Notes under the pieces: generated by a model
The model's database searches: none
What the model saw: the letters and a program-made list of their open reading frames with translations, nothing else
Told to the model about the DNA's origin: nothing
Part shown: positions 1-40,546 of the stretch, in pieces
Numbering within the stretch: position 1 is the first letter of the stretch
How the letters are laid out: the number at the start of each line of letters is the position of its first letter
Virus record (IMG/VR): IMGVR_UViG_3300004481_000286
Coordinates: 1 to 40,546 of that record
Strand: one strand, 5' to 3'
Length of the DNA stretch: 40,546 bases
DNA from: a virus
Program-made: the position numbers and the translations under genes

Positions 1-60
1 TGCATCGCCATTTGCTCACCGCTGGCGATTGCGCCTTGGGTGAAGAAATAGGTTGCGTAC
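1..60. repeat. 60-bp terminal direct repeat, copy 1 (identical to 40487-40546); circular closure overlap or terminal redundancy
   Basis: Read directly. tgcatcgccatttgctcaccgctggcgattgcgccttgggtgaagaaataggttgcgtac occurs at both ends of the window. Confidence 0.95.
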
Positions 61-827
61 TCGGTGGTGGAGCCGCTGCCGTCAGTCTGCACATCGTCGG
101 AAACGATGACGCGCAGGCCGCAGTAGGTAGGAACGTCAACGCTGCCGCCGTAAGCAGCAACCAGCGAACCGCCCGATTGGGTGGTGCTAGTGCCACGGGC
201 ATCAGCGGTGGACACATAGTCGATCGCCTTGCGCTCAACCAGGTCGTAATAAACCTTGGAGTGCATCGCAATGGCGGTCAGCTTGTCGCCTTGGTCACCC
301 AGCAGCGACTTAGCTTCAGCAACGTGGCGAGGGGACAACACTGTGGGGGTGTCGCCCGATTCGCCGTCGATCGTCAGCGGGAAGAAAGCAGCAGATGCTG
401 AGGTGGTGCCAAGGCTGCCGAACACGCCAGCGAGGCAAGACAGCAGATCCTTTTGACGCTGGTTAGCGATGTAATCAGCGATCTTGGCGCCGATGGCAGC
501 CATGGGGTCACTTCCCGCCGCCAACGCAGCGAGATCGCGCGATTCAAAGGCCCGCCCTCTATGCAGGATCACGCCAACTTGCTTGTCGGCTTGGATCTTG
601 CCGGGGATCAGCGAGGTGCTGTCAGTCAGCACTTCAAAGTCGCCGGAAAGGTTAGCTTTCCAGAAAGGAACGTTGATAAAATCACCGCCCTCGGTCGCAT
701 TCAGCTCCGCCAGGGGCTGCACCACACCGGAAGCCAAAAAGGCATCACGTTGAGTGGTTTGCTCAATGACGTACGGAGTAAAAACCTCGGGGATGATGAT
801 GTCAGAGCGAAGAGTCGCCATGATTGA
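1..827 (-). CDS. major capsid protein, N-terminal ~275 codons (the gene continues across the circular junction into 40279-40486)
   Basis: The minus-strand ATG at 827 has AGGTGA upstream. My own translation reads MATLRSDIIIPEVFTPYVIEQTTQRDAFLASGVV... and stays open to base 1. It is absent from the ORF track because it runs off the edge. Through the 60-bp repeat it is in frame with the minus ORF 40279-40497. It sits directly downstream of a scaffold-like gene. The plus-strand ORFs listed here look non-coding. Confidence 0.85.
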
Positions 828-893
828 TCACCTGAAATGGTTTAGGGATTTGGGCGCAGCCCCATATCACCAGCGCAGCCGGCTGGTAATAGC

Positions 894-1574
894 CTAGCGT
901 GCTGCTGCAGCTTTAAGCCTTTCGTACAAATCACGATCTGTCTTAAACAGCCGCGATTGTTCGGTCAGATTGAACGAATCTGGCGCAAATGGATTCTTGA
1001 TGCCAGCGGGCACAGCAGATGGTGCGCCGCTGGTTGGCGCGCCTGAGCCCTGCGGCCTAGGTTGCTTTTGCATCCATGCGGGCAATGTTGACTTAGCCCA
1101 TTCGGTGACAGGCGTGCGTTGATAGCCATCAACCACTACGACGGTGCCATCGGGGTCGCGTTCGATTTGATCGGCGGCCAGCTTGGTCTTTAGCACCATG
1201 TCTGGATCGTGGACAATATCCGCCAATGCGGTGACGGCTGGCGCAACTAGCTCTAACTCGCGGACGCGGGCTTCGAGTTCGCTGATGCGCTGGTCCTTTT
1301 GCGCCGTCGCCTCACGGAACTGGTGCTCCAGAGATTGTCTGGCTTCTTGGTATTTGCCTTGGGATTCAAGTTCAGATTGTTCAGCTCTGCGCTTGAATTC
1401 AAGTAGCTCTTCAACGTTGACACCATCGGGCACCTTTGGCGCTTTTGATTTCGCTTGCCGCAGTTCAGCAATCAGCTCTTGGTTTTTGCGTTCCAGTGCC
1501 TCAACACTGCGTTGCAGCGCTTCGGTATCAACCCCAGTAGCCGCAGGCTCTTGAGTTTGGTTTTCGTCAGACAT
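894..1574 (-). CDS. scaffolding protein (candidate)
   Basis: 226 aa. It is acidic and heptad-rich (ALERKNQELIAELRQAKSK, ISELEARVRELE) and lies immediately upstream of the capsid gene, which is the typical scaffold position and composition. Confidence 0.6.
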   Translation of the reverse strand: MSDENQTQEPAATGVDTEALQRSVEALERKNQELIAELRQAKSKAPKVPDGVNVEELLEFKRRAEQSELESQGKYQEARQSLEHQFREATAQKDQRISELEARVRELELVAPAVTALADIVHDPDMVLKTKLAADQIERDPDGTVVVVDGYQRTPVTEWAKSTLPAWMQKQPRPQGSGAPTSGAPSAVPAGIKNPFAPDSFNLTEQSRLFKTDRDLYERLKAAAAR

Positions 1575-1606
1575 GAATAACCCGCAGGGTTAAGTGCAAG
1601 CCTAGG

Positions 1607-1879
1607 TTACCATTTTTCGCGGTCAGCCCAAAATGCAGCCGACATTTTACCTTTAGCTATGTTGCTGGCATGACGCGCTTTGAATGATGCCCTTCTGGCC
1701 TTGTCTGCTGCTGATTCTCCTTTTCGTGACGGTGAGCCAGATACGCCCTGCTGGCCGAAACGGATGAGCTTGACCGTTTCACCTTCCTTGGCTAATACCG
1801 CGTGCGATTTGTTGGGATGCTTGGGCGTCCGCTTGGGTTTGTTGTAGCCCTCGAATTGCTCGCCGCGATAGGTGATCAC
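1607..1879 (-). CDS. small basic protein of unknown function
   Basis: 90 aa and Lys/Arg rich (KPKRTPKHPNKSH, KARRASFKARH). The GTG start at 1879 overlaps the TGA of the upstream 54-aa ORF (GTGA), suggesting translational coupling. Confidence 0.55.
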   Translation of the reverse strand: MITYRGEQFEGYNKPKRTPKHPNKSHAVLAKEGETVKLIRFGQQGVSGSPSRKGESAADKARRASFKARHASNIAKGKMSAAFWADREKW

Positions 1880-2040
1880 TTGCGCTTCCGTGCCTTGCCA
1901 GCTTCAGATAGGGCAATTGCGATTGCCTGTTTCCGGCCTTTGACCTTTGGACCCTTGCCGGGACCTGGCTTGCCGCTTTTGAGTGTTCCGGCTTTGTACT
2001 CCGACATCACCTTGCCCACCTTGTCCATCTTCTTTGCCAT
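1876..2040 (-). CDS. 54-aa basic protein (KQAIAIALSEA motif, DUF6496-like from memory); absent from the ORF track
   Basis: My own translation is MAKKMDKVGKVMSEYKAGTLKSGKPGPGKGPKVKGRKQAIAIALSEAGKARKRK. AGGAG lies 7 nt upstream of the ATG at 2040. The stop overlaps the next gene's start. Confidence 0.6.
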   Translation of the reverse strand: MAKKMDKVGKVMSEYKAGTLKSGKPGPGKGPKVKGRKQAIAIALSEAGKARKRK

Positions 2041-2218
2041 CACGCCACTCCTGGATACCTGTTAGCAGGTTAGCGCCATCAGCGGTTGCCCATCCTTTGT
2101 CGGTGTACAGCGCCGGCACCCATGCCTCACCGACCAGTGCCTCGACGGGATCGCTAAAGATGGTGTAGATCCCTTGGCTGCGAAAATGTCGAAGGCTAGG
2201 CAGGTCCATATCGGGCAC
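1904..2218 (-). CDS. hypothetical protein; 3' extent doubtful because it overlaps the 54-aa ORF by 137 nt
   Basis: The first ~59 codons (MPDMDLPSLRHFRSQGIYTIFSDPVEALVGEAWVPALYTDKGWATADGANLLTGIQEWR) have GC-rich third positions like other genes here. The C-terminal part (GGQGDVGVQSRNTQKRQARSRQ...) looks like out-of-frame translation of the 54-aa gene. Confidence 0.3.
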   Translation of the reverse strand: MPDMDLPSLRHFRSQGIYTIFSDPVEALVGEAWVPALYTDKGWATADGANLLTGIQEWRDGKEDGQGGQGDVGVQSRNTQKRQARSRQGSKGQRPETGNRNCPI

Positions 2219-3386
2219 GAAGCTGATCTAAGGTTAGCTCAGAGCCATCGTCGCGTACCAATTTGGCGATGGCATCCTTAGGCCCGTACTTATCCGCCAG
2301 CCGGTCAAAGTAGGCAACCTTATTAGCGCCGATTGCTTTTGCCTTGGTTGGTAGATCTTGCTTAGCTAGCCACTGGCCATACGACTGATCAGCTGGCACC
2401 TGCCCATCTGCTGATGCACGCTTAGCTGGCGGTGGTGGCTCGAAACCCAAGGCGTCGTAATCAATAACCGGCACGGTAGTGCTGCGGCAGTTGAAATGCT
2501 GCGGTGGCATTGGCCCGCGGCCATACTCAAACTCTCGACCATCCAATGCGGCACAGCGAGCAGATGTGCGCGTATCCAGCGTGGCAACGTAGCGATACTT
2601 TTTAGTGATGTCTTGATTGGCCTCGTATACCTGCTGACTTGCGGTATTGGCCACCTGATTGATGCTAGTTCTGACGATGGTCATAACTTGATTATCTGCC
2701 ACGGCAGTAGCCTGTCCACCTGCTGCGACCAGTTGGCGCACGGTCTTAGCTTCTTCGCCGAATTGAAGGCTGCCGATCAAACGCTTTGCAATGTCAGGCG
2801 TAGTTTCACCAGTGAGCAACCCATTGCGCACAACTTGACCGAACCGTTCGGCCTGGTCAACAGCGATGCCCCGAAATGCCTTGGTGATCACCTCACCATT
2901 TGGCAGCGTGATGGTGGCACCTTGCGCGGCAGTCAGGCTGAATGTTTGCGGTGCGCCTTGCACTGCTGCAAATAGATCATCCGATAATGCCACCACGTTG
3001 AGCTGCGTCGGGTCTGTAGTGACCACCGACTGCGCAAACTGCGGGCTGATCTCAACGGTGCGTACTGCATCACGGGCGCCAGCAGGTAATGCCCTGGCCA
3101 GTTGATCGGTAACAAACTCCGATTGCAGCTCCGCTAATCCTTGCAGCTCTAATGCCGTCAGTTCAGTTGCATCACCTGCCCATGTACCAAGCGACTCCTT
3201 CAGCTGCGCCAAGATGCCGCGTAACCTTGCCGCTTTAACTGGCGCCGCTAGCTCATCAATGGTGCGTAGTTGATTGGTTGCATCGATGATGATGTCGTTA
3301 TAGGCGTTGATGATCCGCCGCGCTACAGAGTTGCTGTAGCGGTTCAGGTCGATAGCGTTCCGATATAGCGCCTCAGGTGTGCTCAT
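2196..3386 (-). CDS. head morphogenesis / minor head protein, Mu F (SPP1 gp7)-like
   Basis: 396 aa. The C-terminal signature YRYVATLDTRTSARCAALDGREFEYGRGPMPPQHFNCRSTTVPV matches the Phage_Mu_F motif. It lies downstream of the portal. The start shares an ATGA overlap with the upstream gene. Confidence 0.88.
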   Translation of the reverse strand: MSTPEALYRNAIDLNRYSNSVARRIINAYNDIIIDATNQLRTIDELAAPVKAARLRGILAQLKESLGTWAGDATELTALELQGLAELQSEFVTDQLARALPAGARDAVRTVEISPQFAQSVVTTDPTQLNVVALSDDLFAAVQGAPQTFSLTAAQGATITLPNGEVITKAFRGIAVDQAERFGQVVRNGLLTGETTPDIAKRLIGSLQFGEEAKTVRQLVAAGGQATAVADNQVMTIVRTSINQVANTASQQVYEANQDITKKYRYVATLDTRTSARCAALDGREFEYGRGPMPPQHFNCRSTTVPVIDYDALGFEPPPPAKRASADGQVPADQSYGQWLAKQDLPTKAKAIGANKVAYFDRLADKYGPKDAIAKLVRDDGSELTLDQLRARYGPA

Positions 3387-3703
3387 GGAAAGATCCCAAG
3401 GTCCTCGGGTTTGTAGCCAGATCGGATGCTGACATTGGCGCCGCGCTTAAGTGAATTGCCGACCAATGCTGCAAATGCCTCATAACCATTCTGATCGTCC
3501 TCCATTAGCACCACTTGATCTACCTCATCAGCTTTGCCATTTCTGTACCATGTGACGCGCACAATGGCAAGGATCTCTTCGGGTAGCGCTGAGATGTGAT
3601 AATCAAGCGTTGGTTTCCTCGGTGGTATCGGCTCTAGTTTCTCCATCATTTCGATCAGCCTGTCGGTCGTCCAATCGAGCAGATTGTAGATCCAGTCCCG
3701 CAT
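3383..3703 (-). CDS. hypothetical protein between portal and Mu-F-like gene
   Basis: ORF 3383-3718. The first codon in the track is TTG. The ATG at 3703 has GAGG 9 nt upstream. Alternative ATGs lie at 3649 and 3646. The gene overlaps the portal 3' end, so the start is uncertain. Confidence 0.5.
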   Translation of the reverse strand: MRDWIYNLLDWTTDRLIEMMEKLEPIPPRKPTLDYHISALPEEILAIVRVTWYRNGKADEVDQVVLMEDDQNGYEAFAALVGNSLKRGANVSIRSGYKPEDLGIFP

Positions 3704-5048
3704 TGGCCGTCGCCTCAAGCTCGTCCTCTACGTTAAAGTCATCACCCAGCACCTCACCATCAGCAAGGTTCTGCAGCAGTGTTTCTTGGGTGATGGTGCC
3801 AGCAGTGTAAAGCTGCAGCAGGCTTTGGATCTCCTGCGGCTCAAGGCGTGCGCCGATGAAGTCGCGGTTAACCAGGCAGCTGCCAGCGGCTTCACCTTGG
3901 CCTAAGTACTCCGCATGAAATTGCAGGCTGTTGTCGATCATGTCTTGCACGTTTTGCGCAATGACCATCATCGTGCTATCGCCTTGACTGCGATCAATGC
4001 GCTTAGCTTCAGCGGTTTCAGCCGATAGCTTCTGGCCTAACACTGCTGATAGGCCTAGCTCGTTAATTTGCGCGGCGAGCTGCTCAAGCCGGCGGAATTG
4101 ATAGTCGAAGCTGCTGCCACCTGGCTCGATGTACTCAGCGCGGCCATCAGCTGGAAATGCGATCGCCTCACCAGGGCCAGCTGATACCTCTTCTGCAGCA
4201 GACGGGAAGCCATAAAACGCCAGCATCGGCACTGCTGAGATATGCAGCTGGTTGTCAAGGTCCGACTGCACTTGGTAGGTCTTTAGGTTCAGCTCGGCGA
4301 TATCCTCAAGCGGTGGCCGTGATTCCATGTAGCCATGCCGGTTGGCATAAGCGACGCTGAATGGGATCTGATCGAGGCTGGTGGTGCCTTCATCGATGAT
4401 GCGGAACTCGCCCTGATCATCTTTCTGATGCAGCTGGTAGGCGCCAGGCGTTAGCAGCCGCACTTGCTCCACTGCTTTCTCGCCGTATTCGCCATCGGGC
4501 ACGATGGTTGATTCCAGCAGCCGCAACTGGGTGAGACGCTGCTGGCCATCTTGCAGCTCACTGCGCCAACCAAGGATTTGCCTTGGGGTGTATGTCACCC
4601 AATAGGGCCGACCCCCATCAGACGGTGCATCCACCAATGTACCAACGTGGCCATAACGGACCAATTGGCGTGCGGTTTCGTAGGTCCAAACGTTGAGGTC
4701 ATTGCCTTGCAGGTCAACATCAAACAACTGCTCGCGGATCGTGTCGCTAGTGTCGTCCAGTCGCACTGGCTTACGGGTCAACATGCCAGCCAGCATCCGC
4801 TCAAGCCGCTGATAGTACGGCGGGCAGACGCTACGCGCTAAGCGGTTGTCGTAGGACTCGTCAAGCTCGCGTGGCTCCTGCGGCAGGTAACGGCGATGCT
4901 TGCGGCGCATCCCGTAGGTGCCCTGCATCAAGTCTTCGATCAGCAGCCAATGCGGTTCCTGTGCGTACCAAATGGTATTAGGATCGTTGACCTTTGTGAC
5001 CTGCCGTTTGGCAAGCGGCCTGTCGTATGCGTTAAAGCCGGAATACAT
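3603..5048 (-). CDS. portal protein
   Basis: 481 aa, with size and position (after the terminase block, before the Mu-F-like gene) typical of a portal. The N-terminal region (QEPRELDESYDNRLARSVCPPYYQRLERMLAGML) resembles the DUF4055-type portal N-terminus from memory. It has an acidic C-terminal tail. Confidence 0.8.
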   Translation of the reverse strand: MYSGFNAYDRPLAKRQVTKVNDPNTIWYAQEPHWLLIEDLMQGTYGMRRKHRRYLPQEPRELDESYDNRLARSVCPPYYQRLERMLAGMLTRKPVRLDDTSDTIREQLFDVDLQGNDLNVWTYETARQLVRYGHVGTLVDAPSDGGRPYWVTYTPRQILGWRSELQDGQQRLTQLRLLESTIVPDGEYGEKAVEQVRLLTPGAYQLHQKDDQGEFRIIDEGTTSLDQIPFSVAYANRHGYMESRPPLEDIAELNLKTYQVQSDLDNQLHISAVPMLAFYGFPSAAEEVSAGPGEAIAFPADGRAEYIEPGGSSFDYQFRRLEQLAAQINELGLSAVLGQKLSAETAEAKRIDRSQGDSTMMVIAQNVQDMIDNSLQFHAEYLGQGEAAGSCLVNRDFIGARLEPQEIQSLLQLYTAGTITQETLLQNLADGEVLGDDFNVEDELEATANAGLDLQSARLDDRQADRNDGETRADTTEETNA

Positions 5049-5072
5049 TAGGCCGCCTGCGATGCCAACAGT

Positions 5073-5390
5073 TTAAGCAGCTACCAGCGTGATGCTGTTG
5101 CGGCCTAGTTTGATTTCAAATTCAGCGCCAGGTTTGAAACCAATCTGCTCGACATAGGCCGAGCCAACCATCAGGTTGCCGTTGAATTGGACTTTAGCCT
5201 TATGGCTGAGCTTGCGGCCCATCTTCTTGGGTGGGCTCAGCTCAACGCCTTTTGCTTCAAGCAACGCATCGTAAAACTGCGTGAAGCACAGCTTGTCGCC
5301 TTTGATGTAGCCGCACTCGCGGACGATCTCAGATTTATTGCAGCTGCCAAGCTCCTTGACTTTGGCGAGCAGTTCAGATCCGGTCAGCAT
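5073..5390 (-). CDS. cyanobacterial-type AbrB family DNA-binding protein (cyAbrB-like, C-terminal SpoVT/AbrB domain)
   Basis: 105 aa. The pattern GSELLAKVKEL...CGY...FYDALLEAKGVEL...KVQFNGNLMVGSAYVEQIGFKPGAEFEIKLGRNSITL matches the remembered cyAbrB (CalA/Sll0359/Sll0822-type) layout, in which the AbrB swapped-hairpin domain is C-terminal. Confidence 0.7.
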   Translation of the reverse strand: MLTGSELLAKVKELGSCNKSEIVRECGYIKGDKLCFTQFYDALLEAKGVELSPPKKMGRKLSHKAKVQFNGNLMVGSAYVEQIGFKPGAEFEIKLGRNSITLVAA

Positions 5391-5414
5391 TTGGTATGGA
5401 ATTGCTGGGCTTGC

Positions 5415-5597
5415 TTAGGGTAGCAGATCACGGCAAATCTGCTCGCTAAAGCTGTTGAGCGCAGCATCAACCAGCCCGCGAAAATCAACGACGCAGCACG
5501 CGTGGCATACGGTGCGGCCATCCTCAAGTTGCCAGCCATTGGGCGGGCCTTTGTCTTGACCGATCGGCCCGCCGCAGTCGTGGCAAGTCATGCCCAT
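5415..5597 (-). CDS. small Cys-rich (zinc-finger-like) protein
   Basis: 60 aa with CHDCGG...CHACC. The start overlaps the stop of the upstream ORF. Confidence 0.5.
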   Translation of the reverse strand: MGMTCHDCGGPIGQDKGPPNGWQLEDGRTVCHACCVVDFRGLVDAALNSFSEQICRDLLP

Positions 5598-5965
5598 TGC
5601 TGGATCAGCAGCTTGGCATCAGCGCGGAAGCTGGCGGCCACCTCGCGGATCACCTCACGGGTGAGCTTGGTGCCTGAGCGGCGCAGATCCATCAGTTGGT
5701 TGCTGGCGCGGCCAAAAGCTGCATCGCGCTCGGCGCGGATCTCTTTGGTGACCTGCTGGCGAGTCTTGCCGCTGTTGCGGGCGGCGCAGACTTGGCCGAA
5801 GTGAACCAGCTCGCCAAGATCAGACTGCATCAGCACAGTGGCCTTGAGATCTTTGCGGCCACAGCAGTCGCAAGTGGTAACGGAGTCGTCGAGGCAAATG
5901 GCGGTGTAGGTCATGGCTCGGTTTGGGGTGCCGGTCTTGCCGGCTGTCCCCATAGTGTACACCAT
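5588..5965 (-). CDS. hypothetical Cys-containing protein (start uncertain)
   Basis: ORF 5588-6046 overlaps the TerL 3' end. The first ATG after the TerL stop is at 5965, and another lies at 5914. It contains CDCCGRKDLK...FGQVCAAR. Confidence 0.45.
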   Translation of the reverse strand: MVYTMGTAGKTGTPNRAMTYTAICLDDSVTTCDCCGRKDLKATVLMQSDLGELVHFGQVCAARNSGKTRQQVTKEIRAERDAAFGRASNQLMDLRRSGTKLTREVIREVAASFRADAKLLIQQWA

Positions 5966-5987
5966 CGGCAGCCGTTGGCAACCCTGC

Positions 5988-7337
5988 TCAGTAGAGGCGC
6001 ACGCCTGTGCCACGTCCGGCACCTGCGTGCAGGGGGTTGAACTCACGCCAGATCAGATAGCCCAGTGCGTCATTCATGTGGTCATGGCCGCCGTCTTTGT
6101 CGGGGTCGCCTTTTTCGGTGTAGCACTGCAGCTCTAAGCATTCGATCAGCCGCTTGCAAGTTTCTGACACTTGCATCCTGACTTGCCCTTTGCCGTTTTC
6201 CAGCAGAGCCTGAACAGCAGCCACCCGATCACGAACGGGAGGGTTTGCCTTAGGCGACTGGTTGGACATCCCGTAGGACTCCAGAATCTGGATGTCAGTG
6301 CGGGTTGCGTTGGTGCTGCGGTTGCCGCCGCTGGCATCTGGGTAGACGTACATCCGCCGATCCGGGTAGCGCGACTTGATCTCCTGTGCCATGGCGTCAG
6401 TGTCATGCGCGCCGCTGATCTCATCAATGATTAGCAGCTTGTCGCCCATGCGTACGGCGATAACAGCAGACATGTTGCCAACGTTAAAGTCAACGCCGAT
6501 ACGCAATGGCTCGCGGTCAAGGTCTGGCAGCTCAGCGGTTACATGCTTGAGACGATCAAAGCGGTCGTAAACCGTGCCGGTAGCAAGGTTGACGAAATCA
6601 CCATCAAGATATGCCCGCAGCATCGTCGGGTCATAGTTGGCCTGCAGCCGCTCAATGAAGTCCGGCGGCAGGTGCGGGTTATCTACTGACCGCATCTTGA
6701 TGAGCTTGCGATCCTCACGCCCTTGTGCCTCTTCACTGCCGAATGTGTTCCACATCCAGCGGAAACCTTCTGGCGTGGATGCAGCGCCGAATTGGCGGAC
6801 ATTGCCAGACCGCAAGCGACCAAGAATCTTAGGGAATGCCTTGTTGGCGATGCTGGGCGTCACGGTGTCGATCTCATCCGCTAACACCCATGCAAGGTTC
6901 AAGCCGATGATGCGTGACCAGTTCTCAAAGGATCGGCACAGGATCTTGGTGTCACCGCCTGGTAGGTGCAGCGTGTATTCAGGCAGCGGACTAGCCCTAA
7001 AGGTGTAGGGGATTTCGTAAGCATCTAAAAAATCATCGAAGTCGTTTTGCCAGATGTCACGGATCAGCGGTCCAGTCGGCTCCATCACAGCACCGATAAA
7101 GCCTTGATTGACAGCGGCAAGCATCACCGCCTTGGCGCATAGCGCACGGGTTTTGCCAGCGCCATAGCCAGCACTGATACCGATGATCTGCGTGGCGGTG
7201 TCATCGACAAACGCAAGTTGCCCTGGATGCAGGTCGGCGCGGATGCGATCCAGTAAATCCCCAGTGTCTTCCTGCGTAGCAACATCCATAAACCCAAGCA
7301 GCTTGCCGGGTTGCACGATGCCTGCTAGCAGGCTCAT
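5988..7337 (-). CDS. terL: terminase large subunit
   Basis: 449 aa. Walker A is GISAGYGAGKT and Walker B-like is LAWVLADEID. The C-terminal RNaseH-like nuclease region is IGVDFNVGN...YPDASGG. It shares an ATGA overlap with the upstream small subunit candidate. Confidence 0.9.
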   Translation of the reverse strand: MSLLAGIVQPGKLLGFMDVATQEDTGDLLDRIRADLHPGQLAFVDDTATQIIGISAGYGAGKTRALCAKAVMLAAVNQGFIGAVMEPTGPLIRDIWQNDFDDFLDAYEIPYTFRASPLPEYTLHLPGGDTKILCRSFENWSRIIGLNLAWVLADEIDTVTPSIANKAFPKILGRLRSGNVRQFGAASTPEGFRWMWNTFGSEEAQGREDRKLIKMRSVDNPHLPPDFIERLQANYDPTMLRAYLDGDFVNLATGTVYDRFDRLKHVTAELPDLDREPLRIGVDFNVGNMSAVIAVRMGDKLLIIDEISGAHDTDAMAQEIKSRYPDRRMYVYPDASGGNRSTNATRTDIQILESYGMSNQSPKANPPVRDRVAAVQALLENGKGQVRMQVSETCKRLIECLELQCYTEKGDPDKDGGHDHMNDALGYLIWREFNPLHAGAGRGTGVRLY

Positions 7338-7657
7338 GACATCTCAAACCGCAGCAGTTTTGCTTGATCCTCTAGAGCTTTAATGGCGACGCTTAGGTTG
7401 CCTTTATCTCGTGCCAATCGCTCGTAATCCTGCAGTCGCGCTAGTGCAGCTTGCAGCCATTGCGGACGTTCTAGTTCCGAATCAAGGGCAATCAGCTTAC
7501 GCGCTTCAGCCATGTAATCCCGCACTTGGCGTTCACTGACGCCCCATAGCTCGGAACCGTGCTGAACAATTTGATTATGGCTGTGAGCACGCAGGATGAG
7601 GTCATAAACCACGTTGACGCGGTTCTGAATCTCATCCTTAGTGCTTTTCTTGGCCAT
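7334..7657 (-). CDS. terS: terminase small subunit (candidate)
   Basis: 107 aa and helical or HTH-like (GVSERQVRDYMAEARK). It lies immediately upstream of TerL and is translationally coupled to it. The assignment rests on position only. Confidence 0.55.
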   Translation of the reverse strand: MAKKSTKDEIQNRVNVVYDLILRAHSHNQIVQHGSELWGVSERQVRDYMAEARKLIALDSELERPQWLQAALARLQDYERLARDKGNLSVAIKALEDQAKLLRFEMS

Positions 7658-7666
7658 GCAAACAGC

Positions 7667-8707
7667 TTACCCTTTAATCTGCACCGGCATTACGAGATAC
7701 GTTACACCATCAATGCCTGCGGGTGTTAGCACCACTGGTGTGGTTGGTGCATTTGCGGACAGGGTAATGGCTTCTGCGGGCTTGAAAGCCTTGATGCCGT
7801 CTAGCAAGTAGTGGACATTGAATGCCCAGGTGCCTTTAGCGGTGCCTTCAATTTTGAGCAGCTCTTTGCCGTTATTGGCGTCAGATTCAGCAGTGATGGC
7901 AATGGTGCCGCCTGCGGCTTCCAGCTTGACGATGGAGTTGTGAGCATCGGCGATGATGGCAACACGCTCTAGCGCACGGGTGAAGCGGTGCCGGTCAATG
8001 GTGATGGTGTGCTTGAAATCAGCAGGGATCAGCTTGGTGATATCGGGGTAGGTGCCGTCGAGGATGCGGCTGTAGATGGTGATGCCATCACCAGCGTCGA
8101 TGACGCACTGGCCACCTGCTGACGCGATGCCAACGTGACGATCCTGCAGCAGGCGCATGGTGCTGGCGGGTAGCACCAAGTCAATGCCGTCGGGGAGGTC
8201 AACCGCGTACCGCATGAGGCGGTGCCCGTCGGTGGCCTCCATGTGGCCGTTGGCAAGGTGAATGCCTTGCAGCAGGGCTTTGCTTGCATCGGTGCTGGCA
8301 GCGGTCATGCAGGCGCGTACACCAGCCGATAGGGCTAGCTCAGCGCTAGGAGCCTCTACAGCAGGCATGGCGGGGTAATCCGCTGCATCCTGGGCCGCAA
8401 GCCCGTAGGAGCCGCTGGAAGCCGTCAGACCTCCATCGTGCAGCGTTACAGCCTCATCGGCATCCATGCGGCTCACAAGGCCCGCCAGGAGCCTGTATGG
8501 CAGCGCTACGGCGCCTTCAGTGTCAACCACGGCTGGCGCGGTAACGGTGATGCCAAGGTCCAGGTTGAATCCGGTGACGGACATGGTGCCGCCTGCGGCT
8601 TGGATCAGGCAGCAGTCAAGAATCGGGTGTGTGCTGCGGACGCCAATGGCTGGCGCAATAGTGCGCAAGGCGTTGTCGAGATCAAATTGACAGGTTGTGA
8701 ATTGCAC
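7667..8707 (-). CDS. dnaN: DNA polymerase III beta sliding clamp (DnaN) homologue
   Basis: The ORF is open from 8839. DnaN-like sequence starts about at QFTTCQFDLDNALRTIAPAIGVRSTHPILDCCLIQAAGGTMSVTGFNLDLGI and ends ...TYLVMPVQIKG. The GTG at 8707 gives a canonical M-x-F N-terminus. The ATGs at 8785 and 8839 would add a Pro/Ser/Ala-rich extension and overlap the DUF3310 gene. Confidence 0.82.
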   Translation of the reverse strand: MQFTTCQFDLDNALRTIAPAIGVRSTHPILDCCLIQAAGGTMSVTGFNLDLGITVTAPAVVDTEGAVALPYRLLAGLVSRMDADEAVTLHDGGLTASSGSYGLAAQDAADYPAMPAVEAPSAELALSAGVRACMTAASTDASKALLQGIHLANGHMEATDGHRLMRYAVDLPDGIDLVLPASTMRLLQDRHVGIASAGGQCVIDAGDGITIYSRILDGTYPDITKLIPADFKHTITIDRHRFTRALERVAIIADAHNSIVKLEAAGGTIAITAESDANNGKELLKIEGTAKGTWAFNVHYLLDGIKAFKPAEAITLSANAPTTPVVLTPAGIDGVTYLVMPVQIKG

Positions 8708-8897
8708 GGTTGAGATACCAGATTGCTTTTTGAATGTCTTGGGTGCCGCCTTTGCGGTCAGCACGCCAGATGTATTTGATGGCATTGCCGCGGCAGTAGC
8801 CGGTGAACTGCTCAGGGGTGAGCGCGGCTTGGATGGCATCGATGCATTCGATGCTGCCAGCGGTGTAGTGGCTGGGATGGTTAACCGGATCAGACAC
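8682..8897 (-). CDS. DUF3310-family protein
   Basis: VNHPSHYTAGSIECIDAIQAAL...GNAIKYIWRADRKGGTQDIQKAIWYLNRAI matches the remembered DUF3310 signature (HPxHY ... KY.wR...K...D..KA..Y). The likely GTG start at 8897 overlaps the upstream stop. Upstream in-frame ATGs exist, up to 9008. Confidence 0.72.
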   Translation of the reverse strand: MSDPVNHPSHYTAGSIECIDAIQAALTPEQFTGYCRGNAIKYIWRADRKGGTQDIQKAIWYLNRAIHNLSI

Positions 8898-9102
8898 TAG
8901 CGGCAGCGGAAAGTGCAGCAATGATTTTGTCATAGGTGTCTTGAAAGGACGCCACGAGATCCAAGGGGATGGCGGCGCCGTCATCTTGGGCATTGTCGCG
9001 GATGGCATCGGCGTATGCCTGCGCCTGCGTCATGGCGTCATGCAGCCGATTGATGACCGGCGTCTGCTTGGCGGGAATGTTGATCAAGTCGGGTAATGAC
9101 AT
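8890..9102 (-). CDS. hypothetical protein (start uncertain: 9102 or 9033)
   Basis: ORF 8890-9177. The ATG at 9102 gives MSLPDLINIPAKQ..., and the ATG at 9033 gives a non-overlapping 47-aa product. Confidence 0.4.
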   Translation of the reverse strand: MSLPDLINIPAKQTPVINRLHDAMTQAQAYADAIRDNAQDDGAAIPLDLVASFQDTYDKIIAALSAAASV

Positions 9103-9322
9103 AAGCGATGAGTGTTTCAACTTGCAGCTTGGGCAGATCGCCGCGCATGTAGGCCGCGGCATCAGCCACCAGCGCATGGTACGCCGCCGTGGTCAACCGT
9201 GGCAATGCACCACTTAACGCTCTGTCACGGATGAGCGCCGTGCGGTTGGTGCCAGCAGCAGCAGCTTGGCGTTCCAGGTGCTGGATGTCTTCGGGGTTGA
9301 ATCGAACTTTAATTTCTTGCAT
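9038..9322 (-). CDS. ribbon-helix-helix (CopG/MobC-like) DNA-binding protein
   Basis: The internal ATG at 9322 gives MQEIKVRFNPEDIQHLERQAAAAGTNRTALIRDRAL, a beta-strand plus two-helix RHH pattern. It is the first gene downstream of the iteron region. Confidence 0.55.
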   Translation of the reverse strand: MQEIKVRFNPEDIQHLERQAAAAGTNRTALIRDRALSGALPRLTTAAYHALVADAAAYMRGDLPKLQVETLIAYVITRLDQHSRQADAGHQSAA

Positions 9323-9353
9323 TTTGGTGGTGCAGACGGTGCCAATAGTAGGT

Positions 9354-9710
9354 CGGACGCTAAAACCCGCATGAATACTGGGTTCGGACGCAAGCGGACG
9401 CAAGTCGGACGCAAAAAACCCAGTCATACCAACGATGGACGCAAAAAGGGCATTTCCCCTATCCCCCCCCTACGTAATTAAATGTTCACCCCGTTACACT
9501 TCCCACCTCTCTGTAAATACCTGATTTGATTTACCCCTATTTGCGTCCGAAGAGGTGAAAAGGTAGATAGAGACAGGGATCTTGCGTCCGAAATTTGCGT
9601 CCGACTAGCGTCCGATCGGACGCAAGTTGCGTCCGAAATCATGTCCACTGATCCAACTTGAGACCTTTGATGAGACGCTCTCGGGTTTTGCTGGGCTCCC
9701 GTTCGGACGC
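9354..9710. promoter_or_regulatory. iteron array: 12 copies of core GCGTCCG/CGGACGC (extended yTTGCGTCCGAm); candidate replication origin and/or operator set
   Basis: Read directly. CGGACGC is at 9354, 9385, 9395, 9406, 9617 and 9704, with a degenerate TGGACGC at 9436. GCGTCCG is at 9543, 9584, 9597, 9608 and 9629. The two clusters face each other across a 9450-9540 spacer that holds a C8 tract (9463-9470), TACGTAATTAAAT and two CCCCTAT copies. Confidence 0.75.
9608..9623. repeat. perfect 16-bp palindrome GCGTCCGATCGGACGC formed by two abutting iterons
   Basis: Read directly from the sequence. Confidence 0.9.
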
Positions 9711-12014
9711 AACTTTGGGGAAGATCTGGCGCAATGCAGCCACCAGCAACCGTGGCGCCTTGACGGTGCGATCACTTGGCGGGTCCATCAGCCATCTACC
9801 AGACTGATCCAAATAACCCTCCTCTCGATACCATTCTTGCAGTGCATCCCATACGCGCCTTGTTGACACCGACGCATCGTCTTCGTAGGTCAGTCCGATA
9901 GCATCGCAGAAGTCCCATAGGTGACAGCTAGCTCTGCGAACGTCCTGCATTGCTTGACTGCCAGTTGTGTAATCAATGCCATCTGCAATGCTGATGGCCA
10001 TGCCCTCTAGCAACCAGTTAAGGAATGCAGGGCATATCTGCTGCTGGATAAAGTCGGGATCATCCTTGAGCTTGGGATCGGCTTGGATGTGGCTTGGCTC
10101 TGTAGGTGTTGCCATAAAGGTCTTACGGAACTTGAAGACATGAAACCGCGTCTCAATAGCAGCCTGCTCACCAGTAAGGGATGGATCTTTGTTGAGGTTA
10201 AAAACAAACAATGCCGAAGGAACAAACTGGGACTCCTGCACGCCTTTGAGTTCATATGACAATTCCTCGCCACTGATAGCAGCCTTTAATGATTGAAGGT
10301 TGTCAATACTGACAAATTGCGAGTTCTCACTGGACCAGTTAACCGATGCACCACGCAATGGCGCAATAGGAAACTTACGGCCTTGGTCGTATTGACGGAA
10401 GTCGGCCAGTGTACAGGAGGTGAAATTACGACTGCCGAGGGTATCACGTAGGGCGGTGCGGATGGTGTCTTTACCGTTGCTGCCCTCACCGATCATGAGC
10501 ACCGCACGAGGCCTGCCGCGTATGGCGCGGTACTTAGCTAAATCAAGGCCACTGCCAAGGATGCGCTGCAAGGTATCGCGATCATTGGGCTCTACCGCTT
10601 CAAGTAAACGCCAGAGGTGCTGGGCATTGGCTTCAGGGTCATAGTTGTAAGCAGTGACGTAGGTAAATGCCACATCGGGATCATGCGGCGCAAAGGTGAG
10701 GTCTAGTTTCTTGCCAGACCATGACCAGGACACCACGCCATTACGGCAGTTGATGGCATTGGTTGGGTTGACGGGTACTGGTTCCAGCAACCGACGCATC
10801 CACGCAAGGGCCTCATCGACATAACGCGGGCGGCGCCATGGGTAGCAAGGCTCGCCAGATTTGCCGTCTATGACGTGGATCATGGAGAGGAATGCGGCTA
10901 GCTGCGGCGCCAGCTCGTCATCAGGTTTGGCTTGGTAGTGCGTGCCGTTCCAGACATGAAGAATGCCATCAACGCAAATCCAGCGGTCGCGGGGATGCCT
11001 GAAGACATGGGCAACGGTCAGGTCAAGCCAGTCGGTGCCGGTCTTGTCATAAAGCTGCAGATTGATGACCTCGCCATCACTAGGAGCCTCTAAGCGCTCA
11101 CGCCTTGCCTTGGGCATGGGCAGCGGTGGCCGCCAACCGTGATGCCTAGCCCAGTACCAAAATGTGCCGGCATTGATGCGGTCACCACCGGATGCAGCGA
11201 TCTGAGGTAGGCCTTGCCATTGCGGGCTGTGCGCCTGCATGAGATCAATGGCCTGCTCGGCGTTATCGCAGGCTTGGATCAAACCCCAGAAGATGTTGCG
11301 ATAGATGTGATAGGTGCCAGTGCCAGGCGTGCGTGGTGGTATTGCAGCGAGTGCTTCGCGGATCTCGTCAATGCCACGATCAATAGATTCGGCGTGCCGT
11401 TGTGCGGGTTGCTCATGCTGGTAATAGGCCTCAGATGGCAATACCGCTTCGATATCAGCAACGCTGTAGCGATGGCCGGCGCTGGTAACCATGCGGCACA
11501 TGTCACCGAGACTGCCATCCGCTTCGGCGTAATAGCTGCCTGGCAGCCGCATGACACGGGATGAGTTTTTGATGCTGCGGTCGGCATCGCAGTAATCAAG
11601 CAGTCGAGCTTGGACTAGCTCCCAGTGCTGCGGGGTGATGGGATCAGCAAGCACCCAATAACTGTGGATGGACTTGCCGCCGGTATCGATTTGAAACGTG
11701 GGTTCGGGCAGGCCAAGTTCCTGCCATGCGGTGAGTTGCCATTCACGAGGCCGATCATCCCATTCGGCAAAGAATGCGCGGCAGGCAGTGATTTCAGCAT
11801 TGGTATCACCGCCGTCATTGATGACGACATAAACGCCGCGGCCCTCGGCTTGCCACTGCTTGATCAGCGGCTTGCGGGCGCCACCCTTGCGGCCTTTGTC
11901 GGATGCCTTGTCTTGGTGCTCTTTGTGAAGAAAGGCACGCAGCCTGATGGTGCCTGCCGGTTTGCCGAGTAGGGCAATAAACCGACGGGCTTCTGAAAAG
12001 TCAATTTCCTTCAC
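9639..12014 (-). CDS. bifunctional primase-polymerase (AEP) / SF3 helicase (P4 alpha / D5-like primase-helicase)
   Basis: 791 aa. The N-terminal AEP motifs are FFAEWDD and TGGKSIHSYWVL. The C-terminal P4-family Walker A is MIGEGSNGKDT, with downstream helicase motifs. Confidence 0.88.
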   Translation of the reverse strand: MKEIDFSEARRFIALLGKPAGTIRLRAFLHKEHQDKASDKGRKGGARKPLIKQWQAEGRGVYVVINDGGDTNAEITACRAFFAEWDDRPREWQLTAWQELGLPEPTFQIDTGGKSIHSYWVLADPITPQHWELVQARLLDYCDADRSIKNSSRVMRLPGSYYAEADGSLGDMCRMVTSAGHRYSVADIEAVLPSEAYYQHEQPAQRHAESIDRGIDEIREALAAIPPRTPGTGTYHIYRNIFWGLIQACDNAEQAIDLMQAHSPQWQGLPQIAASGGDRINAGTFWYWARHHGWRPPLPMPKARRERLEAPSDGEVINLQLYDKTGTDWLDLTVAHVFRHPRDRWICVDGILHVWNGTHYQAKPDDELAPQLAAFLSMIHVIDGKSGEPCYPWRRPRYVDEALAWMRRLLEPVPVNPTNAINCRNGVVSWSWSGKKLDLTFAPHDPDVAFTYVTAYNYDPEANAQHLWRLLEAVEPNDRDTLQRILGSGLDLAKYRAIRGRPRAVLMIGEGSNGKDTIRTALRDTLGSRNFTSCTLADFRQYDQGRKFPIAPLRGASVNWSSENSQFVSIDNLQSLKAAISGEELSYELKGVQESQFVPSALFVFNLNKDPSLTGEQAAIETRFHVFKFRKTFMATPTEPSHIQADPKLKDDPDFIQQQICPAFLNWLLEGMAISIADGIDYTTGSQAMQDVRRASCHLWDFCDAIGLTYEDDASVSTRRVWDALQEWYREEGYLDQSGRWLMDPPSDRTVKAPRLLVAALRQIFPKVASEREPSKTRERLIKGLKLDQWT

Positions 12015-12187
12015 TTCACCACCAATGATCCAGTGGAGGGCAGGATGCCATCGCTGTGCAGTCGGATCGACTGATCCAGCAGCAGCCGGATGGCGGCACT
12101 GCGAGACAAAGTGTCACCACGCCAAGAATCCAGCCATTGCAGCTGATTTGGCGCAAGGCGCAGCGGTATTGGTCGGGCTAGCGGCAT
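12011..12187 (-). CDS. ribbon-helix-helix DNA-binding protein (candidate regulator of the divergent promoter region)
   Basis: The ATG at 12187 gives MPLARPIPLRLAPNQLQWLDSWRGDTLSRSAAIRLLLDQ, an RHH pattern. The stop overlaps the primase start. The track start at 12211 is a TTG. Confidence 0.55.
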   Translation of the reverse strand: MPLARPIPLRLAPNQLQWLDSWRGDTLSRSAAIRLLLDQSIRLHSDGILPSTGSLVVK

Positions 12188-12203
12188 TGGGTCCGGCCAG
12201 TGG

Positions 12204-12239
12204 CTTGACAAGTGTATACGGTTAGTCTACGGTGTCAAG
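12204..12239. promoter_or_regulatory. back-to-back divergent sigma-70-like promoters built on a 7-bp inverted repeat CTTGACA/TGTCAAG
   Basis: Plus strand: TTGACA (12205-12210), N17, TACGGT (12228-12233). Minus strand: TTGACA (12238-12233), N16, TACACT. The two -35 boxes are the arms of the inverted repeat. A GTATAC palindrome lies in the centre. Confidence 0.5.
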
Positions 12240-12255
12240 GCACGCGGCACCCATC

Positions 12256-12411
12256 ATGGAAACCACGCGACACCACGAAGAATTGATTGAAACTTTAGAG
12301 CGCATTGCCCAAGCCCTTGAGTGCATTCAAGACAGGCAAGGCGTGATTGCAAATGCGCTGCTGCAATTATCCGATCACCACGGCAGCAAGGTGCCAGGAC
12401 CGTACCGATGA
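12256..12411 (+). CDS. 51-aa hypothetical protein, first gene of the rightward arm (absent from the ORF track)
   Basis: My own translation is METTRHHEELIETLERIAQALECIQDRQGVIANALLQLSDHHGSKVPGPYR. Its stop shares an ATGA overlap with the next gene's start at 12408. Confidence 0.45.
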   Translation: METTRHHEELIETLERIAQALECIQDRQGVIANALLQLSDHHGSKVPGPYR

Positions 12412-14666
12412 CCTACCAAGACTTCCTAGCTTCAAAATCAACTGCCGCACCTGTTGCGGGGTTTGACCCGCAGGGGTTTACGGCGCCGCTGTTTCCGTTT
12501 CAGCGGGACATCGTGACCATGGCGTGCCGCGTCGGCAAGTTCTGCATCTGGGCCGACTGCGGCATGGGCAAAACTGCCATGCAGCTTGAGTGGGCGCATC
12601 AGGTGCACCTAGAAACCGGCGACAACGTGCTTGTGTTGGCGCCGCTTGCGGTAGCCCACCAGACCGTGCGTGAGGGCAGCAAGTTCGGCATCCCATGCCA
12701 GTTTGCGGCAACGCAAGCTGAGGTGAAGCCCGGCATCACGGTGACCAACTATGAGAAGTTGGCGCATTTTGACGCCGGCAGTTTTGCAGGTGTGGTGCTG
12801 GACGAGAGCAGCATCCTCAAGTCATACACGGGCAAGACCCGCAACCAGATCATCGAGTCATTTGCGCAGACGCCATACCGGCTGGCGTGCTCAGCTACGC
12901 CAGCGCCCAATGACCACATGGAGCTAGGCAATCATGCCGAGTTCATTGGGGTCATGACGCGTACTGAGATGCTGGCCATGTTCTTCGTGCATGACGGCGG
13001 CGACACCGCTAAATGGCGCCTTAAGGGTCACGCGCAAAGCAAGTTCTGGGAGTGGGTGTGCAGTTGGGCGGTGACGATCCGCAAGCCATCGGATCTGGGC
13101 TATGACGATGGCGACTTCGTGCTGCCAGCGCTGCAGATCCAAGATTGCACGGTGGAGACACCACGCGAGGCGGTCGCTGATGACGCAGGCCAGATGGCGT
13201 TATTTGCCATGGAGGCCCGCAGCCTTAACGATCAGCGCAAGGTGCGTAAGGCAAGCCTGCAATTGCGGGTTGACGCTGCAGCACAGCTTGCCAATAGCAA
13301 CGGTGAGCAGTGGCTGGTGTGGTGCGATCTCAATGATGAGAGCAAAGCGCTGACTGCTGCTATTGCTGGCGCTGTCGAGGTGTGCGGCGCTGATAGTGAT
13401 GACCATAAGCGGCAAGCGGCCATCGACTTTCAAGATGGCAAAATCCGCGTGCTGGTCAGCAAGCCCAGCATCTTTGGGTTTGGCCTGAACTTCCAGCGGT
13501 GCCACAACGTGGCATTTGTTGGGCTGAGTCATAGCTACGAGGCGTTCTATCAAGCCATCCGTAGGTGCTGGCGGTTTGGCCAGCAGCAACCAGTTAATGC
13601 GCACATCATCTACGACGTAGGCGAGGGTCGCGTGATTGAAAACATCCGCCGCAAAGAAGCGGACAGCATCCAAATGGCCCAATCAATGGTTGAAATCATG
13701 AAGCAACAAACCATGGAACAACTCAAAAAGATTCAGCGCCAAGTGGCACCGCATGTCACTGAGCACAAGTCCGGCGACAACTGGGACATGTACATGGGCG
13801 ACTGCGTGGAGAGCATTAAACAGCTTGACTCAGACAGCATCCACTACAGCATCTTTAGCCCGCCGTTTGCGTCGCTGTACACCTACAGCAATAGCGACCG
13901 TGATATGGGCAACAGCCGCACCAATCAGGAGTTCTTCGATCACTTTGTATTCCTGGCTAAGGAGCTGCATCGCGTGATGATGCCTGGCAGGTTGATTAGC
14001 TTCCACTGCATGAATCTGCCTAGCAGTAAAGAACGCGATGGCTTTATTGGTGTGAAGGACTTCCGTGGTGACATGCTGCGCATTTTCCAGGCTGCAGGAT
14101 TTGTATTCCATAGCGAGGTGTGCATCTGGAAGGATCCAGTCACCGCGATGCAGCGCACCAAAGCCATTGGCCTGCTGCATAAGCAAGTGCGCAAGGACTC
14201 AGCGCTTAGCCGCCAGGGCATCCCGGACTACCTGGTGACCGTGCGCAAGCTGGGCGACAACCCGGAGCCTGTCGCTGGACCGTTCACGGAGTTTGCAGGC
14301 GAGAATCCACCACCCAAAAGCAAGGATCCGATTAAAGACTCGATCAACATCTGGCAGCGGTATGCCAGCCCGGTTTGGATGGACATCAACCCATCGGATA
14401 CGCTCCAGTACCGCAGCGCACGAGCTAATGAGGATGAGCGCCACATCTGCCCGCTGCAGCTTGAGGTGATCCGTCGCGGCCTGCAGCTATGGAGCAACCC
14501 AGGCGACCTGGTGCTGTCGCCATTTGCCGGCATCGGCAGCGAGGGCTATTGCAGCCTGCAGATGGATCGCCGGTTTGTCGGCTTTGAGCTGAAACCGTCC
14601 TATTACAACTGCGCCGTGAAGAACCTGACGGAAGTTGCCAGCAATAAGCAGGGGGTGCTGGTGTGA
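12408..14666 (+). CDS. SNF2/SF2 helicase fused to beta-class N4/N6 DNA methyltransferase (SPPF catalytic motif, probably N4-cytosine type)
   Basis: Helicase motifs are ADCGMGKT (I), VVLDESS (II), CSATPAPND (III), and a C-lobe VLVSKPSIFGFGLNFQ...QAIRRCWRFGQ. Methyltransferase motifs are IHYSIFSPPF (IV), HICPLQLEV, and VLSPFAGIGSEG (I) in the PF01555 order. The likely ATG at 12408 is coupled to the upstream ORF. The track start at 12321 gives an Arg/Cys-rich, unlikely N-terminus. Confidence 0.88.
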   Translation: MTYQDFLASKSTAAPVAGFDPQGFTAPLFPFQRDIVTMACRVGKFCIWADCGMGKTAMQLEWAHQVHLETGDNVLVLAPLAVAHQTVREGSKFGIPCQFAATQAEVKPGITVTNYEKLAHFDAGSFAGVVLDESSILKSYTGKTRNQIIESFAQTPYRLACSATPAPNDHMELGNHAEFIGVMTRTEMLAMFFVHDGGDTAKWRLKGHAQSKFWEWVCSWAVTIRKPSDLGYDDGDFVLPALQIQDCTVETPREAVADDAGQMALFAMEARSLNDQRKVRKASLQLRVDAAAQLANSNGEQWLVWCDLNDESKALTAAIAGAVEVCGADSDDHKRQAAIDFQDGKIRVLVSKPSIFGFGLNFQRCHNVAFVGLSHSYEAFYQAIRRCWRFGQQQPVNAHIIYDVGEGRVIENIRRKEADSIQMAQSMVEIMKQQTMEQLKKIQRQVAPHVTEHKSGDNWDMYMGDCVESIKQLDSDSIHYSIFSPPFASLYTYSNSDRDMGNSRTNQEFFDHFVFLAKELHRVMMPGRLISFHCMNLPSSKERDGFIGVKDFRGDMLRIFQAAGFVFHSEVCIWKDPVTAMQRTKAIGLLHKQVRKDSALSRQGIPDYLVTVRKLGDNPEPVAGPFTEFAGENPPPKSKDPIKDSINIWQRYASPVWMDINPSDTLQYRSARANEDERHICPLQLEVIRRGLQLWSNPGDLVLSPFAGIGSEGYCSLQMDRRFVGFELKPSYYNCAVKNLTEVASNKQGVLV

Positions 14667-16012
14667 TGCACCTCCGCCCTTACCAACAACAACTGATCAC
14701 CGACATCCGGCTGCAATACCAGCTAGGGCGTAAGGCAGTCCTAGCAGTGCTGCCGACCGGCGGCGGCAAGACCGTGTGCTTTAGCTACATCGCCGAGCAA
14801 GCCGCCAAAAAGGGCAACCGCGTGCTGGTGCTTGTGCATCGGCAGGAGCTTCTAGATCAAGCCAGCAGGGCGATGGCCGTACCCCATGGCCGCATCAGCG
14901 CCAGCCGCAGCATGGACTTGTCCTACGCCGTACAGGTGGCATCAGTCCAAACCGTAGCCCGGAGATTGCACCTGCTGCCGCGTGACTTCTTTCAGCTGCT
15001 AGTGGTTGACGAGGCCCACCACACCACCGCCGGCACATGGGCCAAGGTCATCGAGCACTTTGCAGCTGCCAAGCTGCTAGGCGTCACCGCAACGCCGATA
15101 CGCGGTGACGGTCGCGGCCTAGGTGAGCACTACCAAGCGATGGTGGAAGGTCCAACTGCGCAGCAGCTGACGGATGACGGATTCCTCGCTGCGGCCAAGG
15201 TGCTAGCACCGCCGGGGTTTGACTCAGCCGGCTTGCGTAAGCGGATGGGTGATTTCGACACCAAGCAAGCCGAGCAGCGCGTCGGCACGATCATGGGCGA
15301 CTGCCTTGGCCATTACCGCAAACACCTGCTAGGCCAGACAGCGATTGCCTTCTGCTGCTCAGTGGCCCATGCTGAGGCGGTAGCTGCCTTGTTCCAGTCG
15401 GCTGGTATCGCCGCGGCCAGCATCGATGGCAGCATGGATGCCGGCACTAGGCGGGAGCTACTCAGCGACCTCGGCACCGGTCGGCTCAAGGTGCTGACCA
15501 GTTGCGCGCTCATCGGTGAAGGCGTGGACGTACCAAGCGTTGGCGGCTGCATCCTGCTGCGGCCTACGGCATCAGTGGCATTGCACCTGCAGATGATTGG
15601 CCGTTGTTTGCGCCCACAACCTGGCAAGCGTGCGGTAGTGCTGGATCATGTCGGCAACACACTGCGGCTTGGCCACCACCTAGAGCCGCGTGAGTGGACG
15701 CTGGAGGGGCTAAAGAAGCGCGACCGCGACGCAGCCCCATCGGTCAAGGTGTGCCCTACATGCTTTGCCACCAGCATCAGCACTGCGCAGGCGTGCCGCG
15801 AGTGCGGGCATGTGTTCGCGCCACCAGAGCGCAGGGAGTTGCGGCAGGTTGATGGTGAGCTGGTGGAGGTGGCGGCACGTGAGCGCAAGCGAGAGCAAGG
15901 TTCTGCGCAGTCGCTGGATGATCTCCGCGAGCTAGCACGTCAGCGACGCTATAAACCTGGTTGGGCGGAGCGGGTTTACCAGGCGCGACTGGCTAAGCGT
16001 TACGGAATGTGA
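14666..16012 (+). CDS. DEAD/DEAH-box SF2 helicase (type III restriction Res-like / XPB-like) with C-terminal zinc ribbon
   Basis: LPTGGGKT, VVDEAHH, GVTATP, the helicase C-lobe, then CPTCFATSISTAQACRECGH. It shares a TGATG overlap with the upstream gene. Confidence 0.85.
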   Translation: MHLRPYQQQLITDIRLQYQLGRKAVLAVLPTGGGKTVCFSYIAEQAAKKGNRVLVLVHRQELLDQASRAMAVPHGRISASRSMDLSYAVQVASVQTVARRLHLLPRDFFQLLVVDEAHHTTAGTWAKVIEHFAAAKLLGVTATPIRGDGRGLGEHYQAMVEGPTAQQLTDDGFLAAAKVLAPPGFDSAGLRKRMGDFDTKQAEQRVGTIMGDCLGHYRKHLLGQTAIAFCCSVAHAEAVAALFQSAGIAAASIDGSMDAGTRRELLSDLGTGRLKVLTSCALIGEGVDVPSVGGCILLRPTASVALHLQMIGRCLRPQPGKRAVVLDHVGNTLRLGHHLEPREWTLEGLKKRDRDAAPSVKVCPTCFATSISTAQACRECGHVFAPPERRELRQVDGELVEVAARERKREQGSAQSLDDLRELARQRRYKPGWAERVYQARLAKRYGM

Positions 16013-16022
16013 CCGGCTACGG

Positions 16023-16050
16023 TTGCGCATGGCGGCAGATGGTGTATTGT
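16023..16050 (+). promoter_or_regulatory. possible internal promoter TTGCGC-N16-TATTGT
   Basis: Read in the 79-bp gap after the helicase gene. It is a hexamer match only. Confidence 0.25.
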
Positions 16051-16091
16051 TAGGGGACAGCGGACAAGAGCCGCACCCCAAACCGAGAACC

Positions 16092-16274
16092 ATGACCCTC
16101 CAGCAAGTCCTTCAGTTCAAAGCCGCCGAGAAGGCCGCCAAAGACGCTTTCTACGCCGCAGCCGGTCCCGCAGGCAGCAAGGTGACCGCTAAGCAAGCCA
16201 AGCTGCACGCAGCCATGGTGGCAGCTACCAAGGCTCGCCAAGCAGCAATGACCGCTTACGCCGATACCCTCTGA
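16092..16274 (+). CDS. 60-aa Ala/Lys-rich helical protein
   Basis: The internal ATG of ORF 16023-16274 gives MTLQQVLQFKAAEKAAKDAF.... It abuts the next gene's start. Confidence 0.45.
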   Translation: MTLQQVLQFKAAEKAAKDAFYAAAGPAGSKVTAKQAKLHAAMVAATKARQAAMTAYADTL

Positions 16275-16868
16275 GTGCGCGTCTTAGTTGCCTGCGAGTA
16301 CAGCGCCCGCGTCCGCGATGCATTTCGTAGGCGCGGGCACGACGCGTGGAGCTGTGACCTGCTGGAATGCGAGGTTGACCCGCAATGGCACCTGCAGCAA
16401 CCGGTTGAGGAGTTGCTAGGTGATGGCTGGGATCTGATGGTGGCGCGCCCGCCTTGCACCCATCTGGCCGTTTCTGGCAGCAGGCACTTTCACCGCAAGC
16501 AACAGCAGCAGGTTGAGGCCTTGGACTTTGTGCGGCTGCTGATGGCGGCACCAATAGATAGGTGGTGCATCGAAAACCCGGTCAGCATCATCAGCAGTGC
16601 CATCAGGCCACCTAGTCAGATCATCCAGCCGTGGTGGTTTGGCCACGGCGAAACCAAGTCAACGTGCTTGTGGCTGAAGAACCTACCGCTGCTAAAGCCA
16701 ACGCAGGTGGTTGATGGGCGTGAGGCCAAGGTGCATCGGATGCCGCCGGGGCCTAACAGGTGGAAAGAGCGCAGCCGTACATATATAGGCGTGGCCGATG
16801 CCATGGCGCAGCAATGGGGAGCCGTTACGCTGCCCGCACCGGTTGAGCAGCTAAGCCTTGGCATCTGA
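16275..16868 (+). CDS. minimal C5-cytosine-methyltransferase-like protein (PC and ENP motifs, no obvious target-recognition domain)
   Basis: 197 aa with a GTG start. MRVLVACEYSARVRDAF is a degenerate motif I position. ARPPCTHLAVSG is the motif IV Pro-Cys. CIENPV is motif VI. SRTYIGVADAMAQQWG is the C-terminal motif. It resembles a short phage family usually labelled DNA cytosine methyltransferase (from memory). Confidence 0.65.
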   Translation: MRVLVACEYSARVRDAFRRRGHDAWSCDLLECEVDPQWHLQQPVEELLGDGWDLMVARPPCTHLAVSGSRHFHRKQQQQVEALDFVRLLMAAPIDRWCIENPVSIISSAIRPPSQIIQPWWFGHGETKSTCLWLKNLPLLKPTQVVDGREAKVHRMPPGPNRWKERSRTYIGVADAMAQQWGAVTLPAPVEQLSLGI

Positions 16869-17208
16869 ACAGTCCATCCAGCAACACATCCGCATAGCCT
16901 GCTCAACCGGCAATACCAGGCTCTTCCGCAATAACACCGGCACGCTCAAAGACCAGCACGGCAGGCCGGTGCAGTTTGGCCTGTGCAAAGGCAGCGCCGA
17001 CCTCATCGGCTACCGGAGCATCACCATTACCCCCGACATGGTGGGCCAGCAGGTGGCGGTATTCACCAGCATCGAGGTGAAGACGCCAACCGGCAGGCTC
17101 AGACCCGAGCAGCAGGCATGGATGGATACGGTCCAGGCGGCAGGCGGCATTGCAGGCGTGGCACGGTCAGTTGAGGACGCGTTGCGGATTGTGACTGCAC
17201 AGGGTTGA
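16858..17208 (+). CDS. VRR-NUC domain nuclease (PD-(D/E)XK)
   Basis: GSADLIGY...VFTSIEVKTPTGRLRPEQQAWMDTVQAAGGIAGVARSVEDA matches the VRR-NUC D...EVK...Q..W pattern. It has a TTG start because there is no upstream ATG. Confidence 0.78.
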   Translation: MASEQSIQQHIRIACSTGNTRLFRNNTGTLKDQHGRPVQFGLCKGSADLIGYRSITITPDMVGQQVAVFTSIEVKTPTGRLRPEQQAWMDTVQAAGGIAGVARSVEDALRIVTAQG

Positions 17209-17232
17209 CGACGGCGGCGCAGGGTGTAGGAT
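17205..17232 (+). promoter_or_regulatory. possible internal promoter TTGACG-N16-TAGGAT
   Basis: Read in the gap between the VRR-NUC gene and the next gene. It is a hexamer match only. Confidence 0.3.
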
Positions 17233-17274
17233 ACGGGGACAGGAGGCGAGAGCTTCCACCCCACACCGAGAGCC

Positions 17275-17577
17275 ATGACCGTCACCACCTTCCGCAGCTC
17301 CTACGGCGCCTACAACGTGACCCGCGCCGTGTTGGCTTGCCAGCCTGAGATCAGCGCCGAGGGTACCACCACCCAGAGCGTGCTGATCTTTGAAACAACT
17401 GATCAGCAAGAAGCCGTCAGCATTGTTGGCAAGACTCTGTTCCTGCAAGCTGATGGCCGCACCTTTGAGGCCAGCTACGACGGTCAGCGCCGCACCTCCC
17501 TTAAGCCTTCCGCCCGCAAGCAATACGCAAGCGCACTGAAGCAGGGCTACAGCGCTGACATCGAGCTGATCTACTGA
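17275..17577 (+). CDS. hypothetical protein
   Basis: 100-aa ORF on the operon strand. The long minus ORF opposite it (17167-17619) is Ala/Gly/Leu-rich and typical of antisense reading in GC-rich DNA. Confidence 0.5.
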   Translation: MTVTTFRSSYGAYNVTRAVLACQPEISAEGTTTQSVLIFETTDQQEAVSIVGKTLFLQADGRTFEASYDGQRRTSLKPSARKQYASALKQGYSADIELIY

Positions 17578-17636
17578 CCCCAAGCGGCCCGCCAGAGCCG
17601 CACCCAATCTGGCAACCACACACTGCGACCCAAACC

Positions 17637-17780
17637 ATGATCACCAACCCTTGGATCAACCGCATCAGCGCCTTGCTGCTGCTGTGCGTCATCTACGCCG
17701 CTGGCTACTCCGGTGGCCGCGACCAAGCCGTGCAGGCATACCACAACCATCCCGCTTGCAATACCAACCTCAAGCCATGA
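17637..17780 (+). CDS. 47-aa single-pass membrane peptide (absent from the ORF track)
   Basis: My own translation is MITNPWINRISALLLLCVIYAAGYSGGRDQAVQAYHNHPACNTNLKP. It shares an ATGA overlap with the next gene. Confidence 0.4.
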   Translation: MITNPWINRISALLLLCVIYAAGYSGGRDQAVQAYHNHPACNTNLKP

Positions 17781-17977
17781 GCGAATCCGACATCTACTGG
17801 ACCTTTGTTACCGCCAGCAAGTACGCCGGCAGTTTTTACCAAGCAATGGGCAATGCTGGCCTCGCCGCTGACCCCAACAACAAGCGCCGCATCCTGCAGG
17901 CATTCCCTGAGATGGTTGCCACCTATGGCACTGCCAGCAGGTTGCATCAAACCATGCGCAGCGGGATAGCGGCATGA
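17777..17977 (+). CDS. hypothetical protein
   Basis: The internal ATG of ORF 17651-17977 gives MSESDIYWTFVTASKYAGSFYQAMGNAGL.... It is coupled to the genes on both sides. Confidence 0.5.
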   Translation: MSESDIYWTFVTASKYAGSFYQAMGNAGLAADPNNKRRILQAFPEMVATYGTASRLHQTMRSGIAA

Positions 17978-18753
17978 ACAGCAACGCCGAATACCACGCC
18001 GACCCAGCCATCAGCGCCAGCCACCTCAAGGCGGTGATGCAATCGCCTTACCACTACTGGAGCCGGTATGTAGACCCGCGGCGGCCAGTGGTTGAGCCAA
18101 CCGCAGCAATGCGGCTGGGCAGCCTCGCCCATTGCGCAGTGCTGGAACCTGATGAGTTGCTGCAGCGCTATGGCGTTTGCGGTCCACGCAACACCAAAGC
18201 CGGCAAAGAGCAGGCTGAGCGCATGGCCGCTGATGGCATTGAGGCTGTCACCAACACCGACATGGCGCTAGCCCTCAGCATGGCCGCCAGTGTCCGCCAG
18301 CATCCATACGCTGCCGCACTGCTAGCTGATGGCAAGGCTGAGCAGTCGTTCTGGTGGGATGACAAGGCAACCGGCCAGCGTTGCAAGTGCCGGCCTGACT
18401 GGTATCAAGGCACCACCATCGTGGATCTCAAGACCTGCCAGGACGCAAGCCCTGGCGCCTTTGCCCGCGCTTGCGCCACCTTCGGCTATCATACGCAGGC
18501 CAGCCACTACCTCAACGGCACATTTGCGGATCGGTTTGTCTTCATCGCAGTGGAGAAGACCTACCCGTATGCCGTTGGCGTGTACGAGCTGGATGCTGAC
18601 GCCATGGCCACTGGTGCTGAGCAATGCCGCATTGGCTTGCAAACCATCAGCGACTGCCGTGCCATCAATGAATGGCCGAGCTACACCACCACCTGCGACA
18701 TCATCGCAATGCCCAAATGGGCGCTATCTACGACCCCAACTATTGACTTCTGA
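17974..18753 (+). CDS. PD-(D/E)XK recombination exonuclease (RecE C-terminal / DUF3799-like)
   Basis: 259 aa. The motifs are YHADPAISASHLK, GSLAHCAVLEP, KCRPDWY...IVDLKT and FIAVEKTYPYAVGVYEL. It lies directly upstream of recT. Confidence 0.78.
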   Translation: MNSNAEYHADPAISASHLKAVMQSPYHYWSRYVDPRRPVVEPTAAMRLGSLAHCAVLEPDELLQRYGVCGPRNTKAGKEQAERMAADGIEAVTNTDMALALSMAASVRQHPYAAALLADGKAEQSFWWDDKATGQRCKCRPDWYQGTTIVDLKTCQDASPGAFARACATFGYHTQASHYLNGTFADRFVFIAVEKTYPYAVGVYELDADAMATGAEQCRIGLQTISDCRAINEWPSYTTTCDIIAMPKWALSTTPTIDF

Positions 18754-19520
18754 TGAGCACACTTGCCCTCTGGACACCAGAGCAGACGCAGCTAATTTCC
18801 ACCACCATCGCCCCAGGCTGTAGTACTGATGAGCTGCGGCTGTTTGCCTACGCCTGCCAGCGCACCGGCTTAGATCCGTTCAGCAAGCAGATCTACGCCA
18901 TCAAGCGTGGCGGCAAGATGACCATTCAAGCCGGCATTGACGGCCTGCGCAGCATTGCGGAGCGCACTGGCCAGCTTGACGGATCCGAAACTTATTGGTG
19001 CGGAGAAGATGGCCAATGGACTGATGTATGGCTTGGCAGCAAGCCACCTGCAGCAGCCAAAACCATCTTGCACCGCAAAGGCGCTAACCATCCGTTCGTA
19101 GGCGTCGCCCGCTTTGCTGATTACAACGCCGGCCAAGGCCTTTGGTCCAAAATGCCCGCAGCGATGATCGCCAAATGCTCCGAGGCCCTGGCGCTCCGCA
19201 AGGCATTTCCTGCTGACCTCAGCGGCGTCTACAGCACTGATGAGATGGATCAGGCAGTTGAGCCGGTGACGGTAACCGCAGCACCTGCGCCGGCACTGCC
19301 CGCCAAGGCGGCAGGTGATGCAAAGGTATTTCAGGCCGGCAAGGTAGCGATTGCCAAGGCTGATACGCTCACCAAGCTGCAGGAAGTTACCAAACGCATG
19401 GAAACCCGCAAGGGTGACCTAAGCGATGAGCAAAACCAGCAGTTGCTTGAGCTGGCGCTAGCTAAGGAGTCAGAGCTAGCAGCGCCCGCCAACGAAGAGG
19501 ATCCGTTTGCCGATGACTGA
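18753..19520 (+). CDS. recT: RecT-family single-strand annealing protein
   Basis: GLDPFSKQIYAIKRGGKMTIQAGIDGLRSIAERTGQ... and WSKMPAAMIAKCSEALALRKAFP are classic RecT motifs. Confidence 0.88.
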   Translation: MSTLALWTPEQTQLISTTIAPGCSTDELRLFAYACQRTGLDPFSKQIYAIKRGGKMTIQAGIDGLRSIAERTGQLDGSETYWCGEDGQWTDVWLGSKPPAAAKTILHRKGANHPFVGVARFADYNAGQGLWSKMPAAMIAKCSEALALRKAFPADLSGVYSTDEMDQAVEPVTVTAAPAPALPAKAAGDAKVFQAGKVAIAKADTLTKLQEVTKRMETRKGDLSDEQNQQLLELALAKESELAAPANEEDPFADD

Positions 19521-19737
19521 ACCCACCCGCCCCACCTTCATGGCGATCACCAGCACTGGCGGATACATCGGGCGCTGGTTTTGGAACAACAGCGGCGTCC
19601 ATTCCGACTTCCCGCGTTGGGGATCCATTCAGGCCATCCCTGACCCAACACTTCCCGGCGAACCGTGGGGCGTCTGGGCCGGCATGTTTCCTGTGATTCA
19701 ACAGATCATCAACTGGAGGTTTTACGACACGCAATGA
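19507..19737 (+). CDS. hypothetical Trp-rich protein
   Basis: 76-aa ORF coupled to the neighbouring genes at both ends. Confidence 0.45.
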   Translation: MPMTEPTRPTFMAITSTGGYIGRWFWNNSGVHSDFPRWGSIQAIPDPTLPGEPWGVWAGMFPVIQQIINWRFYDTQ

Positions 19738-19943
19738 CTGAACCGTATCTCACAACTGACCAACTGGCGGCACGTTGGGGGCTAAAGCCAGCAGCCATCA
19801 AAAACCAACGCGCACGCAACATCGGACCTAGCTACTACACAATCCCGCGTATCGGCTTCCCTGCTGGTACGCCACGGGTGCGGTATCCACTAGCCCAAGT
19901 CCTGGCCTTTGAAGAGGCCAATTCCATCACCCCACTTAACTGA
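19734..19943 (+). CDS. small helix-turn-helix DNA-binding protein (excisionase/MerR-like HTH)
   Basis: MTEPYLTTDQLAARWGLKPAAIKNQRARNIGPSYYTIP.... It shares an ATGA overlap with the upstream ORF. Confidence 0.5.
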   Translation: MTEPYLTTDQLAARWGLKPAAIKNQRARNIGPSYYTIPRIGFPAGTPRVRYPLAQVLAFEEANSITPLN

Positions 19944-19944
19944 C

Positions 19945-20292
19945 ATGAGTCTTTACGCAACTGGCATCGTTCGCTTGATTACTGAGCCAACAATGCGCAC
20001 CTTTGACAGCGGCACTGTTGTCACCAACTTCGCTGGTGGTATTCAAGAGGGCAAAGATAAAGATGGCAATTGGATTAACAATGCCATCGACTGCGAAGTA
20101 TGGGGCAAGTCTGCTGAGCTGATTGTCGATAAACTCAAGAAAGGCGACAGCATCCTGATAACAGGTGCCATCCGCCGGCAAGAATGGAGCGACAAAGAAA
20201 CTGGCGCCAAGCGCAGTAAGCACATCCTGAGCATTCAGCGGTTTGAGTTCATGCCCCGTGGCGCGGTTGCTAGCGAGGAGGCAGTGTTCTAA
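19945..20292 (+). CDS. ssb: single-stranded DNA-binding protein (OB fold)
   Basis: MSLYATGIVRLITEPTMRTFDSGTVVTNFAGGIQE...CEVWGKSAELIVDKLKKGDSILITGAIRRQEW is a typical SSB pattern. Confidence 0.78.
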   Translation: MSLYATGIVRLITEPTMRTFDSGTVVTNFAGGIQEGKDKDGNWINNAIDCEVWGKSAELIVDKLKKGDSILITGAIRRQEWSDKETGAKRSKHILSIQRFEFMPRGAVASEEAVF

Positions 20293-20435
20293 TGAACCAA
20301 GCCACCCTTGAGATTGCTTTTAAGGAGTGGTGGGAGGCGTCTTACAAGCGCCCTCCTAACCCTCAGGCAGTGATGACTCACGTTGCCTTTGCTGAGCACA
20401 TGCTGCGGCTAATGGAGCTGATGCAGGATGACTGA
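20292..20435 (+). CDS. 47-aa hypothetical protein (absent from the ORF track)
   Basis: My own translation is MNQATLEIAFKEWWEASYKRPPNPQAVMTHVAFAEHMLRLMELMQDD. It shares a TAATG overlap with ssb and overlaps the next gene's start. Confidence 0.35.
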   Translation: MNQATLEIAFKEWWEASYKRPPNPQAVMTHVAFAEHMLRLMELMQDD

Positions 20436-20763
20436 CCAACACCCGATCACCCCACCGCCTGAGCTGATTGAAGACTGGATTGAGATAGCTAAACCGTTGG
20501 CTCAACGGCCACCTAATCCAGGTGAGTTTGCAACATTAGCCGCCCGCTGGGGCGCCAACCAGGAGCTGGAGGCGTGTGTTGAGTGGTTTGTCCGCGACTG
20601 GACTGATATTGAAACAGCAGACAAGCTCCGCGCCGCCCGCCGCCCCAAGCCACCGAGCTTGAAGGAGCAGGCGCTTGACGCTCTTCACGGCATTCATGAC
20701 CAAGGCCCGACCCCTGAACAGGTCCTCACCATCCGCCTCGCACTGCAGCAACTCAATGACTGA
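20428..20763 (+). CDS. hypothetical protein
   Basis: 111-aa ORF on the operon strand. Confidence 0.5.
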   Translation: MTDQHPITPPPELIEDWIEIAKPLAQRPPNPGEFATLAARWGANQELEACVEWFVRDWTDIETADKLRAARRPKPPSLKEQALDALHGIHDQGPTPEQVLTIRLALQQLND

Positions 20764-20992
20764 CCTCTCCCCCGCCGCGCAGGCGGTGTTGACAGCGTTC
20801 AAGGCACACCCGCTACGGGCTGATCACATTGCCCAAGATCTGGTGCCGGCACTTGCCACCGCCCTGCGAGCTGCTGCGGATCAGGTGGTGCCACTGCCAC
20901 GCCTTCCATACGATTCTTGCTGCGACGTTTCAGCCTCAGCCATACGCGCCGAGCTGATGGCCATCGCCGCCGAGCTGGAGGGCAATGCCTAG
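20756..20992 (+). CDS. hypothetical protein
   Basis: The internal ATG of ORF 20675-20992 gives MTDLSPAAQAVLTAFKAHPL.... Confidence 0.45.
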   Translation: MTDLSPAAQAVLTAFKAHPLRADHIAQDLVPALATALRAAADQVVPLPRLPYDSCCDVSASAIRAELMAIAAELEGNA

Positions 20993-21212
20993 AGGCTGCG
21001 TCGTACAAATCCCCTGCCCCCAATGTGGCGGCAGGGCCACCTATGTGGTTTGCACTTTTCACACCGAAGCGGAGCAGTTAGTTAGAAGGCGCCGCTGCCG
21101 GTTCTGCGACCACCGCTGGTACACCATCCAAGACCCAGAACAACCGCTCAGTAAATACCGCATTAAATGGAAACCAGGTAAGCGCATTGTTGAGCTAACC
21201 AATGATCCCTAA
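20985..21212 (+). CDS. zinc-ribbon protein (NrdR N-terminus / Ogr-Delta-like CxxC...CxxC)
   Basis: CPQCGGRATYVVCTF...RRRRCRFCDHRWYT. This is the four-Cys ribbon with an Arg run, as in the NrdR zinc ribbon (from memory). Confidence 0.55.
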   Translation: MPRGCVVQIPCPQCGGRATYVVCTFHTEAEQLVRRRRCRFCDHRWYTIQDPEQPLSKYRIKWKPGKRIVELTNDP

Positions 21213-21447
21213 ACGCATCCGCAATCGCACGTTAAATATCCGCGTGACAGATGATGAAATTGCACTAGCCCGCAAGCTAGGAAATGGCAACGCATCACAT
21301 GGATACAGGTTGGCGATACGTTACATGGCGGATCGCTCCATTCGCGGCATTCCGCTTAGTACAATGCTCCGGGCTGCAGCGCAAATGGCTGCTGAGCTTG
21401 AAGGCACGCCTAAGCACGGCAGGACACCCACCACCAGACCTCAATGA
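21202..21447 (+). CDS. ribbon-helix-helix-like DNA-binding protein
   Basis: RTLNIRVTDDEIALARKLGNGNASHGYRLAIRYM is an RHH pattern. Confidence 0.45.
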   Translation: MIPKRIRNRTLNIRVTDDEIALARKLGNGNASHGYRLAIRYMADRSIRGIPLSTMLRAAAQMAAELEGTPKHGRTPTTRPQ

Positions 21448-22001
21448 CAATTCTCTCGGATCACGAAATCTTCAGCCTGATCAATGACGGCATGGTGCAA
21501 AACCATCACCGCGACCTGATCAATCCCGCCAGTCTGGACTTGCGGCTTGGCAATTTGATCATGCTTGAATCGGTGTCATCGCATCAGATGATCCCATTGG
21601 ATATCGGCCAATACACCGTTGATCGTCCTTACGAGTTGGTGCCAGGGCAATTCATCTTGGCGCAAACCATGGAAACGTTCAATATGCCAGAAGATATCGC
21701 GGGGTTGTTTTTTCTTAAGTCAAGCCGCGCACGAGAGGGCTACGAAAACCTGCACGCCGGTTACGCAGATCCAGGGTGGCATGGCAGCACGTTAACGCTT
21801 GAGCTAAAGAACGCCCGCCAACTGCAATCGCTGCCGCTCTATCCGGGCCTAAAGATTGGGCAGATGGTGTTCTTCCGCATGAGCAGCAAGCCAGCGATTA
21901 GTTACGCCGATGTGGGTCACTACAACAACGATGCGATGGTGTCACCCTCCAAGCAATTCCCTAGCAGCGTCGAGATGCCAGGCCTGGATGCTGCCGCATG
22001 A
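21444..22001 (+). CDS. dcd: dCTP deaminase (dUTPase superfamily)
   Basis: MTILSDHEI...INPASLDLRLG...ELVPGQFILAQTMETFNMPEDIAGLFFLKSSRAREG...GYADPGWHGSTLTLEL is a canonical Dcd pattern. Confidence 0.88.
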   Translation: MTILSDHEIFSLINDGMVQNHHRDLINPASLDLRLGNLIMLESVSSHQMIPLDIGQYTVDRPYELVPGQFILAQTMETFNMPEDIAGLFFLKSSRAREGYENLHAGYADPGWHGSTLTLELKNARQLQSLPLYPGLKIGQMVFFRMSSKPAISYADVGHYNNDAMVSPSKQFPSSVEMPGLDAAA

Positions 22002-22184
22002 TGATATTGCCTCTTGCGTCAACCAATGAATTTGCGACCGCTGGCTGGCTTCAGCCTCAGCCAACAGCAGCGCATATTCCAGCAACCCATTCATGTCGCC
22101 GCGTTTATGCAGTTCGCGCAATGCACTTGCGTTGGCAGCACCATGGAATTGTGCTTCCATTGTGTGAACCAGCGGGATCATCAT
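21942..22184 (-). CDS. opposite-strand small ORF in the dcd-sigma gap (hypothetical; extent uncertain)
   Basis: MEAQFHGAANASALRELHKRGDMNGLLEYALLLAEAEASQRSQIHWLTQEAI looks helical and protein-like. By my own count its third-position GC is higher than that of the competing plus-strand ORFs 21998-22195 and 22014-22208. The last 20 codons are antisense to dcd. Confidence 0.3.
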   Translation of the reverse strand: MMIPLVHTMEAQFHGAANASALRELHKRGDMNGLLEYALLLAEAEASQRSQIHWLTQEAISSCGSIQAWHLDAARELLGG

Positions 22185-23085
22185 GTCATCTATAAAAAAC
22201 TACCTTAACGAGATCGCAAGGTATCCATTGCTTACGGTGGACCAAGAGATTCAGTACGGTAGGCGCATCGCCAAGATGCGTGAGCTGCAACAGCTGGATC
22301 GCGACTTAACACCAGCAGAGGATCGGTTAGTGCGCAGTGGCCAACGTGCACGCGAGCGGTTCATTCAATGCAACCTGCAGCTGGTTGTGCACGTCGCCAA
22401 AAAGTACGAAGGCCGTAAGCGCAAGTCGCTTGAGATCATGGATTTGATTCAAGAGGGCAACATCGGCCTAGCGCGTGCGGTTGAATTGTTTGATTACTCA
22501 CGCGGCTACAAGTTCAGCACTTATGCGTACTGGTGGATTAAGCAAGGCATACAACGTGCATTGTCGCAGAATGATTCGATGATCAGGCTGCCGAGTGGTA
22601 TGCATGATCTGCTGGCAAAGGTAGCGCGCACCCATTCGGATTTAGGCCATCGATTAGGTCGCACGCCGTCGCTGCTAGATATTGCTGATGAGATTGGCGT
22701 TGATGTTAATACTATCCACGATGCAATCCAACGCAGCTATGCAGTATGCAGTTTGGATATGACACCGCCATCAGCTGATAGCATTACGCTTTTGGATGTC
22801 ATCGCAGATCCGCAATCTACGATTGATTTCGATGAGCTGAGCCTAAGCCATCAAGCGCAAGAGATGATGGACCTGATGGAAAAATACCTAGACGACCGCT
22901 CTAAATATGTCATCAGAAGTCGGCGATTGCAAAAGCCGCTAACTTGGCGTGAACTTGAATCAACCACTGGCGTATCGTCAACTCGGCTGATGCAGATCGA
23001 AAAGGCTGCAATGCTTAGATTGAGAATGATGCTGAACAAAGGAAGAGAACTACATGGCACACCACTGGGATCCTGTGACAATTGA
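22183..23085 (+). CDS. sigma-70 family RNA polymerase sigma factor (regions 1.2, 2, 3 and 4 present; group 2/3-like)
   Basis: YLNEIARYPLLTVDQEIQYGRRI is region 1.2. NLQLVVHVAKKY...DLIQEGNIGLARAVELFDYSRGYKFSTYAYWWIKQGIQRAL is region 2. MIRLPSGMHDLLAKV is region 3. TWRELESTTGVSSTRLMQIEKAAMLRLR is region 4. Confidence 0.9.
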   Translation: MSSIKNYLNEIARYPLLTVDQEIQYGRRIAKMRELQQLDRDLTPAEDRLVRSGQRARERFIQCNLQLVVHVAKKYEGRKRKSLEIMDLIQEGNIGLARAVELFDYSRGYKFSTYAYWWIKQGIQRALSQNDSMIRLPSGMHDLLAKVARTHSDLGHRLGRTPSLLDIADEIGVDVNTIHDAIQRSYAVCSLDMTPPSADSITLLDVIADPQSTIDFDELSLSHQAQEMMDLMEKYLDDRSKYVIRSRRLQKPLTWRELESTTGVSSTRLMQIEKAAMLRLRMMLNKGRELHGTPLGSCDN

Positions 23086-23153
23086 ACAAATCGGCGATGT
23101 ATGGCGCGTCTGCGTTGCCGGCATATGCAGACAGCATCATCAAGAATGGCAGG

Positions 23154-23468
23154 CTAGAGTTTTCTATCACCAGATGACAGCCACTGCTGCACCGCTAGCT
23201 CACGATCCAGCAACCAATAAGATTGCGTCTTGAACCACTGCTGCCAATGGTCACTGCCTTTGCGGCGGTTACACGGCCTACAGGCAGGCACGAGATTAGT
23301 TGTCACCGTAGCGCCGCCTTTATGGCGCGGCTTGACGTGATCTAAGGTATCGGCTGCTTCGCCGCAATAGGCGCAGAGATGCTGCCATGCTTCAAAGATT
23401 TGGTTTCTAAATTGCTGCTTTGCACTGCGTTTTGGGATGAGGTTGGCGCCGTCAATCCTGTGATCCAC
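23154..23468 (-). CDS. HNH endonuclease
   Basis: CAYCGEAADTLDHVKPRHKGGATVTTNLVPACRPCNRRKG. Confidence 0.88.
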   Translation of the reverse strand: MDHRIDGANLIPKRSAKQQFRNQIFEAWQHLCAYCGEAADTLDHVKPRHKGGATVTTNLVPACRPCNRRKGSDHWQQWFKTQSYWLLDRELAVQQWLSSGDRKL

Positions 23469-24511
23469 TAATAATCCCAGCGGACTTTAGGGCGGCCTTT
23501 GCGTATTCCTAAATGTACGAATCCTTTGGGCGCTCCATACCCTAATGAATACGGCCAATTGGCATCGCACCATTCCTGGACGTGGTTGATATTGACCTCG
23601 CGGATGTACCAATCAACAGCCCCAACGCTAGGCGCATCGTATAAGTGCTCACTGGCGCTAGATCCGCCTACAGCTGCATTGATGGCACGCGGGCGGTAGC
23701 CGCTGGTGATCACCACTGGTTTGCCGCCAAATTGCGCACGGGCACGCTCGATAAAGGCAGCCAGCTCAGCTGCGGTGTCCACCTGATGCTGATGCTGAAA
23801 CCGCCGCGCCTCTTGCCATAGCGCAAACTCGCCGAGCTGGATATGCGGCGTAATGCGCGCATCAAATGGACTACCGGGTGACAGCTTGACGGCGCTCTGC
23901 TGAACCTGTGGCAAGCCTTTGGCCCATAGTTTACCTTCAGCCTCGCGGCGACGCTTGAGGCCTGCCTCGAAGCTGCTGCCAGGGTTGCGGTACAGCAACA
24001 GTGCTTCGGGTACACCACGCCAATCTTTATCTTTTAGCCGCTTGCTGATGGTTTCAAATCCTGCAGCACCGTAGAAGCCAGCGCCAAGGTTGTAAGCAAA
24101 AGAGATCAATGCCGCCTGCTGGTTAGCTGACATCTCATTCCAATGCGGGATGCTGCGCAGCCGCTCAACGATGCGGTCGATTTCACGCGCCAGCATCTGC
24201 TCAGCTTGCGCTTGCGTGATGGTGTCGCCTTGCTTGACGCCAGTGGTGGTGCCGTAGCCGATGGTCCACACGCCAGCGGGGCACTTGTAGGCGGTTAAGT
24301 GGCAGCCCTCAAACTCTTTAATGAGCTTGATGGCGGCGCTGTGGTCCTGCTGCTTACCGGACTGCTGCCAAGTCTTGTACCACGGCTGATCCCTATTAAA
24401 GATTTGCGGTGCAACCTTTAATAGCTCAGCCTCTAATTCAACGACTGCCGCCATTTGATGTGGCGCGCCATGCTTGTAATACCGGAACAAATCCGACAGC
24501 TTAATTGTCAT
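23468..24511 (-). CDS. bifunctional endolysin: GH24 lysozyme domain plus C-terminal M15-type zinc peptidase domain
   Basis: IKEFEGCHLTAYKCPAGVWTIGYGTT...ALISFAYNLG is the T4-lysozyme-like domain. GKPVVITSGYRPRAINAAVGGSSASEH...AVDWY...FVHLG is the Peptidase_M15 H/D/H pattern. Confidence 0.85.
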   Translation of the reverse strand: MTIKLSDLFRYYKHGAPHQMAAVVELEAELLKVAPQIFNRDQPWYKTWQQSGKQQDHSAAIKLIKEFEGCHLTAYKCPAGVWTIGYGTTTGVKQGDTITQAQAEQMLAREIDRIVERLRSIPHWNEMSANQQAALISFAYNLGAGFYGAAGFETISKRLKDKDWRGVPEALLLYRNPGSSFEAGLKRRREAEGKLWAKGLPQVQQSAVKLSPGSPFDARITPHIQLGEFALWQEARRFQHQHQVDTAAELAAFIERARAQFGGKPVVITSGYRPRAINAAVGGSSASEHLYDAPSVGAVDWYIREVNINHVQEWCDANWPYSLGYGAPKGFVHLGIRKGRPKVRWDY

Positions 24512-24777
24512 TTCTTGAATGCTTTGACAGTTGCGCTGATGGGGTTATAAAGACCAATGACTGCATCAATTTGCGTCTTTAGTGCAGGCTTGCCAGTGGC
24601 ATCGCTGATGGCGGCGCTAATTGCGCGGCCAATGACTTCAGGTGGTGCACCATGCTCAATCAGCTTGGGCACATCTTGATCGATCTTGCCATAAACCGCT
24701 GGCAAGTTATCGCGCAGCATTTGATCCATCGCTGCTCTGAGTAGCCACTTGGCGGCTCTAATCAGGAGTGCTTTCAT
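24508..24777 (-). CDS. hypothetical protein in the lysis cassette
   Basis: The internal ATG of ORF 24508-24813 gives MKALLIRAAKWLL.... It is coupled to the genes on both sides. Confidence 0.45.
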   Translation of the reverse strand: MKALLIRAAKWLLRAAMDQMLRDNLPAVYGKIDQDVPKLIEHGAPPEVIGRAISAAISDATGKPALKTQIDAVIGLYNPISATVKAFKK

Positions 24778-24992
24778 GGTTTGTTGCCGGTAATTGGCGA
24801 ATCCGCCAGCCATGCCAATAGCGTAGCTGGTATGGCCGTTGCTGCGCCACGAAGTTCAGATCGTTGCGGTTCACAGCTGGCATTGATTGAACGCAAGCAA
24901 AGGAATAGATCTGTTATCACAACGCAACCCCATACCCCATAAACCACTAACACCGATCGGATGATGATTGCCGCGTACGGGTGATCCTTCAT
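24774..24992 (-). CDS. membrane protein, holin candidate
   Basis: 72 aa with the hydrophobic stretch AAIIIRSVLVVYGVWGCVVITDLFLCL. It lies upstream of the endolysin. Confidence 0.5.
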   Translation of the reverse strand: MKDHPYAAIIIRSVLVVYGVWGCVVITDLFLCLRSINASCEPQRSELRGAATAIPATLLAWLADSPITGNKP

Positions 24993-24994
24993 CG

Positions 24995-25237
24995 CTAGTG
25001 GTTAGCTTCCAGCTTTGTCACGCGCTGCTCAACTGTATTCAATCTTTGAAATGTTTCACGGCGATCATCTTTGATGTCGGTGTGTAGCACTTCCAGTTGC
25101 GTAGCGATATGCTCTACCGCTGAGGTTAAGCGGATGACGGCATCGCGTGCTTCATCATTGCGCCGCGTGAACCCCATGGCACCCATTGCGGCCACGCTGA
25201 TAGATGCTCCGGCGACAGCAGCGATGACTTCGATCAT
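24995..25237 (-). CDS. N-terminally anchored coiled-coil membrane protein (holin/antiholin or spanin-like candidate)
   Basis: 80 aa. The N-terminal transmembrane segment is IEVIAAVAGASISVAAMGAMGF. The remainder is helical (LEVLHTDIKDDRRETFQRLNTVEQRVTKLE). Confidence 0.5.
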   Translation of the reverse strand: MIEVIAAVAGASISVAAMGAMGFTRRNDEARDAVIRLTSAVEHIATQLEVLHTDIKDDRRETFQRLNTVEQRVTKLEANH

Positions 25238-25250
25238 GATGGCAGTCTAG

Positions 25251-25385
25251 CTATTTGCCTTGGCCACGCAGTAGCTTACGACTGCCGCGTGGCTTGCTAC
25301 GGCGACCATTACCTTGGTGGGTTGTCTTTTTGACCGGATCCTTGCGGATGGTGCCCGACAGGCCAGTTTTTGCTTTTACTGCCAT
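25251..25385 (-). CDS. 44-aa highly basic peptide (absent from the ORF track)
   Basis: My own translation is MAVKAKTGLSGTIRKDPVKKTTHQGNGRRSKPRGSRKLLRGQGK. Its start overlaps the stop of the upstream gene (TAATG). Confidence 0.35.
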   Translation of the reverse strand: MAVKAKTGLSGTIRKDPVKKTTHQGNGRRSKPRGSRKLLRGQGK

Positions 25386-25879
25386 TACGGTGCCTCAGGC
25401 CAAGTGATCTCCCACGGGAAGCCCGCCTGTGCGGTCACATCCCGCAGCTCCTGGCGGTAAGTGGCCCAGACGGTGCTATCCACGGGTGCATCAGGGAGTT
25501 GGGTCCAGTCGCAGTCAGCAAGGCGCTTGTTGCGATCCTCGCGGACAGCCTTGCCCTGCGCTGCATCCTTGGTGAAGCAATAGGCCTCGTATTGCTCAGC
25601 GGCGGTATGCACCACGCCTTCGTCGTCGGTGTAGTCGGTGAAGACCGGGCCTGCGATGTAGTGGGTGAACCACTGCCCGTTGATCTCAACCACGCCGTCG
25701 CGTTGGCTGTACTGATACGGCGGGATGGTGGTGGCTTGTGGACCTTCGAGCACCGGGTCATACCCGAAGCTGTCGATGATCTCTGCCGTCAGTTGCGGCG
25801 GAAAGCTGGTCTGGGGATTCTCAGCGCGGAACTGAGAATCGGTGATGACGGCGCCAGTGGCGCGATTACGAAGTTCCAT
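25385..25879 (-). CDS. tail fibre assembly protein / chaperone
   Basis: The C-terminal RNKRLADCDWTQLPDAPVDSTVWATYRQELRDV resembles the tail-fibre-assembly motif (from memory). It lies directly downstream of the fibre genes. Confidence 0.65.
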   Translation of the reverse strand: MELRNRATGAVITDSQFRAENPQTSFPPQLTAEIIDSFGYDPVLEGPQATTIPPYQYSQRDGVVEINGQWFTHYIAGPVFTDYTDDEGVVHTAAEQYEAYCFTKDAAQGKAVREDRNKRLADCDWTQLPDAPVDSTVWATYRQELRDVTAQAGFPWEITWPEAP

Positions 25880-25881
25880 GA

Positions 25882-27795
25882 TTAAGCGATAGCGAGGAAG
25901 ATAAAGCTGCCACCGCTTGCATTGATGGCGGCAGGGGCGGTGGAGCTGATCTGGAAGCCAGAACTCAGCGGGTCGATGTAGTCCGTTGAGGTGACTTCTG
26001 CATCGGGGGAGTTGAGCAGCAGGTAGGGGTCGTTACCGCTGACGATGCCGCGAGCGGTGTCCCAGACGTACCAGTCACCACTTGAATCTGTGCGCTTGAT
26101 CAGCACGAACCGTGCGCCTGCTGTAAACCCGCAATCAACGTTGAGCGTGGTGCCGGTGCCGGTGTAGCTGCCGACTTTGCTGACGCCGGGGCAGGTGGCG
26201 AAGAGGTAGGCGATGTAGGTGTTTGCAGAAGCGTTGTATCTGGAAGTAGTTGAGCCAAGCGAGATGCTTGTAGCTGTAGGCGCAATCTTTGAGGAGTCGT
26301 TCCCCAAAAAGCCAGCTCCCGCATCAAAGAATGCGTTGGAACTGCTGAAGTTGACGGCATAAGAGCCGCTGATTAGCGAAGGGACACCTGCTATCCAGTA
26401 ACCACTTGCACCCCTATTCTTGATAATGACGATTTCAGGAGCTACTCCCAGGTTGTGATTAACGGTAAGCGCAGCTCCCGTCCCCGTATACGCCACCACG
26501 TCGAAGAAGCCGGGGGCGCGGCGGAAGAGCATTGAGAAGCTGGCTGTTAGATTTCCCGTTGTATTTACAAAGCCGTTTTGGAAGTCAAACGTATTTGCAG
26601 CTTGTCCGGCTGTAACCTCTGCGGCAATACTTGCTGGATTTAGATACCCTATACCCGTTATTCTAGAGGTAACATATCCTAGATTTTGAACAGAAAGGTT
26701 CCCGAATTGGAAACCAGTATCTACCGGGAAGCCGGAAACGTATCCCGGCGCGATTCCGTCAGCATCACCAAAGGTGGCCTTAAACACCTTCGTCGCATCG
26801 GTGGGCGTCTTCATCGGCCCGCGTCGGATGGCGATGTAGATGCACGGATATGTACCGCCAAAACTGGTTTGCGTAAAACCGGTGGCTTCAAAACTAATGC
26901 CGCCGCCGACTGCCTCTGCATTGGCTAAATTGGGAAACAGACTACGCGCAGAACCAGCACCAGCGGGTTGTGCCATGCCGCGCATATTGTCGTACATTTC
27001 CCAGTTATACGTTTGGGTGTACGGTTTAATCAAAAGCCACTGAGGTTCCCAGCCGAGATCAACAAACCCTGTACCACTAAACGTCCCACACTTCACCACA
27101 CTCTCCGACCCGCTATCGCCAAACCCGCCAGCGTCGTGCGCGAACAGGTAGGCGACGTAGGTGCCGCCGGAGGCGTTCACAGTGGCGTCAGTACCGAGGC
27201 TGAAGACGGTGCTGGTTGGTGTTGTTGAGTTCCAGCGGGTTGTTCCAGTTGCTTTTGCTGCAGTGCTGTTGAGCACGATGTATTCGGTGTTGGCAAGGCT
27301 GCGGTGGTAGACCTGCCAGTCGCCAGTGGTGTCGGTGCGCTTGACGATGATCGTGCCAGGTACGCTGCCAAGGTTGTGGGCGATGGTGCGGTTGCTGCCG
27401 TTGCCCGTATAAGTCACCACATCAAAGAACTTCTCCGCCTTGCGGAAGGTCCAGGAGGCGTAGGTGGCTGCGTTTGTGCTGTAGTCAGCGTCAGCACCAA
27501 GAGCAAAGCCAGTAGAGCTGAAACTAGTAAGACCAGTGGATTCAGTTACTTCTGCTGTGGTGCTGTTGGATTCCAGCGACTTTGTGGCGCCTCTTGCGGT
27601 ATCTGTAAGGCGGTGCCCAGTTGCACCACTGCGCCCCTTAATCCAAACCAACCCACCTTTGCCGCTTAGATCAATCCCATTCGTGATCGTCTGCGTGCCG
27701 CCGTTGCCGGTGTAGAGGTAGGTGCTGAATACGTCCTCAACGTAAACCGCAGGCGGCGCTGATACTGATGCGCTTAGTAGTGCTTTAGCTGACAT
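25882..27795 (-). CDS. tail fibre / receptor-binding protein built from repeated ~100-aa YTG(N/T)G modules
   Basis: 637 aa. Recurring blocks are YLYTGNGGTQTI, FFDVVTYTGNGSNRTIAHNLG, CGTFSGTGFVDLG, FFDVVAYTGTGAALTVNHNLG and VGSYTGTGTTLNVDCG. Each block is followed by a ...TYVAYLFA-type ending. Confidence 0.75.
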   Translation of the reverse strand: MSAKALLSASVSAPPAVYVEDVFSTYLYTGNGGTQTITNGIDLSGKGGLVWIKGRSGATGHRLTDTARGATKSLESNSTTAEVTESTGLTSFSSTGFALGADADYSTNAATYASWTFRKAEKFFDVVTYTGNGSNRTIAHNLGSVPGTIIVKRTDTTGDWQVYHRSLANTEYIVLNSTAAKATGTTRWNSTTPTSTVFSLGTDATVNASGGTYVAYLFAHDAGGFGDSGSESVVKCGTFSGTGFVDLGWEPQWLLIKPYTQTYNWEMYDNMRGMAQPAGAGSARSLFPNLANAEAVGGGISFEATGFTQTSFGGTYPCIYIAIRRGPMKTPTDATKVFKATFGDADGIAPGYVSGFPVDTGFQFGNLSVQNLGYVTSRITGIGYLNPASIAAEVTAGQAANTFDFQNGFVNTTGNLTASFSMLFRRAPGFFDVVAYTGTGAALTVNHNLGVAPEIVIIKNRGASGYWIAGVPSLISGSYAVNFSSSNAFFDAGAGFLGNDSSKIAPTATSISLGSTTSRYNASANTYIAYLFATCPGVSKVGSYTGTGTTLNVDCGFTAGARFVLIKRTDSSGDWYVWDTARGIVSGNDPYLLLNSPDAEVTSTDYIDPLSSGFQISSTAPAAINASGGSFIFLAIA

Positions 27796-28250
27796 TACGC
27801 ATCACCTACGCGAGCGCCGTACACCTGAGTGCCGACTTTCCACAGCACAATCACGGTGTAGCCGGTGGTATTAAGTGTCGGGGCAACACCTGCGTTGGTC
27901 TTCCACACCACACCAGAGCCGCCGAAGGTGGCGTCGCTCCAGGTGAGCGTGTAAGCCGACCCATCATCCACCATCAGCGTGATCGACTCACCTGCCACCA
28001 TGTTGGTGGCTTTGGGTGTGCGGCTAGCCCCAAGCGTGATCAGCTGGACGCTGCCATTGCCGGGGTCGATCTCAAAGGCTGCCCCATCGGTGATGGTGAA
28101 CACGTCCTCAAGGATCGTGCCGATGATGGCTGGGTCGGTGAGGGTCTTGTTGGTGAGGGTGCTGGTGCTTGCTGCTGTGATCAGGTTATCGACATCCACC
28201 ACCTGAGTGCTGGACTCAATCTGATCAACCTTGACTTTTCCGAAGGCCAT
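27795..28250 (-). CDS. tail fibre-associated structural protein
   Basis: 151 aa and Thr/Gly/Val-rich beta-type composition. It is coupled to the flanking fibre genes. Confidence 0.55.
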   Translation of the reverse strand: MAFGKVKVDQIESSTQVVDVDNLITAASTSTLTNKTLTDPAIIGTILEDVFTITDGAAFEIDPGNGSVQLITLGASRTPKATNMVAGESITLMVDDGSAYTLTWSDATFGGSGVVWKTNAGVAPTLNTTGYTVIVLWKVGTQVYGARVGDA

Positions 28251-29698
28251 TAGATGATCGCCCAGACGGCGCCAGCGGGGACAGTAACAGAGAAGCCAGC
28301 AGACACCACGACAGGCCCTGCGGATACCCCATTGTAACCAGTGCTCAGGGTGTAGTTTGCACTGATCGTCTGCTGGCTTTCAAGGATTGGCCCTGATACT
28401 GATGGGCTCACCCAGCCAAGCGCACCAGATCCATTGGTCTTAAGCACCTGATCAGCCGTACCATCGGCTGCCGGTAGCGTCCAGGTCACGTTGTCGCTAA
28501 CCGTGGCAGGCGCCTGGAATGCCACCCAGTTGCTGCTGTCGGCATCCGCAAAGCGCACATCTGATTGTGCGTTCAACGTGATGTCACCCGTCATGGTGCC
28601 GCCGGCCTTGGGCAGTGCTGCCGCAGCCAGGTTGTACGCATCGAGCGCAGCCAAAGCCACCAGATACACGGAGTTAGGTGTTGCCGCCTCGGTGGTGCTG
28701 TTGCTCGTGGTCGAGTCCCTGAGCTGCACTGCACCTTTCTGCGCAGTGGTGCCGTCTTGAATGCTGATTGCTGGCGTGGTGCCGCCAGTGCTGCTAAGCG
28801 GCGTGCTGGCGGTGACAGCCGTGACAGCGGTGCTGGCGATGCTGATGCTGCCGTCGCCGTTTGTGACCGTGATTGCCGCGCCGGCTGTCAGCGTTGCCTT
28901 GGCCAGCGTGCCATCGGTTTTGCCGATCAGCAGCTGCCCGTTGCTGTAGGTGGTCTGGCCGGTGCCGCCGTAGCCGGTGCCGATTGTGGTGCCATTCCAG
29001 ACGCCAGTGCCGATGGTGCCGACGCTGGTGAGGCTGGAGCTGATAACGCCAGAGCCCAGCGAAGTGGCATCCAAAACCTTGGTGCCAGCAATGCGGTACT
29101 CCTTGGCGCTGGCAATGTTGACGTGCTCGCTCAGCGTCCACGCATCAGTGGCATCGATCCAGTTGATCGTCTTATCGGTGGTGCCCTTCAGCGTGATGCC
29201 GCCGCCGTCGGCTGTGATGTCGCTCGGCGTTACGACTTTGCCGATGACGATGTTCTTATCTTCAACATCCAGCGTCTGGGTGTTGATGATCGTCTCGGTA
29301 CCGTTTACGGTCAGGTCGCCTTGGATAATGACGTTGTTGTCGAACGTCGTTGCGCCCGTAACGTCCAGCGTGCCAGGGATGTCGATGTTGCTGGCCCACT
29401 CGACGCCAGTGCCAGCCGCATCGGTCTGCAGCAGCTGCCGGGGGGTGCCATCAGCCAGCTTGCTGACGGCAATCTCCGCATTACTGGCGATGTCGGCATT
29501 GACCAGCGGATAAGCGCTGATGGACAGGCCAGGGATGTAGCCCAGGCCGTTCCATGCGGTGCTGCCGTCGCCTAGCTTCCATTTCTTGGTGTCTGACTCA
29601 ATCCCGATCTCACCTGCCAGCAGCGTCGGGTTGGCAGCGGTCCAGTTGGCAGCGGTGTCATACCGCTGCTTCATCAATGCCGTAAGAGTTGTGCTCAT
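28250..29698 (-). CDS. tail fibre protein with Mtd/hyaluronidase-type N-terminal domain
   Basis: The N-terminus MKQRYDTAANWTAANPTLLAGEIGIESDTKKWKLGDGSTAWNGLGYI is a widespread phage fibre N-terminal motif. The rest is Thr/Gly/Ala-rich beta-helix-like sequence. Confidence 0.78.
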   Translation of the reverse strand: MSTTLTALMKQRYDTAANWTAANPTLLAGEIGIESDTKKWKLGDGSTAWNGLGYIPGLSISAYPLVNADIASNAEIAVSKLADGTPRQLLQTDAAGTGVEWASNIDIPGTLDVTGATTFDNNVIIQGDLTVNGTETIINTQTLDVEDKNIVIGKVVTPSDITADGGGITLKGTTDKTINWIDATDAWTLSEHVNIASAKEYRIAGTKVLDATSLGSGVISSSLTSVGTIGTGVWNGTTIGTGYGGTGQTTYSNGQLLIGKTDGTLAKATLTAGAAITVTNGDGSISIASTAVTAVTASTPLSSTGGTTPAISIQDGTTAQKGAVQLRDSTTSNSTTEAATPNSVYLVALAALDAYNLAAAALPKAGGTMTGDITLNAQSDVRFADADSSNWVAFQAPATVSDNVTWTLPAADGTADQVLKTNGSGALGWVSPSVSGPILESQQTISANYTLSTGYNGVSAGPVVVSAGFSVTVPAGAVWAII

Positions 29699-30198
29699 GC
29701 CGCCCCTATGGGATTGATGATGTAGTCTCGCGCAGGTGTTGCCGCAGCGCCGCCTGCATCCAATAGATACAGTCTAAGCGGACTGCTAGGCGCCTGCTGC
29801 GCATCAAATATCAAGTCGCCAATATCAATGGGTACGGTTTCAAGTTCAACCTCTACAGTAAATCTATCGAATGATGTATCCGCAATGGTAATCTCGGATG
29901 AATACCGCCAGATAAAATCACTGATCAGTGGAACTGGCGGCGTGACATGATCTCCCCATATTGCAGCTGATAGGTAAAACGTATCAAACGTACCTTGGCG
30001 ATCAATGTAGTGATCTTTGATCAGCAGCATTTGAGCTTCGGTCAAATACTCAAATGACATGCTGAGCGATTGCCCAATACGCCTATTGCCGCGCCTGAAT
30101 CCAGATGACTTGCCGCTTAGGCTGATTTGAAATACAGACGGCAAATCGCCCGGGACATAAAGCCGAGTGGTAGGCGCTAGCGACGGGAAAGTGCTCAT
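29695..30198 (-). CDS. tail tip/baseplate-associated protein, paralogue A
   Basis: 167 aa. It aligns by eye with the 123-aa neighbour on M(S/A)TFP(S/A)L, HY...QG, IW and WRY...RF..EV.L. Confidence 0.55.
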   Translation of the reverse strand: MSTFPSLAPTTRLYVPGDLPSVFQISLSGKSSGFRRGNRRIGQSLSMSFEYLTEAQMLLIKDHYIDRQGTFDTFYLSAAIWGDHVTPPVPLISDFIWRYSSEITIADTSFDRFTVEVELETVPIDIGDLIFDAQQAPSSPLRLYLLDAGGAAATPARDYIINPIGAA

Positions 30199-30200
30199 GG

Positions 30201-30572
30201 CTAGATGATTGCGCTTTGCAGCGTTACTTCTAAGCTAAAGCGGTTGACTGCAGAAGGCGTCACCGACAGCCCGCCAGCATATCGCCATTCATAATCAACC
30301 TCGCTAACGGGCACGGTTGTGTAACCAGACCAGATAATTGCCGGCAGTGGAAATGACAGCAAGCTGCCCTGTTGCTCTTCGTAGTGGTTGTAGATCAAAT
30401 ACAGATCTGACTCGCTGATGCTGATGTATGCCAACGTCAGCGTTTGATCTACTCGCTTTGTACCTTGCAAAAACCTTACATTTGCGCCGCTAACAGCGTT
30501 GTATTCCAGTTGCGGCGTATTGCCGAGACTCAGTGATCTACCGTTTGGCTTCAGCGCAGGGAAGGTAGCCAT
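30201..30572 (-). CDS. tail tip/baseplate-associated protein, paralogue B
   Basis: 123 aa, paralogous to 29695-30198. Confidence 0.55.
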   Translation of the reverse strand: MATFPALKPNGRSLSLGNTPQLEYNAVSGANVRFLQGTKRVDQTLTLAYISISESDLYLIYNHYEEQQGSLLSFPLPAIIWSGYTTVPVSEVDYEWRYAGGLSVTPSAVNRFSLEVTLQSAII

Positions 30573-32722
30573 CAGAGCACACGGAATGAGCCGTTAACAA
30601 TTGAGTTGCTGATCTCCGCGATGTCGCTACCGCTCACCGGGAAATGCTCTGCCTCAATCGTACTGCCGCCATCAGTGCCGTAGGTGATGCCAGTGATCTG
30701 ATACCACTCAATTTCGGTGCGATTGTCGCCGCGTGATGAGATTCGCTGCCGCTGGATTTTGATGATGTCAGTCGGCTTGAGTCCAGTGGTGATCAGCGCC
30801 GTTTGAAAGCTGATGGTATGGGTTGAAAACTTGCGTTTTGCCAGCTCATACTTGGCATAGATCACCGCATGGTCTGGGCTGGCGCAGAAGTCCGTCATGT
30901 CGAATTGCTCTACTGGCGCGTCTAGCGCCGTGGTGGTGTAAGCCACCTGTTTGGTGCGTTGAATGCCGATCTCGCTTGGGTTGGCTTCGCGATAAAGCAT
31001 CACTGCGATGAAGTCCTGCCGATCTGACACGGCGCGAAATGACTTACTGAAACTGCCAGGCAGGATCTCGTCTTCGGTGAACGTAGCGGCTGGCGTCAAT
31101 GCCGTTAGCTTGATTGCGTTTCCTGTTAGCGGCAGCAACGGCTCGAAGCGATACTGCCCGCCAAGCGACAGGAATGACAGCAGGAAATACGGCGCCAACG
31201 TTGAGGCGATGTCAATGATGTTGACCGTCTCATCCAATACGCCATTAAAAAACAGGTTGTATTGGGTGCAGAATGCTGCAATGCTGGTCAGGTTGCCGAT
31301 GAAAATCGGCGATGCAATATCAGCCGTTGCGGCGCCATTGGCTTGCTTGTAGATGGTGAAGAGGTACATCACCAGATCCACTAGCTGATTGCTAGCGCCA
31401 CGCGGGTATACGCCGGCCACAAGCCCGCCGCTGTATAGGTCAACCTTGACGCCTTGCTCGTAATAGATAAAGATCTGTTTGGTGGTAGTCGGGAACGAAC
31501 CCTCGCTCGGCGGATCGTAAATGTCGCCTTCGATCCTCAGGAATGTGATGTCTGCATAGGCGGAATTGTTAGCGCTTGGCGTTGATGCTGGGTTTGCATA
31601 TGGGGTTTCAATAATTTCATATTGCGTGCCAATCAAGGTTCCCGTGCTAGCAGGCAGTGATGGATTGTATTGAGTATCAACTACAGCAACTGTATTTTGG
31701 AATATTGGCTTTGCCCCTGCTGGTATGCCGAGCGCCGCTGCGATGCCGCCAGATCCAAGCTCGATATATCCAAACAAGGCAACGCCATCAAGTATTGTTC
31801 CAACAGTTCGGCCCCCGCTAGTGGCAGAGTTAAAGTTTTCTGCAAATGTAAGGCTCGGGGAGTAACCTGTAAAAGCAAGCCATGCGGCAGTAACATCTGC
31901 GCCATTATCAGAATTAAAAACTTGAATATCGGCGACTGTGTAGGTAAAAACAGTGTTGCTGGTGTCGCCCGTGCCCCTGGTGATTATGCGAAGGCCTGTG
32001 TACACACCTGCGTCAACATTGGAGGAATTGGTAAAAACAAAACCAACTTCTGCCTTAAATACTTGCTCAAGGTAGGAAAACGTCTCAACCCCGCAAAACA
32101 AAGTGCTGCCGCCAATCGGGCAAACATTTGGTGCCGCCGCAAGGCTTGCGGCTGTTGCGTAATCATGCTGCAGCGTGATGGTTTGATCTTCCAGAAATGC
32201 AATATTGCGCAGTCCTACCCATGCGCGATGCTTTGCAGGTGCACTGACGATTTCGCCTTGGCTTACTGGATACAGGAAGCTGCCAACAAATAGCTTGGTG
32301 CCAGACTTTACAAGCGGCGGCTGAATCCACACGCCGCCGATATTATTGGCACGCTTGCCAAATACAATCGGGATGGTTTCGCCTGGTGTGCCGATGCGTT
32401 GCGCCTTGTCGATATCAGCTGATGGCTTCTTGCTGGTCAGCAGCGAATCATCCAGTTTCTTGCCAGCGCGTGCTGGCTTAGCTTTCTCTTGTGGTGCTGC
32501 TTGAAATGTTGGCTCAGTTCGCGGCGGCGCGATAGCTGCCGCTACAGCCGCAATAGGCGCACTTGGCGGAATCTTCGAAGGGGGAGGTGCCTTGAATCCA
32601 CGGCTGGCCGCGTCGATGTAGCTTTTGTATTTGCTACCGCTTGCGGAAAGTGCAATGTCCTGCTTAGCCTGCGAAATGCCGCTAGCTGCGGCCTGAATAA
32701 CTTGCTGCGCTGGCGTCGTCAC
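30572..32722 (-). CDS. large tail tip / central fibre protein (gpJ-like host-specificity candidate)
   Basis: 716 aa in the position of the tail tip genes. GETIPIVFGKRANNIGGVWIQPPL resembles the conserved gpJ/Phage-tail_3 motif (from memory). Confidence 0.6.
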   Translation of the reverse strand: MTTPAQQVIQAAASGISQAKQDIALSASGSKYKSYIDAASRGFKAPPPSKIPPSAPIAAVAAAIAPPRTEPTFQAAPQEKAKPARAGKKLDDSLLTSKKPSADIDKAQRIGTPGETIPIVFGKRANNIGGVWIQPPLVKSGTKLFVGSFLYPVSQGEIVSAPAKHRAWVGLRNIAFLEDQTITLQHDYATAASLAAAPNVCPIGGSTLFCGVETFSYLEQVFKAEVGFVFTNSSNVDAGVYTGLRIITRGTGDTSNTVFTYTVADIQVFNSDNGADVTAAWLAFTGYSPSLTFAENFNSATSGGRTVGTILDGVALFGYIELGSGGIAAALGIPAGAKPIFQNTVAVVDTQYNPSLPASTGTLIGTQYEIIETPYANPASTPSANNSAYADITFLRIEGDIYDPPSEGSFPTTTKQIFIYYEQGVKVDLYSGGLVAGVYPRGASNQLVDLVMYLFTIYKQANGAATADIASPIFIGNLTSIAAFCTQYNLFFNGVLDETVNIIDIASTLAPYFLLSFLSLGGQYRFEPLLPLTGNAIKLTALTPAATFTEDEILPGSFSKSFRAVSDRQDFIAVMLYREANPSEIGIQRTKQVAYTTTALDAPVEQFDMTDFCASPDHAVIYAKYELAKRKFSTHTISFQTALITTGLKPTDIIKIQRQRISSRGDNRTEIEWYQITGITYGTDGGSTIEAEHFPVSGSDIAEISNSIVNGSFRVL

Positions 32723-32938
32723 TTAATCCACCTCCATGGGGCAGCTGCAGTGAATCATCGTGGCAAGCTGGGCTGAGATTAAAAACATGCCGCCGTTGAT
32801 CTTTTCAACGCATAATTTCCGGCCATCGGGGTCGGTGTAGATCCGCTTACCATCGCAAACCTTCAGCGTCACATTTTCATGGCAACTGCCGTCGTGGCAT
32901 GTCACGCTCAGATCTTTGGCGATCAAATGCTCGCTCAT
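32723..32938 (-). CDS. small Cys/His-rich tail tip protein
   Basis: 71 aa with TCHDGSCHE, VCDG, LCVE and HCSCP. It is coupled to its neighbours. Confidence 0.45.
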   Translation of the reverse strand: MSEHLIAKDLSVTCHDGSCHENVTLKVCDGKRIYTDPDGRKLCVEKINGGMFLISAQLATMIHCSCPMEVD

Positions 32939-33441
32939 CGCCCCGTAAACCTTCCAATCAGGTCTGATGCAATCTTACGGCTAGGCACTTGGCCTTTTTG
33001 CTTGTCAATGGCTGGGTTCACCGACCAAGTGATGGCCGTATCGCTGAGCGCGGCAGATTCAATGCTGCCGATGTAGCGGCTGATGATTTGCGCGCTGCTG
33101 GCATCAAATGAATCTTGGCCAGGATCCTGCACGATCAGGCTTGCGATCACAAGCGAGCCACCGCCTACAGCTTGCTCAGTCAGATCAACCACGTCACCAA
33201 CCGCAGCAATATCTACGTTGAGCTGGTTGATCGACCCAGCATCAACCGAGCTAAATCCGTCAACATCAAACGCCAAATAGAAATAGCTGCCTGCCACGTC
33301 GGTGTCAATGCTGAATGTTTGCGCTACTTGGTAGAAATTCTGCCACTGCCGCGTTGGCGCACGTTTACCGCTGATCGGATCACGCACGTTTGTGCGGTCG
33401 GCGTAATATTCAAGAAAACACATGATGTCGTAGTCGTTCAT
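32935..33441 (-). CDS. minor tail / distal tail protein candidate
   Basis: 168 aa, immediately downstream of the tape-measure gene. The assignment rests on position only. Confidence 0.5.
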   Translation of the reverse strand: MNDYDIMCFLEYYADRTNVRDPISGKRAPTRQWQNFYQVAQTFSIDTDVAGSYFYLAFDVDGFSSVDAGSINQLNVDIAAVGDVVDLTEQAVGGGSLVIASLIVQDPGQDSFDASSAQIISRYIGSIESAALSDTAITWSVNPAIDKQKGQVPSRKIASDLIGRFTGR

Positions 33442-35669
33442 CAGGCCAGCCCCACTGCGCGGCGTGTGCCGCGATCATTGCGCATCATGTTGAGCGTCTG
33501 CTGCACGCCAGCCTGCACGGCGCGGCTCATGTCTTGAGTGGTGACGTAGTTCTGGCCGTTCATCTGCACAACAGGGCCCGTCTGGATGCTGATCGTAGGT
33601 GCTGCGCCGCCGCCGCCAGGCATTGTCACAGCCCCACGCTCGCCAGATAAATAATTACTGGTGAAACTTGCCGCGCCAGACTCTGGCACAATGTAATTAG
33701 CACTGCTGCTAGTCGCCGCAGATGCAACATTAGCTCTTGTTGTCGTTGTTGTCGTTGCTCCATAGATTTTTTTTGTAAGCGCATTTTGACTCATTCCGCT
33801 AGCTGCAGCGGCTGCTTTTTGAAATCCAGCTGCAAAACGCTCGGACTGGTTTGCTGCATCGCTAGTATTCTTTGCCAGAATGTTGGTTTCAAATGCAGCC
33901 CCGGCAGCATTAATTTTTCCTTGCAATGTTGCCTTAGCTGCGCGTTCCTGCTGAGTTGCAATCAATCGCGTCGTGCCAGCTTGTATACTTGCCAAATTGA
34001 CGGATTCATTCGCAAGCTGAAGCGATTTGTAGTGCGATTCATTGACGCGCCCTTCCGCCCTTGCTATTTCAACAATTATTTGCACTTGTTTTGCTTTTTG
34101 CTCAGTTGCCATTAATGCCAAATGAGCTTTTTCTACTTCAGCAGCAATCTGTGCCCTTGTGGCCTCGTACTCAAGCTTTGCCTGTTGTACGGTTAGCTGA
34201 TAAATGTCGCGAGCGACCGCAACTCTTTGCGCCTGAGTTTTTGCGCCATCAAGTTGGCGGTTTAACTGATCCAACAGCACATCATTGATTTGCATTTCTG
34301 CTTGAAGGTAAGCCTGTTTTATCGATGATTGCTGATTAGCTATCAATTCACTTTCCCTGGCATTCGCATCAATAGCGACTCCTGATTCTTTGATTGCATC
34401 TGTAACCGCCTGTTGCTGCTCTTTCAATTCTTTTGCTGCACCCTTTGCGTTATTAATTTTTTCTGGCATTGAAGAATATTGGCCGACAGTGCCAGCGGTT
34501 GCTTTCTCAACTTCTTTCTGCCCAGCTGCAAATTTGGAAACCTCCTGATTGCTTATGCCAAGATGATTAAGTAGTCTGCCTACCTGCTCGGCAATAAACT
34601 TAAAAACTGGATTCTGAGCCAGCTCTGCGAATTTAGTGACAACAAACCCAATGATGGGGCTTAAAAACTCAACAGCCTTAACAATGCGCTGAATACCAAC
34701 CAAGATTGCGCCTTGGATATAGCCAACAATAGTATCCCACGGAATTTGGTTCCAGAGGTTTTGGAATGCTGCGATAGCTGGCTGCAATGCTTGCAGCACT
34801 TGCGGCAGCACATTCTTGCCTAGATAGTCCCACCACTCCGACAACTTTTGCCCAGCAGCTGCTAATAGCTCGGCGCCTTTAATTACAAATGGTGCGAATA
34901 CTTGGCCAATCGTATTTAGCAGGCTATCGGTAACGCGCCCCAGATTATTAAATGCTTTTTGCTGGTCAGTCAGTTTTGCGTTGAGATCGCCAGCAGCGCC
35001 GGCAGATTGCGCCAATGCTCTATACAGTACCTCGCTAGTAATCTCGCCTTGCTCTGCCATGCCGGCTAGCTCACCACGGCTGCGGCCTGTTTCTTTTGCA
35101 ATTGCATCAAGCAGTCCAGGCATCCGCTCGGATACGCTTACAAACTCATCACCATTCAGCTTGCCTTTGCCTAGTGCCTGGCTGAGCTGGAAGAATACAC
35201 CAGCAGCATCAGCCCCTGAAATGCCAGACTGCTTGGCGACGACATTGAATCCTTCGTAGATCTCGGTTGTTTCTTTGAGGCCAAATCCGACGCCTTTCAG
35301 TCGCCCGTAAACATCAGCCAGCGCTGTTGTTGCTTCGGTTTGTGAAATGCCAAACTTCTCTGATGTAGATGCAGCAGCTGCTAATGCGGCCTGATATTCT
35401 CCGGTAGAGCTAGATAGGTTTTTTAACCGCTGCTCAGCGGCGCCGCGTTCAAACGCAACTGAGAGGCCTTTCTGAACAGTGGCAACTGCAGTTGATACCG
35501 CCAGCAGCGGTCCTAATGCTGCCTGCAGTGCTGCGCCGAATCCTTTAGCACCAACCGCCGCGCCTTTTAATCCGCTGTCAAGGCCTTTGCTTGCTTGATC
35601 AACCGCCTTGAGCTGACCAAGTGCCTTAGTGGCGTCAACGTTGATCGCAACATTGGCAACAACAGACAC
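33441..35669 (-). CDS. tail tape-measure protein
   Basis: 742 aa. The N-terminal tape-measure motif is FFQLSQALGKGKLNGDEFVSVSERMPGLLDAIAKETGRSRGELAGMAEQGEITS. It has a long helical Ala/Gln-rich body. The GTG start has AGGAGG upstream. Confidence 0.9.
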   Translation of the reverse strand: MSVVANVAINVDATKALGQLKAVDQASKGLDSGLKGAAVGAKGFGAALQAALGPLLAVSTAVATVQKGLSVAFERGAAEQRLKNLSSSTGEYQAALAAAASTSEKFGISQTEATTALADVYGRLKGVGFGLKETTEIYEGFNVVAKQSGISGADAAGVFFQLSQALGKGKLNGDEFVSVSERMPGLLDAIAKETGRSRGELAGMAEQGEITSEVLYRALAQSAGAAGDLNAKLTDQQKAFNNLGRVTDSLLNTIGQVFAPFVIKGAELLAAAGQKLSEWWDYLGKNVLPQVLQALQPAIAAFQNLWNQIPWDTIVGYIQGAILVGIQRIVKAVEFLSPIIGFVVTKFAELAQNPVFKFIAEQVGRLLNHLGISNQEVSKFAAGQKEVEKATAGTVGQYSSMPEKINNAKGAAKELKEQQQAVTDAIKESGVAIDANARESELIANQQSSIKQAYLQAEMQINDVLLDQLNRQLDGAKTQAQRVAVARDIYQLTVQQAKLEYEATRAQIAAEVEKAHLALMATEQKAKQVQIIVEIARAEGRVNESHYKSLQLANESVNLASIQAGTTRLIATQQERAAKATLQGKINAAGAAFETNILAKNTSDAANQSERFAAGFQKAAAAASGMSQNALTKKIYGATTTTTTRANVASAATSSSANYIVPESGAASFTSNYLSGERGAVTMPGGGGAAPTISIQTGPVVQMNGQNYVTTQDMSRAVQAGVQQTLNMMRNDRGTRRAVGLA

Positions 35670-35693
35670 GGCGGCACCTCCTGTAGTTACAGT

Positions 35694-36223
35694 CTACCGT
35701 CGCTTGGCTTTACGCATGGCGTCTTCATGCTCCTTGCCTTCGATTTCGTACAGCATGGCCCACAACCGCAGCTCTTCAATCGTGATGCGCTGGCTTAGTT
35801 CCAAGACTGTATAGCCAAGGTCACGCGCCAAGCGCATCATGAGCCGCATGTAGATGTCACGCTTCAGCTCTTTTTTGCTTCTTCCTCTTCTACGTCATTT
35901 TTGTCGGTGATAACCGCAAGCATCAGCGCCTGCAGGTCTTCATCACGCACTTCGTTCTTTAGCTCGGCTACCTCGCCAGCACGAAACAACGGCTGACCTG
36001 CGTCGTCCTTAGCCTTCTGAATCAGCAGCTGCAATGCAAATGCCGTAGCCTCTTCGCTGCCAGCATCCTTTTGGGCCTTCTCGCGCTCCGCCATCGTCAG
36101 CGGTGTGCAGTAAAAATCAAACTCGGTGCCATCGCTAAGGGTGACACACTTTTTAATTGGCACCAGATGGGCAGCCTTTTTCAGCTTATCAAGTGCACGC
36201 ATGGATGTTCTTTGTGTAGTCAT
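35694..36223 (-). CDS. tail assembly chaperone -1 frameshift product (gpGT-like)
   Basis: After a -1 slip at 35876-35870, the -1 frame stays open for 58 codons (ELKRDIYMRLMMRLARDLGYTVLELSQRITIEELRLWAMLYEIEGKEHEDAMRKAKRR). It reaches the TAG at 35696-35694, just before the tape-measure start. Confidence 0.6.
35864..36223 (-). CDS. tail assembly chaperone (gpG-like)
   Basis: 119 aa and acidic, lying between the major tail and tape-measure genes. It ends just after an A_AAA_AAG slippery site. Confidence 0.75.
   Translation of the reverse strand: MTTQRTSMRALDKLKKAAHLVPIKKCVTLSDGTEFDFYCTPLTMAEREKAQKDAGSEEATAFALQLLIQKAKDDAGQPLFRAGEVAELKNEVRDEDLQALMLAVITDKNDVEEEEAKKS
35870..35876 (-). promoter_or_regulatory. 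-1 programmed ribosomal frameshift slippery heptamer A_AAA_AAG
   Basis: Read directly. The minus strand reads GCA AAA AAG AGC TGA. Confidence 0.65.
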
Positions 36224-36240
36224 GAAATAACTCTAGGCGC

Positions 36241-36268
36241 AAAAAAGCCCCAGCGCAAGCCGGGGCTG
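36241..36268 (-). terminator. rho-independent terminator/attenuator downstream of the major tail gene
   Basis: The minus strand reads AGCCCCGGC-TTGC-GCTGGGGCT, a 9-bp stem with one G-U pair, followed by TTTTTT. Confidence 0.7.
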
Positions 36269-36276
36269 ATTTGTTA

Positions 36277-37047
36277 TCAGGCAGACTTGCTGAAGTCGAA
36301 CACCGGAGTAGCCGCCGGGCGGAAGGCGATTTCGACCATCTGCGCGTCATCGGGGTTGACGGTCAGGCTGGCAGAAGTCAGCACTGCTTCAAACTCGATG
36401 CTGCGGCTCAGGTTGCTGCTGACGGTGCCTGCGCTGGTAACGCGGTCGATGTACAGCTTGAAGCTAGCGCCGGCCTGGGTGCTTTGGATCACATCCTGCA
36501 CCATACGGTTGCCAAGGTTGGCATCGTCGTCGGTCAGGTACACCATGCAGGAACCTTCACCATCGGCAAAGCCGGTGATGTAGCGGCGGAATGGTGCGTA
36601 CTGCCCAGCGGTTTGACCGATGGTTGTAACGTCGATTTCTTCACGGGTGATCTCAAACGACCACTCGCGTACATCACCCACGGCGACGTAATCGGCGTAA
36701 GCAACCTGGAACGCGTTAGGTGCAACGGCGGTGCCGTCATCAGTGATCGCGATAGAAGCGCCGCCAAGGGTGGCGGAGACTTGCATCACGCCAGTAGATG
36801 CGGTGTAGCTAATGACGTAGTAGACGGTGCCAGCGGTGATGCCAGCAGGTACGGTGCCGGTGCCAGATGCGCCGGTTTCAACATTGACGACCGAAAACTT
36901 GACGGGATCGCCGACTTTGAAATTGAGGAACGATGCAACCGTGATCTCATCATCGGCGACATCGACGGCGGTTTCGCCAAACGTTGCCTTGGTGGCAGCG
37001 GGTTTGTAATAGAGGGCGCCGGACGTACCGGACAGAACAGTTGCCAT
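36277..37047 (-). CDS. major tail (tube) protein
   Basis: 256 aa, lying between the tail terminator and the chaperone genes and followed by a strong terminator. It is beta-rich. The long plus ORF 36271-37095 is antisense noise. Confidence 0.72.
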   Translation of the reverse strand: MATVLSGTSGALYYKPAATKATFGETAVDVADDEITVASFLNFKVGDPVKFSVVNVETGASGTGTVPAGITAGTVYYVISYTASTGVMQVSATLGGASIAITDDGTAVAPNAFQVAYADYVAVGDVREWSFEITREEIDVTTIGQTAGQYAPFRRYITGFADGEGSCMVYLTDDDANLGNRMVQDVIQSTQAGASFKLYIDRVTSAGTVSSNLSRSIEFEAVLTSASLTVNPDDAQMVEIAFRPAATPVFDFSKSA

Positions 37048-37069
37048 TGTGTGAACGGTAGTGGCTGCG

Positions 37070-37477
37070 TCAGTCTAAATAGGCTTCAAACGTAATTGTC
37101 ACCTGCGTCTGATAATACGCCTCAGGCGCTGCTGGCGTTACCTGCGCCGGGCCTGATGCCGCATCAAAGATGATGCTGTTGAGCCGCAGGCGGTCGAATA
37201 GATCCTTCAGCCGCTCGGCAATACCAAAATTGACAGCCGCGCCACTGCCCTGCGGAGCGAAGACATTGATCACCAAGGTGCCGGTTTGGCGGTTAAAGCT
37301 AGTCAACGTGGCATAGCTGTTATCGCCAAATCGGATCAATGCCTGCACCCATGGCGTGTTGTTAGGCGGCGTAAACGGTACGTTCTGGTAGCTGACCGGA
37401 TAGGTGGGCTCTGTCGCCATCTCGGCAGCGATGCGCTCTTCGATGATCGCTCGAACGTCGTTGTAAGTGCTAGTCAT
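37070..37477 (-). CDS. tail terminator / tail completion protein (DUF4128-like)
   Basis: 135 aa. YQNVPFTPPNNTPWVQALIRFGD...GTLVINVFAPQGSG resembles the DUF4128 tail-terminator pattern (from memory). The position also fits. Confidence 0.65.
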   Translation of the reverse strand: MTSTYNDVRAIIEERIAAEMATEPTYPVSYQNVPFTPPNNTPWVQALIRFGDNSYATLTSFNRQTGTLVINVFAPQGSGAAVNFGIAERLKDLFDRLRLNSIIFDAASGPAQVTPAAPEAYYQTQVTITFEAYLD

Positions 37478-37881
37478 GACTCCCTCCCGATGCGCGCAGC
37501 ATTAACGCGGACAAACTGCTGCATATCTTTAGCGATGCCTTGGACCCAACCTGCAGGCGCCTGACCGGACCAGCCTTGCGCCAACCGCTCAGCATATGGC
37601 AGATTATTGTGCACGCTATAGACGTTGCCAATTTTTTCTTGGCCTAGCGTGTAATTGACGGCCAAAGGCGGTGCAGGTTTATTGCGGTAATCGCCCGGTG
37701 GTGGCCCTTGATAGGGTGCAGCGTTTTCGCCAATGGCCCAGCCAAGTCGGAATCTTCCAGTGTCGACCGGGCTCTTGGTTTTGACGAGCTCATCAGTTTT
37801 AAGCACTGTCGTACGCAGCAGCTGATCCATCCGGTCTTGGATGTAATCACCGATCTGATTGACGCGGATGATGCGTGCCAT
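37474..37881 (-). CDS. HK97 gp10-family neck / head-tail joining protein
   Basis: KSPVDTGRFRLGW is the hallmark motif of the HK97 gp10 family. The position also fits. Confidence 0.75.
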   Translation of the reverse strand: MARIIRVNQIGDYIQDRMDQLLRTTVLKTDELVKTKSPVDTGRFRLGWAIGENAAPYQGPPPGDYRNKPAPPLAVNYTLGQEKIGNVYSVHNNLPYAERLAQGWSGQAPAGWVQGIAKDMQQFVRVNAARIGRES

Positions 37882-38237
37882 TATGCCCTCAGAATCAGCT
37901 CATAGGTGATAGCAGTATTGTCCTGCTCAATGGTCTGCACCTGGATCACCTGATGGGTAACACCTGTGATGATCACGCGGTCAGCATTGGTTGGCGCTGA
38001 TGCCGTATCAGCTGCAGCAATCAGCAACCGCTTGTCGCCAGCTTGAATCAGGTCGTTCACTTCACGCAGGTTCACGTCCTGCAGCACACCACGCACCACG
38101 GTGTCAGTTGTGGTTTCAGCGGCGGTGCCAGTGGTTGCGTTGTAGGCGCCAAGCGTTACACGGCGAATGGTTGCACTGCCGCCAAACTTCGCCATCAACT
38201 TGCTGGCAACCTTGCGTAGCGGACTGGCTAGTGTCAT
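37881..38237 (-). CDS. head closure / head-tail adaptor protein (candidate)
   Basis: 118 aa. The assignment rests on position and size only. Confidence 0.5.
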   Translation of the reverse strand: MTLASPLRKVASKLMAKFGGSATIRRVTLGAYNATTGTAAETTTDTVVRGVLQDVNLREVNDLIQAGDKRLLIAAADTASAPTNADRVIITGVTHQVIQVQTIEQDNTAITYELILRA

Positions 38238-38770
38238 TACGCAACCTGGACTGCTGTCAGGATAATGCCGGGAACAGACGGATGCGCTGGGCCTGACTCT
38301 GACGCCGGCAGCGATTCTATCTTGGCCGCGACGTTAGTCGTTGACCATATTAGCTCTAGGTAATCATTGGCAACTAACTTCAAGGCATAATTAACGCAAC
38401 CAATAACATGCCCATTTACGTTGCCATGTTTGGCGATAATGCTGAACCGGCTGTCGCTGGCCGGCACGTCGCCAGCACTGCCTTCATTGTTCTTGCGCAG
38501 CCAGATATTAATGTCGTGAATAGAATTGTCGCTGTTTACAAATTGCACAGAGTAAGTGATACTGTAAACACCACTTCTGGAAAATGTTAGCCTTGATCCG
38601 CTGGCAATGCTGATGCCTCTGCTATCTGGGTCAGCGCTGTTGATACCGACGGAATATGCCGTATTAGCCGCCTGTGCAGTTTGCGTTGTGGTGTCGTAAA
38701 ACGACCCCCACAGCATTTGATTGCGAACTGTATCAAGGCCACTTGTAAACGGATTGAGCTTAAATGCCAT
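38237..38770 (-). CDS. C1q/TNF-like (BclA C-terminal-like) jelly-roll protein inserted in the neck module
   Basis: 177 aa. GVYSITYSVQFVNSDNSIHDINIWLRKNNEG...GCVNYALKLVANDYLELIW resembles the C1q-like beta-sandwich pattern (from memory). Confidence 0.45.
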   Translation of the reverse strand: MAFKLNPFTSGLDTVRNQMLWGSFYDTTTQTAQAANTAYSVGINSADPDSRGISIASGSRLTFSRSGVYSITYSVQFVNSDNSIHDINIWLRKNNEGSAGDVPASDSRFSIIAKHGNVNGHVIGCVNYALKLVANDYLELIWSTTNVAAKIESLPASESGPAHPSVPGIILTAVQVA

Positions 38771-38773
38771 TGC

Positions 38774-38983
38774 TCAACTCCGAACAACGGTAAGCAGGTT
38801 ATTGTTGCCGTCGTAGGTCATTGTCAGCACTGCCACGGTTTTGCCGCTTGTGCCGCCACGCTTGTATGTTGCAGTTAGCAAGTTGTTTGCGCCGTCGTAT
38901 GTATTAACAATGCAATCATGCGTAGGGATTTCAAGCCCTTCGCGTGCTACCGCATCACCACCACCAGGAAGAACGTAAGCCAT
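38774..38983 (-). CDS. 69-aa protein with two YD-like repeats
   Basis: TYDGANNLLTATY and TYDGNNNLLTVV are both present. Confidence 0.45.
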   Translation of the reverse strand: MAYVLPGGGDAVAREGLEIPTHDCIVNTYDGANNLLTATYKRGGTSGKTVAVLTMTYDGNNNLLTVVRS

Positions 38984-39210
38984 TAAAGCCTGTAAGCGAC
39001 GACAGTGCCGCTGGTCAAGGTGATGCTGGTAAACACGCCTTCAAGTTCAGTGCTTGCCTTAAACGGGATGGCGCTCAGCGTGTTGCCGGTCCAGTCTTGA
39101 GCTGTCAGGCTGGCGATCACCGAATCCTCAAGCGCAACGATCTTGCCAAAGCGGCCAGCGTGAGCCACCGTGTCGTCAATGAACTCAGCGCCGGGATAGG
39201 CGTAACCCAT
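38983..39210 (-). CDS. hypothetical structural-module protein
   Basis: 75-aa ORF coupled to its neighbours. Confidence 0.45.
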   Translation of the reverse strand: MGYAYPGAEFIDDTVAHAGRFGKIVALEDSVIASLTAQDWTGNTLSAIPFKASTELEGVFTSITLTSGTVVAYRL

Positions 39211-39212
39211 GA

Positions 39213-39776
39213 TCAGCTCCGCTTAATAGCAACGTTTCCTGGTCCACTAATTCTAAGCCCAGTCAGGTATCGTTCCATGATTGGCGGCACCTTATCCGCA
39301 CCAACGGCGCCGTAGCCAAGATTGGGCGTCACGTCAATGCTGCCGATCTTGACGTTCTTGTAATCCTCAAGGCCACTTAAGCCAAGGCCGTCAGGGTTGT
39401 TATGCAGGTATGTTGCTAGCACTACCTGCGCATACTGCACCTGCGTTGGGATTTCGGTGTCGGTGAAATAATCAGTGGTAATCCGAAACGGAAAGCCGAC
39501 GGCGTAGGTATTGATGTAAGTGTCAGGCTTGCGGACACCAGTACGCGGCCACTGCAAAGCCTGCGTATCAGTAGCGCGGGCACCTAAAAACCGCTCGCGG
39601 TCAAGCCGTTGCGTTGCACTAAACAGCGCACGGTTCTTTTGGTCAGTGGTTGCAGTTGCCCATGCGGTTACATCGGCATCCTGCACAAAGCCATCAATGA
39701 TGGCTTGCGCATCAGCCAGCGTCAGGTACGAGTTTGCGTCGGCGGCCCCTGGTGTGGCCACGATCGTGATTGCCAT
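39213..39776 (-). CDS. head-tail connector protein (gp6-like / DnaT_2-like)
   Basis: ANSYLTLADAQAII...WATATTDQKNRALFSATQRLDRERFLGARATDTQALQWPRTG matches the typical head-tail connector motif. Confidence 0.72.
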   Translation of the reverse strand: MAITIVATPGAADANSYLTLADAQAIIDGFVQDADVTAWATATTDQKNRALFSATQRLDRERFLGARATDTQALQWPRTGVRKPDTYINTYAVGFPFRITTDYFTDTEIPTQVQYAQVVLATYLHNNPDGLGLSGLEDYKNVKIGSIDVTPNLGYGAVGADKVPPIMERYLTGLRISGPGNVAIKRS

Positions 39777-39883
39777 CAGTCTGCACCTCTGGTGTCAGTG
39801 TAGGCTCTGCAATAGAAAAAGAGGCCGCCGCGTTAGCAGCAGCCTCCAGTTCACGCAGTCGCCGGAAAGCGAACAAACCCATA

Positions 39884-40267
39884 TCAGGCGCGATAAAACA
39901 CAGCAGCAGTGGCGCTAGAAATCCGACCCACGAAGGTGCCGGAGCTAGCGGCTGCAACTGCAGCAACACCGACAACAGTTACGCCATCGCCACCGCCAAG
40001 GGTGAGCGTATGGGTATCAGCCGCCAGGTTGACTACGTTCAGCTCAAAGGTCTGACCGACCTTAAACTGATCGCCCATCTCAGCCTTGATAAGGGCCAAG
40101 GTGGCGGTGGTAATGGTGCGGTTGCCGGTAGGCGTTGCAGTGATAACTGCGCCTACAGACTCAGCAGCAGACAGGGTAGTGCCAGCAGTGTTGCTGGCGG
40201 CCACCAGCAGCTTGCCAGTGGACGAACGCCCAAAGGAAGGCTGCTCAAGTTCAAAAATGGAAGCCAT
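39884..40267 (-). CDS. head decoration / capsid accessory protein (candidate)
   Basis: 127 aa and Ala/Thr/Gly/Val-rich, immediately downstream of the capsid gene. The assignment rests on position only. Confidence 0.45.
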   Translation of the reverse strand: MASIFELEQPSFGRSSTGKLLVAASNTAGTTLSAAESVGAVITATPTGNRTITTATLALIKAEMGDQFKVGQTFELNVVNLAADTHTLTLGGGDGVTVVGVAAVAAASSGTFVGRISSATAAVFYRA

Positions 40268-40278
40268 GATTAGTTACC

Positions 40279-40546
40279 TCAATCGAAGTTAGAGGTGTTT
40301 GTGGCCCGCACGATTCCAAGGTTCTTGGTTTCGTACACCTTCGACCAGTTGCCAACTGTTGCCAGCTGAGCGCGGGTCGGGTTGGTGGTGGTCACGCCCC
40401 ACTTAGCACCCACAGGGTGATACACATAGTGCAGGTCGATCGACATGGCATCGCTCTTGGCGAGGATGTCTCTGTCTGTCTCTGTCTGCATCGCCATTTG
40501 CTCACCGCTGGCGATTGCGCCTTGGGTGAAGAAATAGGTTGCGTAC
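40279..40546 (-). CDS. major capsid protein, C-terminal part (continues from 1-827 through the circular junction)
   Basis: The frame of ORF 40279-40497 (…QTETDRDILAKSDAMSIDLHYVYHPVGAKWGV...NTSNFD) is continuous with the minus frame that is open at base 1, once the 60-bp repeat is collapsed. Confidence 0.85.
   Translation of the reverse strand, partial: YATYFFTQGAIASGEQMAMQTETDRDILAKSDAMSIDLHYVYHPVGAKWGVTTTNPTRAQLATVGNWSKVYETKNLGIVRATNTSNFD
40487..40546. repeat. 60-bp terminal direct repeat, copy 2
   Basis: Identical to bases 1-60. Confidence 0.95.

Follow-up and report, generated by a model that had tools for sequence, protein, structure and literature searches.

A candidate SaPI-type replication origin downstream of a viral primase-helicase gene

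The window that we analyzed is a viral sequence of 40,546 nucleotides (IMG/VR record IMGVR_UViG_3300004481_000286), and positions 9353-9712 hold an array of short repeats that we interpret as a phage replication origin of the SaPI type, read by the primase-helicase encoded immediately upstream. Based on sequence comparison and on the analogy with SaPIs, we give this interpretation a probability of about three in four. The array is confined to one locus, it is conserved among relatives, its motif changes together with the adjacent gene, and the protein encoded by that gene combines primase and helicase domains. This layout has been described before, in staphylococcal pathogenicity islands, and an element of this kind in this place is expected. 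A preliminary description, made from the sequence alone, had proposed a SaPI/PICI-like origin 3′ of the primase-helicase gene, and the proposal is strengthened here by conserved repeat cores, the joint change of motif and protein, homology to PriRep5 and a predicted winged helix.

From the SaPI model we infer a sequence of binding, melting, ring loading and priming. The predicted C-terminal winged helix would bind iterons of ~10 bp with the invariant core TTGCGTCC. Since the two clusters face each other over an easily melted 96-bp spacer, helicase rings could form at both clusters, in line with what has been suggested for SaPI Rep proteins. The spacer would open, the protein's own AEP PrimPol domain would prime DNA synthesis, and the phage-encoded clamp (DnaN) and SSB would support elongation. 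The binder could instead be an unlinked phage or host protein.

The repeat array and its central spacer

With up to one mismatch allowed, TTGCGTCCGA occurs 11 times in the 40.5-kb genome, and every copy lies within the 360 bp of 9353-9712. Shuffled sequences gave 2.74 ± 1.62 copies genome-wide (maximum 8), and 0 of 100 shuffles reached 11. The 7-mer GCGTCCG was found 15 times genome-wide against an expectation of 6.4 ± 2.3, with 11 of the 15 inside the array stretch. These counts confirm the repeat array that had been noticed earlier. A twelfth, weaker copy, TTGCGTCCAT at 9435-9444, has two mismatches, and the TTGCGTCC core of its slot is invariant among relatives. Copies on the minus strand lie at 9353, 9384, 9394, 9405, 9435, 9616 and 9703, and those on the plus strand at 9541, 9582, 9595, 9606 and 9627. 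Read in the direction of the gene (minus strand), one intragenic copy is followed by six copies past the stop codon, the 96-bp spacer and five opposed copies; the twelve copies, two opposed clusters and intragenic copy described before are thus present in the orientations given.

The gene-proximal cluster (9541-9636) has six sites, at 9627-9636 (+), 9616-9625 (-), 9606-9615 (+), 9595-9604 (+), 9582-9591 (+) and 9541-9550 (+), with start-to-start spacings of 11, 10, 11, 13 and 41 bp, and includes a perfect 16-bp palindrome, GCGTCCGATCGGACGC, at 9608-9623. Its first iteron starts 3 bp past the stop codon of the primase-helicase gene (9636, with the stop at 9641-9639), as it does in relatives. 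Five sites, all on the minus strand, form the gene-distal cluster (9353-9444): 9435-9444 (TTGCGTCCAT), 9405-9414, 9394-9403, 9384-9393 and 9353-9362, spaced by 30, 11, 10 and 31 bp. Several of these carry a T-rich 5′ extension (GGGTTTTT-iteron), which is also present in other motif classes. Overall, five of the six proximal sites point one way and all five distal sites the opposite way, and adjacent sites repeat every 10-11 bp, roughly one turn of the helix.

The central spacer (9445-9540) contains a C8/G8 run (C8 at 9463-9470), TACGTAATTAAAT at 9471-9483, and CCCCTAT boxes at both edges (9456-9462 and 9534-9540). The palindrome, the C8 run and the two CCCCTAT copies can all be read directly in the sequence, as the preliminary description had it. 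The spacer is 55% AT compared with 44% for the genome, and its duplex stability falls in the 99.5-99.9th percentile of the least stable genome windows, though still less stable stretches occur elsewhere in the genome. A G-run with a TATA/TACGT box recurs in the spacers of motif classes B, C and D and of cyanophage S-2L, and is less clear in classes E and F. By analogy with SaPI origins, we propose that the spacer serves as the unwinding and priming zone. The cumulative GC skew, which has no turn at 9.4 kb, was uninformative.

The region had no megablast match among 50,697 phage records, Rfam at gathering thresholds gave no match in the window, and no tRNA genes were found in the window. A scan of a genome collection for CGGACGCAA-N3-4-CGGACGCAA found at least 120 loci in unrelated bacteria, none of which encodes a relative of the primase-helicase; it provided no lead to a host or satellite. 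Iteron origins of theta plasmids (RepA) consist of tandem direct repeats of 17-22 bp beside DnaA boxes, with an AT-rich region on one side. We rejected an origin of this type, as the repeats here are ~10 bp long and lie in two opposed clusters, and no DnaA box (TTWTNCACA-like) occurs in 9300-9720.

The primase-helicase gene and its neighbors

The primase-helicase gene (9639-12014, minus strand) encodes 791 amino acids with an N-terminal AEP PrimPol domain, a D5_N/DUF5906 SF3 helicase and a predicted C-terminal winged-helix-like domain. Domain calls were made with Pfam and PHROGs, together with a PDB sequence search (phmmer), in which the N-terminal domain matched the AEP domain of S-2L PrimPol (6ZP9, E 1.8e-32) and residues 441-592 matched SaPI5 PriRep5 (7OLA, E 4.2e-5; 7OLA is identified as PriRep5 in PMC9371898). 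In a sequence profile search of solved structures, the PriRep5 match was limited to the D5_N/helicase part and did not reach the C-terminus. The C-terminal domain is described from a structure prediction: the AlphaFold2 model of the last 171 residues has a mean pLDDT of 79, with values of 77-94 over model residues 80-170. Foldseek matches of this model in the PDB are mostly winged-helix DNA-binding domains, including RFX (8zjr_M and 1dp7_P, TM-target 0.67-0.68), PadR, MarR, ORC and Cdt1, with a best E of 0.011 and none below 1e-3. The predicted winged helix, encoded at 9654-9893 (minus strand; approximately residues 708-787), is our proposed reader of the iterons. With a PriRep5-related SF3 helicase, a PrimPol and this predicted domain, we propose that the protein fits the role of initiator.

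The intragenic iteron TTGCGTCCGA (9703-9712, minus strand) encodes V768-A-S-E771, which lies in strand beta-2 of the predicted winged helix. In the codons AAA-(C/G/A)TT-GCG-TCC, the third, mostly synonymous positions are invariant among 37 distinct relatives, and neighboring third positions vary (32-97%). The 3′ flank of the intragenic copy, GA or GC, agrees in 55 of 55 loci with the flank that most intergenic copies carry; the change from GA to GC may have been a single event.

The genes flanking the array are on the minus strand. Directly downstream lies a NikA-like ribbon-helix-helix (RHH) gene (9038-9322, minus strand; PF21983, E 1.7e-6), followed by DUF3310, DnaN and TerL. On the other side, a small ORF of 66 amino acids (12011-12211, minus strand) with an RHH-like sequence and no Pfam match overlaps the start of the primase-helicase gene. 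This ORF is kept in class A loci and an unrelated small ORF takes its place in L047-50, where the iteron array is retained; it is probably an operon regulator that lies outside the origin. The array had been called the only long non-coding stretch, which holds approximately: other candidate gaps are occupied by small same-strand ORFs, and because an exact 60-bp terminal overlap closes the contig on itself, the simplest reading of the apparent gap at 1-893 is a gene that spans the ends of a circular assembly. The genome carries terminase, portal-region, scaffold, tape-measure and tail-fiber genes, as well as phage DnaN and SSB, and no integrase or ParA/ParB was found among the scanned ORFs. It is a complete siphovirus that appears to be lytic, and its lineage is probably cyanobacterial or aquatic.

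Conservation and motif change among relatives

We compared the array with 55 related metagenomic viral loci, in which hardly any column outside the TTGCGTCC cores is invariant. In an alignment of 14 diverse class A relatives, these cores are likewise nearly the only invariant columns, and the sequence between sites varies and contains indels; in alignment A2, the cores of the gene-proximal cluster are invariant. Relatives at 60-67% protein identity have a different motif, TTTGCCTTCG, at nearly identical offsets from the stop codon. Their sites lie at 4, 26, 37, 49 and 79 in one orientation ("<") and at 13, 184, 214, 225, 246 and 278 in the other (">"), and those of the window lie at 4, 25, 36, 49 and 90 ("<") and at 13, 194, 224, 235, 245 and 276 (">"). 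More distant homologues have yet other motifs after the same gene, namely GGACCCAA/TTGCCTC, TTGSCTYC, ATGSCTTCCCC, GGGAGCCTGT, GGTTGGAAC and AACTGCCTCAC, as well as ATGGCTTCCCC, for which the slot layout is likewise kept. Altogether, at least eight motif classes occupy one slot layout. The 450 bp after the gene are the most 8-mer-repetitive segment of the locus in 58 of 66 distinct loci, a measure in which exact 8-mer counts under-detect the degenerate arrays of L066, L067 and L069-L071, which we read by eye.

The region encoding the predicted winged helix changes along with the motif, with a similarity of 0.76-0.82 within a motif class versus 0.40-0.50 between classes, although the match of motif class to protein clade is confounded by phylogeny. 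L046 and L047-50 have one common motif and different wing sequences.

Related replicons and alternative explanations

In SaPI origins, 6-12 iterons directly follow rep; a central AT-rich region separates them into two halves of opposite orientation, and a C-terminal winged helix reads them (PMC9371898). The window resembles SaPI/PICI elements, and SaPI5 with PriRep5 in particular, in that the iterons directly follow the 3′ end of the initiator gene, are split and opposed around an AT-rich segment, and accompany a fusion of primase and SF3 helicase of ~790-800 amino acids with a C-terminal winged helix (predicted here), the helicase region being detectably homologous. It differs in that the iterons are 8-10 bp long rather than 5-6 bp, that one of them is intragenic, and that the N-terminal domain is an AEP PrimPol of the S-2L type. 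The winged helix of SaPI Rep has no similarity to that of the window protein that can be detected by sequence. Further, the window is not a chromosomal island but the complete genome of a siphovirus, 40.5 kb long, which carries structural genes and in which no integrase was seen, and its probable lineage is not staphylococcal. By analogy, our best reading is that the element works like a SaPI origin, yet is not a SaPI.

Among phages, cyanophage S-2L is similar in its PrimPol (S2L_32; ~40% identity in the AEP domain by tblastn, residues 13-294), in the gene order of annealing protein, PD-(D/E)XK exonuclease, SF2 helicase, VRR-NUC and PrimPol-helicase, and in a 360-bp gap after the gene, which holds looser GTGCC-type repeats and a C9 run. 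In contrast, the C-terminal half of the S-2L protein is VirE/VapE-like where the window protein has D5_N/DUF5906. The S-2L PrimPol was described as the sole polymerase candidate of that phage (PMC8065100), and the scan of ORFs in the window turned up no further DNA polymerase gene. Genes of the purZ/datZ type were not seen among these ORFs either. The S-2L paper describes no origin (PMC8065100), and our literature searches returned no relevant work on an iteron origin in S-2L or another cyanophage. The plasmid pRN1 has a small RHH-like gene (orf56) that lies just upstream of a PrimPol-SF3-winged-helix gene (orf904) and overlaps it, and the origin follows this second gene (PMC4234260). However, pRN1 is an archaeal plasmid rather than a bacterial virus, and its origin is a stem-loop of ~100 nt without iterons, where the window has repeated motifs resembling protein sites. 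Likeness to P4-type replicons, also suggested in the preliminary description, is weaker. The alpha protein of P4 reportedly joins a primase and an SF3 helicase to a winged-helix domain at the C-terminus, which binds the origin by reading short iterons (PDB 1KA8), and the window protein would share this arrangement in one polypeptide. The primase of P4 is of the Toprim/DnaG type, whereas the one here is AEP, and P4 needs a second, distant iteron cluster (crr), whereas here no copy of TTGCGTCCGA with up to one mismatch lies outside 9353-9712 in the 40.5-kb genome, so there is no crr-like second cluster.

Could the repeats serve transcription rather than replication? RHH proteins such as omega of pSM19035, ParG and CopG bind arrays of short direct and inverted repeats, and the NikA-like RHH gene begins 31 bp beyond the last repeat, with an RHH gene directly downstream of the array in most relatives (50 loci). 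The repeats had been suggested to double as operators for an RHH protein; as operators of an RHH repressor (9322-9038 or 12211-12011), they would control transcription of the downstream DnaN, terminase and structural genes. We now regard this as improbable. Loci without the downstream RHH gene, at least nine in number (L016/17, L043/45/59 and L047-50), still have an intact array, and the upstream RHH gene is swapped for an unrelated ORF in L047-50, which have the motif of L046. Because the array persists where RHH genes are absent or replaced, we conclude that it travels with the primase-helicase. RHH divergence is independent of motif class, since the RHH of the window is about equally similar to that of L046 in class B (53%) and to those of class A (47-72%), and the N-terminal strand of the RHH protein varies among loci with the same motif (IKVRFN or IKINVT). 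On these sequence comparisons, the NikA-like RHH gene is a neighbor that the array can dispense with. A promoter and terminator scan of 8800-10200 placed no site in the gap, which has neither a recognizable sigma-70-like promoter nor a conserved -10 box. The related suggestion of a late promoter under the repeats was dropped, as relatives do not keep TACTAT, a possible -10 box close to the start of the RHH gene. Repeat arrays also act as pac, cosB and parS sites in other systems, and this one lies ~2 kb upstream of the terminase genes, so it might be a platform unrelated to replication, such as a terminase pac site, a partition centromere or a set of sites bound by some unlinked factor of the phage or the host. 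This we hold to be the least probable of the explanations considered, given that distant relatives (L066-L069, L072 and the Synechococcus island L074) keep the array beside the primase-helicase with different downstream genes and no terminase nearby; the absence of ParA/ParB and integrase among the scanned ORFs, and of DnaA boxes in the region, also argues against it.

An origin might instead be recognized as a structure, with the inverted clusters extruding a large hairpin or cruciform in which the repeats matter for arm complementarity and not as protein sites. The model for this is the stem-loop downstream of orf904, proposed as the structural origin of pRN1, and the gene order there is the same: RHH gene, PrimPol-SF3-winged-helix gene, downstream origin (PMC4234260). 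The segment 9345-9645, when folded as single-stranded DNA, reaches -61.5 kcal/mol compared with -38.5 ± 3.5 for shuffles (z = -6.7), and both arms switch motif together across clades, by which complementarity is kept. The folding strength, however, follows from the inversion of the iteron clusters, and arm complementarity alone would not require 5-6 copies of one 8-mer per arm at a spacing of about one turn. Moreover, the sequence between sites is non-complementary, and the arms may differ in site number (4 and 2 in L046; 5 and 3 in L072). Slots are also lost asymmetrically: L033/36/40 lose only 9394-9403, in the middle of the right arm, and L061 loses only 9606-9615, in the left arm. Neither the palindromic pair at the stop codon nor the intragenic copy has a partner in the other arm. 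We consider a structural origin very unlikely, slightly more so than RHH operators, and favor an iteron origin read by the primase-helicase.

A copy of the module adjoins the tmRNA gene of Synechococcus sp. CS-1332 (island L074), and no structural genes of a phage lie within 10 kb of it. A setting next to tmRNA is that described for tycheposons or PICI-like elements. We speculate, with considerable doubt, that a PrimPol-helicase with its downstream origin is a portable replicon that switches specificity quickly and is common to S-2L-like phages and picocyanobacterial chromosomal islands. The array offers a concrete candidate origin for uncultured siphoviruses with S-2L-like replication genes, and the copy of the module in a Synechococcus island may give a clue to the replication of islands of that kind. 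Motif switching would amount to a replication arms race if an initiator can serve both islands and phages whose iterons match. An iteron inside the coding sequence of the winged helix would, if the reading is true, mean that the protein and its own site evolve in a linked way. Natural motif classes on a fixed layout are also a panel for how a winged-helix initiator reads iterons, one that could be used as well for building compatible and incompatible replicons.

Repeat array and genomic setting

The window holds 11 copies of TTGCGTCCGA (≤1 mismatch), all within 9353-9712, at the 3′ end of the primase-helicase gene and directly past it. Across 100 dinucleotide-preserving shuffles the genome-wide expectation is 2.74 ± 1.62, and 0/100 shuffles reach 11. 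For the 7-mer core GCGTCCG the count is 15 (expected 6.4 ± 2.3), with 11 of the 15 inside the array. A twelfth iteron, TTGCGTCCAT at 9435-9444, carries two mismatches; relatives keep the TTGCGTCC core of its slot without change. In the direction of transcription, the first iteron lies before the stop codon (9712-9703), followed after it by a gene-proximal cluster of six (five as TCGGACGCAA, one inverted), a 96-bp spacer, and a gene-distal cluster of five, all as TTGCGTCCGA. The two clusters are in opposite orientation, so the same face of each is turned towards the centre. Adjacent iterons are spaced 10-11 bp, with wider gaps of 30-31 and 41 bp, and the inverted proximal iteron gives rise to a 16-bp palindrome at 9608-9623. 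The spacer is 55% AT compared with 44% for the genome; for low stability it falls in the 99.5-99.9th percentile of windows, without being the single least stable stretch. A C8 run (9463-9470), TACGTAATTAAAT (9471-9483) and two CCCCTAT boxes (9456-9462 and 9534-9540) are also read in the sequence. The array of the preliminary description is therefore borne out in its parts, and the genome-wide count that it called for places the enrichment locally, with 11/11 TTGCGTCCGA matches inside 9353-9712.

Apart from the iteron before the stop codon, the array occupies a 316-bp intergenic gap between the primase-helicase gene (12014..9639, minus strand, 791 aa) and a NikA-like ribbon-helix-helix (RHH) gene (9322..9038, minus), past which the minus-strand order is DUF3310, β-clamp (DnaN), a 107-aa ORF and large terminase. 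A conserved ORF (8890-9177, minus), matched by tblastn in 49 relatives, lies in another frame and overlaps the RHH gene at its 3′ part; the start assigned to one of the two genes, or the end assigned to the RHH gene, may be wrong. On the other side, a 66-aa ORF (12011-12211, minus) of RHH-like sequence (IPLRLAPNQLQWLD...SRSAAIRLLLDQ) has no Pfam match and overlaps the primase-helicase start codon, the arrangement seen for orf56/orf904 of pRN1.

Bases 1-60 are identical to 40487-40546, a 60-bp exact overlap, and the window is therefore a complete circularly assembled genome of ~40.5 kb (about 40,486 bp), in which the seemingly gene-free stretch 1-893 is probably a gene spanning the ends, likely that for the major capsid protein. 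The virus, a siphovirus, carries tape-measure and tail-fibre genes and also encodes RecT, a PD-(D/E)XK exonuclease, VRR-NUC, SSB (19909-20292, plus), its own DnaN sliding clamp (7667-8839, minus), a dCTP-deaminase-like protein and a sigma-70-family factor that is full-length, with regions 1.2, 2, 3 and 4 (22183-23085, plus). Of its two SF2 helicases, one is SF2/SNF2-like and forms part of a single 781-aa ORF together with an N6/N4 DNA methyltransferase domain (12321-14666, plus), and the gene for the other follows directly (14663-16012). The ORFs that were scanned include neither an integrase nor ParA/ParB, and the only DNA polymerase found in them is the PrimPol domain. There are two ways to read this: PrimPol acts as the replicase, as has been proposed for cyanophage S-2L, or a host polymerase is recruited by the phage clamp.

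Conservation and motif switching among relatives

Scanning IMG/VR with the primase-helicase gave 65 loci at 42-92% identity, and every locus of at least 69% with enough downstream sequence has the same array in the same place. When 14 diverse members were aligned, invariance was confined almost entirely to the iteron cores; between iterons the sequence is variable, with indels, and single slots are lost at times. The alignment looks as expected of protein-binding sites and unlike that of coding sequence or a folded RNA. Two sub-classes are set apart by the 3′ flank, TTGCGTCCGA versus TTGCGTCCGCC.

The intragenic iteron encodes V-A-S-E within strand β2 of a predicted winged helix. Third positions of its codons, AAA-(C/G/A)TT-GCG-TCC, are invariant in 37 distinct relatives, and neighbouring third positions are free to vary. 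Its flank, GA or GC (Glu/Asp or Ala), equals the majority intergenic flank in 55/55 loci; as evidence this concordance weighs less than that figure suggests, because the flank may have changed only once in evolution. This constraint, together with the flank match, argues that the intragenic copy is a working site.

Six relatives at 60-67% identity (L046-L050 and L054, class B, as opposed to the window-type class A) have zero GCGTCCG. They carry TTTGCCTTCG instead, again as a pair of opposed clusters whose distances from the stop codon nearly match those in the window; the inverted copy near +13, which forms a palindrome, is present too. More distant homologues, found via the protein database, likewise have an array 3′ of the gene, with a motif particular to each: GGACCCAA/TTGCCTC in L066, TTGSCTYC in L067, ATGSCTTCCCC in L068 and L071, GGGAGCCTGT in L069, GGTTGGAAC in L072 (where the helicase half is VapE-like) and AACTGCCTCAC in L073. 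In 58/66 distinct loci, no other window is as 8-mer-repetitive as the 450 bp after the gene; the exceptions are loci with degenerate arrays. A spacer G-run with a TATA or TACGT box is common to classes A, B, C, D and S-2L, and is less clear in classes E and F.

A cellular homologue of 925 aa (PrimPol-D5 helicase) lies ~450 bp from a tmRNA gene in Synechococcus sp. CS-1332 (L074 9211-12778 and onwards, JAHLYP010000051.1). The same arrangement of two clusters comes after it, with ATGSCTTCCCC and a palindrome at the stop codon, and restriction-like and nuclease genes adjoin it, with no phage structural genes within 10 kb. The locus resembles a tycheposon or PICI-like island that has a candidate origin of its own. 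Dense TTGCGTCC/GGACGCAA 8-mer clusters, up to 10 copies per 450 bp and some in both orientations, also occur in unrelated bacterial contigs chosen by that search pattern itself (L108 7475-7981 and L149 3752-4109, Pirellulales MAG JBFXAH01; L194 4689-4846; L176 1952-2531), with no primase-helicase homologue in the 8 kb examined.

Candidate binding protein and rival readings

By sequence and model, the primase-helicase appears to have the domain content of an initiator. Its AEP PrimPol domain matches that of S-2L (6ZP9, E 1.8e-32) and its SF3 helicase matches SaPI5 PriRep5 (7OLA, E 4.2e-5). The AlphaFold2 model of the C-terminal domain (pLDDT 79) resembles winged-helix DNA-binding domains (RFX, PadR, MarR, ORC, Cdt1), with no Foldseek E-value below 0.011. 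Identity in the C-terminal stretch is 0.76-0.82 within class A and 0.40-0.50 between classes, a drop greater than that in the helicase core.

The preliminary description had also offered the repeats as operators for RHH proteins, which we consider unlikely. The array tracks the primase-helicase rather than either RHH gene: it is intact without the downstream RHH gene in L016/17, L043/45/59 and L047-50, and in L047-50 the upstream RHH-like ORF (12211..12011) is swapped for an unrelated one, yet these loci have the motif of L046, where an RHH gene lies on either side. RHH similarity is not tied to motif class either, as the window RHH is as close to the class B RHH of L046 (53%) as to class A RHHs (47-72%). 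No conserved promoter was found, although phage promoters may deviate from the standard consensus of the scan given the phage-encoded sigma factor. An origin defined by structure, as proposed for pRN1, would fit the strong folding of the region as single-stranded DNA (z = -6.7) and the identical gene order of pRN1 (PMC4234260). However, several features speak for protein sites and make this quite improbable: each arm repeats its motif at about one-turn spacing, the intervening sequence is non-complementary, site counts differ between the arms, and slots are lost asymmetrically. A role in packaging, partition or binding of an unlinked protein seems very unlikely, since the array still adjoins the primase-helicase in loci whose downstream genes differ widely.

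We favor a phage replication origin of SaPI-type organization, read by the primase-helicase, with a probability of roughly 0.75. The iteron origin of the preliminary description thus gains support, at the level of sequence, from conserved cores, motif switching, linkage and domain content. We infer that the primase-helicase would assemble on both iteron clusters and open the spacer, that its own PrimPol domain would prime synthesis, and that the phage clamp and SSB may assist.

Relation to known origins

In SaPI elements, as published (PMC9371898), the origin has 6-12 iterons that begin right after rep and are divided equally between the two flanks of an AT-rich centre; the two halves point in opposite directions, and a self-loading helicase reads them through its C-terminal winged helix. 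The window array is organized alike and its helicase is homologous to PriRep5, and by analogy the array probably works like a SaPI origin, although it belongs to a complete phage genome and not to a SaPI. The likeness first drawn to both SaPI and P4 holds for SaPI in layout and helicase but fails for P4 in two defining respects: P4 has a Toprim primase where the window has an AEP, and a second cluster, crr, with no counterpart in the window. A plasmid RepA-type origin was rejected, as the region lacks both DnaA boxes and tandem repeats of 17-22 bp. DnaA-box-like TTWTNCACA (≤1 mismatch) is under-represented in the window (20 versus 52 ± 7 in shuffles, 100/100 of which had at least 20).

S-2L has looser GTGCC-type repeats in a 360-bp gap after its PrimPol gene (L070 6166-6526 = MW334946.1 23038-23398), where GTGCC/GGCAC copies flank a C9 run and a purine-rich tract. 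This gap is a candidate origin for S-2L; the S-2L paper (PMC8065100) describes no origin, and full-text searching of the literature for iteron-bearing origins in S-2L or other cyanophages returned nothing relevant. Origins of this kind are already known, so the array is a probable new instance that would not surprise a specialist, and thanks to the comparative data it is well suited to experiments.

Follow-up and report, generated by a model that had tools for sequence, protein, structure and literature searches.

The region from 12408 to 17208 on the plus strand of the window, by which we mean the whole 40,546-nt stretch of IMGVR_UViG_3300004481_000286, is best read as the front of the replication-recombination arm of a Synechococcus-type siphovirus. 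On this reading it would consist of three functional units which have only their direction of transcription in common. We consider it likely that the five genes, here labelled P1 to P5, represent a cyanophage replication-recombination module accompanied by two independently mobile orphan genes for self-methylation, which would act against restriction. What the analysis shows is the identity of the domains, the conservation of catalytic motifs and the fact that the parts are distributed independently of one another; every enzymatic activity is inferred.

Table 1. Predicted genes of the region and of its surroundings in the window
Feature	Position	Strand	Remarks
Primase/D5-type helicase, divergent	9639-12014	-	D5_N and DUF5906 (Pfam); PHROG primase families
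P1: SF2 helicase/PF01555 methyltransferase fusion	12408-14666	+	752 aa counted from ATG
P2: RadD-like DEAH SF2 helicase, C-terminal zinc ribbon	14663-16012	+	449 aa
P3: Ala/Lys-rich protein without assigned function	16092-16274	+	60 aa; travels with P4
P4: minimal C5-cytosine-methyltransferase-fold protein	16275-16868	+	197 aa
P5: VRR-NUC PD-(D/E)XK nuclease	16858-17208	+	116 aa
DUF3799 PD-(D/E)XK exonuclease (exonuclease VIII-like)	17974-18753	+	Pfam DUF3799 2e-34; PHROG 412 7e-86
RecT-family single-strand annealing protein	18753-19520	+	Pfam RecT 2e-32; PHROG 2780 2e-62
Single-stranded DNA-binding protein (SSB)	19909-20292	+	PHROG 44 4e-15

All five open reading frames of the first-pass annotation proved to be real, with matching coordinates (Table 1). 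Its description of overlapping stops and starts holds for P1/P2 (4 nt) and P4/P5 (11 nt), while in the ORF map P3 only abuts P4 and a gap of 79 nt separates P2 from P3. The rightward series does not begin with P1, contrary to the earlier description, since a 59-aa ORF precedes it at 12232-12411. The tight packing at the two overlaps and the lineage-conserved order are compatible with co-expression and leave room for physical interaction; a scan of the region for promoters and terminators gave an outcome no better than chance. Upstream of P1 lie a beta-clamp homologue and the divergent primase. The primase/D5-type helicase gene forms the left border of a variable slot holding P1, and it is found at the same position in S-LBS1 and three other relatives (L007, L020, and L021). 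The DUF3799 exonuclease is syntenic in relatives, where SSB comes after RecT.

Judged from its sequence, P2 would serve the module as its helicase for replication and recombination. A DEAH helicase with a zinc ribbon had been proposed, and this is confirmed by Pfam matches to ResIII (2e-30) and Helicase_C (4e-15) and by the DEAH and CxxC...CxxC motifs read in the sequence. The best solved structure is RadD (PDB entry 6JDE, 1e-29), aligned with P2 residues 3-368 of 449, a stretch that runs through the helicase core and ends where the zinc ribbon begins. RadD is longer (586 aa), and P2 scores 127 bits against the NCBIfam RadD model, far under the equivalog cut-off of 720 bits. Thus, P2 is RadD-like and not an orthologue. 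Matches to P2 are observed in 2390 phage records. ORF33 of Lactobacillus phage A2, a temperate siphovirus, shares 36.6% identity over 98% of the P2 length; its gene is flanked by that of the annealing protein Sak4 on one side and by SSB/primase on the other.

P5 is probably a Holliday-junction or branched-DNA resolvase. Its call as a VRR-NUC nuclease stands above the Pfam cut-off (1e-10; 42 vs 23.8 bits), and PHROG 5702 'Holliday junction resolvase' is matched at 2e-14. Annotated resolvases are among its homologues, namely A2 ORF37 (2e-16) and gp39 of Pseudomonas phage PPpW-3 (1e-22), and its D...E-V-K residues align with the active-site segment of FAN1. It is set apart from these nucleases as a stand-alone protein of 116 aa. 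The order in A2 is Gam, Sak4, P2-like helicase, SSB, primase, origin and P5-like resolvase, and PPpW-3 has a similar module with P2 and P5 homologues. No methyltransferase is found in the replication module of either phage.

These modules bear on the reading of the region as an island of four coupled enzymes. Under it, the five products would form a single ATP-dependent modification/restriction-like machine, with translocating helicases, methyltransferases that label self DNA and a VRR-NUC nuclease that cuts unmarked competing or host DNA. We regard such a machine as highly improbable, although the tight packing with overlapping stops and starts and the order preserved in the immediate lineage would suit it, and phage Jersey has genes of these three types next to one another. 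The P2 core also resembles the helicases of Type IV and Type I restriction enzymes (PADLOC mREase_IV, 1e-39; SauUSI, PDB entry 7CLG, 6.5e-22), but RadD outscores every restriction enzyme as a match to P2, and P2 has no nuclease domain. Besides the homologues of P2 and P5 in methyltransferase-free modules, the gene neighbourhoods speak against a fixed unit, as relatives show the parts in every combination. Synechococcus phage S-CBS3 carries P1 while P2, P4 and P5 are not beside it, and five relatives (L013, L014, L016, L019, and L020) retain P2-P4-P5-exonuclease-RecT with P1 absent. In P1-less relatives the slot is occupied by an IbrA/IbrB-like cassette, an SF1 helicase, unknown genes, or nothing, and the replacements include a putative DNA-modification pair. 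The cyanophage S-LBS1, published in 2018, has a split P1, P2 and VRR-NUC in the same order with an unrelated ORF at the place of P4, and in S-H1 this place is taken by a classical PF00145 methyltransferase. The full P1-P5 order is found in metagenomic relatives, and the arrangement, for which the first-pass annotation knew of no characterised example, does have precedents. Since the parts assort independently, the coupled island is unsupported.

The likeness to the parts list of restriction and defence systems does not extend beyond generic cores. Defence models match the helicase and Type II methyltransferase cores and nothing more; in PADLOC, P4 and P5 have no match and P1 matches generic Type II methyltransferase models alone. 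Type III restriction-modification (EcoP1I/EcoP15I Mod and Res) likewise combines a PF01555-type methyltransferase with a ResIII-type helicase. However, P2 is without an endonuclease domain, the methyltransferase of the window is fused to its own, different motor, and the parts are separable in relatives. No Type III model is among the listed PADLOC or NCBIfam matches. Of the anti-restriction roles suggested earlier, self-methylation is plausible for two of the five genes, P1 and P4, whereas the single coupled system is not upheld.

P1 is, as far as its sequence indicates, an accessory orphan methyltransferase in the hypervariable slot between the primase and P2. Its N-terminus is an SF2 (SNF2-like) ATPase/translocase of ~450 aa and its C-terminus a beta-class PF01555 amino-methyltransferase (Pfam Helicase_C, 1.4e-7; ResIII, 6e-6; N6_N4_Mtase, 6e-14); PHROG families are matched as well. 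The fusion, PF01555 and SPPF described earlier are all present, while the label 'SNF2-type' is less secure, with SNF2-rel_dom at E = 0.004, below the cut-off, even though motif VI looks SNF2-like. Seven P1 homologues show no variation in helicase motifs I, II, III, and VI. In the methyltransferase, FAGIGS forms motif I and SPPF, read directly in the sequence, forms motif IV, the latter being kept in seven of the eight family members examined. The nearest solved structures are TTHA0409 (SPPY) and M.PvuII (SPPF), a named N4-cytosine enzyme. These neighbours agree with SPPF as an N4-cytosine-type signature, and the base modified by P1 is probably N4-cytosine, SPPF alone being an unreliable guide to base specificity. 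In beta-class amino-methyltransferases, the enzyme's own recognition domain sits between motifs IV and I. This stretch has ~210 residues in P1, so the absence of a specificity subunit leaves no gap.

Matches to P1 are present in 412 phage records, and in 306 of these one place covers at least 80% of the P1 length, either fused or split into neighbouring genes; many of them bear the annotation 'DNA helicase/methylase'. This family includes S-CBS3 gp40 (annotated 'DNA methylase'), gp65 and gp66 of Mycobacterium phage Ramsey, gp73 of Arthrobacter phage Gorpy and proteins of Flavobacterium columnare phages. They have the same architecture as P1, fused or in two adjacent genes, with 31-84% identity over at least 93% of the length, and keep the ATPase motifs and SPPF; P1 shows no essential difference from them. 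The copy in the window is a further member of an already recorded phage family, 84% identical in amino acids to S-CBS3 gp40. No experimental characterisation of the family was found in the searchable literature.

BLASTP detected no similarity between our P1 and DarB of phage P1, to which the region had been compared (best E = 0.07). On computational grounds, it has been proposed that phages and plasmids join an SF2 motor to a methyltransferase in order to counter restriction (PMC5512222). Like our P1, both DarB and the polyvalent proteins' 'DNA methylase-helicase dyad' (Iyer et al. 2017, PMC5512222) combine a methyltransferase with an SF2/SNF2-like motor, and the proposed role, translocation-coupled methylation for counter-restriction, is a further likeness. 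However, DarB is a virion-packaged protein of 2255 aa that works in cis on the injected DNA, and it comprises LPD36, a gamma-class NPPY adenine methyltransferase and a C-terminal helicase. In our P1 the order of the domains is reversed, the methyltransferase is of the beta class with SPPF, and LPD36 is missing.

Alternatively, P1 could be mainly a replication/recombination motor, whose methylation would mark new phage DNA for internal use (replication timing, strand discrimination, or packaging) and not for restriction escape. In every lineage examined, the neighbours of the P1-type gene are replication and recombination genes, and it follows an annealing protein and HNH in Ramsey, SSB and RdgC in Pseudomonas Hollowayvirus, and the primase in cyanophages, and its ATPase motifs are invariant. 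But P1 is dispensable at the slot, and several methyltransferases are often stacked in one phage, such as Flavobacterium phage mymlan6-1 and Ramsey, which makes this alternative unlikely. The presence or absence of P1 in close relatives and its exchange for unrelated cassettes therefore point to accessory counter-defence behaviour and not to a core replication factor.

P4 is a promiscuous stand-alone phage gene whose product has a predicted C5-cytosine methyltransferase fold. No Pfam family is matched, including PF00145, and profile searches of PDB sequences returned nothing. A C5-methyltransferase-like protein of ~197 aa is nevertheless well supported by PHROG 757 'DNA methyltransferase' (1e-67) and by a confident AlphaFold model (pLDDT 95.3), for which all 50 listed PDB matches are C5-cytosine methyltransferases, including DNMT3A/3B, M.HaeIII, M.HhaI, and DNMT1 (Foldseek E = 2e-6 to 1e-4, TM ~0.5). 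P4 shares the predicted fold of these listed matches and the PC and ENx motifs with M.HhaI, M.HaeIII and the DNMT3A/3B catalytic domain, from which it differs by its ~190-197 aa, non-canonical motif I and scant target recognition domain, almost none being present. Among the 50 listed PDB chains that it matches, only two are no longer than P4, and the longer ones span 263-1027 residues. Both PPC (motif IV) and ENP (motif VI) are conserved; in motif I, C-E-x-S-G stands instead of FxGxG. Its kin are the small 'Dcm-like' phage proteins of PHROG 757, for example gp37 of Salmonella phage Jersey, which has a sub-threshold PF00145 match over motifs I-IV.

Lacking the canonical FxGxG and a PF00145 match, P4 could be a degenerate, inactive fold that binds DNA, serves to decoy or inhibit host systems, or carries out some other chemistry. 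Its small size, near-absent recognition domain and empty PDB sequence searches would agree. We nevertheless judge inactivity quite unlikely. Residues D28, H39, C61, E100, P119, and K128 are invariant, and among 79 diverse members the catalytic Cys of PPC, ENP and the acidic D28 and D53 at the motif II/III positions are invariant or nearly so. The family, which comprises 5903 clusters at 50% identity, is 62-91% identical across many phage backgrounds under strong purifying selection, and a classical C5 methyltransferase takes its position in S-H1.

Homologues of P4 (62-88% identity) occur on 80 IMG/VR contigs. Of these, 12 have P2 in the vicinity, 7 have P5, and 5 have the P1 helicase domain, four of the last together with the methyltransferase domain. 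Neighbours at these 80 loci are heterogeneous and non-repeating, helicase genes being the commonest single neighbour (12/80). P4-like folds are also found inside giant proteins containing helicases, and in phage Jersey VRR-NUC, a P4-like gene and an SNF2 helicase lie side by side. Given these observations, P2 and P4 may be functionally linked. P3 has no family match in Pfam or PHROG. Its copies, 59-82% identical, directly adjoin the P4 homologue in five relatives (L013, L014, L015, L019, and L023), even in L015 where P2 and P5 are absent, and this conservation bears out the 60-aa Ala/Lys protein as a real gene.

In the explanation that we prefer, P2, P5, the DUF3799 exonuclease, RecT and SSB would form the core of recombination-dependent replication. 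Exonuclease and RecT would make and anneal single strands, P2 would remodel or branch-migrate forks and joints, and P5 would cut Holliday junctions or branches, rendering concatemers packageable. P4, probably with P3, would be a second, separately mobile orphan enzyme adding 5-methylcytosine with short or relaxed specificity. P1 would unite an intact ATP-driven SF2 motor with a beta-class amino-methyltransferase equipped with a recognition region of its own, and the motor may carry the enzyme along phage DNA or open access to replicating DNA. With its sites methylated fast enough by P1, the phage DNA would evade host restriction enzymes.

Five rightward genes are found in the six-frame ORF list where the first-pass annotation had placed them, and its domain calls are confirmed by Pfam and PHROG scans. 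They encode a helicase–methyltransferase fusion (P1), a RadD-like DEAH helicase with a zinc ribbon (P2, helicase 2), a small Ala/Lys-rich protein (P3), a C5-methyltransferase-like protein (P4) and a VRR-NUC nuclease (P5). According to the ORF list, P1 and P2 overlap by 4 nt and P4 and P5 by 11 nt, and P3 abuts P4. The SPPF and DEAH motifs, the CxxC...CxxC ribbon, PPC and ENP of P4 and D...EVK of P5 can be read straight from the translations. The window is a siphovirus genome of about 40.5 kb, and its nearest isolates are the Synechococcus siphoviruses S-CBS3, S-H1, S-LBS1 and KBS-S-2A. Scaffold, head morphogenesis, portal and large terminase genes are located on the minus-strand left arm, as are genes for a primase/D5-type helicase and a beta-clamp homologue. 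P1–P5 belong to the rightward arm (about 12.2–23 kb), which also encodes a DUF3799 exonuclease, RecT, SSB, a dCTP deaminase and a sigma factor. Beyond it are found genes for the endolysin, tail fibre, tape measure and adaptor. Neither an integrase nor a DNA polymerase was recognised in the scanned ORFs, which are not an exhaustive set, and the lack of a polymerase among them suggests that the phage relies on the host replicase. A consensus scan of 11.8–23.4 kb gave no more promoter and terminator sites than shuffled sequence, so the placement of these genes in the earliest operon is still an assumption. The 59-aa ORF at the start of the rightward arm shows no homology to the small gene 5' of S-CBS3 gp40.

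Coordinates of the features in the window and in related viral loci
Feature	Record	Position	Strand	Source
P1, helicase–methyltransferase fusion	window	12408-14666	+	six-frame ORF list
P2, RadD-like helicase	window	14663-16012	+	six-frame ORF list
P3, Ala/Lys-rich protein	window	16092-16274	+	six-frame ORF list
P4, C5-methyltransferase-like protein	window	16275-16868	+	six-frame ORF list
P5, VRR-NUC nuclease	window	16858-17208	+	six-frame ORF list
DNA polymerase III beta-clamp homologue	window	7667-8839	-	
Primase/D5 helicase	window	9639-12014	-	
59-aa ORF	window	12232-12411		
dCTP deaminase	window	21444-22001	+	
Sigma factor	window	22183-23085	+	
P1 slot	window	12014-14663		
P1 slot	L013	4274-6901		
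P1 slot	L019	5552-8179		
P1 slot	L016	6501-8189		
P1 slot	L018	5379-7402		
P1 slot	L020	6472-7284		
P3 homologue	L013	8529-8717		
P3 homologue	L014	6825-7004		
P3 homologue	L015	6334-6522		
P3 homologue	L019	9806-9994		
P3 homologue	L023	3645-3812		
P4 homologue	L002, Methanosarcina virus MetMV	7001-7552		
Four-gene cluster	L010, Salmonella phage Jersey	3296-5903		
Methyltransferase cluster	L012, Flavobacterium phage mymlan6-1	454-4657		
NUMOD4/HNH_3 homing endonuclease	L020	8588-9214		

A comparison of the relatives shows that these genes do not travel as a unit. In S-CBS3, P1 stands alone amid small genes that are unrelated, and a RusA-type resolvase is encoded elsewhere in the genome. The order in S-LBS1 is primase (minus strand), split helicase and methylase, a small ORF, helicase 2, an unrelated 211-aa ORF, VRR-NUC, annealing protein and SSB. 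Its A46 was considered as a P4 homologue from its equivalent position and was rejected, as the alignment has 23% identity and is misaligned. S-H1 has a split helicase/methylase pair, helicase 2 and, in the place of P4, a classical PF00145 methyltransferase. Metagenomic contigs of about 38.6 kb contain the fusion, an extra 198-aa ORF, helicase 2, P4, VRR-NUC, exonuclease, RecT and SSB, with no P3. P4-related loci were searched with a 5-sequence alignment, and 80 IMG/VR loci were selected solely by the presence of a P4 homologue (62–88% identity). Among these, P2 is found near P4 in 12, the exonuclease in 8, P5 in 7 and RecT in 6. The P1 helicase domain is near P4 in 5 of the 80, four of which also have the methyltransferase domain. 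The single neighbour found most often beside P4 is a helicase, and clustering of all neighbours in the 80 loci gave no recurrent P4 partner outside the cyanophage lineage. The closest relatives (L013, L014, L016, L019 and L020) keep P2–P4–P5–exonuclease–RecT and lack P1. Since the parts are distributed independently in S-CBS3, S-LBS1, S-H1, the metagenomic relatives and the 80 IMG/VR loci, the proposal of one coupled island is not supported. Nor is the arrangement new, because the gene order is already present in public cyanophage genomes. The anti-restriction role proposed for the island is retained in part: both methyltransferases are plausible anti-restriction genes, but not as components coupled into one island. 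The region is no new kind of system: it consists of a standard module for recombination-dependent replication and two mobile orphan methyltransferase genes.

P2 contains ResIII and Helicase_C domains (Pfam scan), and its core is most like RadD (structure 6JDE, 1e-29). Assignment as a true RadD was rejected, since the NCBIfam RadD model gives 127 bits, far under the equivalog cut-off of 720; P2 is RadD-like only. P5 matches the VRR-NUC family (Pfam PF08774, 42.2 bits vs a cut-off of 23.8) and PHROG 5702, and its catalytic D...E-x-K aligns with that of FAN1. Lactobacillus phage A2 and Pseudomonas phage PPpW-3 have homologues of P5 that carry the annotation Holliday junction resolvase. The A2 genes run Gam, Sak4, P2-like helicase, SSB, primase, mapped origin and P5-like resolvase, and the PPpW-3 module resembles it. 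A methyltransferase is absent from these replication modules with P2-like and P5-like genes in A2 and PPpW-3. P2, P5, the exonuclease, RecT and SSB would act with the primase and clamp in recombination-dependent replication, and the same set would resolve branched DNA ahead of packaging.

P1 has Helicase_C, ResIII and DEAD matches at residues ~30–390 and an N6_N4_Mtase match at residues 480–737 (Pfam scan). Its 752-aa ATG start is supported by the full-length alignment to the 754-aa S-CBS3 gp40. In a tblastn search 412 phage records match P1, and in 306 of them a single place covers at least 80% of the protein. The identity is 84% to S-CBS3 gp40 and 31–45% to the actinobacteriophage members. 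With full-length similarity and the same domain order, P1 is a member of a phage helicase + PF01555 methylase family. The pair is present fused or as adjacent genes and frequently bears the annotation 'DNA helicase/methylase'; Mycobacterium phages Sparky and Coco12 and Arthrobacter phages are examples. Motor motifs I (GxGK), II (DExS), III (SATPxPN) and VI (QxxxRxxRxxQ) are invariant among the compared homologues, which came from cyanophages and from Mycobacterium, Pseudomonas and Flavobacterium phages. A relation to the SNF2 ATPases is suggested by motif VI, which is SNF2-like by eye; the PF00176 match stays below the family cut-off (E=0.004, 16.7 bits vs 24.9). In the methyltransferase half, SPPF (motif IV) and FxGxG (motif I) are conserved in the family. 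Among solved structures, the nearest to this half are TTHA0409, with SPPY and a 'putative' function, and M.PvuII, an N4-cytosine enzyme with SPPF. P1 probably targets N4-cytosine, and SPPF by itself is no proof of base specificity. About 210 residues lie from motif IV to motif I. The recognition domain of beta-class amino-methyltransferases sits between these two motifs, so P1 would need no separate specificity subunit. A literature search found no experimental studies of this fusion family; the S-LBS1 paper mentions the two helicases and the methylase of that phage without functional work (PMC6157547).

Several known systems combine such domains. A 'methylase-helicase dyad' has been described computationally with DarB of phage P1 as its archetype (PMC5512222). 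The likeness of our P1 protein to it is conceptual, a methylase joined to a helicase. In DarB an LPD36 domain is present and the methyltransferase, a gamma-class NPPY adenine enzyme, lies on the N-terminal side of the SNF2 helicase (PMC5512222), whereas P1 has the reverse domain order and a beta-class methyltransferase. With a best BLASTP E of 0.07 in addition, membership in the DarB-type dyads was rejected. Type III restriction–modification pairs Mod obligatorily with Res, which joins an SF2 helicase to a PD-(D/E)XK endonuclease at its C-terminus. P2 instead has a zinc ribbon at its end and lacks a nuclease domain, S-CBS3 has P1 but not P2, L013–L020 have P2 but not P1, and no Type III model is among the PADLOC or NCBIfam matches listed for the five proteins; this assignment was also rejected. 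Type ISP enzymes unite an Mrr-like nuclease, helicase, gamma-class methyltransferase and recognition domain in one polypeptide. They were dismissed because P1 has no nuclease domain and its methyltransferase is beta class. DISARM consists of the DrmA helicase, DrmB (DUF1998) and DrmC/DrmD with a methyltransferase, and was discarded since no Drm model is among the PADLOC matches listed for any of the five proteins. Those listed for P1 are Type II/orphan methyltransferase models and weak DpdE/DpdF helicase matches. PADLOC gave no match for P4 and P5; its other matches are all generic, to Type II methyltransferases or helicase cores.

P4 matches PHROG 757 'DNA methyltransferase' at 1e-67. No match was obtained in the Pfam scan, PF00145 included, or in PDB sequence searches with the single sequence and two profiles, and an hhalign comparison between the P4 family and a single classical C5 methyltransferase gave a probability of 1%. 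A further homologue search from a mixed alignment returned the same close relatives and no added diversity. The family comprises 5903 clusters at 50% identity, mostly of 180–250 aa, in a search of 1.84 billion cluster representatives. AlphaFold reached a pLDDT of 95 from 79 diverse representatives, vs 49 from a shallow alignment of 78–91% identical sequences. All 50 PDB matches listed for the model are C5-cytosine methyltransferases (probability 1.0, E down to 2e-6), including DNMT3A/3B, M.HaeIII, M.HhaI, DNMT1 and MET1. The PPC cysteine, ENP and acidic residues at the motif II/III positions are invariant or nearly so in the 79-member alignment. In place of FxGxG, motif I reads C-E-x-S-G, and a recognition domain is all but missing. 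Jersey gp37, a distant family member, scores 20.1 bits with PF00145 vs a cut-off of 22. Because of the model matches and the conserved PPC and ENP residues, P4 is read as a C5-methyltransferase fold, predicted to be minimal and DNMT3-like. No experimental work on minimal phage C5-like proteins was found in a literature search. The family appears to span bacterial and archaeal viruses with unusually high conservation. A homologue with 68% identity is found in Methanosarcina virus MetMV, near PAPS-reductase-like and DNA-methylase genes. In Flavobacterium phage mymlan6-1, three PF01555 methyltransferases and a P4-like gene lie within about 4 kb, a case of phage methyltransferases stacked together.

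P3 has no Pfam or PHROG match. It is kept at 59–82% identity, directly adjoining a P4 homologue, in five metagenomic relatives, and is therefore a real gene. In one of these (L015) it stands beside the P4 homologue without P2 or P5, so P3 may be a partner of P4. The P4 model also matches two BFVD proteins of uncultured Caudovirales, A0A6J5SE15 (1397 aa) and A0A6J5NPY6 (1126 aa), in which the P4-like fold is a domain. One of the two is named 'Helicase/UvrB, N-terminal'. These predicted models suggest a second kind of methyltransferase-like/helicase fusion. Salmonella phage Jersey, an unrelated enterobacterial siphovirus, has VRR-NUC next to a small ORF, a 227-aa P4-like 'C-5 cytosine methylase' and an SNF2 helicase; the gene types are those of P5, P4 and the helicase, but in another order. 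In view of the helicase adjacency, the Jersey cluster and the P4-like folds in giant proteins that contain helicases, P2 and P4 may be functionally linked.

The P1 slot, bounded by the primase and helicase 2, is hypervariable when close relatives are compared. It is occupied in L013 and L019 by a PAPS_reduct+DUF3440 protein and a cupin/ParB_N protein, a putative IbrA/IbrB-like DNA-modification pair. An SF1 helicase (AAA_30/UvrD_C_2) is found there in L016 and genes without assigned function in L018 and L020, and the slot is empty in L014. In L020 a homing endonuclease lies between helicase 2 and the P4 homologue.

We propose that P1 would be an accessory motor-assisted amino-methyltransferase, probably N4-cytosine-specific, whose methylation would shield phage DNA from host restriction. 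P4, probably with P3, would be a second enzyme, cytosine-5 methyltransferase-like and independently mobile, that by itself recognises little sequence. A less likely and more novel reading takes the two as distinct phage enzyme classes standing side by side. One would be a motor-driven N4-cytosine methyltransferase, made processive on incoming or replicating phage DNA by its SF2 translocase. The other would be the ~190-aa C5-methyltransferase fold without a recognition domain, which may methylate cytosines at minimal sequence specificity. Alternatively, this fold may depend on a partner, either the small P3 or a helicase, the latter in view of the helicase adjacency and fusions. If both were true, this phage lineage would hold two mechanistically new self-protection enzymes, and no known DNA C5-methyltransferase would be smaller than the P4 family.

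The helicase–PF01555 fusion and the minimal DNMT3-like protein are two abundant families that merit focused biochemical study. To be cautioned, helicase, methyltransferase and nuclease genes together in a phage early region need not mean a restriction-like machine. In this lineage the primase-adjacent slot is an exchange site for varied DNA-modification and helicase cassettes. Restriction–modification systems are abundant in cyanobacteria, and thus such methyltransferase genes may influence the host range of cyanophages.

What the first reader, a model, noticed from the sequence alone, without database searches (positions are those of the whole stretch)
21942..23085. Full-length phage sigma-70 family factor at the end of the early arm, preceded by an opposite-strand small ORF
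- The 300-aa protein has recognisable regions 1.2, 2.1-2.4, 3 and 4, so it is a complete promoter-recognition subunit and not a fragment.
- Its region 2.4 reads YAYWWIKQGIQRAL. The canonical housekeeping form, from memory, is YATWWIRQAITRAI. The -10 preference may therefore be altered.
- It is the last gene of the rightward arm, so it would accumulate late. It could redirect host RNAP to the ~29-kb leftward structural transcript, for example from the iteron region.
- The 181-bp gap before it contains no convincing same-strand gene.
- The best-looking ORF there is on the opposite strand (MEAQFHGAANASALRELHKRGDMNGLLEYALLLAEAEASQRSQIHWL...). Its start region abuts the sigma start codon.
- That ORF could be an antisense-encoded regulator (an anti-sigma candidate), a moron, or an artefact.
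- By eye the dcd-sigma segment also looks less GC-rich than its neighbours, which would be consistent with separate acquisition.
Basis: partly seen in the sequence, partly recalled or inferred. Interest (0 to 1): 0.62.

Follow-up and report, generated by a model that had tools for sequence, protein, structure and literature searches.

The report
Phage sigma factor with conserved partner gene
This uncultured cyanophage-like virus carries an ordinary phage sigma factor, but the small opposite-strand ORF in front of it is a real, strongly conserved gene of an undescribed protein family that usually sits head-to-head with the phage sigma gene, and its function is still unknown.

Summary
The sigma gene (22183-23085, +, 300 aa) is complete from region 1.2 to region 4.2 and is the last rightward gene.

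**Sigma.** It is a cyanosiphovirus-type, group-2-like sigma, a kind known from S-CBS1, S-CBS3, S-LBS1 and KBS2A. S-CBS3 has the same layout: sigma, then a convergent HNH gene and endolysin.
- Region 2.4 is not unusual. The Tyr and Gly are standard in cyanobacterial group-2 sigmas, and the Lys also occurs in a host paralogue.
- The real departures are the region 4.2 recognition helix (host RERIRQ; window SSTRLMQ) and the lost region 3.0 His. Both hold across the clade, so a non-canonical -35 is likely.

**Small ORF (21942-22184, -).** It is not an artefact.
- It has 217 homologues, and 80 viral loci share the same gene order.
- Median dN/dS is 0.065, and it is the only frame open in all 49 unique copies.
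- It is more conserved than sigma.
- Its start codon overlaps sigma's in a CATG found in all 39 unique junctions.
- It encodes an acidic helical hairpin with no Pfam, PHROG, PDB or GenBank-phage match.
- The pairing with sigma persists in distant lineages, but four lineages carry the gene after the endolysin with no adjacent sigma.

Its function is unproven. My best guess is a sigma- or RNAP-directed protein partner inside an antisense early/late switch. The lower GC is real but not exceptional. The tool for finding RNA runs was closed.

The parts
22183..23085 (+). Phage sigma-70 family factor, 300 aa, regions 1.2 to 4.2, without region 1.1. It is group-2-like and of the cyanosiphovirus type.
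   Evidence: Pfam r1.2, r2 and r3 above cut-off, r4 weak. PHROG 351, E 3e-61. TIGR02997 cyanoRpoD 232 bits, below the 384.5 cut-off. Full-length alignment to SigA structures. 38.6% identity to S-CBS3 rpsD4. The clade is monophyletic and lies outside group 1.
21942..22184 (-). Conserved small gene, 80 aa: an acidic helical-hairpin protein of an undescribed family.
   Evidence: 217 homologues. 80 syntenic loci. Median dN/dS 0.065 and the only frame open in all copies. AF2 pLDDT 88, helices 9-27, 31-63 and 68-77. No Pfam, PHROG, NCBIfam, PDB or BFVD match. pI 5.6, no transmembrane segment.
22182..22185 (.). CATG palindrome in which the two divergent start codons overlap by two bases.
   Evidence: Present in all 39 unique junction sequences of the clade and in a further lineage, L196. 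L004 and L005 have Ile at the internal Met9, so Met1 is the start.
21444..22001 (+). dCTP deaminase gene. Its last 60 nt overlap the 3' end of the small gene in convergent orientation.
   Evidence: Pfam DCD, E 8.5e-28. PHROG 1663. It is a variable neighbour: absent in L068, L186-L188 and L196, where the small protein has a different or shorter C-terminus.
22522..22563 (+). Sigma region 2.4 (YAYWWIKQGIQRAL).
   Evidence: Compared with host and phage sigmas. It is canonical for cyanobacterial group 2 apart from Gln at the Thr440-equivalent position, which is limited to the window's sub-clade.
22579..22614 (+). Sigma region 3.0 (MIRLPSGMHDLL). The His that reads the extended -10 in primary sigmas is replaced by Gly, Ser, Ala or Asn across the clade.
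   Evidence: The role of the His is from established knowledge of E. coli sigma70 H455/E458.
22939..23028 (+). Sigma region 4.2 helix-turn-helix with a diverged recognition helix: SSTRLMQ in the window, where host sigmas have S/T-RERIRQ.
   Evidence: The E585- and R588-equivalent residues are lost in every clade member but kept in S-CBS3, KBS-S-2A and the host group 1/2 sigmas. Pfam r4 is below cut-off.
23086..23153 (.). Convergent junction between sigma and HNH, with no terminator on either strand.
   Evidence: No terminator-like site in 21000-24000. The folds are weaker than shuffled sequence, z +1.3 and +1.4.
23154..24511 (-). HNH endonuclease (23154-23468) and endolysin (23468-24511). They form the end of the leftward late arm, on the same strand as the small gene.
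   Evidence: Pfam HNH, Phage_lysozyme and Peptidase_M15_3. PHROG endolysin, E 2e-140. An endolysin lies on the far side of sigma, or directly upstream of the small gene, in every context examined.

Best explanation
There are two linked genes.

1. The 300-aa protein is a cyanosiphovirus-type, group-2-like sigma-70 factor. It binds host core RNA polymerase. It probably reads promoters with a near-normal -10 but a non-canonical -35, or none, because its region 4.2 recognition helix and its region 3.0 His differ from host sigmas. Which phage or host promoters it serves is not known.

2. The 80-aa opposite-strand ORF is a genuine gene for an acidic, soluble helical-hairpin protein. I propose that it is a protein-protein accessory of the transcription take-over: it binds the phage sigma, the host primary sigma or core RNAP, as an anti-sigma or sigma-partner type of factor.

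I further propose that the interleaved layout works as an antisense toggle. The layout is dcd rightward, small leftward, sigma rightward, HNH and endolysin leftward, with start codons sharing CATG and no intergenic DNA or terminators. Early rightward transcripts that carry sigma run antisense to the small gene. Late leftward transcripts that read past HNH run antisense to sigma and carry the small gene.

Shown: both genes are real, the pairing and the overlap are conserved, and the protein is acidic and helical.
Inferred: the binding partner, the timing and the toggle.
For: Sigma:
- It shares phage-sigma signatures with S-CBS3 and KBS-S-2A: an insert after KKY and ELFD in place of EKFD.
- It has the same genome layout as S-CBS3.
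- The clade is monophyletic and lies outside group 1.
- The changes in regions 4.2 and 3.0 are clade-wide.

Small gene:
- Purifying selection and exclusive frame openness.
- It is 69-92% identical where sigma is only 50-81%.
- The CATG overlap is present in 39 of 39 unique junctions.
- The head-to-head pairing with sigma recurs in both deep halves of the family tree. It recurs with different outer neighbours: dcd, an NrdR-type zinc ribbon, or a 124-130-aa unknown.
- Every member checked is acidic (pI 4.7-6.3) and lacks a transmembrane segment, so neither a DNA-binding repressor nor a holin is likely.
- The AF2 model is a confident helical hairpin.

Toggle:
- No promoter-like or terminator-like site in 21000-24000.
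- No stable hairpin at the convergent junction.
- No excess synonymous constraint in the sigma 5' codons, so no strong embedded promoter is evident there.
Against: - There is no sequence or fold similarity to any known anti-sigma factor or RNAP-binding protein.
- Four lineages carry the small gene directly downstream of an endolysin, on the same strand, with no sigma in the DNA seen. These are P0150, P0155, P0188 and P0170. About 20 kb was visible around P0188 and around P0170; the P0150 and P0155 loci were only 3.5 and 5.8 kb.
- Known anti-sigma genes are usually co-transcribed with their sigma, not divergent from it.
- Cultured sigma-bearing cyanosiphoviruses lack the gene, so sigma does not need it.
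- No promoter motif for the phage sigma could be defined.
Confidence: 0.4

Rival explanations
1. The small protein is the terminal accessory gene of the late (lysis-side) operon and has nothing specifically to do with sigma. The sigma gene merely sits, in reverse orientation, in the slot between the endolysin and this gene at the early/late boundary. The small protein would then act on some other conserved host target, for example in lysis timing, host shut-off or counter-defence.
For: - In nearly every context the small gene is on the same strand as the endolysin and downstream of it. It follows the endolysin directly or after one gene in L183, L184, L185/L189 and L192/L194, where no sigma is seen.
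- It is more conserved than sigma, as expected for a protein that contacts a conserved host component.
- Cultured sigma-bearing cyanosiphoviruses lack it.
Against: - The head-to-head pairing, with 0-2 nt between or across the start codons, is kept in several lineages while the other neighbours change. It also occurs in both halves of the family tree.
- The protein has no transmembrane segment or signal peptide, so it is not a holin or spanin.
- The endolysin type differs between contexts, so it is not a partner of one particular lysin.
- In L188 the endolysin is on sigma's strand, not on the small gene's strand.
Confidence: 0.33
2. The phage sigma is mainly an auxiliary gene that reprograms host metabolism or stress genes, as has been proposed for cyanophage sigma factors. 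On this view it is not the driver of the phage's own late leftward transcription.
For: - It is group-2-like, and cyanobacterial group-2 sigmas control stress and carbon-metabolism regulons.
- Papers on cyanophage sigmas favour this view (PMC12284385, which cites Sawa et al. 2019).
Against: - The -35 recognition helix has lost the residues that host group 1/2 sigmas use, so it is unlikely to read host group-2 promoters unchanged.
- The roughly 29-kb leftward arm has almost no intergenic DNA, so late promoters could be embedded in coding sequence and would go unrecognised.
Confidence: 0.3
3. The small ORF is not translated. Its conservation would then reflect an RNA or DNA element, such as the sigma leader or promoter, or a same-strand gene.
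For: A local dip in synonymous variation at codons 8-11, which lie 22-33 nt upstream of the sigma ATG, hints at an additional overlapping signal.
Against: - Variation is concentrated at third codon positions: 55 of 58 vary, against 25 first and 17 second positions. Median dN/dS is 0.065.
- All other frames carry stops in most or all sequences.
- Homologues down to about 30% identity keep the length and the helical pattern.
Confidence: 0.02

Closest known systems
Sigma factors of cultured cyanosiphoviruses (S-CBS3 gp29 'rpsD4', S-CBS1, KBS-S-2A, S-LBS1 rpoD)
   Same: - About 300 aa, starting at region 1.2.
- 38.6% identity to S-CBS3 and 39.7% to KBS-S-2A; the KBS-S-2A match covers only residues 3-218.
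- Shared signatures: an insert after KKY in region 2.1-2.2 and ELFD in place of EKFD.
- S-CBS3 has the same position near the end of the replication arm, facing a convergent HNH and endolysin.
- These phages are described in PMC6157547 and PMC3751600.
   Different: - The cultured phages keep the canonical R-E-x-x-R-Q recognition helix in region 4.2, which this clade has lost.
- None of them, nor any other GenBank phage record, encodes the small head-to-head gene.
- The tree does not resolve them as sister to this clade.
Cyanobacterial group-2 sigma factors (SigB-E type, TIGR02997 Sig70-cyanoRpoD)
   Same: - The best NCBIfam model for the window sigma.
- The closest cellular hits are cyanobacterial, at 34-39% identity.
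- The YAYWWI(R/K)QG motif is shared, and the Lys variant is present in a Synechococcus RCC307 paralogue.
   Different: - It scores 232 bits, under the 384.5 cut-off.
- It forms its own phage clade.
- Regions 4.1/4.2 and 3.0 have diverged.
T4 AsiA (phage anti-sigma and sigma appropriator)
   Same: A small (80-90 aa), all-helical, acidic phage protein that could redirect RNAP. This is a working analogy only.
   Different: - No sequence or fold match: the PDB, which should include the AsiA structures, gave no hit.
- T4 does not pair AsiA head-to-head with a sigma gene.
- Binding to sigma region 4 has not been tested here.
Convergent and antisense transcription switches of temperate coliphages (186 pR/pL interference, lambda oop/cII antisense)
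   Same: Opposed transcription units overlap without terminators, so that one arm's transcription could silence the other's terminal gene.
   Different: Here the overlap would cover whole genes, and the two start codons share four bases. No transcript data exist for this phage.

Membership tests
Sigma-70 family, groups 1/2 (four-region sigma) | Regions 1.2, 2, 3 and 4 are all present in order. | tested here: met
   Pfam r1_2, r2 and r3 are above cut-off. r4 scores 19.9 bits, below 24.1. The alignment to SigA structures covers residues 3-282, including region 4.2.
Sigma-70 family, groups 1/2 (four-region sigma) | The -10 melting and recognition residues of regions 2.3/2.4 are conserved (the aromatic Y/W cluster and the Q437 equivalent). 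| tested here: met
   FSTYAYWWIKQGIQRAL keeps the aromatic cluster and the Gln. Only the T440 equivalent is Gln, and only in this sub-clade.
Group 1 (primary) sigma | Region 1.1 or a long N-terminus is present, and the protein clusters with RpoD/SigA. | tested here: not met
   The protein starts at region 1.2, at residue 3. In the tree it lies outside the group 1 clade, which joins the other bacterial primary sigmas (96% SH-aLRT).
Cyanobacterial group-2 sigma (TIGR02997) | The score reaches the curated cut-off of the subfamily model. | tested here: not met
   232.3 bits against a cut-off of 384.5. Divergent host paralogues score similarly low, at 254-304 bits.
Cyanosiphovirus sigma (S-CBS3 type) | Homology, shared sequence signatures and shared genome position. 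| tested here: met
   38.6% identity over 95% of the length. Shared insert and ELFD motif. Same layout with HNH and endolysin. The sister relationship is not resolved.
Canonical -35 recognition by region 4.2 | The R584, E585, R588 and Q589 equivalents are kept in the recognition helix. | tested here: not met
   The window has S-T-R-L-M-Q in the corresponding positions. The whole clade lacks the Glu and the second Arg, while the host sigmas and S-CBS3 and KBS-S-2A keep them. The residue roles are from established E. coli and Taq work, recalled and not tested here.
Known anti-sigma factors (AsiA, Rsd, FlgM, zinc-binding anti-sigma domain and others) | Sequence or fold homology to a described anti-sigma family. 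| tested here: not met
   No Pfam, NCBIfam or PHROG hit for the window protein, and no Pfam hit for any of 40 family members. No PDB sequence hit with a profile. No Foldseek hit with either model.
Known anti-sigma factors | Physical binding to a sigma factor and inhibition or redirection of its activity. | not testable with these tools
   This needs pull-down, two-hybrid or in vitro transcription experiments.
Protein-coding gene (against artefact) | Purifying selection in this frame, and the frame kept open across relatives. | tested here: met
   55 of 58 third positions vary, against 25 first and 17 second. Median dN/dS is 0.065 and the maximum 0.17. The frame is open in 49 of 49 unique sequences, and no other frame is open in all. 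Two exceptions among the 80 loci: an in-frame stop (L022) and a changed C-terminus (L068).
Holin, spanin or other membrane lysis protein | A transmembrane segment or a lipoprotein signal. | tested here: not met
   The highest Kyte-Doolittle 19-residue mean is 0.45. The protein is acidic and soluble, and the model is an all-helical hairpin.

The most novel reading that the evidence does not exclude
The phage sigma and the 80-aa acidic hairpin protein would form a two-gene RNA-polymerase take-over module. The small protein would be a new class of anti-sigma factor or sigma appropriator, or an RNAP-channel binder that uses the invariant Asp at its hairpin turn. The CATG-overlapped divergent starts, together with terminator-free convergent arms, would make a built-in antisense switch between early (sigma on) and late (partner on) expression. 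The module is widespread in uncultured freshwater cyanophages.
Probability: 0.25. Interest if true: 0.75.

Novelty: new variant of a known kind. Interest (0 to 1): 0.5.

Why it matters
Sigma factors in cyanosiphoviruses have been known since about 2012, but nobody knows which promoters they serve or how they are controlled. This window adds two things that can be tested.

1. It shows a large, uncultured clade whose sigma has lost the canonical -35-reading residues. That makes a phage-specific promoter class plausible.
2. It shows an undescribed small-protein family under strong constraint, with at least 217 members, none of them in a cultured phage. In most contexts the gene is joined to the sigma start codon.

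If the small protein does bind sigma or RNAP, it would be the first candidate regulator of a cyanophage sigma. It would also be a compact example of gene control by overlapping divergent starts and antisense read-through. If it does not, it is still an abundant, conserved gene of unknown function at the early/late boundary of freshwater cyanophage genomes.

Tried and rejected
**Function of the small protein**
- Pfam, PHROGs and NCBIfam on the small protein, and Pfam on 40 family members: no hit.
- PDB profile search: no hit.
- Foldseek with two AF2 models against PDB and BFVD: nothing below E = 1.
- tblastn of four family members against 50,697 GenBank phage records: no match.
- Profile search of 401 cyanobacterial genomes for prophage copies: none, and there was no positive control genome.

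**Promoters and terminators**
- Scan of 21000-24000: none found.
- Folding of the convergent junction: weaker than shuffled sequence.
- Test for an embedded promoter through synonymous constraint in the sigma 5' codons: no signal, 0.91 against 0.98 bits.
- Inspection of the few gaps in the leftward arm for a shared late-promoter motif: none convincing.

**Transcription data**

**Contexts of distant homologues**
- Pattern scans with an alignment of distant homologues, and with P0135, P0142 and P0170 in viral contigs: failed or found nothing.
- Whole-record search of the sigma-less contexts: those records are not held.

**Ideas rejected**
- The small protein as a detached sigma region 1.1: no fold match, and the opposite strand argues against it.
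- A DNA-binding repressor: every member is acidic.
- A holin or spanin: no transmembrane segment.
Full report
**What is there**

The window is a complete 40.5-kb virus record with direct terminal repeats. Its genes form a rightward arm of about 11 kb (12321-23085) and a leftward arm of about 29 kb that has almost no intergenic DNA.

At the right end of the rightward arm the order is as follows:
- a zinc-ribbon gene and an 81-aa gene;
- dCTP deaminase, 21444-22001 (+);
- the 80-aa ORF, 21942-22184 (−);
- sigma, 22183-23085 (+);
- then, converging on sigma, HNH endonuclease (23154-23468, −) and endolysin (23468-24511, −).

Every coordinate in the finding is correct.

**The sigma factor**

Pfam finds regions 1.2, 2 and 3 above cut-off. 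Region 4 is below it, at 19.9 against 24.1 bits. Alignments to solved SigA structures run from residue 3 to residue 282, through region 4.2. The protein starts at region 1.2, so it has no region 1.1.

The best curated model is the cyanobacterial RpoD/SigA subfamily TIGR02997, at 232 bits, below its cut-off of 384.5. The closest cellular relatives found are cyanobacterial sigmas at 34-39% identity. That scan was seeded with peptides such as YAYWWIKQ, which biases it towards cyanobacteria.

I took all sigma paralogues of Synechococcus RCC307 and of a Synechococcus lacustris MAG. I classified the RCC307 set with NCBIfam. It holds one group 1 RpoD, SigC- and SigD-like and other group-2 sigmas, three divergent group-2-like sigmas, and one SigF.

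In a maximum-likelihood tree:
- the sigmas of this phage clade are monophyletic (100% SH-aLRT);
- they fall outside the group 1 clade;
- they sit in an unresolved polytomy with the cyanobacterial group-2-like sigmas and the S-CBS3 and KBS-S-2A sigmas.

S-CBS3 has the same architecture: ssb, sigma 'rpsD4', a few small genes, then a convergent HNH and endolysin. Phage sigmas of this kind are described for S-CBS1, S-CBS3, S-LBS1 and KBS2A (PMC6157547, PMC3751600). The sigma itself is therefore a new member of a known kind.

**Promoter-recognition residues**

- The Tyr in YAYWW and the Gly in QG are the normal cyanobacterial group-2 state.
- The Lys in IKQ also occurs in a host paralogue (L170).
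- Most clade members carry the canonical Thr where the window has Gln.

Three other features are more telling.
- **Region 4.2.** Host group 1/2 sigmas and the S-CBS3 and KBS-S-2A sigmas have (S/T)-R-E-R-(I/V)-R-Q. The window has S-S-T-R-L-M-Q, and the whole clade has [RKSG]-[TAG]-[RK]-[LM]-[QM..]-[QNED]. The Glu and the second Arg are lost. From established work on E. coli sigma70 and Taq sigmaA, which I recall and did not test, these residues contact -35 bases.
- **Region 3.0.** The His that reads an extended -10 is replaced by Gly, Ser, Ala or Asn.
- **Shared phage signatures.** A 3-aa insert after KKY and an ELFD motif are shared with the cultured cyanosiphovirus sigmas.

My inference is a near-normal -10 preference and a non-canonical -35 preference, or none. 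I could not define target promoters. The leftward arm has very few gaps, and no shared motif was evident in them.

**The small ORF is a real gene**

- A search of 5.8 billion proteins returned 217 homologues of 58-86 aa at 65-91% identity.
- A scan of viral contigs found 182 encoding stretches, of which the best 80 were kept as loci.
- Wherever the contig reaches, those 80 loci show the same order: dcd, small gene on the opposite strand, sigma.
- In 49 unique sequences, 55 of 58 third codon positions vary, against 25 first and 17 second positions.
- Median pairwise dN/dS is 0.065 and the maximum is 0.17.
- This is the only one of the six frames that is open in all sequences.
- The protein is 69-92% identical to the window copy where sigma is only 50-81% identical.
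- Two kinds of exception were seen among the 80 loci: an in-frame stop (L022) and a changed C-terminus (L068).

**The start-codon overlap**

The first Met is the start. It is the only upstream Met common to all copies, and the internal Met9 is Ile in L004 and L005. That start codon and the sigma ATG overlap as 5'-CATG-3' in all 39 unique junction sequences. The same holds in a further lineage, L196. L186 and L187 have a one-base gap between the two start codons, and in L188 they abut with no gap.

Neither gene therefore has upstream intergenic DNA. Each gene's leader or promoter must lie inside the other gene, or further away.

**What the small protein looks like**

- With a diverse alignment, AlphaFold2 gives a confident model: pLDDT 88, helices 9-27 and 31-63 forming a hairpin, plus a short helix 68-77.
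- Asp30, conserved in at least 90% of the aligned family members, sits at the hairpin turn.
- Every member checked is acidic (pI 4.7-6.3) and has no transmembrane segment.
- Nothing matched in Pfam, PHROGs, NCBIfam, PDB sequences, or Foldseek against PDB and BFVD.
- Reading every protein of a 1.8-billion-representative library with a profile found only 44 clusters. All but three long proteins that matched in many short stretches are small, 41-148 aa.
- No GenBank phage record encodes it.
- It was not found in 401 cyanobacterial genomes, though that search had no positive control.

**Contexts of distant homologues**

The pairing with sigma recurs well beyond the window's clade.
- L181 (a 98-kb complete viral contig), L182 and L193 have endolysin, sigma, then the small gene divergent from sigma across a 110-180-nt spacer, then dcd.
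- L186-L188 have sigma and the small gene back to back, with a 124-130-aa unknown gene and an SSB/RecT arm in place of dcd.
- L195-L197 have the CATG overlap, with an NrdR-type zinc-ribbon gene in place of dcd.

Sigma-adjacent members lie in both deep halves of the family tree, though that tree is poorly resolved.

Against a strict link, four lineages carry the gene on the same strand as an endolysin and just downstream of it, with no sigma in the DNA seen. These are P0150, P0155, P0188 and P0170. About 20 kb was visible around P0188 and around P0170; the P0150 and P0155 loci were only 3.5 and 5.8 kb. P0188 is a true homologue (hhalign probability 96.7%).

In nearly all contexts the small gene shares the endolysin's strand. 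L188 is the one exception seen. The layout can therefore be read in two ways. Either sigma was inserted in reverse between the endolysin and this gene, or the pair is ancestral and sigma was lost in some lines.

**How it most likely works**

Shown:
- two real genes;
- a conserved pairing and a conserved start-codon overlap;
- an acidic helical protein;
- no terminator-like structure at the convergent sigma/HNH junction;
- no strong embedded promoter signal in the sigma 5' codons.

Inferred, at about 40%: the small protein is a protein-protein accessory of transcription take-over that binds the phage sigma, host SigA or core RNAP. The interleaved arrangement would make early rightward and late leftward transcription mutually antisense over sigma and the small gene, which would give a switch.

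The main rival, at about 33%, is that the small gene is simply the last accessory gene of the late, lysis-side operon. It would act on another conserved host target, and sigma would be a neighbour by position only. Non-coding explanations are effectively excluded.

**GC content**

Sigma has the lowest GC of the genes checked, 0.491 against 0.558 for the genome. dcd is 0.530. Other segments are as low or lower. Sigma also occupies this position across a deep clade and in S-CBS3. The dip is therefore real but does not show a recent separate acquisition.

**Limits**

- No complex prediction was available.
- The host is inferred to be a (pico)cyanobacterium only from sigma affinities and the S-CBS3-like gene order.
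- The roles of the region 4.2 and 3.0 residues rest on recalled literature.

Noticed in passing
window 36224-36276 (minus strand): An intrinsic-terminator-like hairpin, CAGCCCCGGCTTGCGCTGGGGC followed by TTTTTT. It lies directly after the 256-aa gene 36277-37047, which I guess is the major capsid gene from its size and position alone. It is the only clear terminator-like element I saw in the leftward arm.
   Followed up: no
L082 (JBBAQJ010000092.1, a 4-kb contig of a 'Polynucleobacter' MAG): It carries a sigma 56% identical to the window's, and this sigma falls inside the phage clade in the tree. It is most likely a mis-binned phage fragment and not evidence for a betaproteobacterial host.
   Followed up: partly
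L181 2841-2870, L193 and L182 (the equivalent spacer, minus strand): In the relatives that have a spacer between sigma and the small gene, a -10-like TAGTAT (TAGCAT in L182) ends 6 nt before the sigma GTG start. This suggests a leaderless or nearly leaderless sigma mRNA. A sigma70-like site, TGGCCA-18-TATATT, lies about 40 nt upstream of the small gene in L181.
   Followed up: partly
window 21942-22001: The 3' ends of dcd and the small gene overlap by 60 nt on opposite strands. In phages without dcd (L068, L186-L188, and proteins P0051, P0082, P0096), the C-terminal helix of the small protein is replaced or missing. The conserved core is therefore residues 1 to about 62.
   Followed up: partly
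L022 (two loci) and L068: Exceptions among the 80 related loci. L022 has an in-frame stop at codon 23 of the small gene, and L068 has a changed C-terminus. These could be sequencing errors or decaying copies.
   Followed up: no
window 22150-22161 (codons 8-11 of the small gene): A local drop in synonymous variation, with third-position entropy of 0.13-0.31 bits against roughly 1 bit on average for the other codons. It lies 22-33 nt upstream of the sigma ATG and may mark an overlapping signal for sigma expression.
   Followed up: partly
window 23154-23468: The HNH endonuclease gene between sigma and the endolysin gave no match in L006 and L068 and is not called in L182, L186, L188 or L193. It therefore looks like a mobile insertion at the convergent junction.
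   Followed up: no
window 20985-21212, and L196 3193-3669: An NrdR-type zinc-ribbon protein recurs near the sigma/small pair in several lineages. It is 75 aa in the window, 120 aa in L182 and 158 aa in L196, and in L196 it takes the place of dcd next to the small gene.
   Followed up: partly
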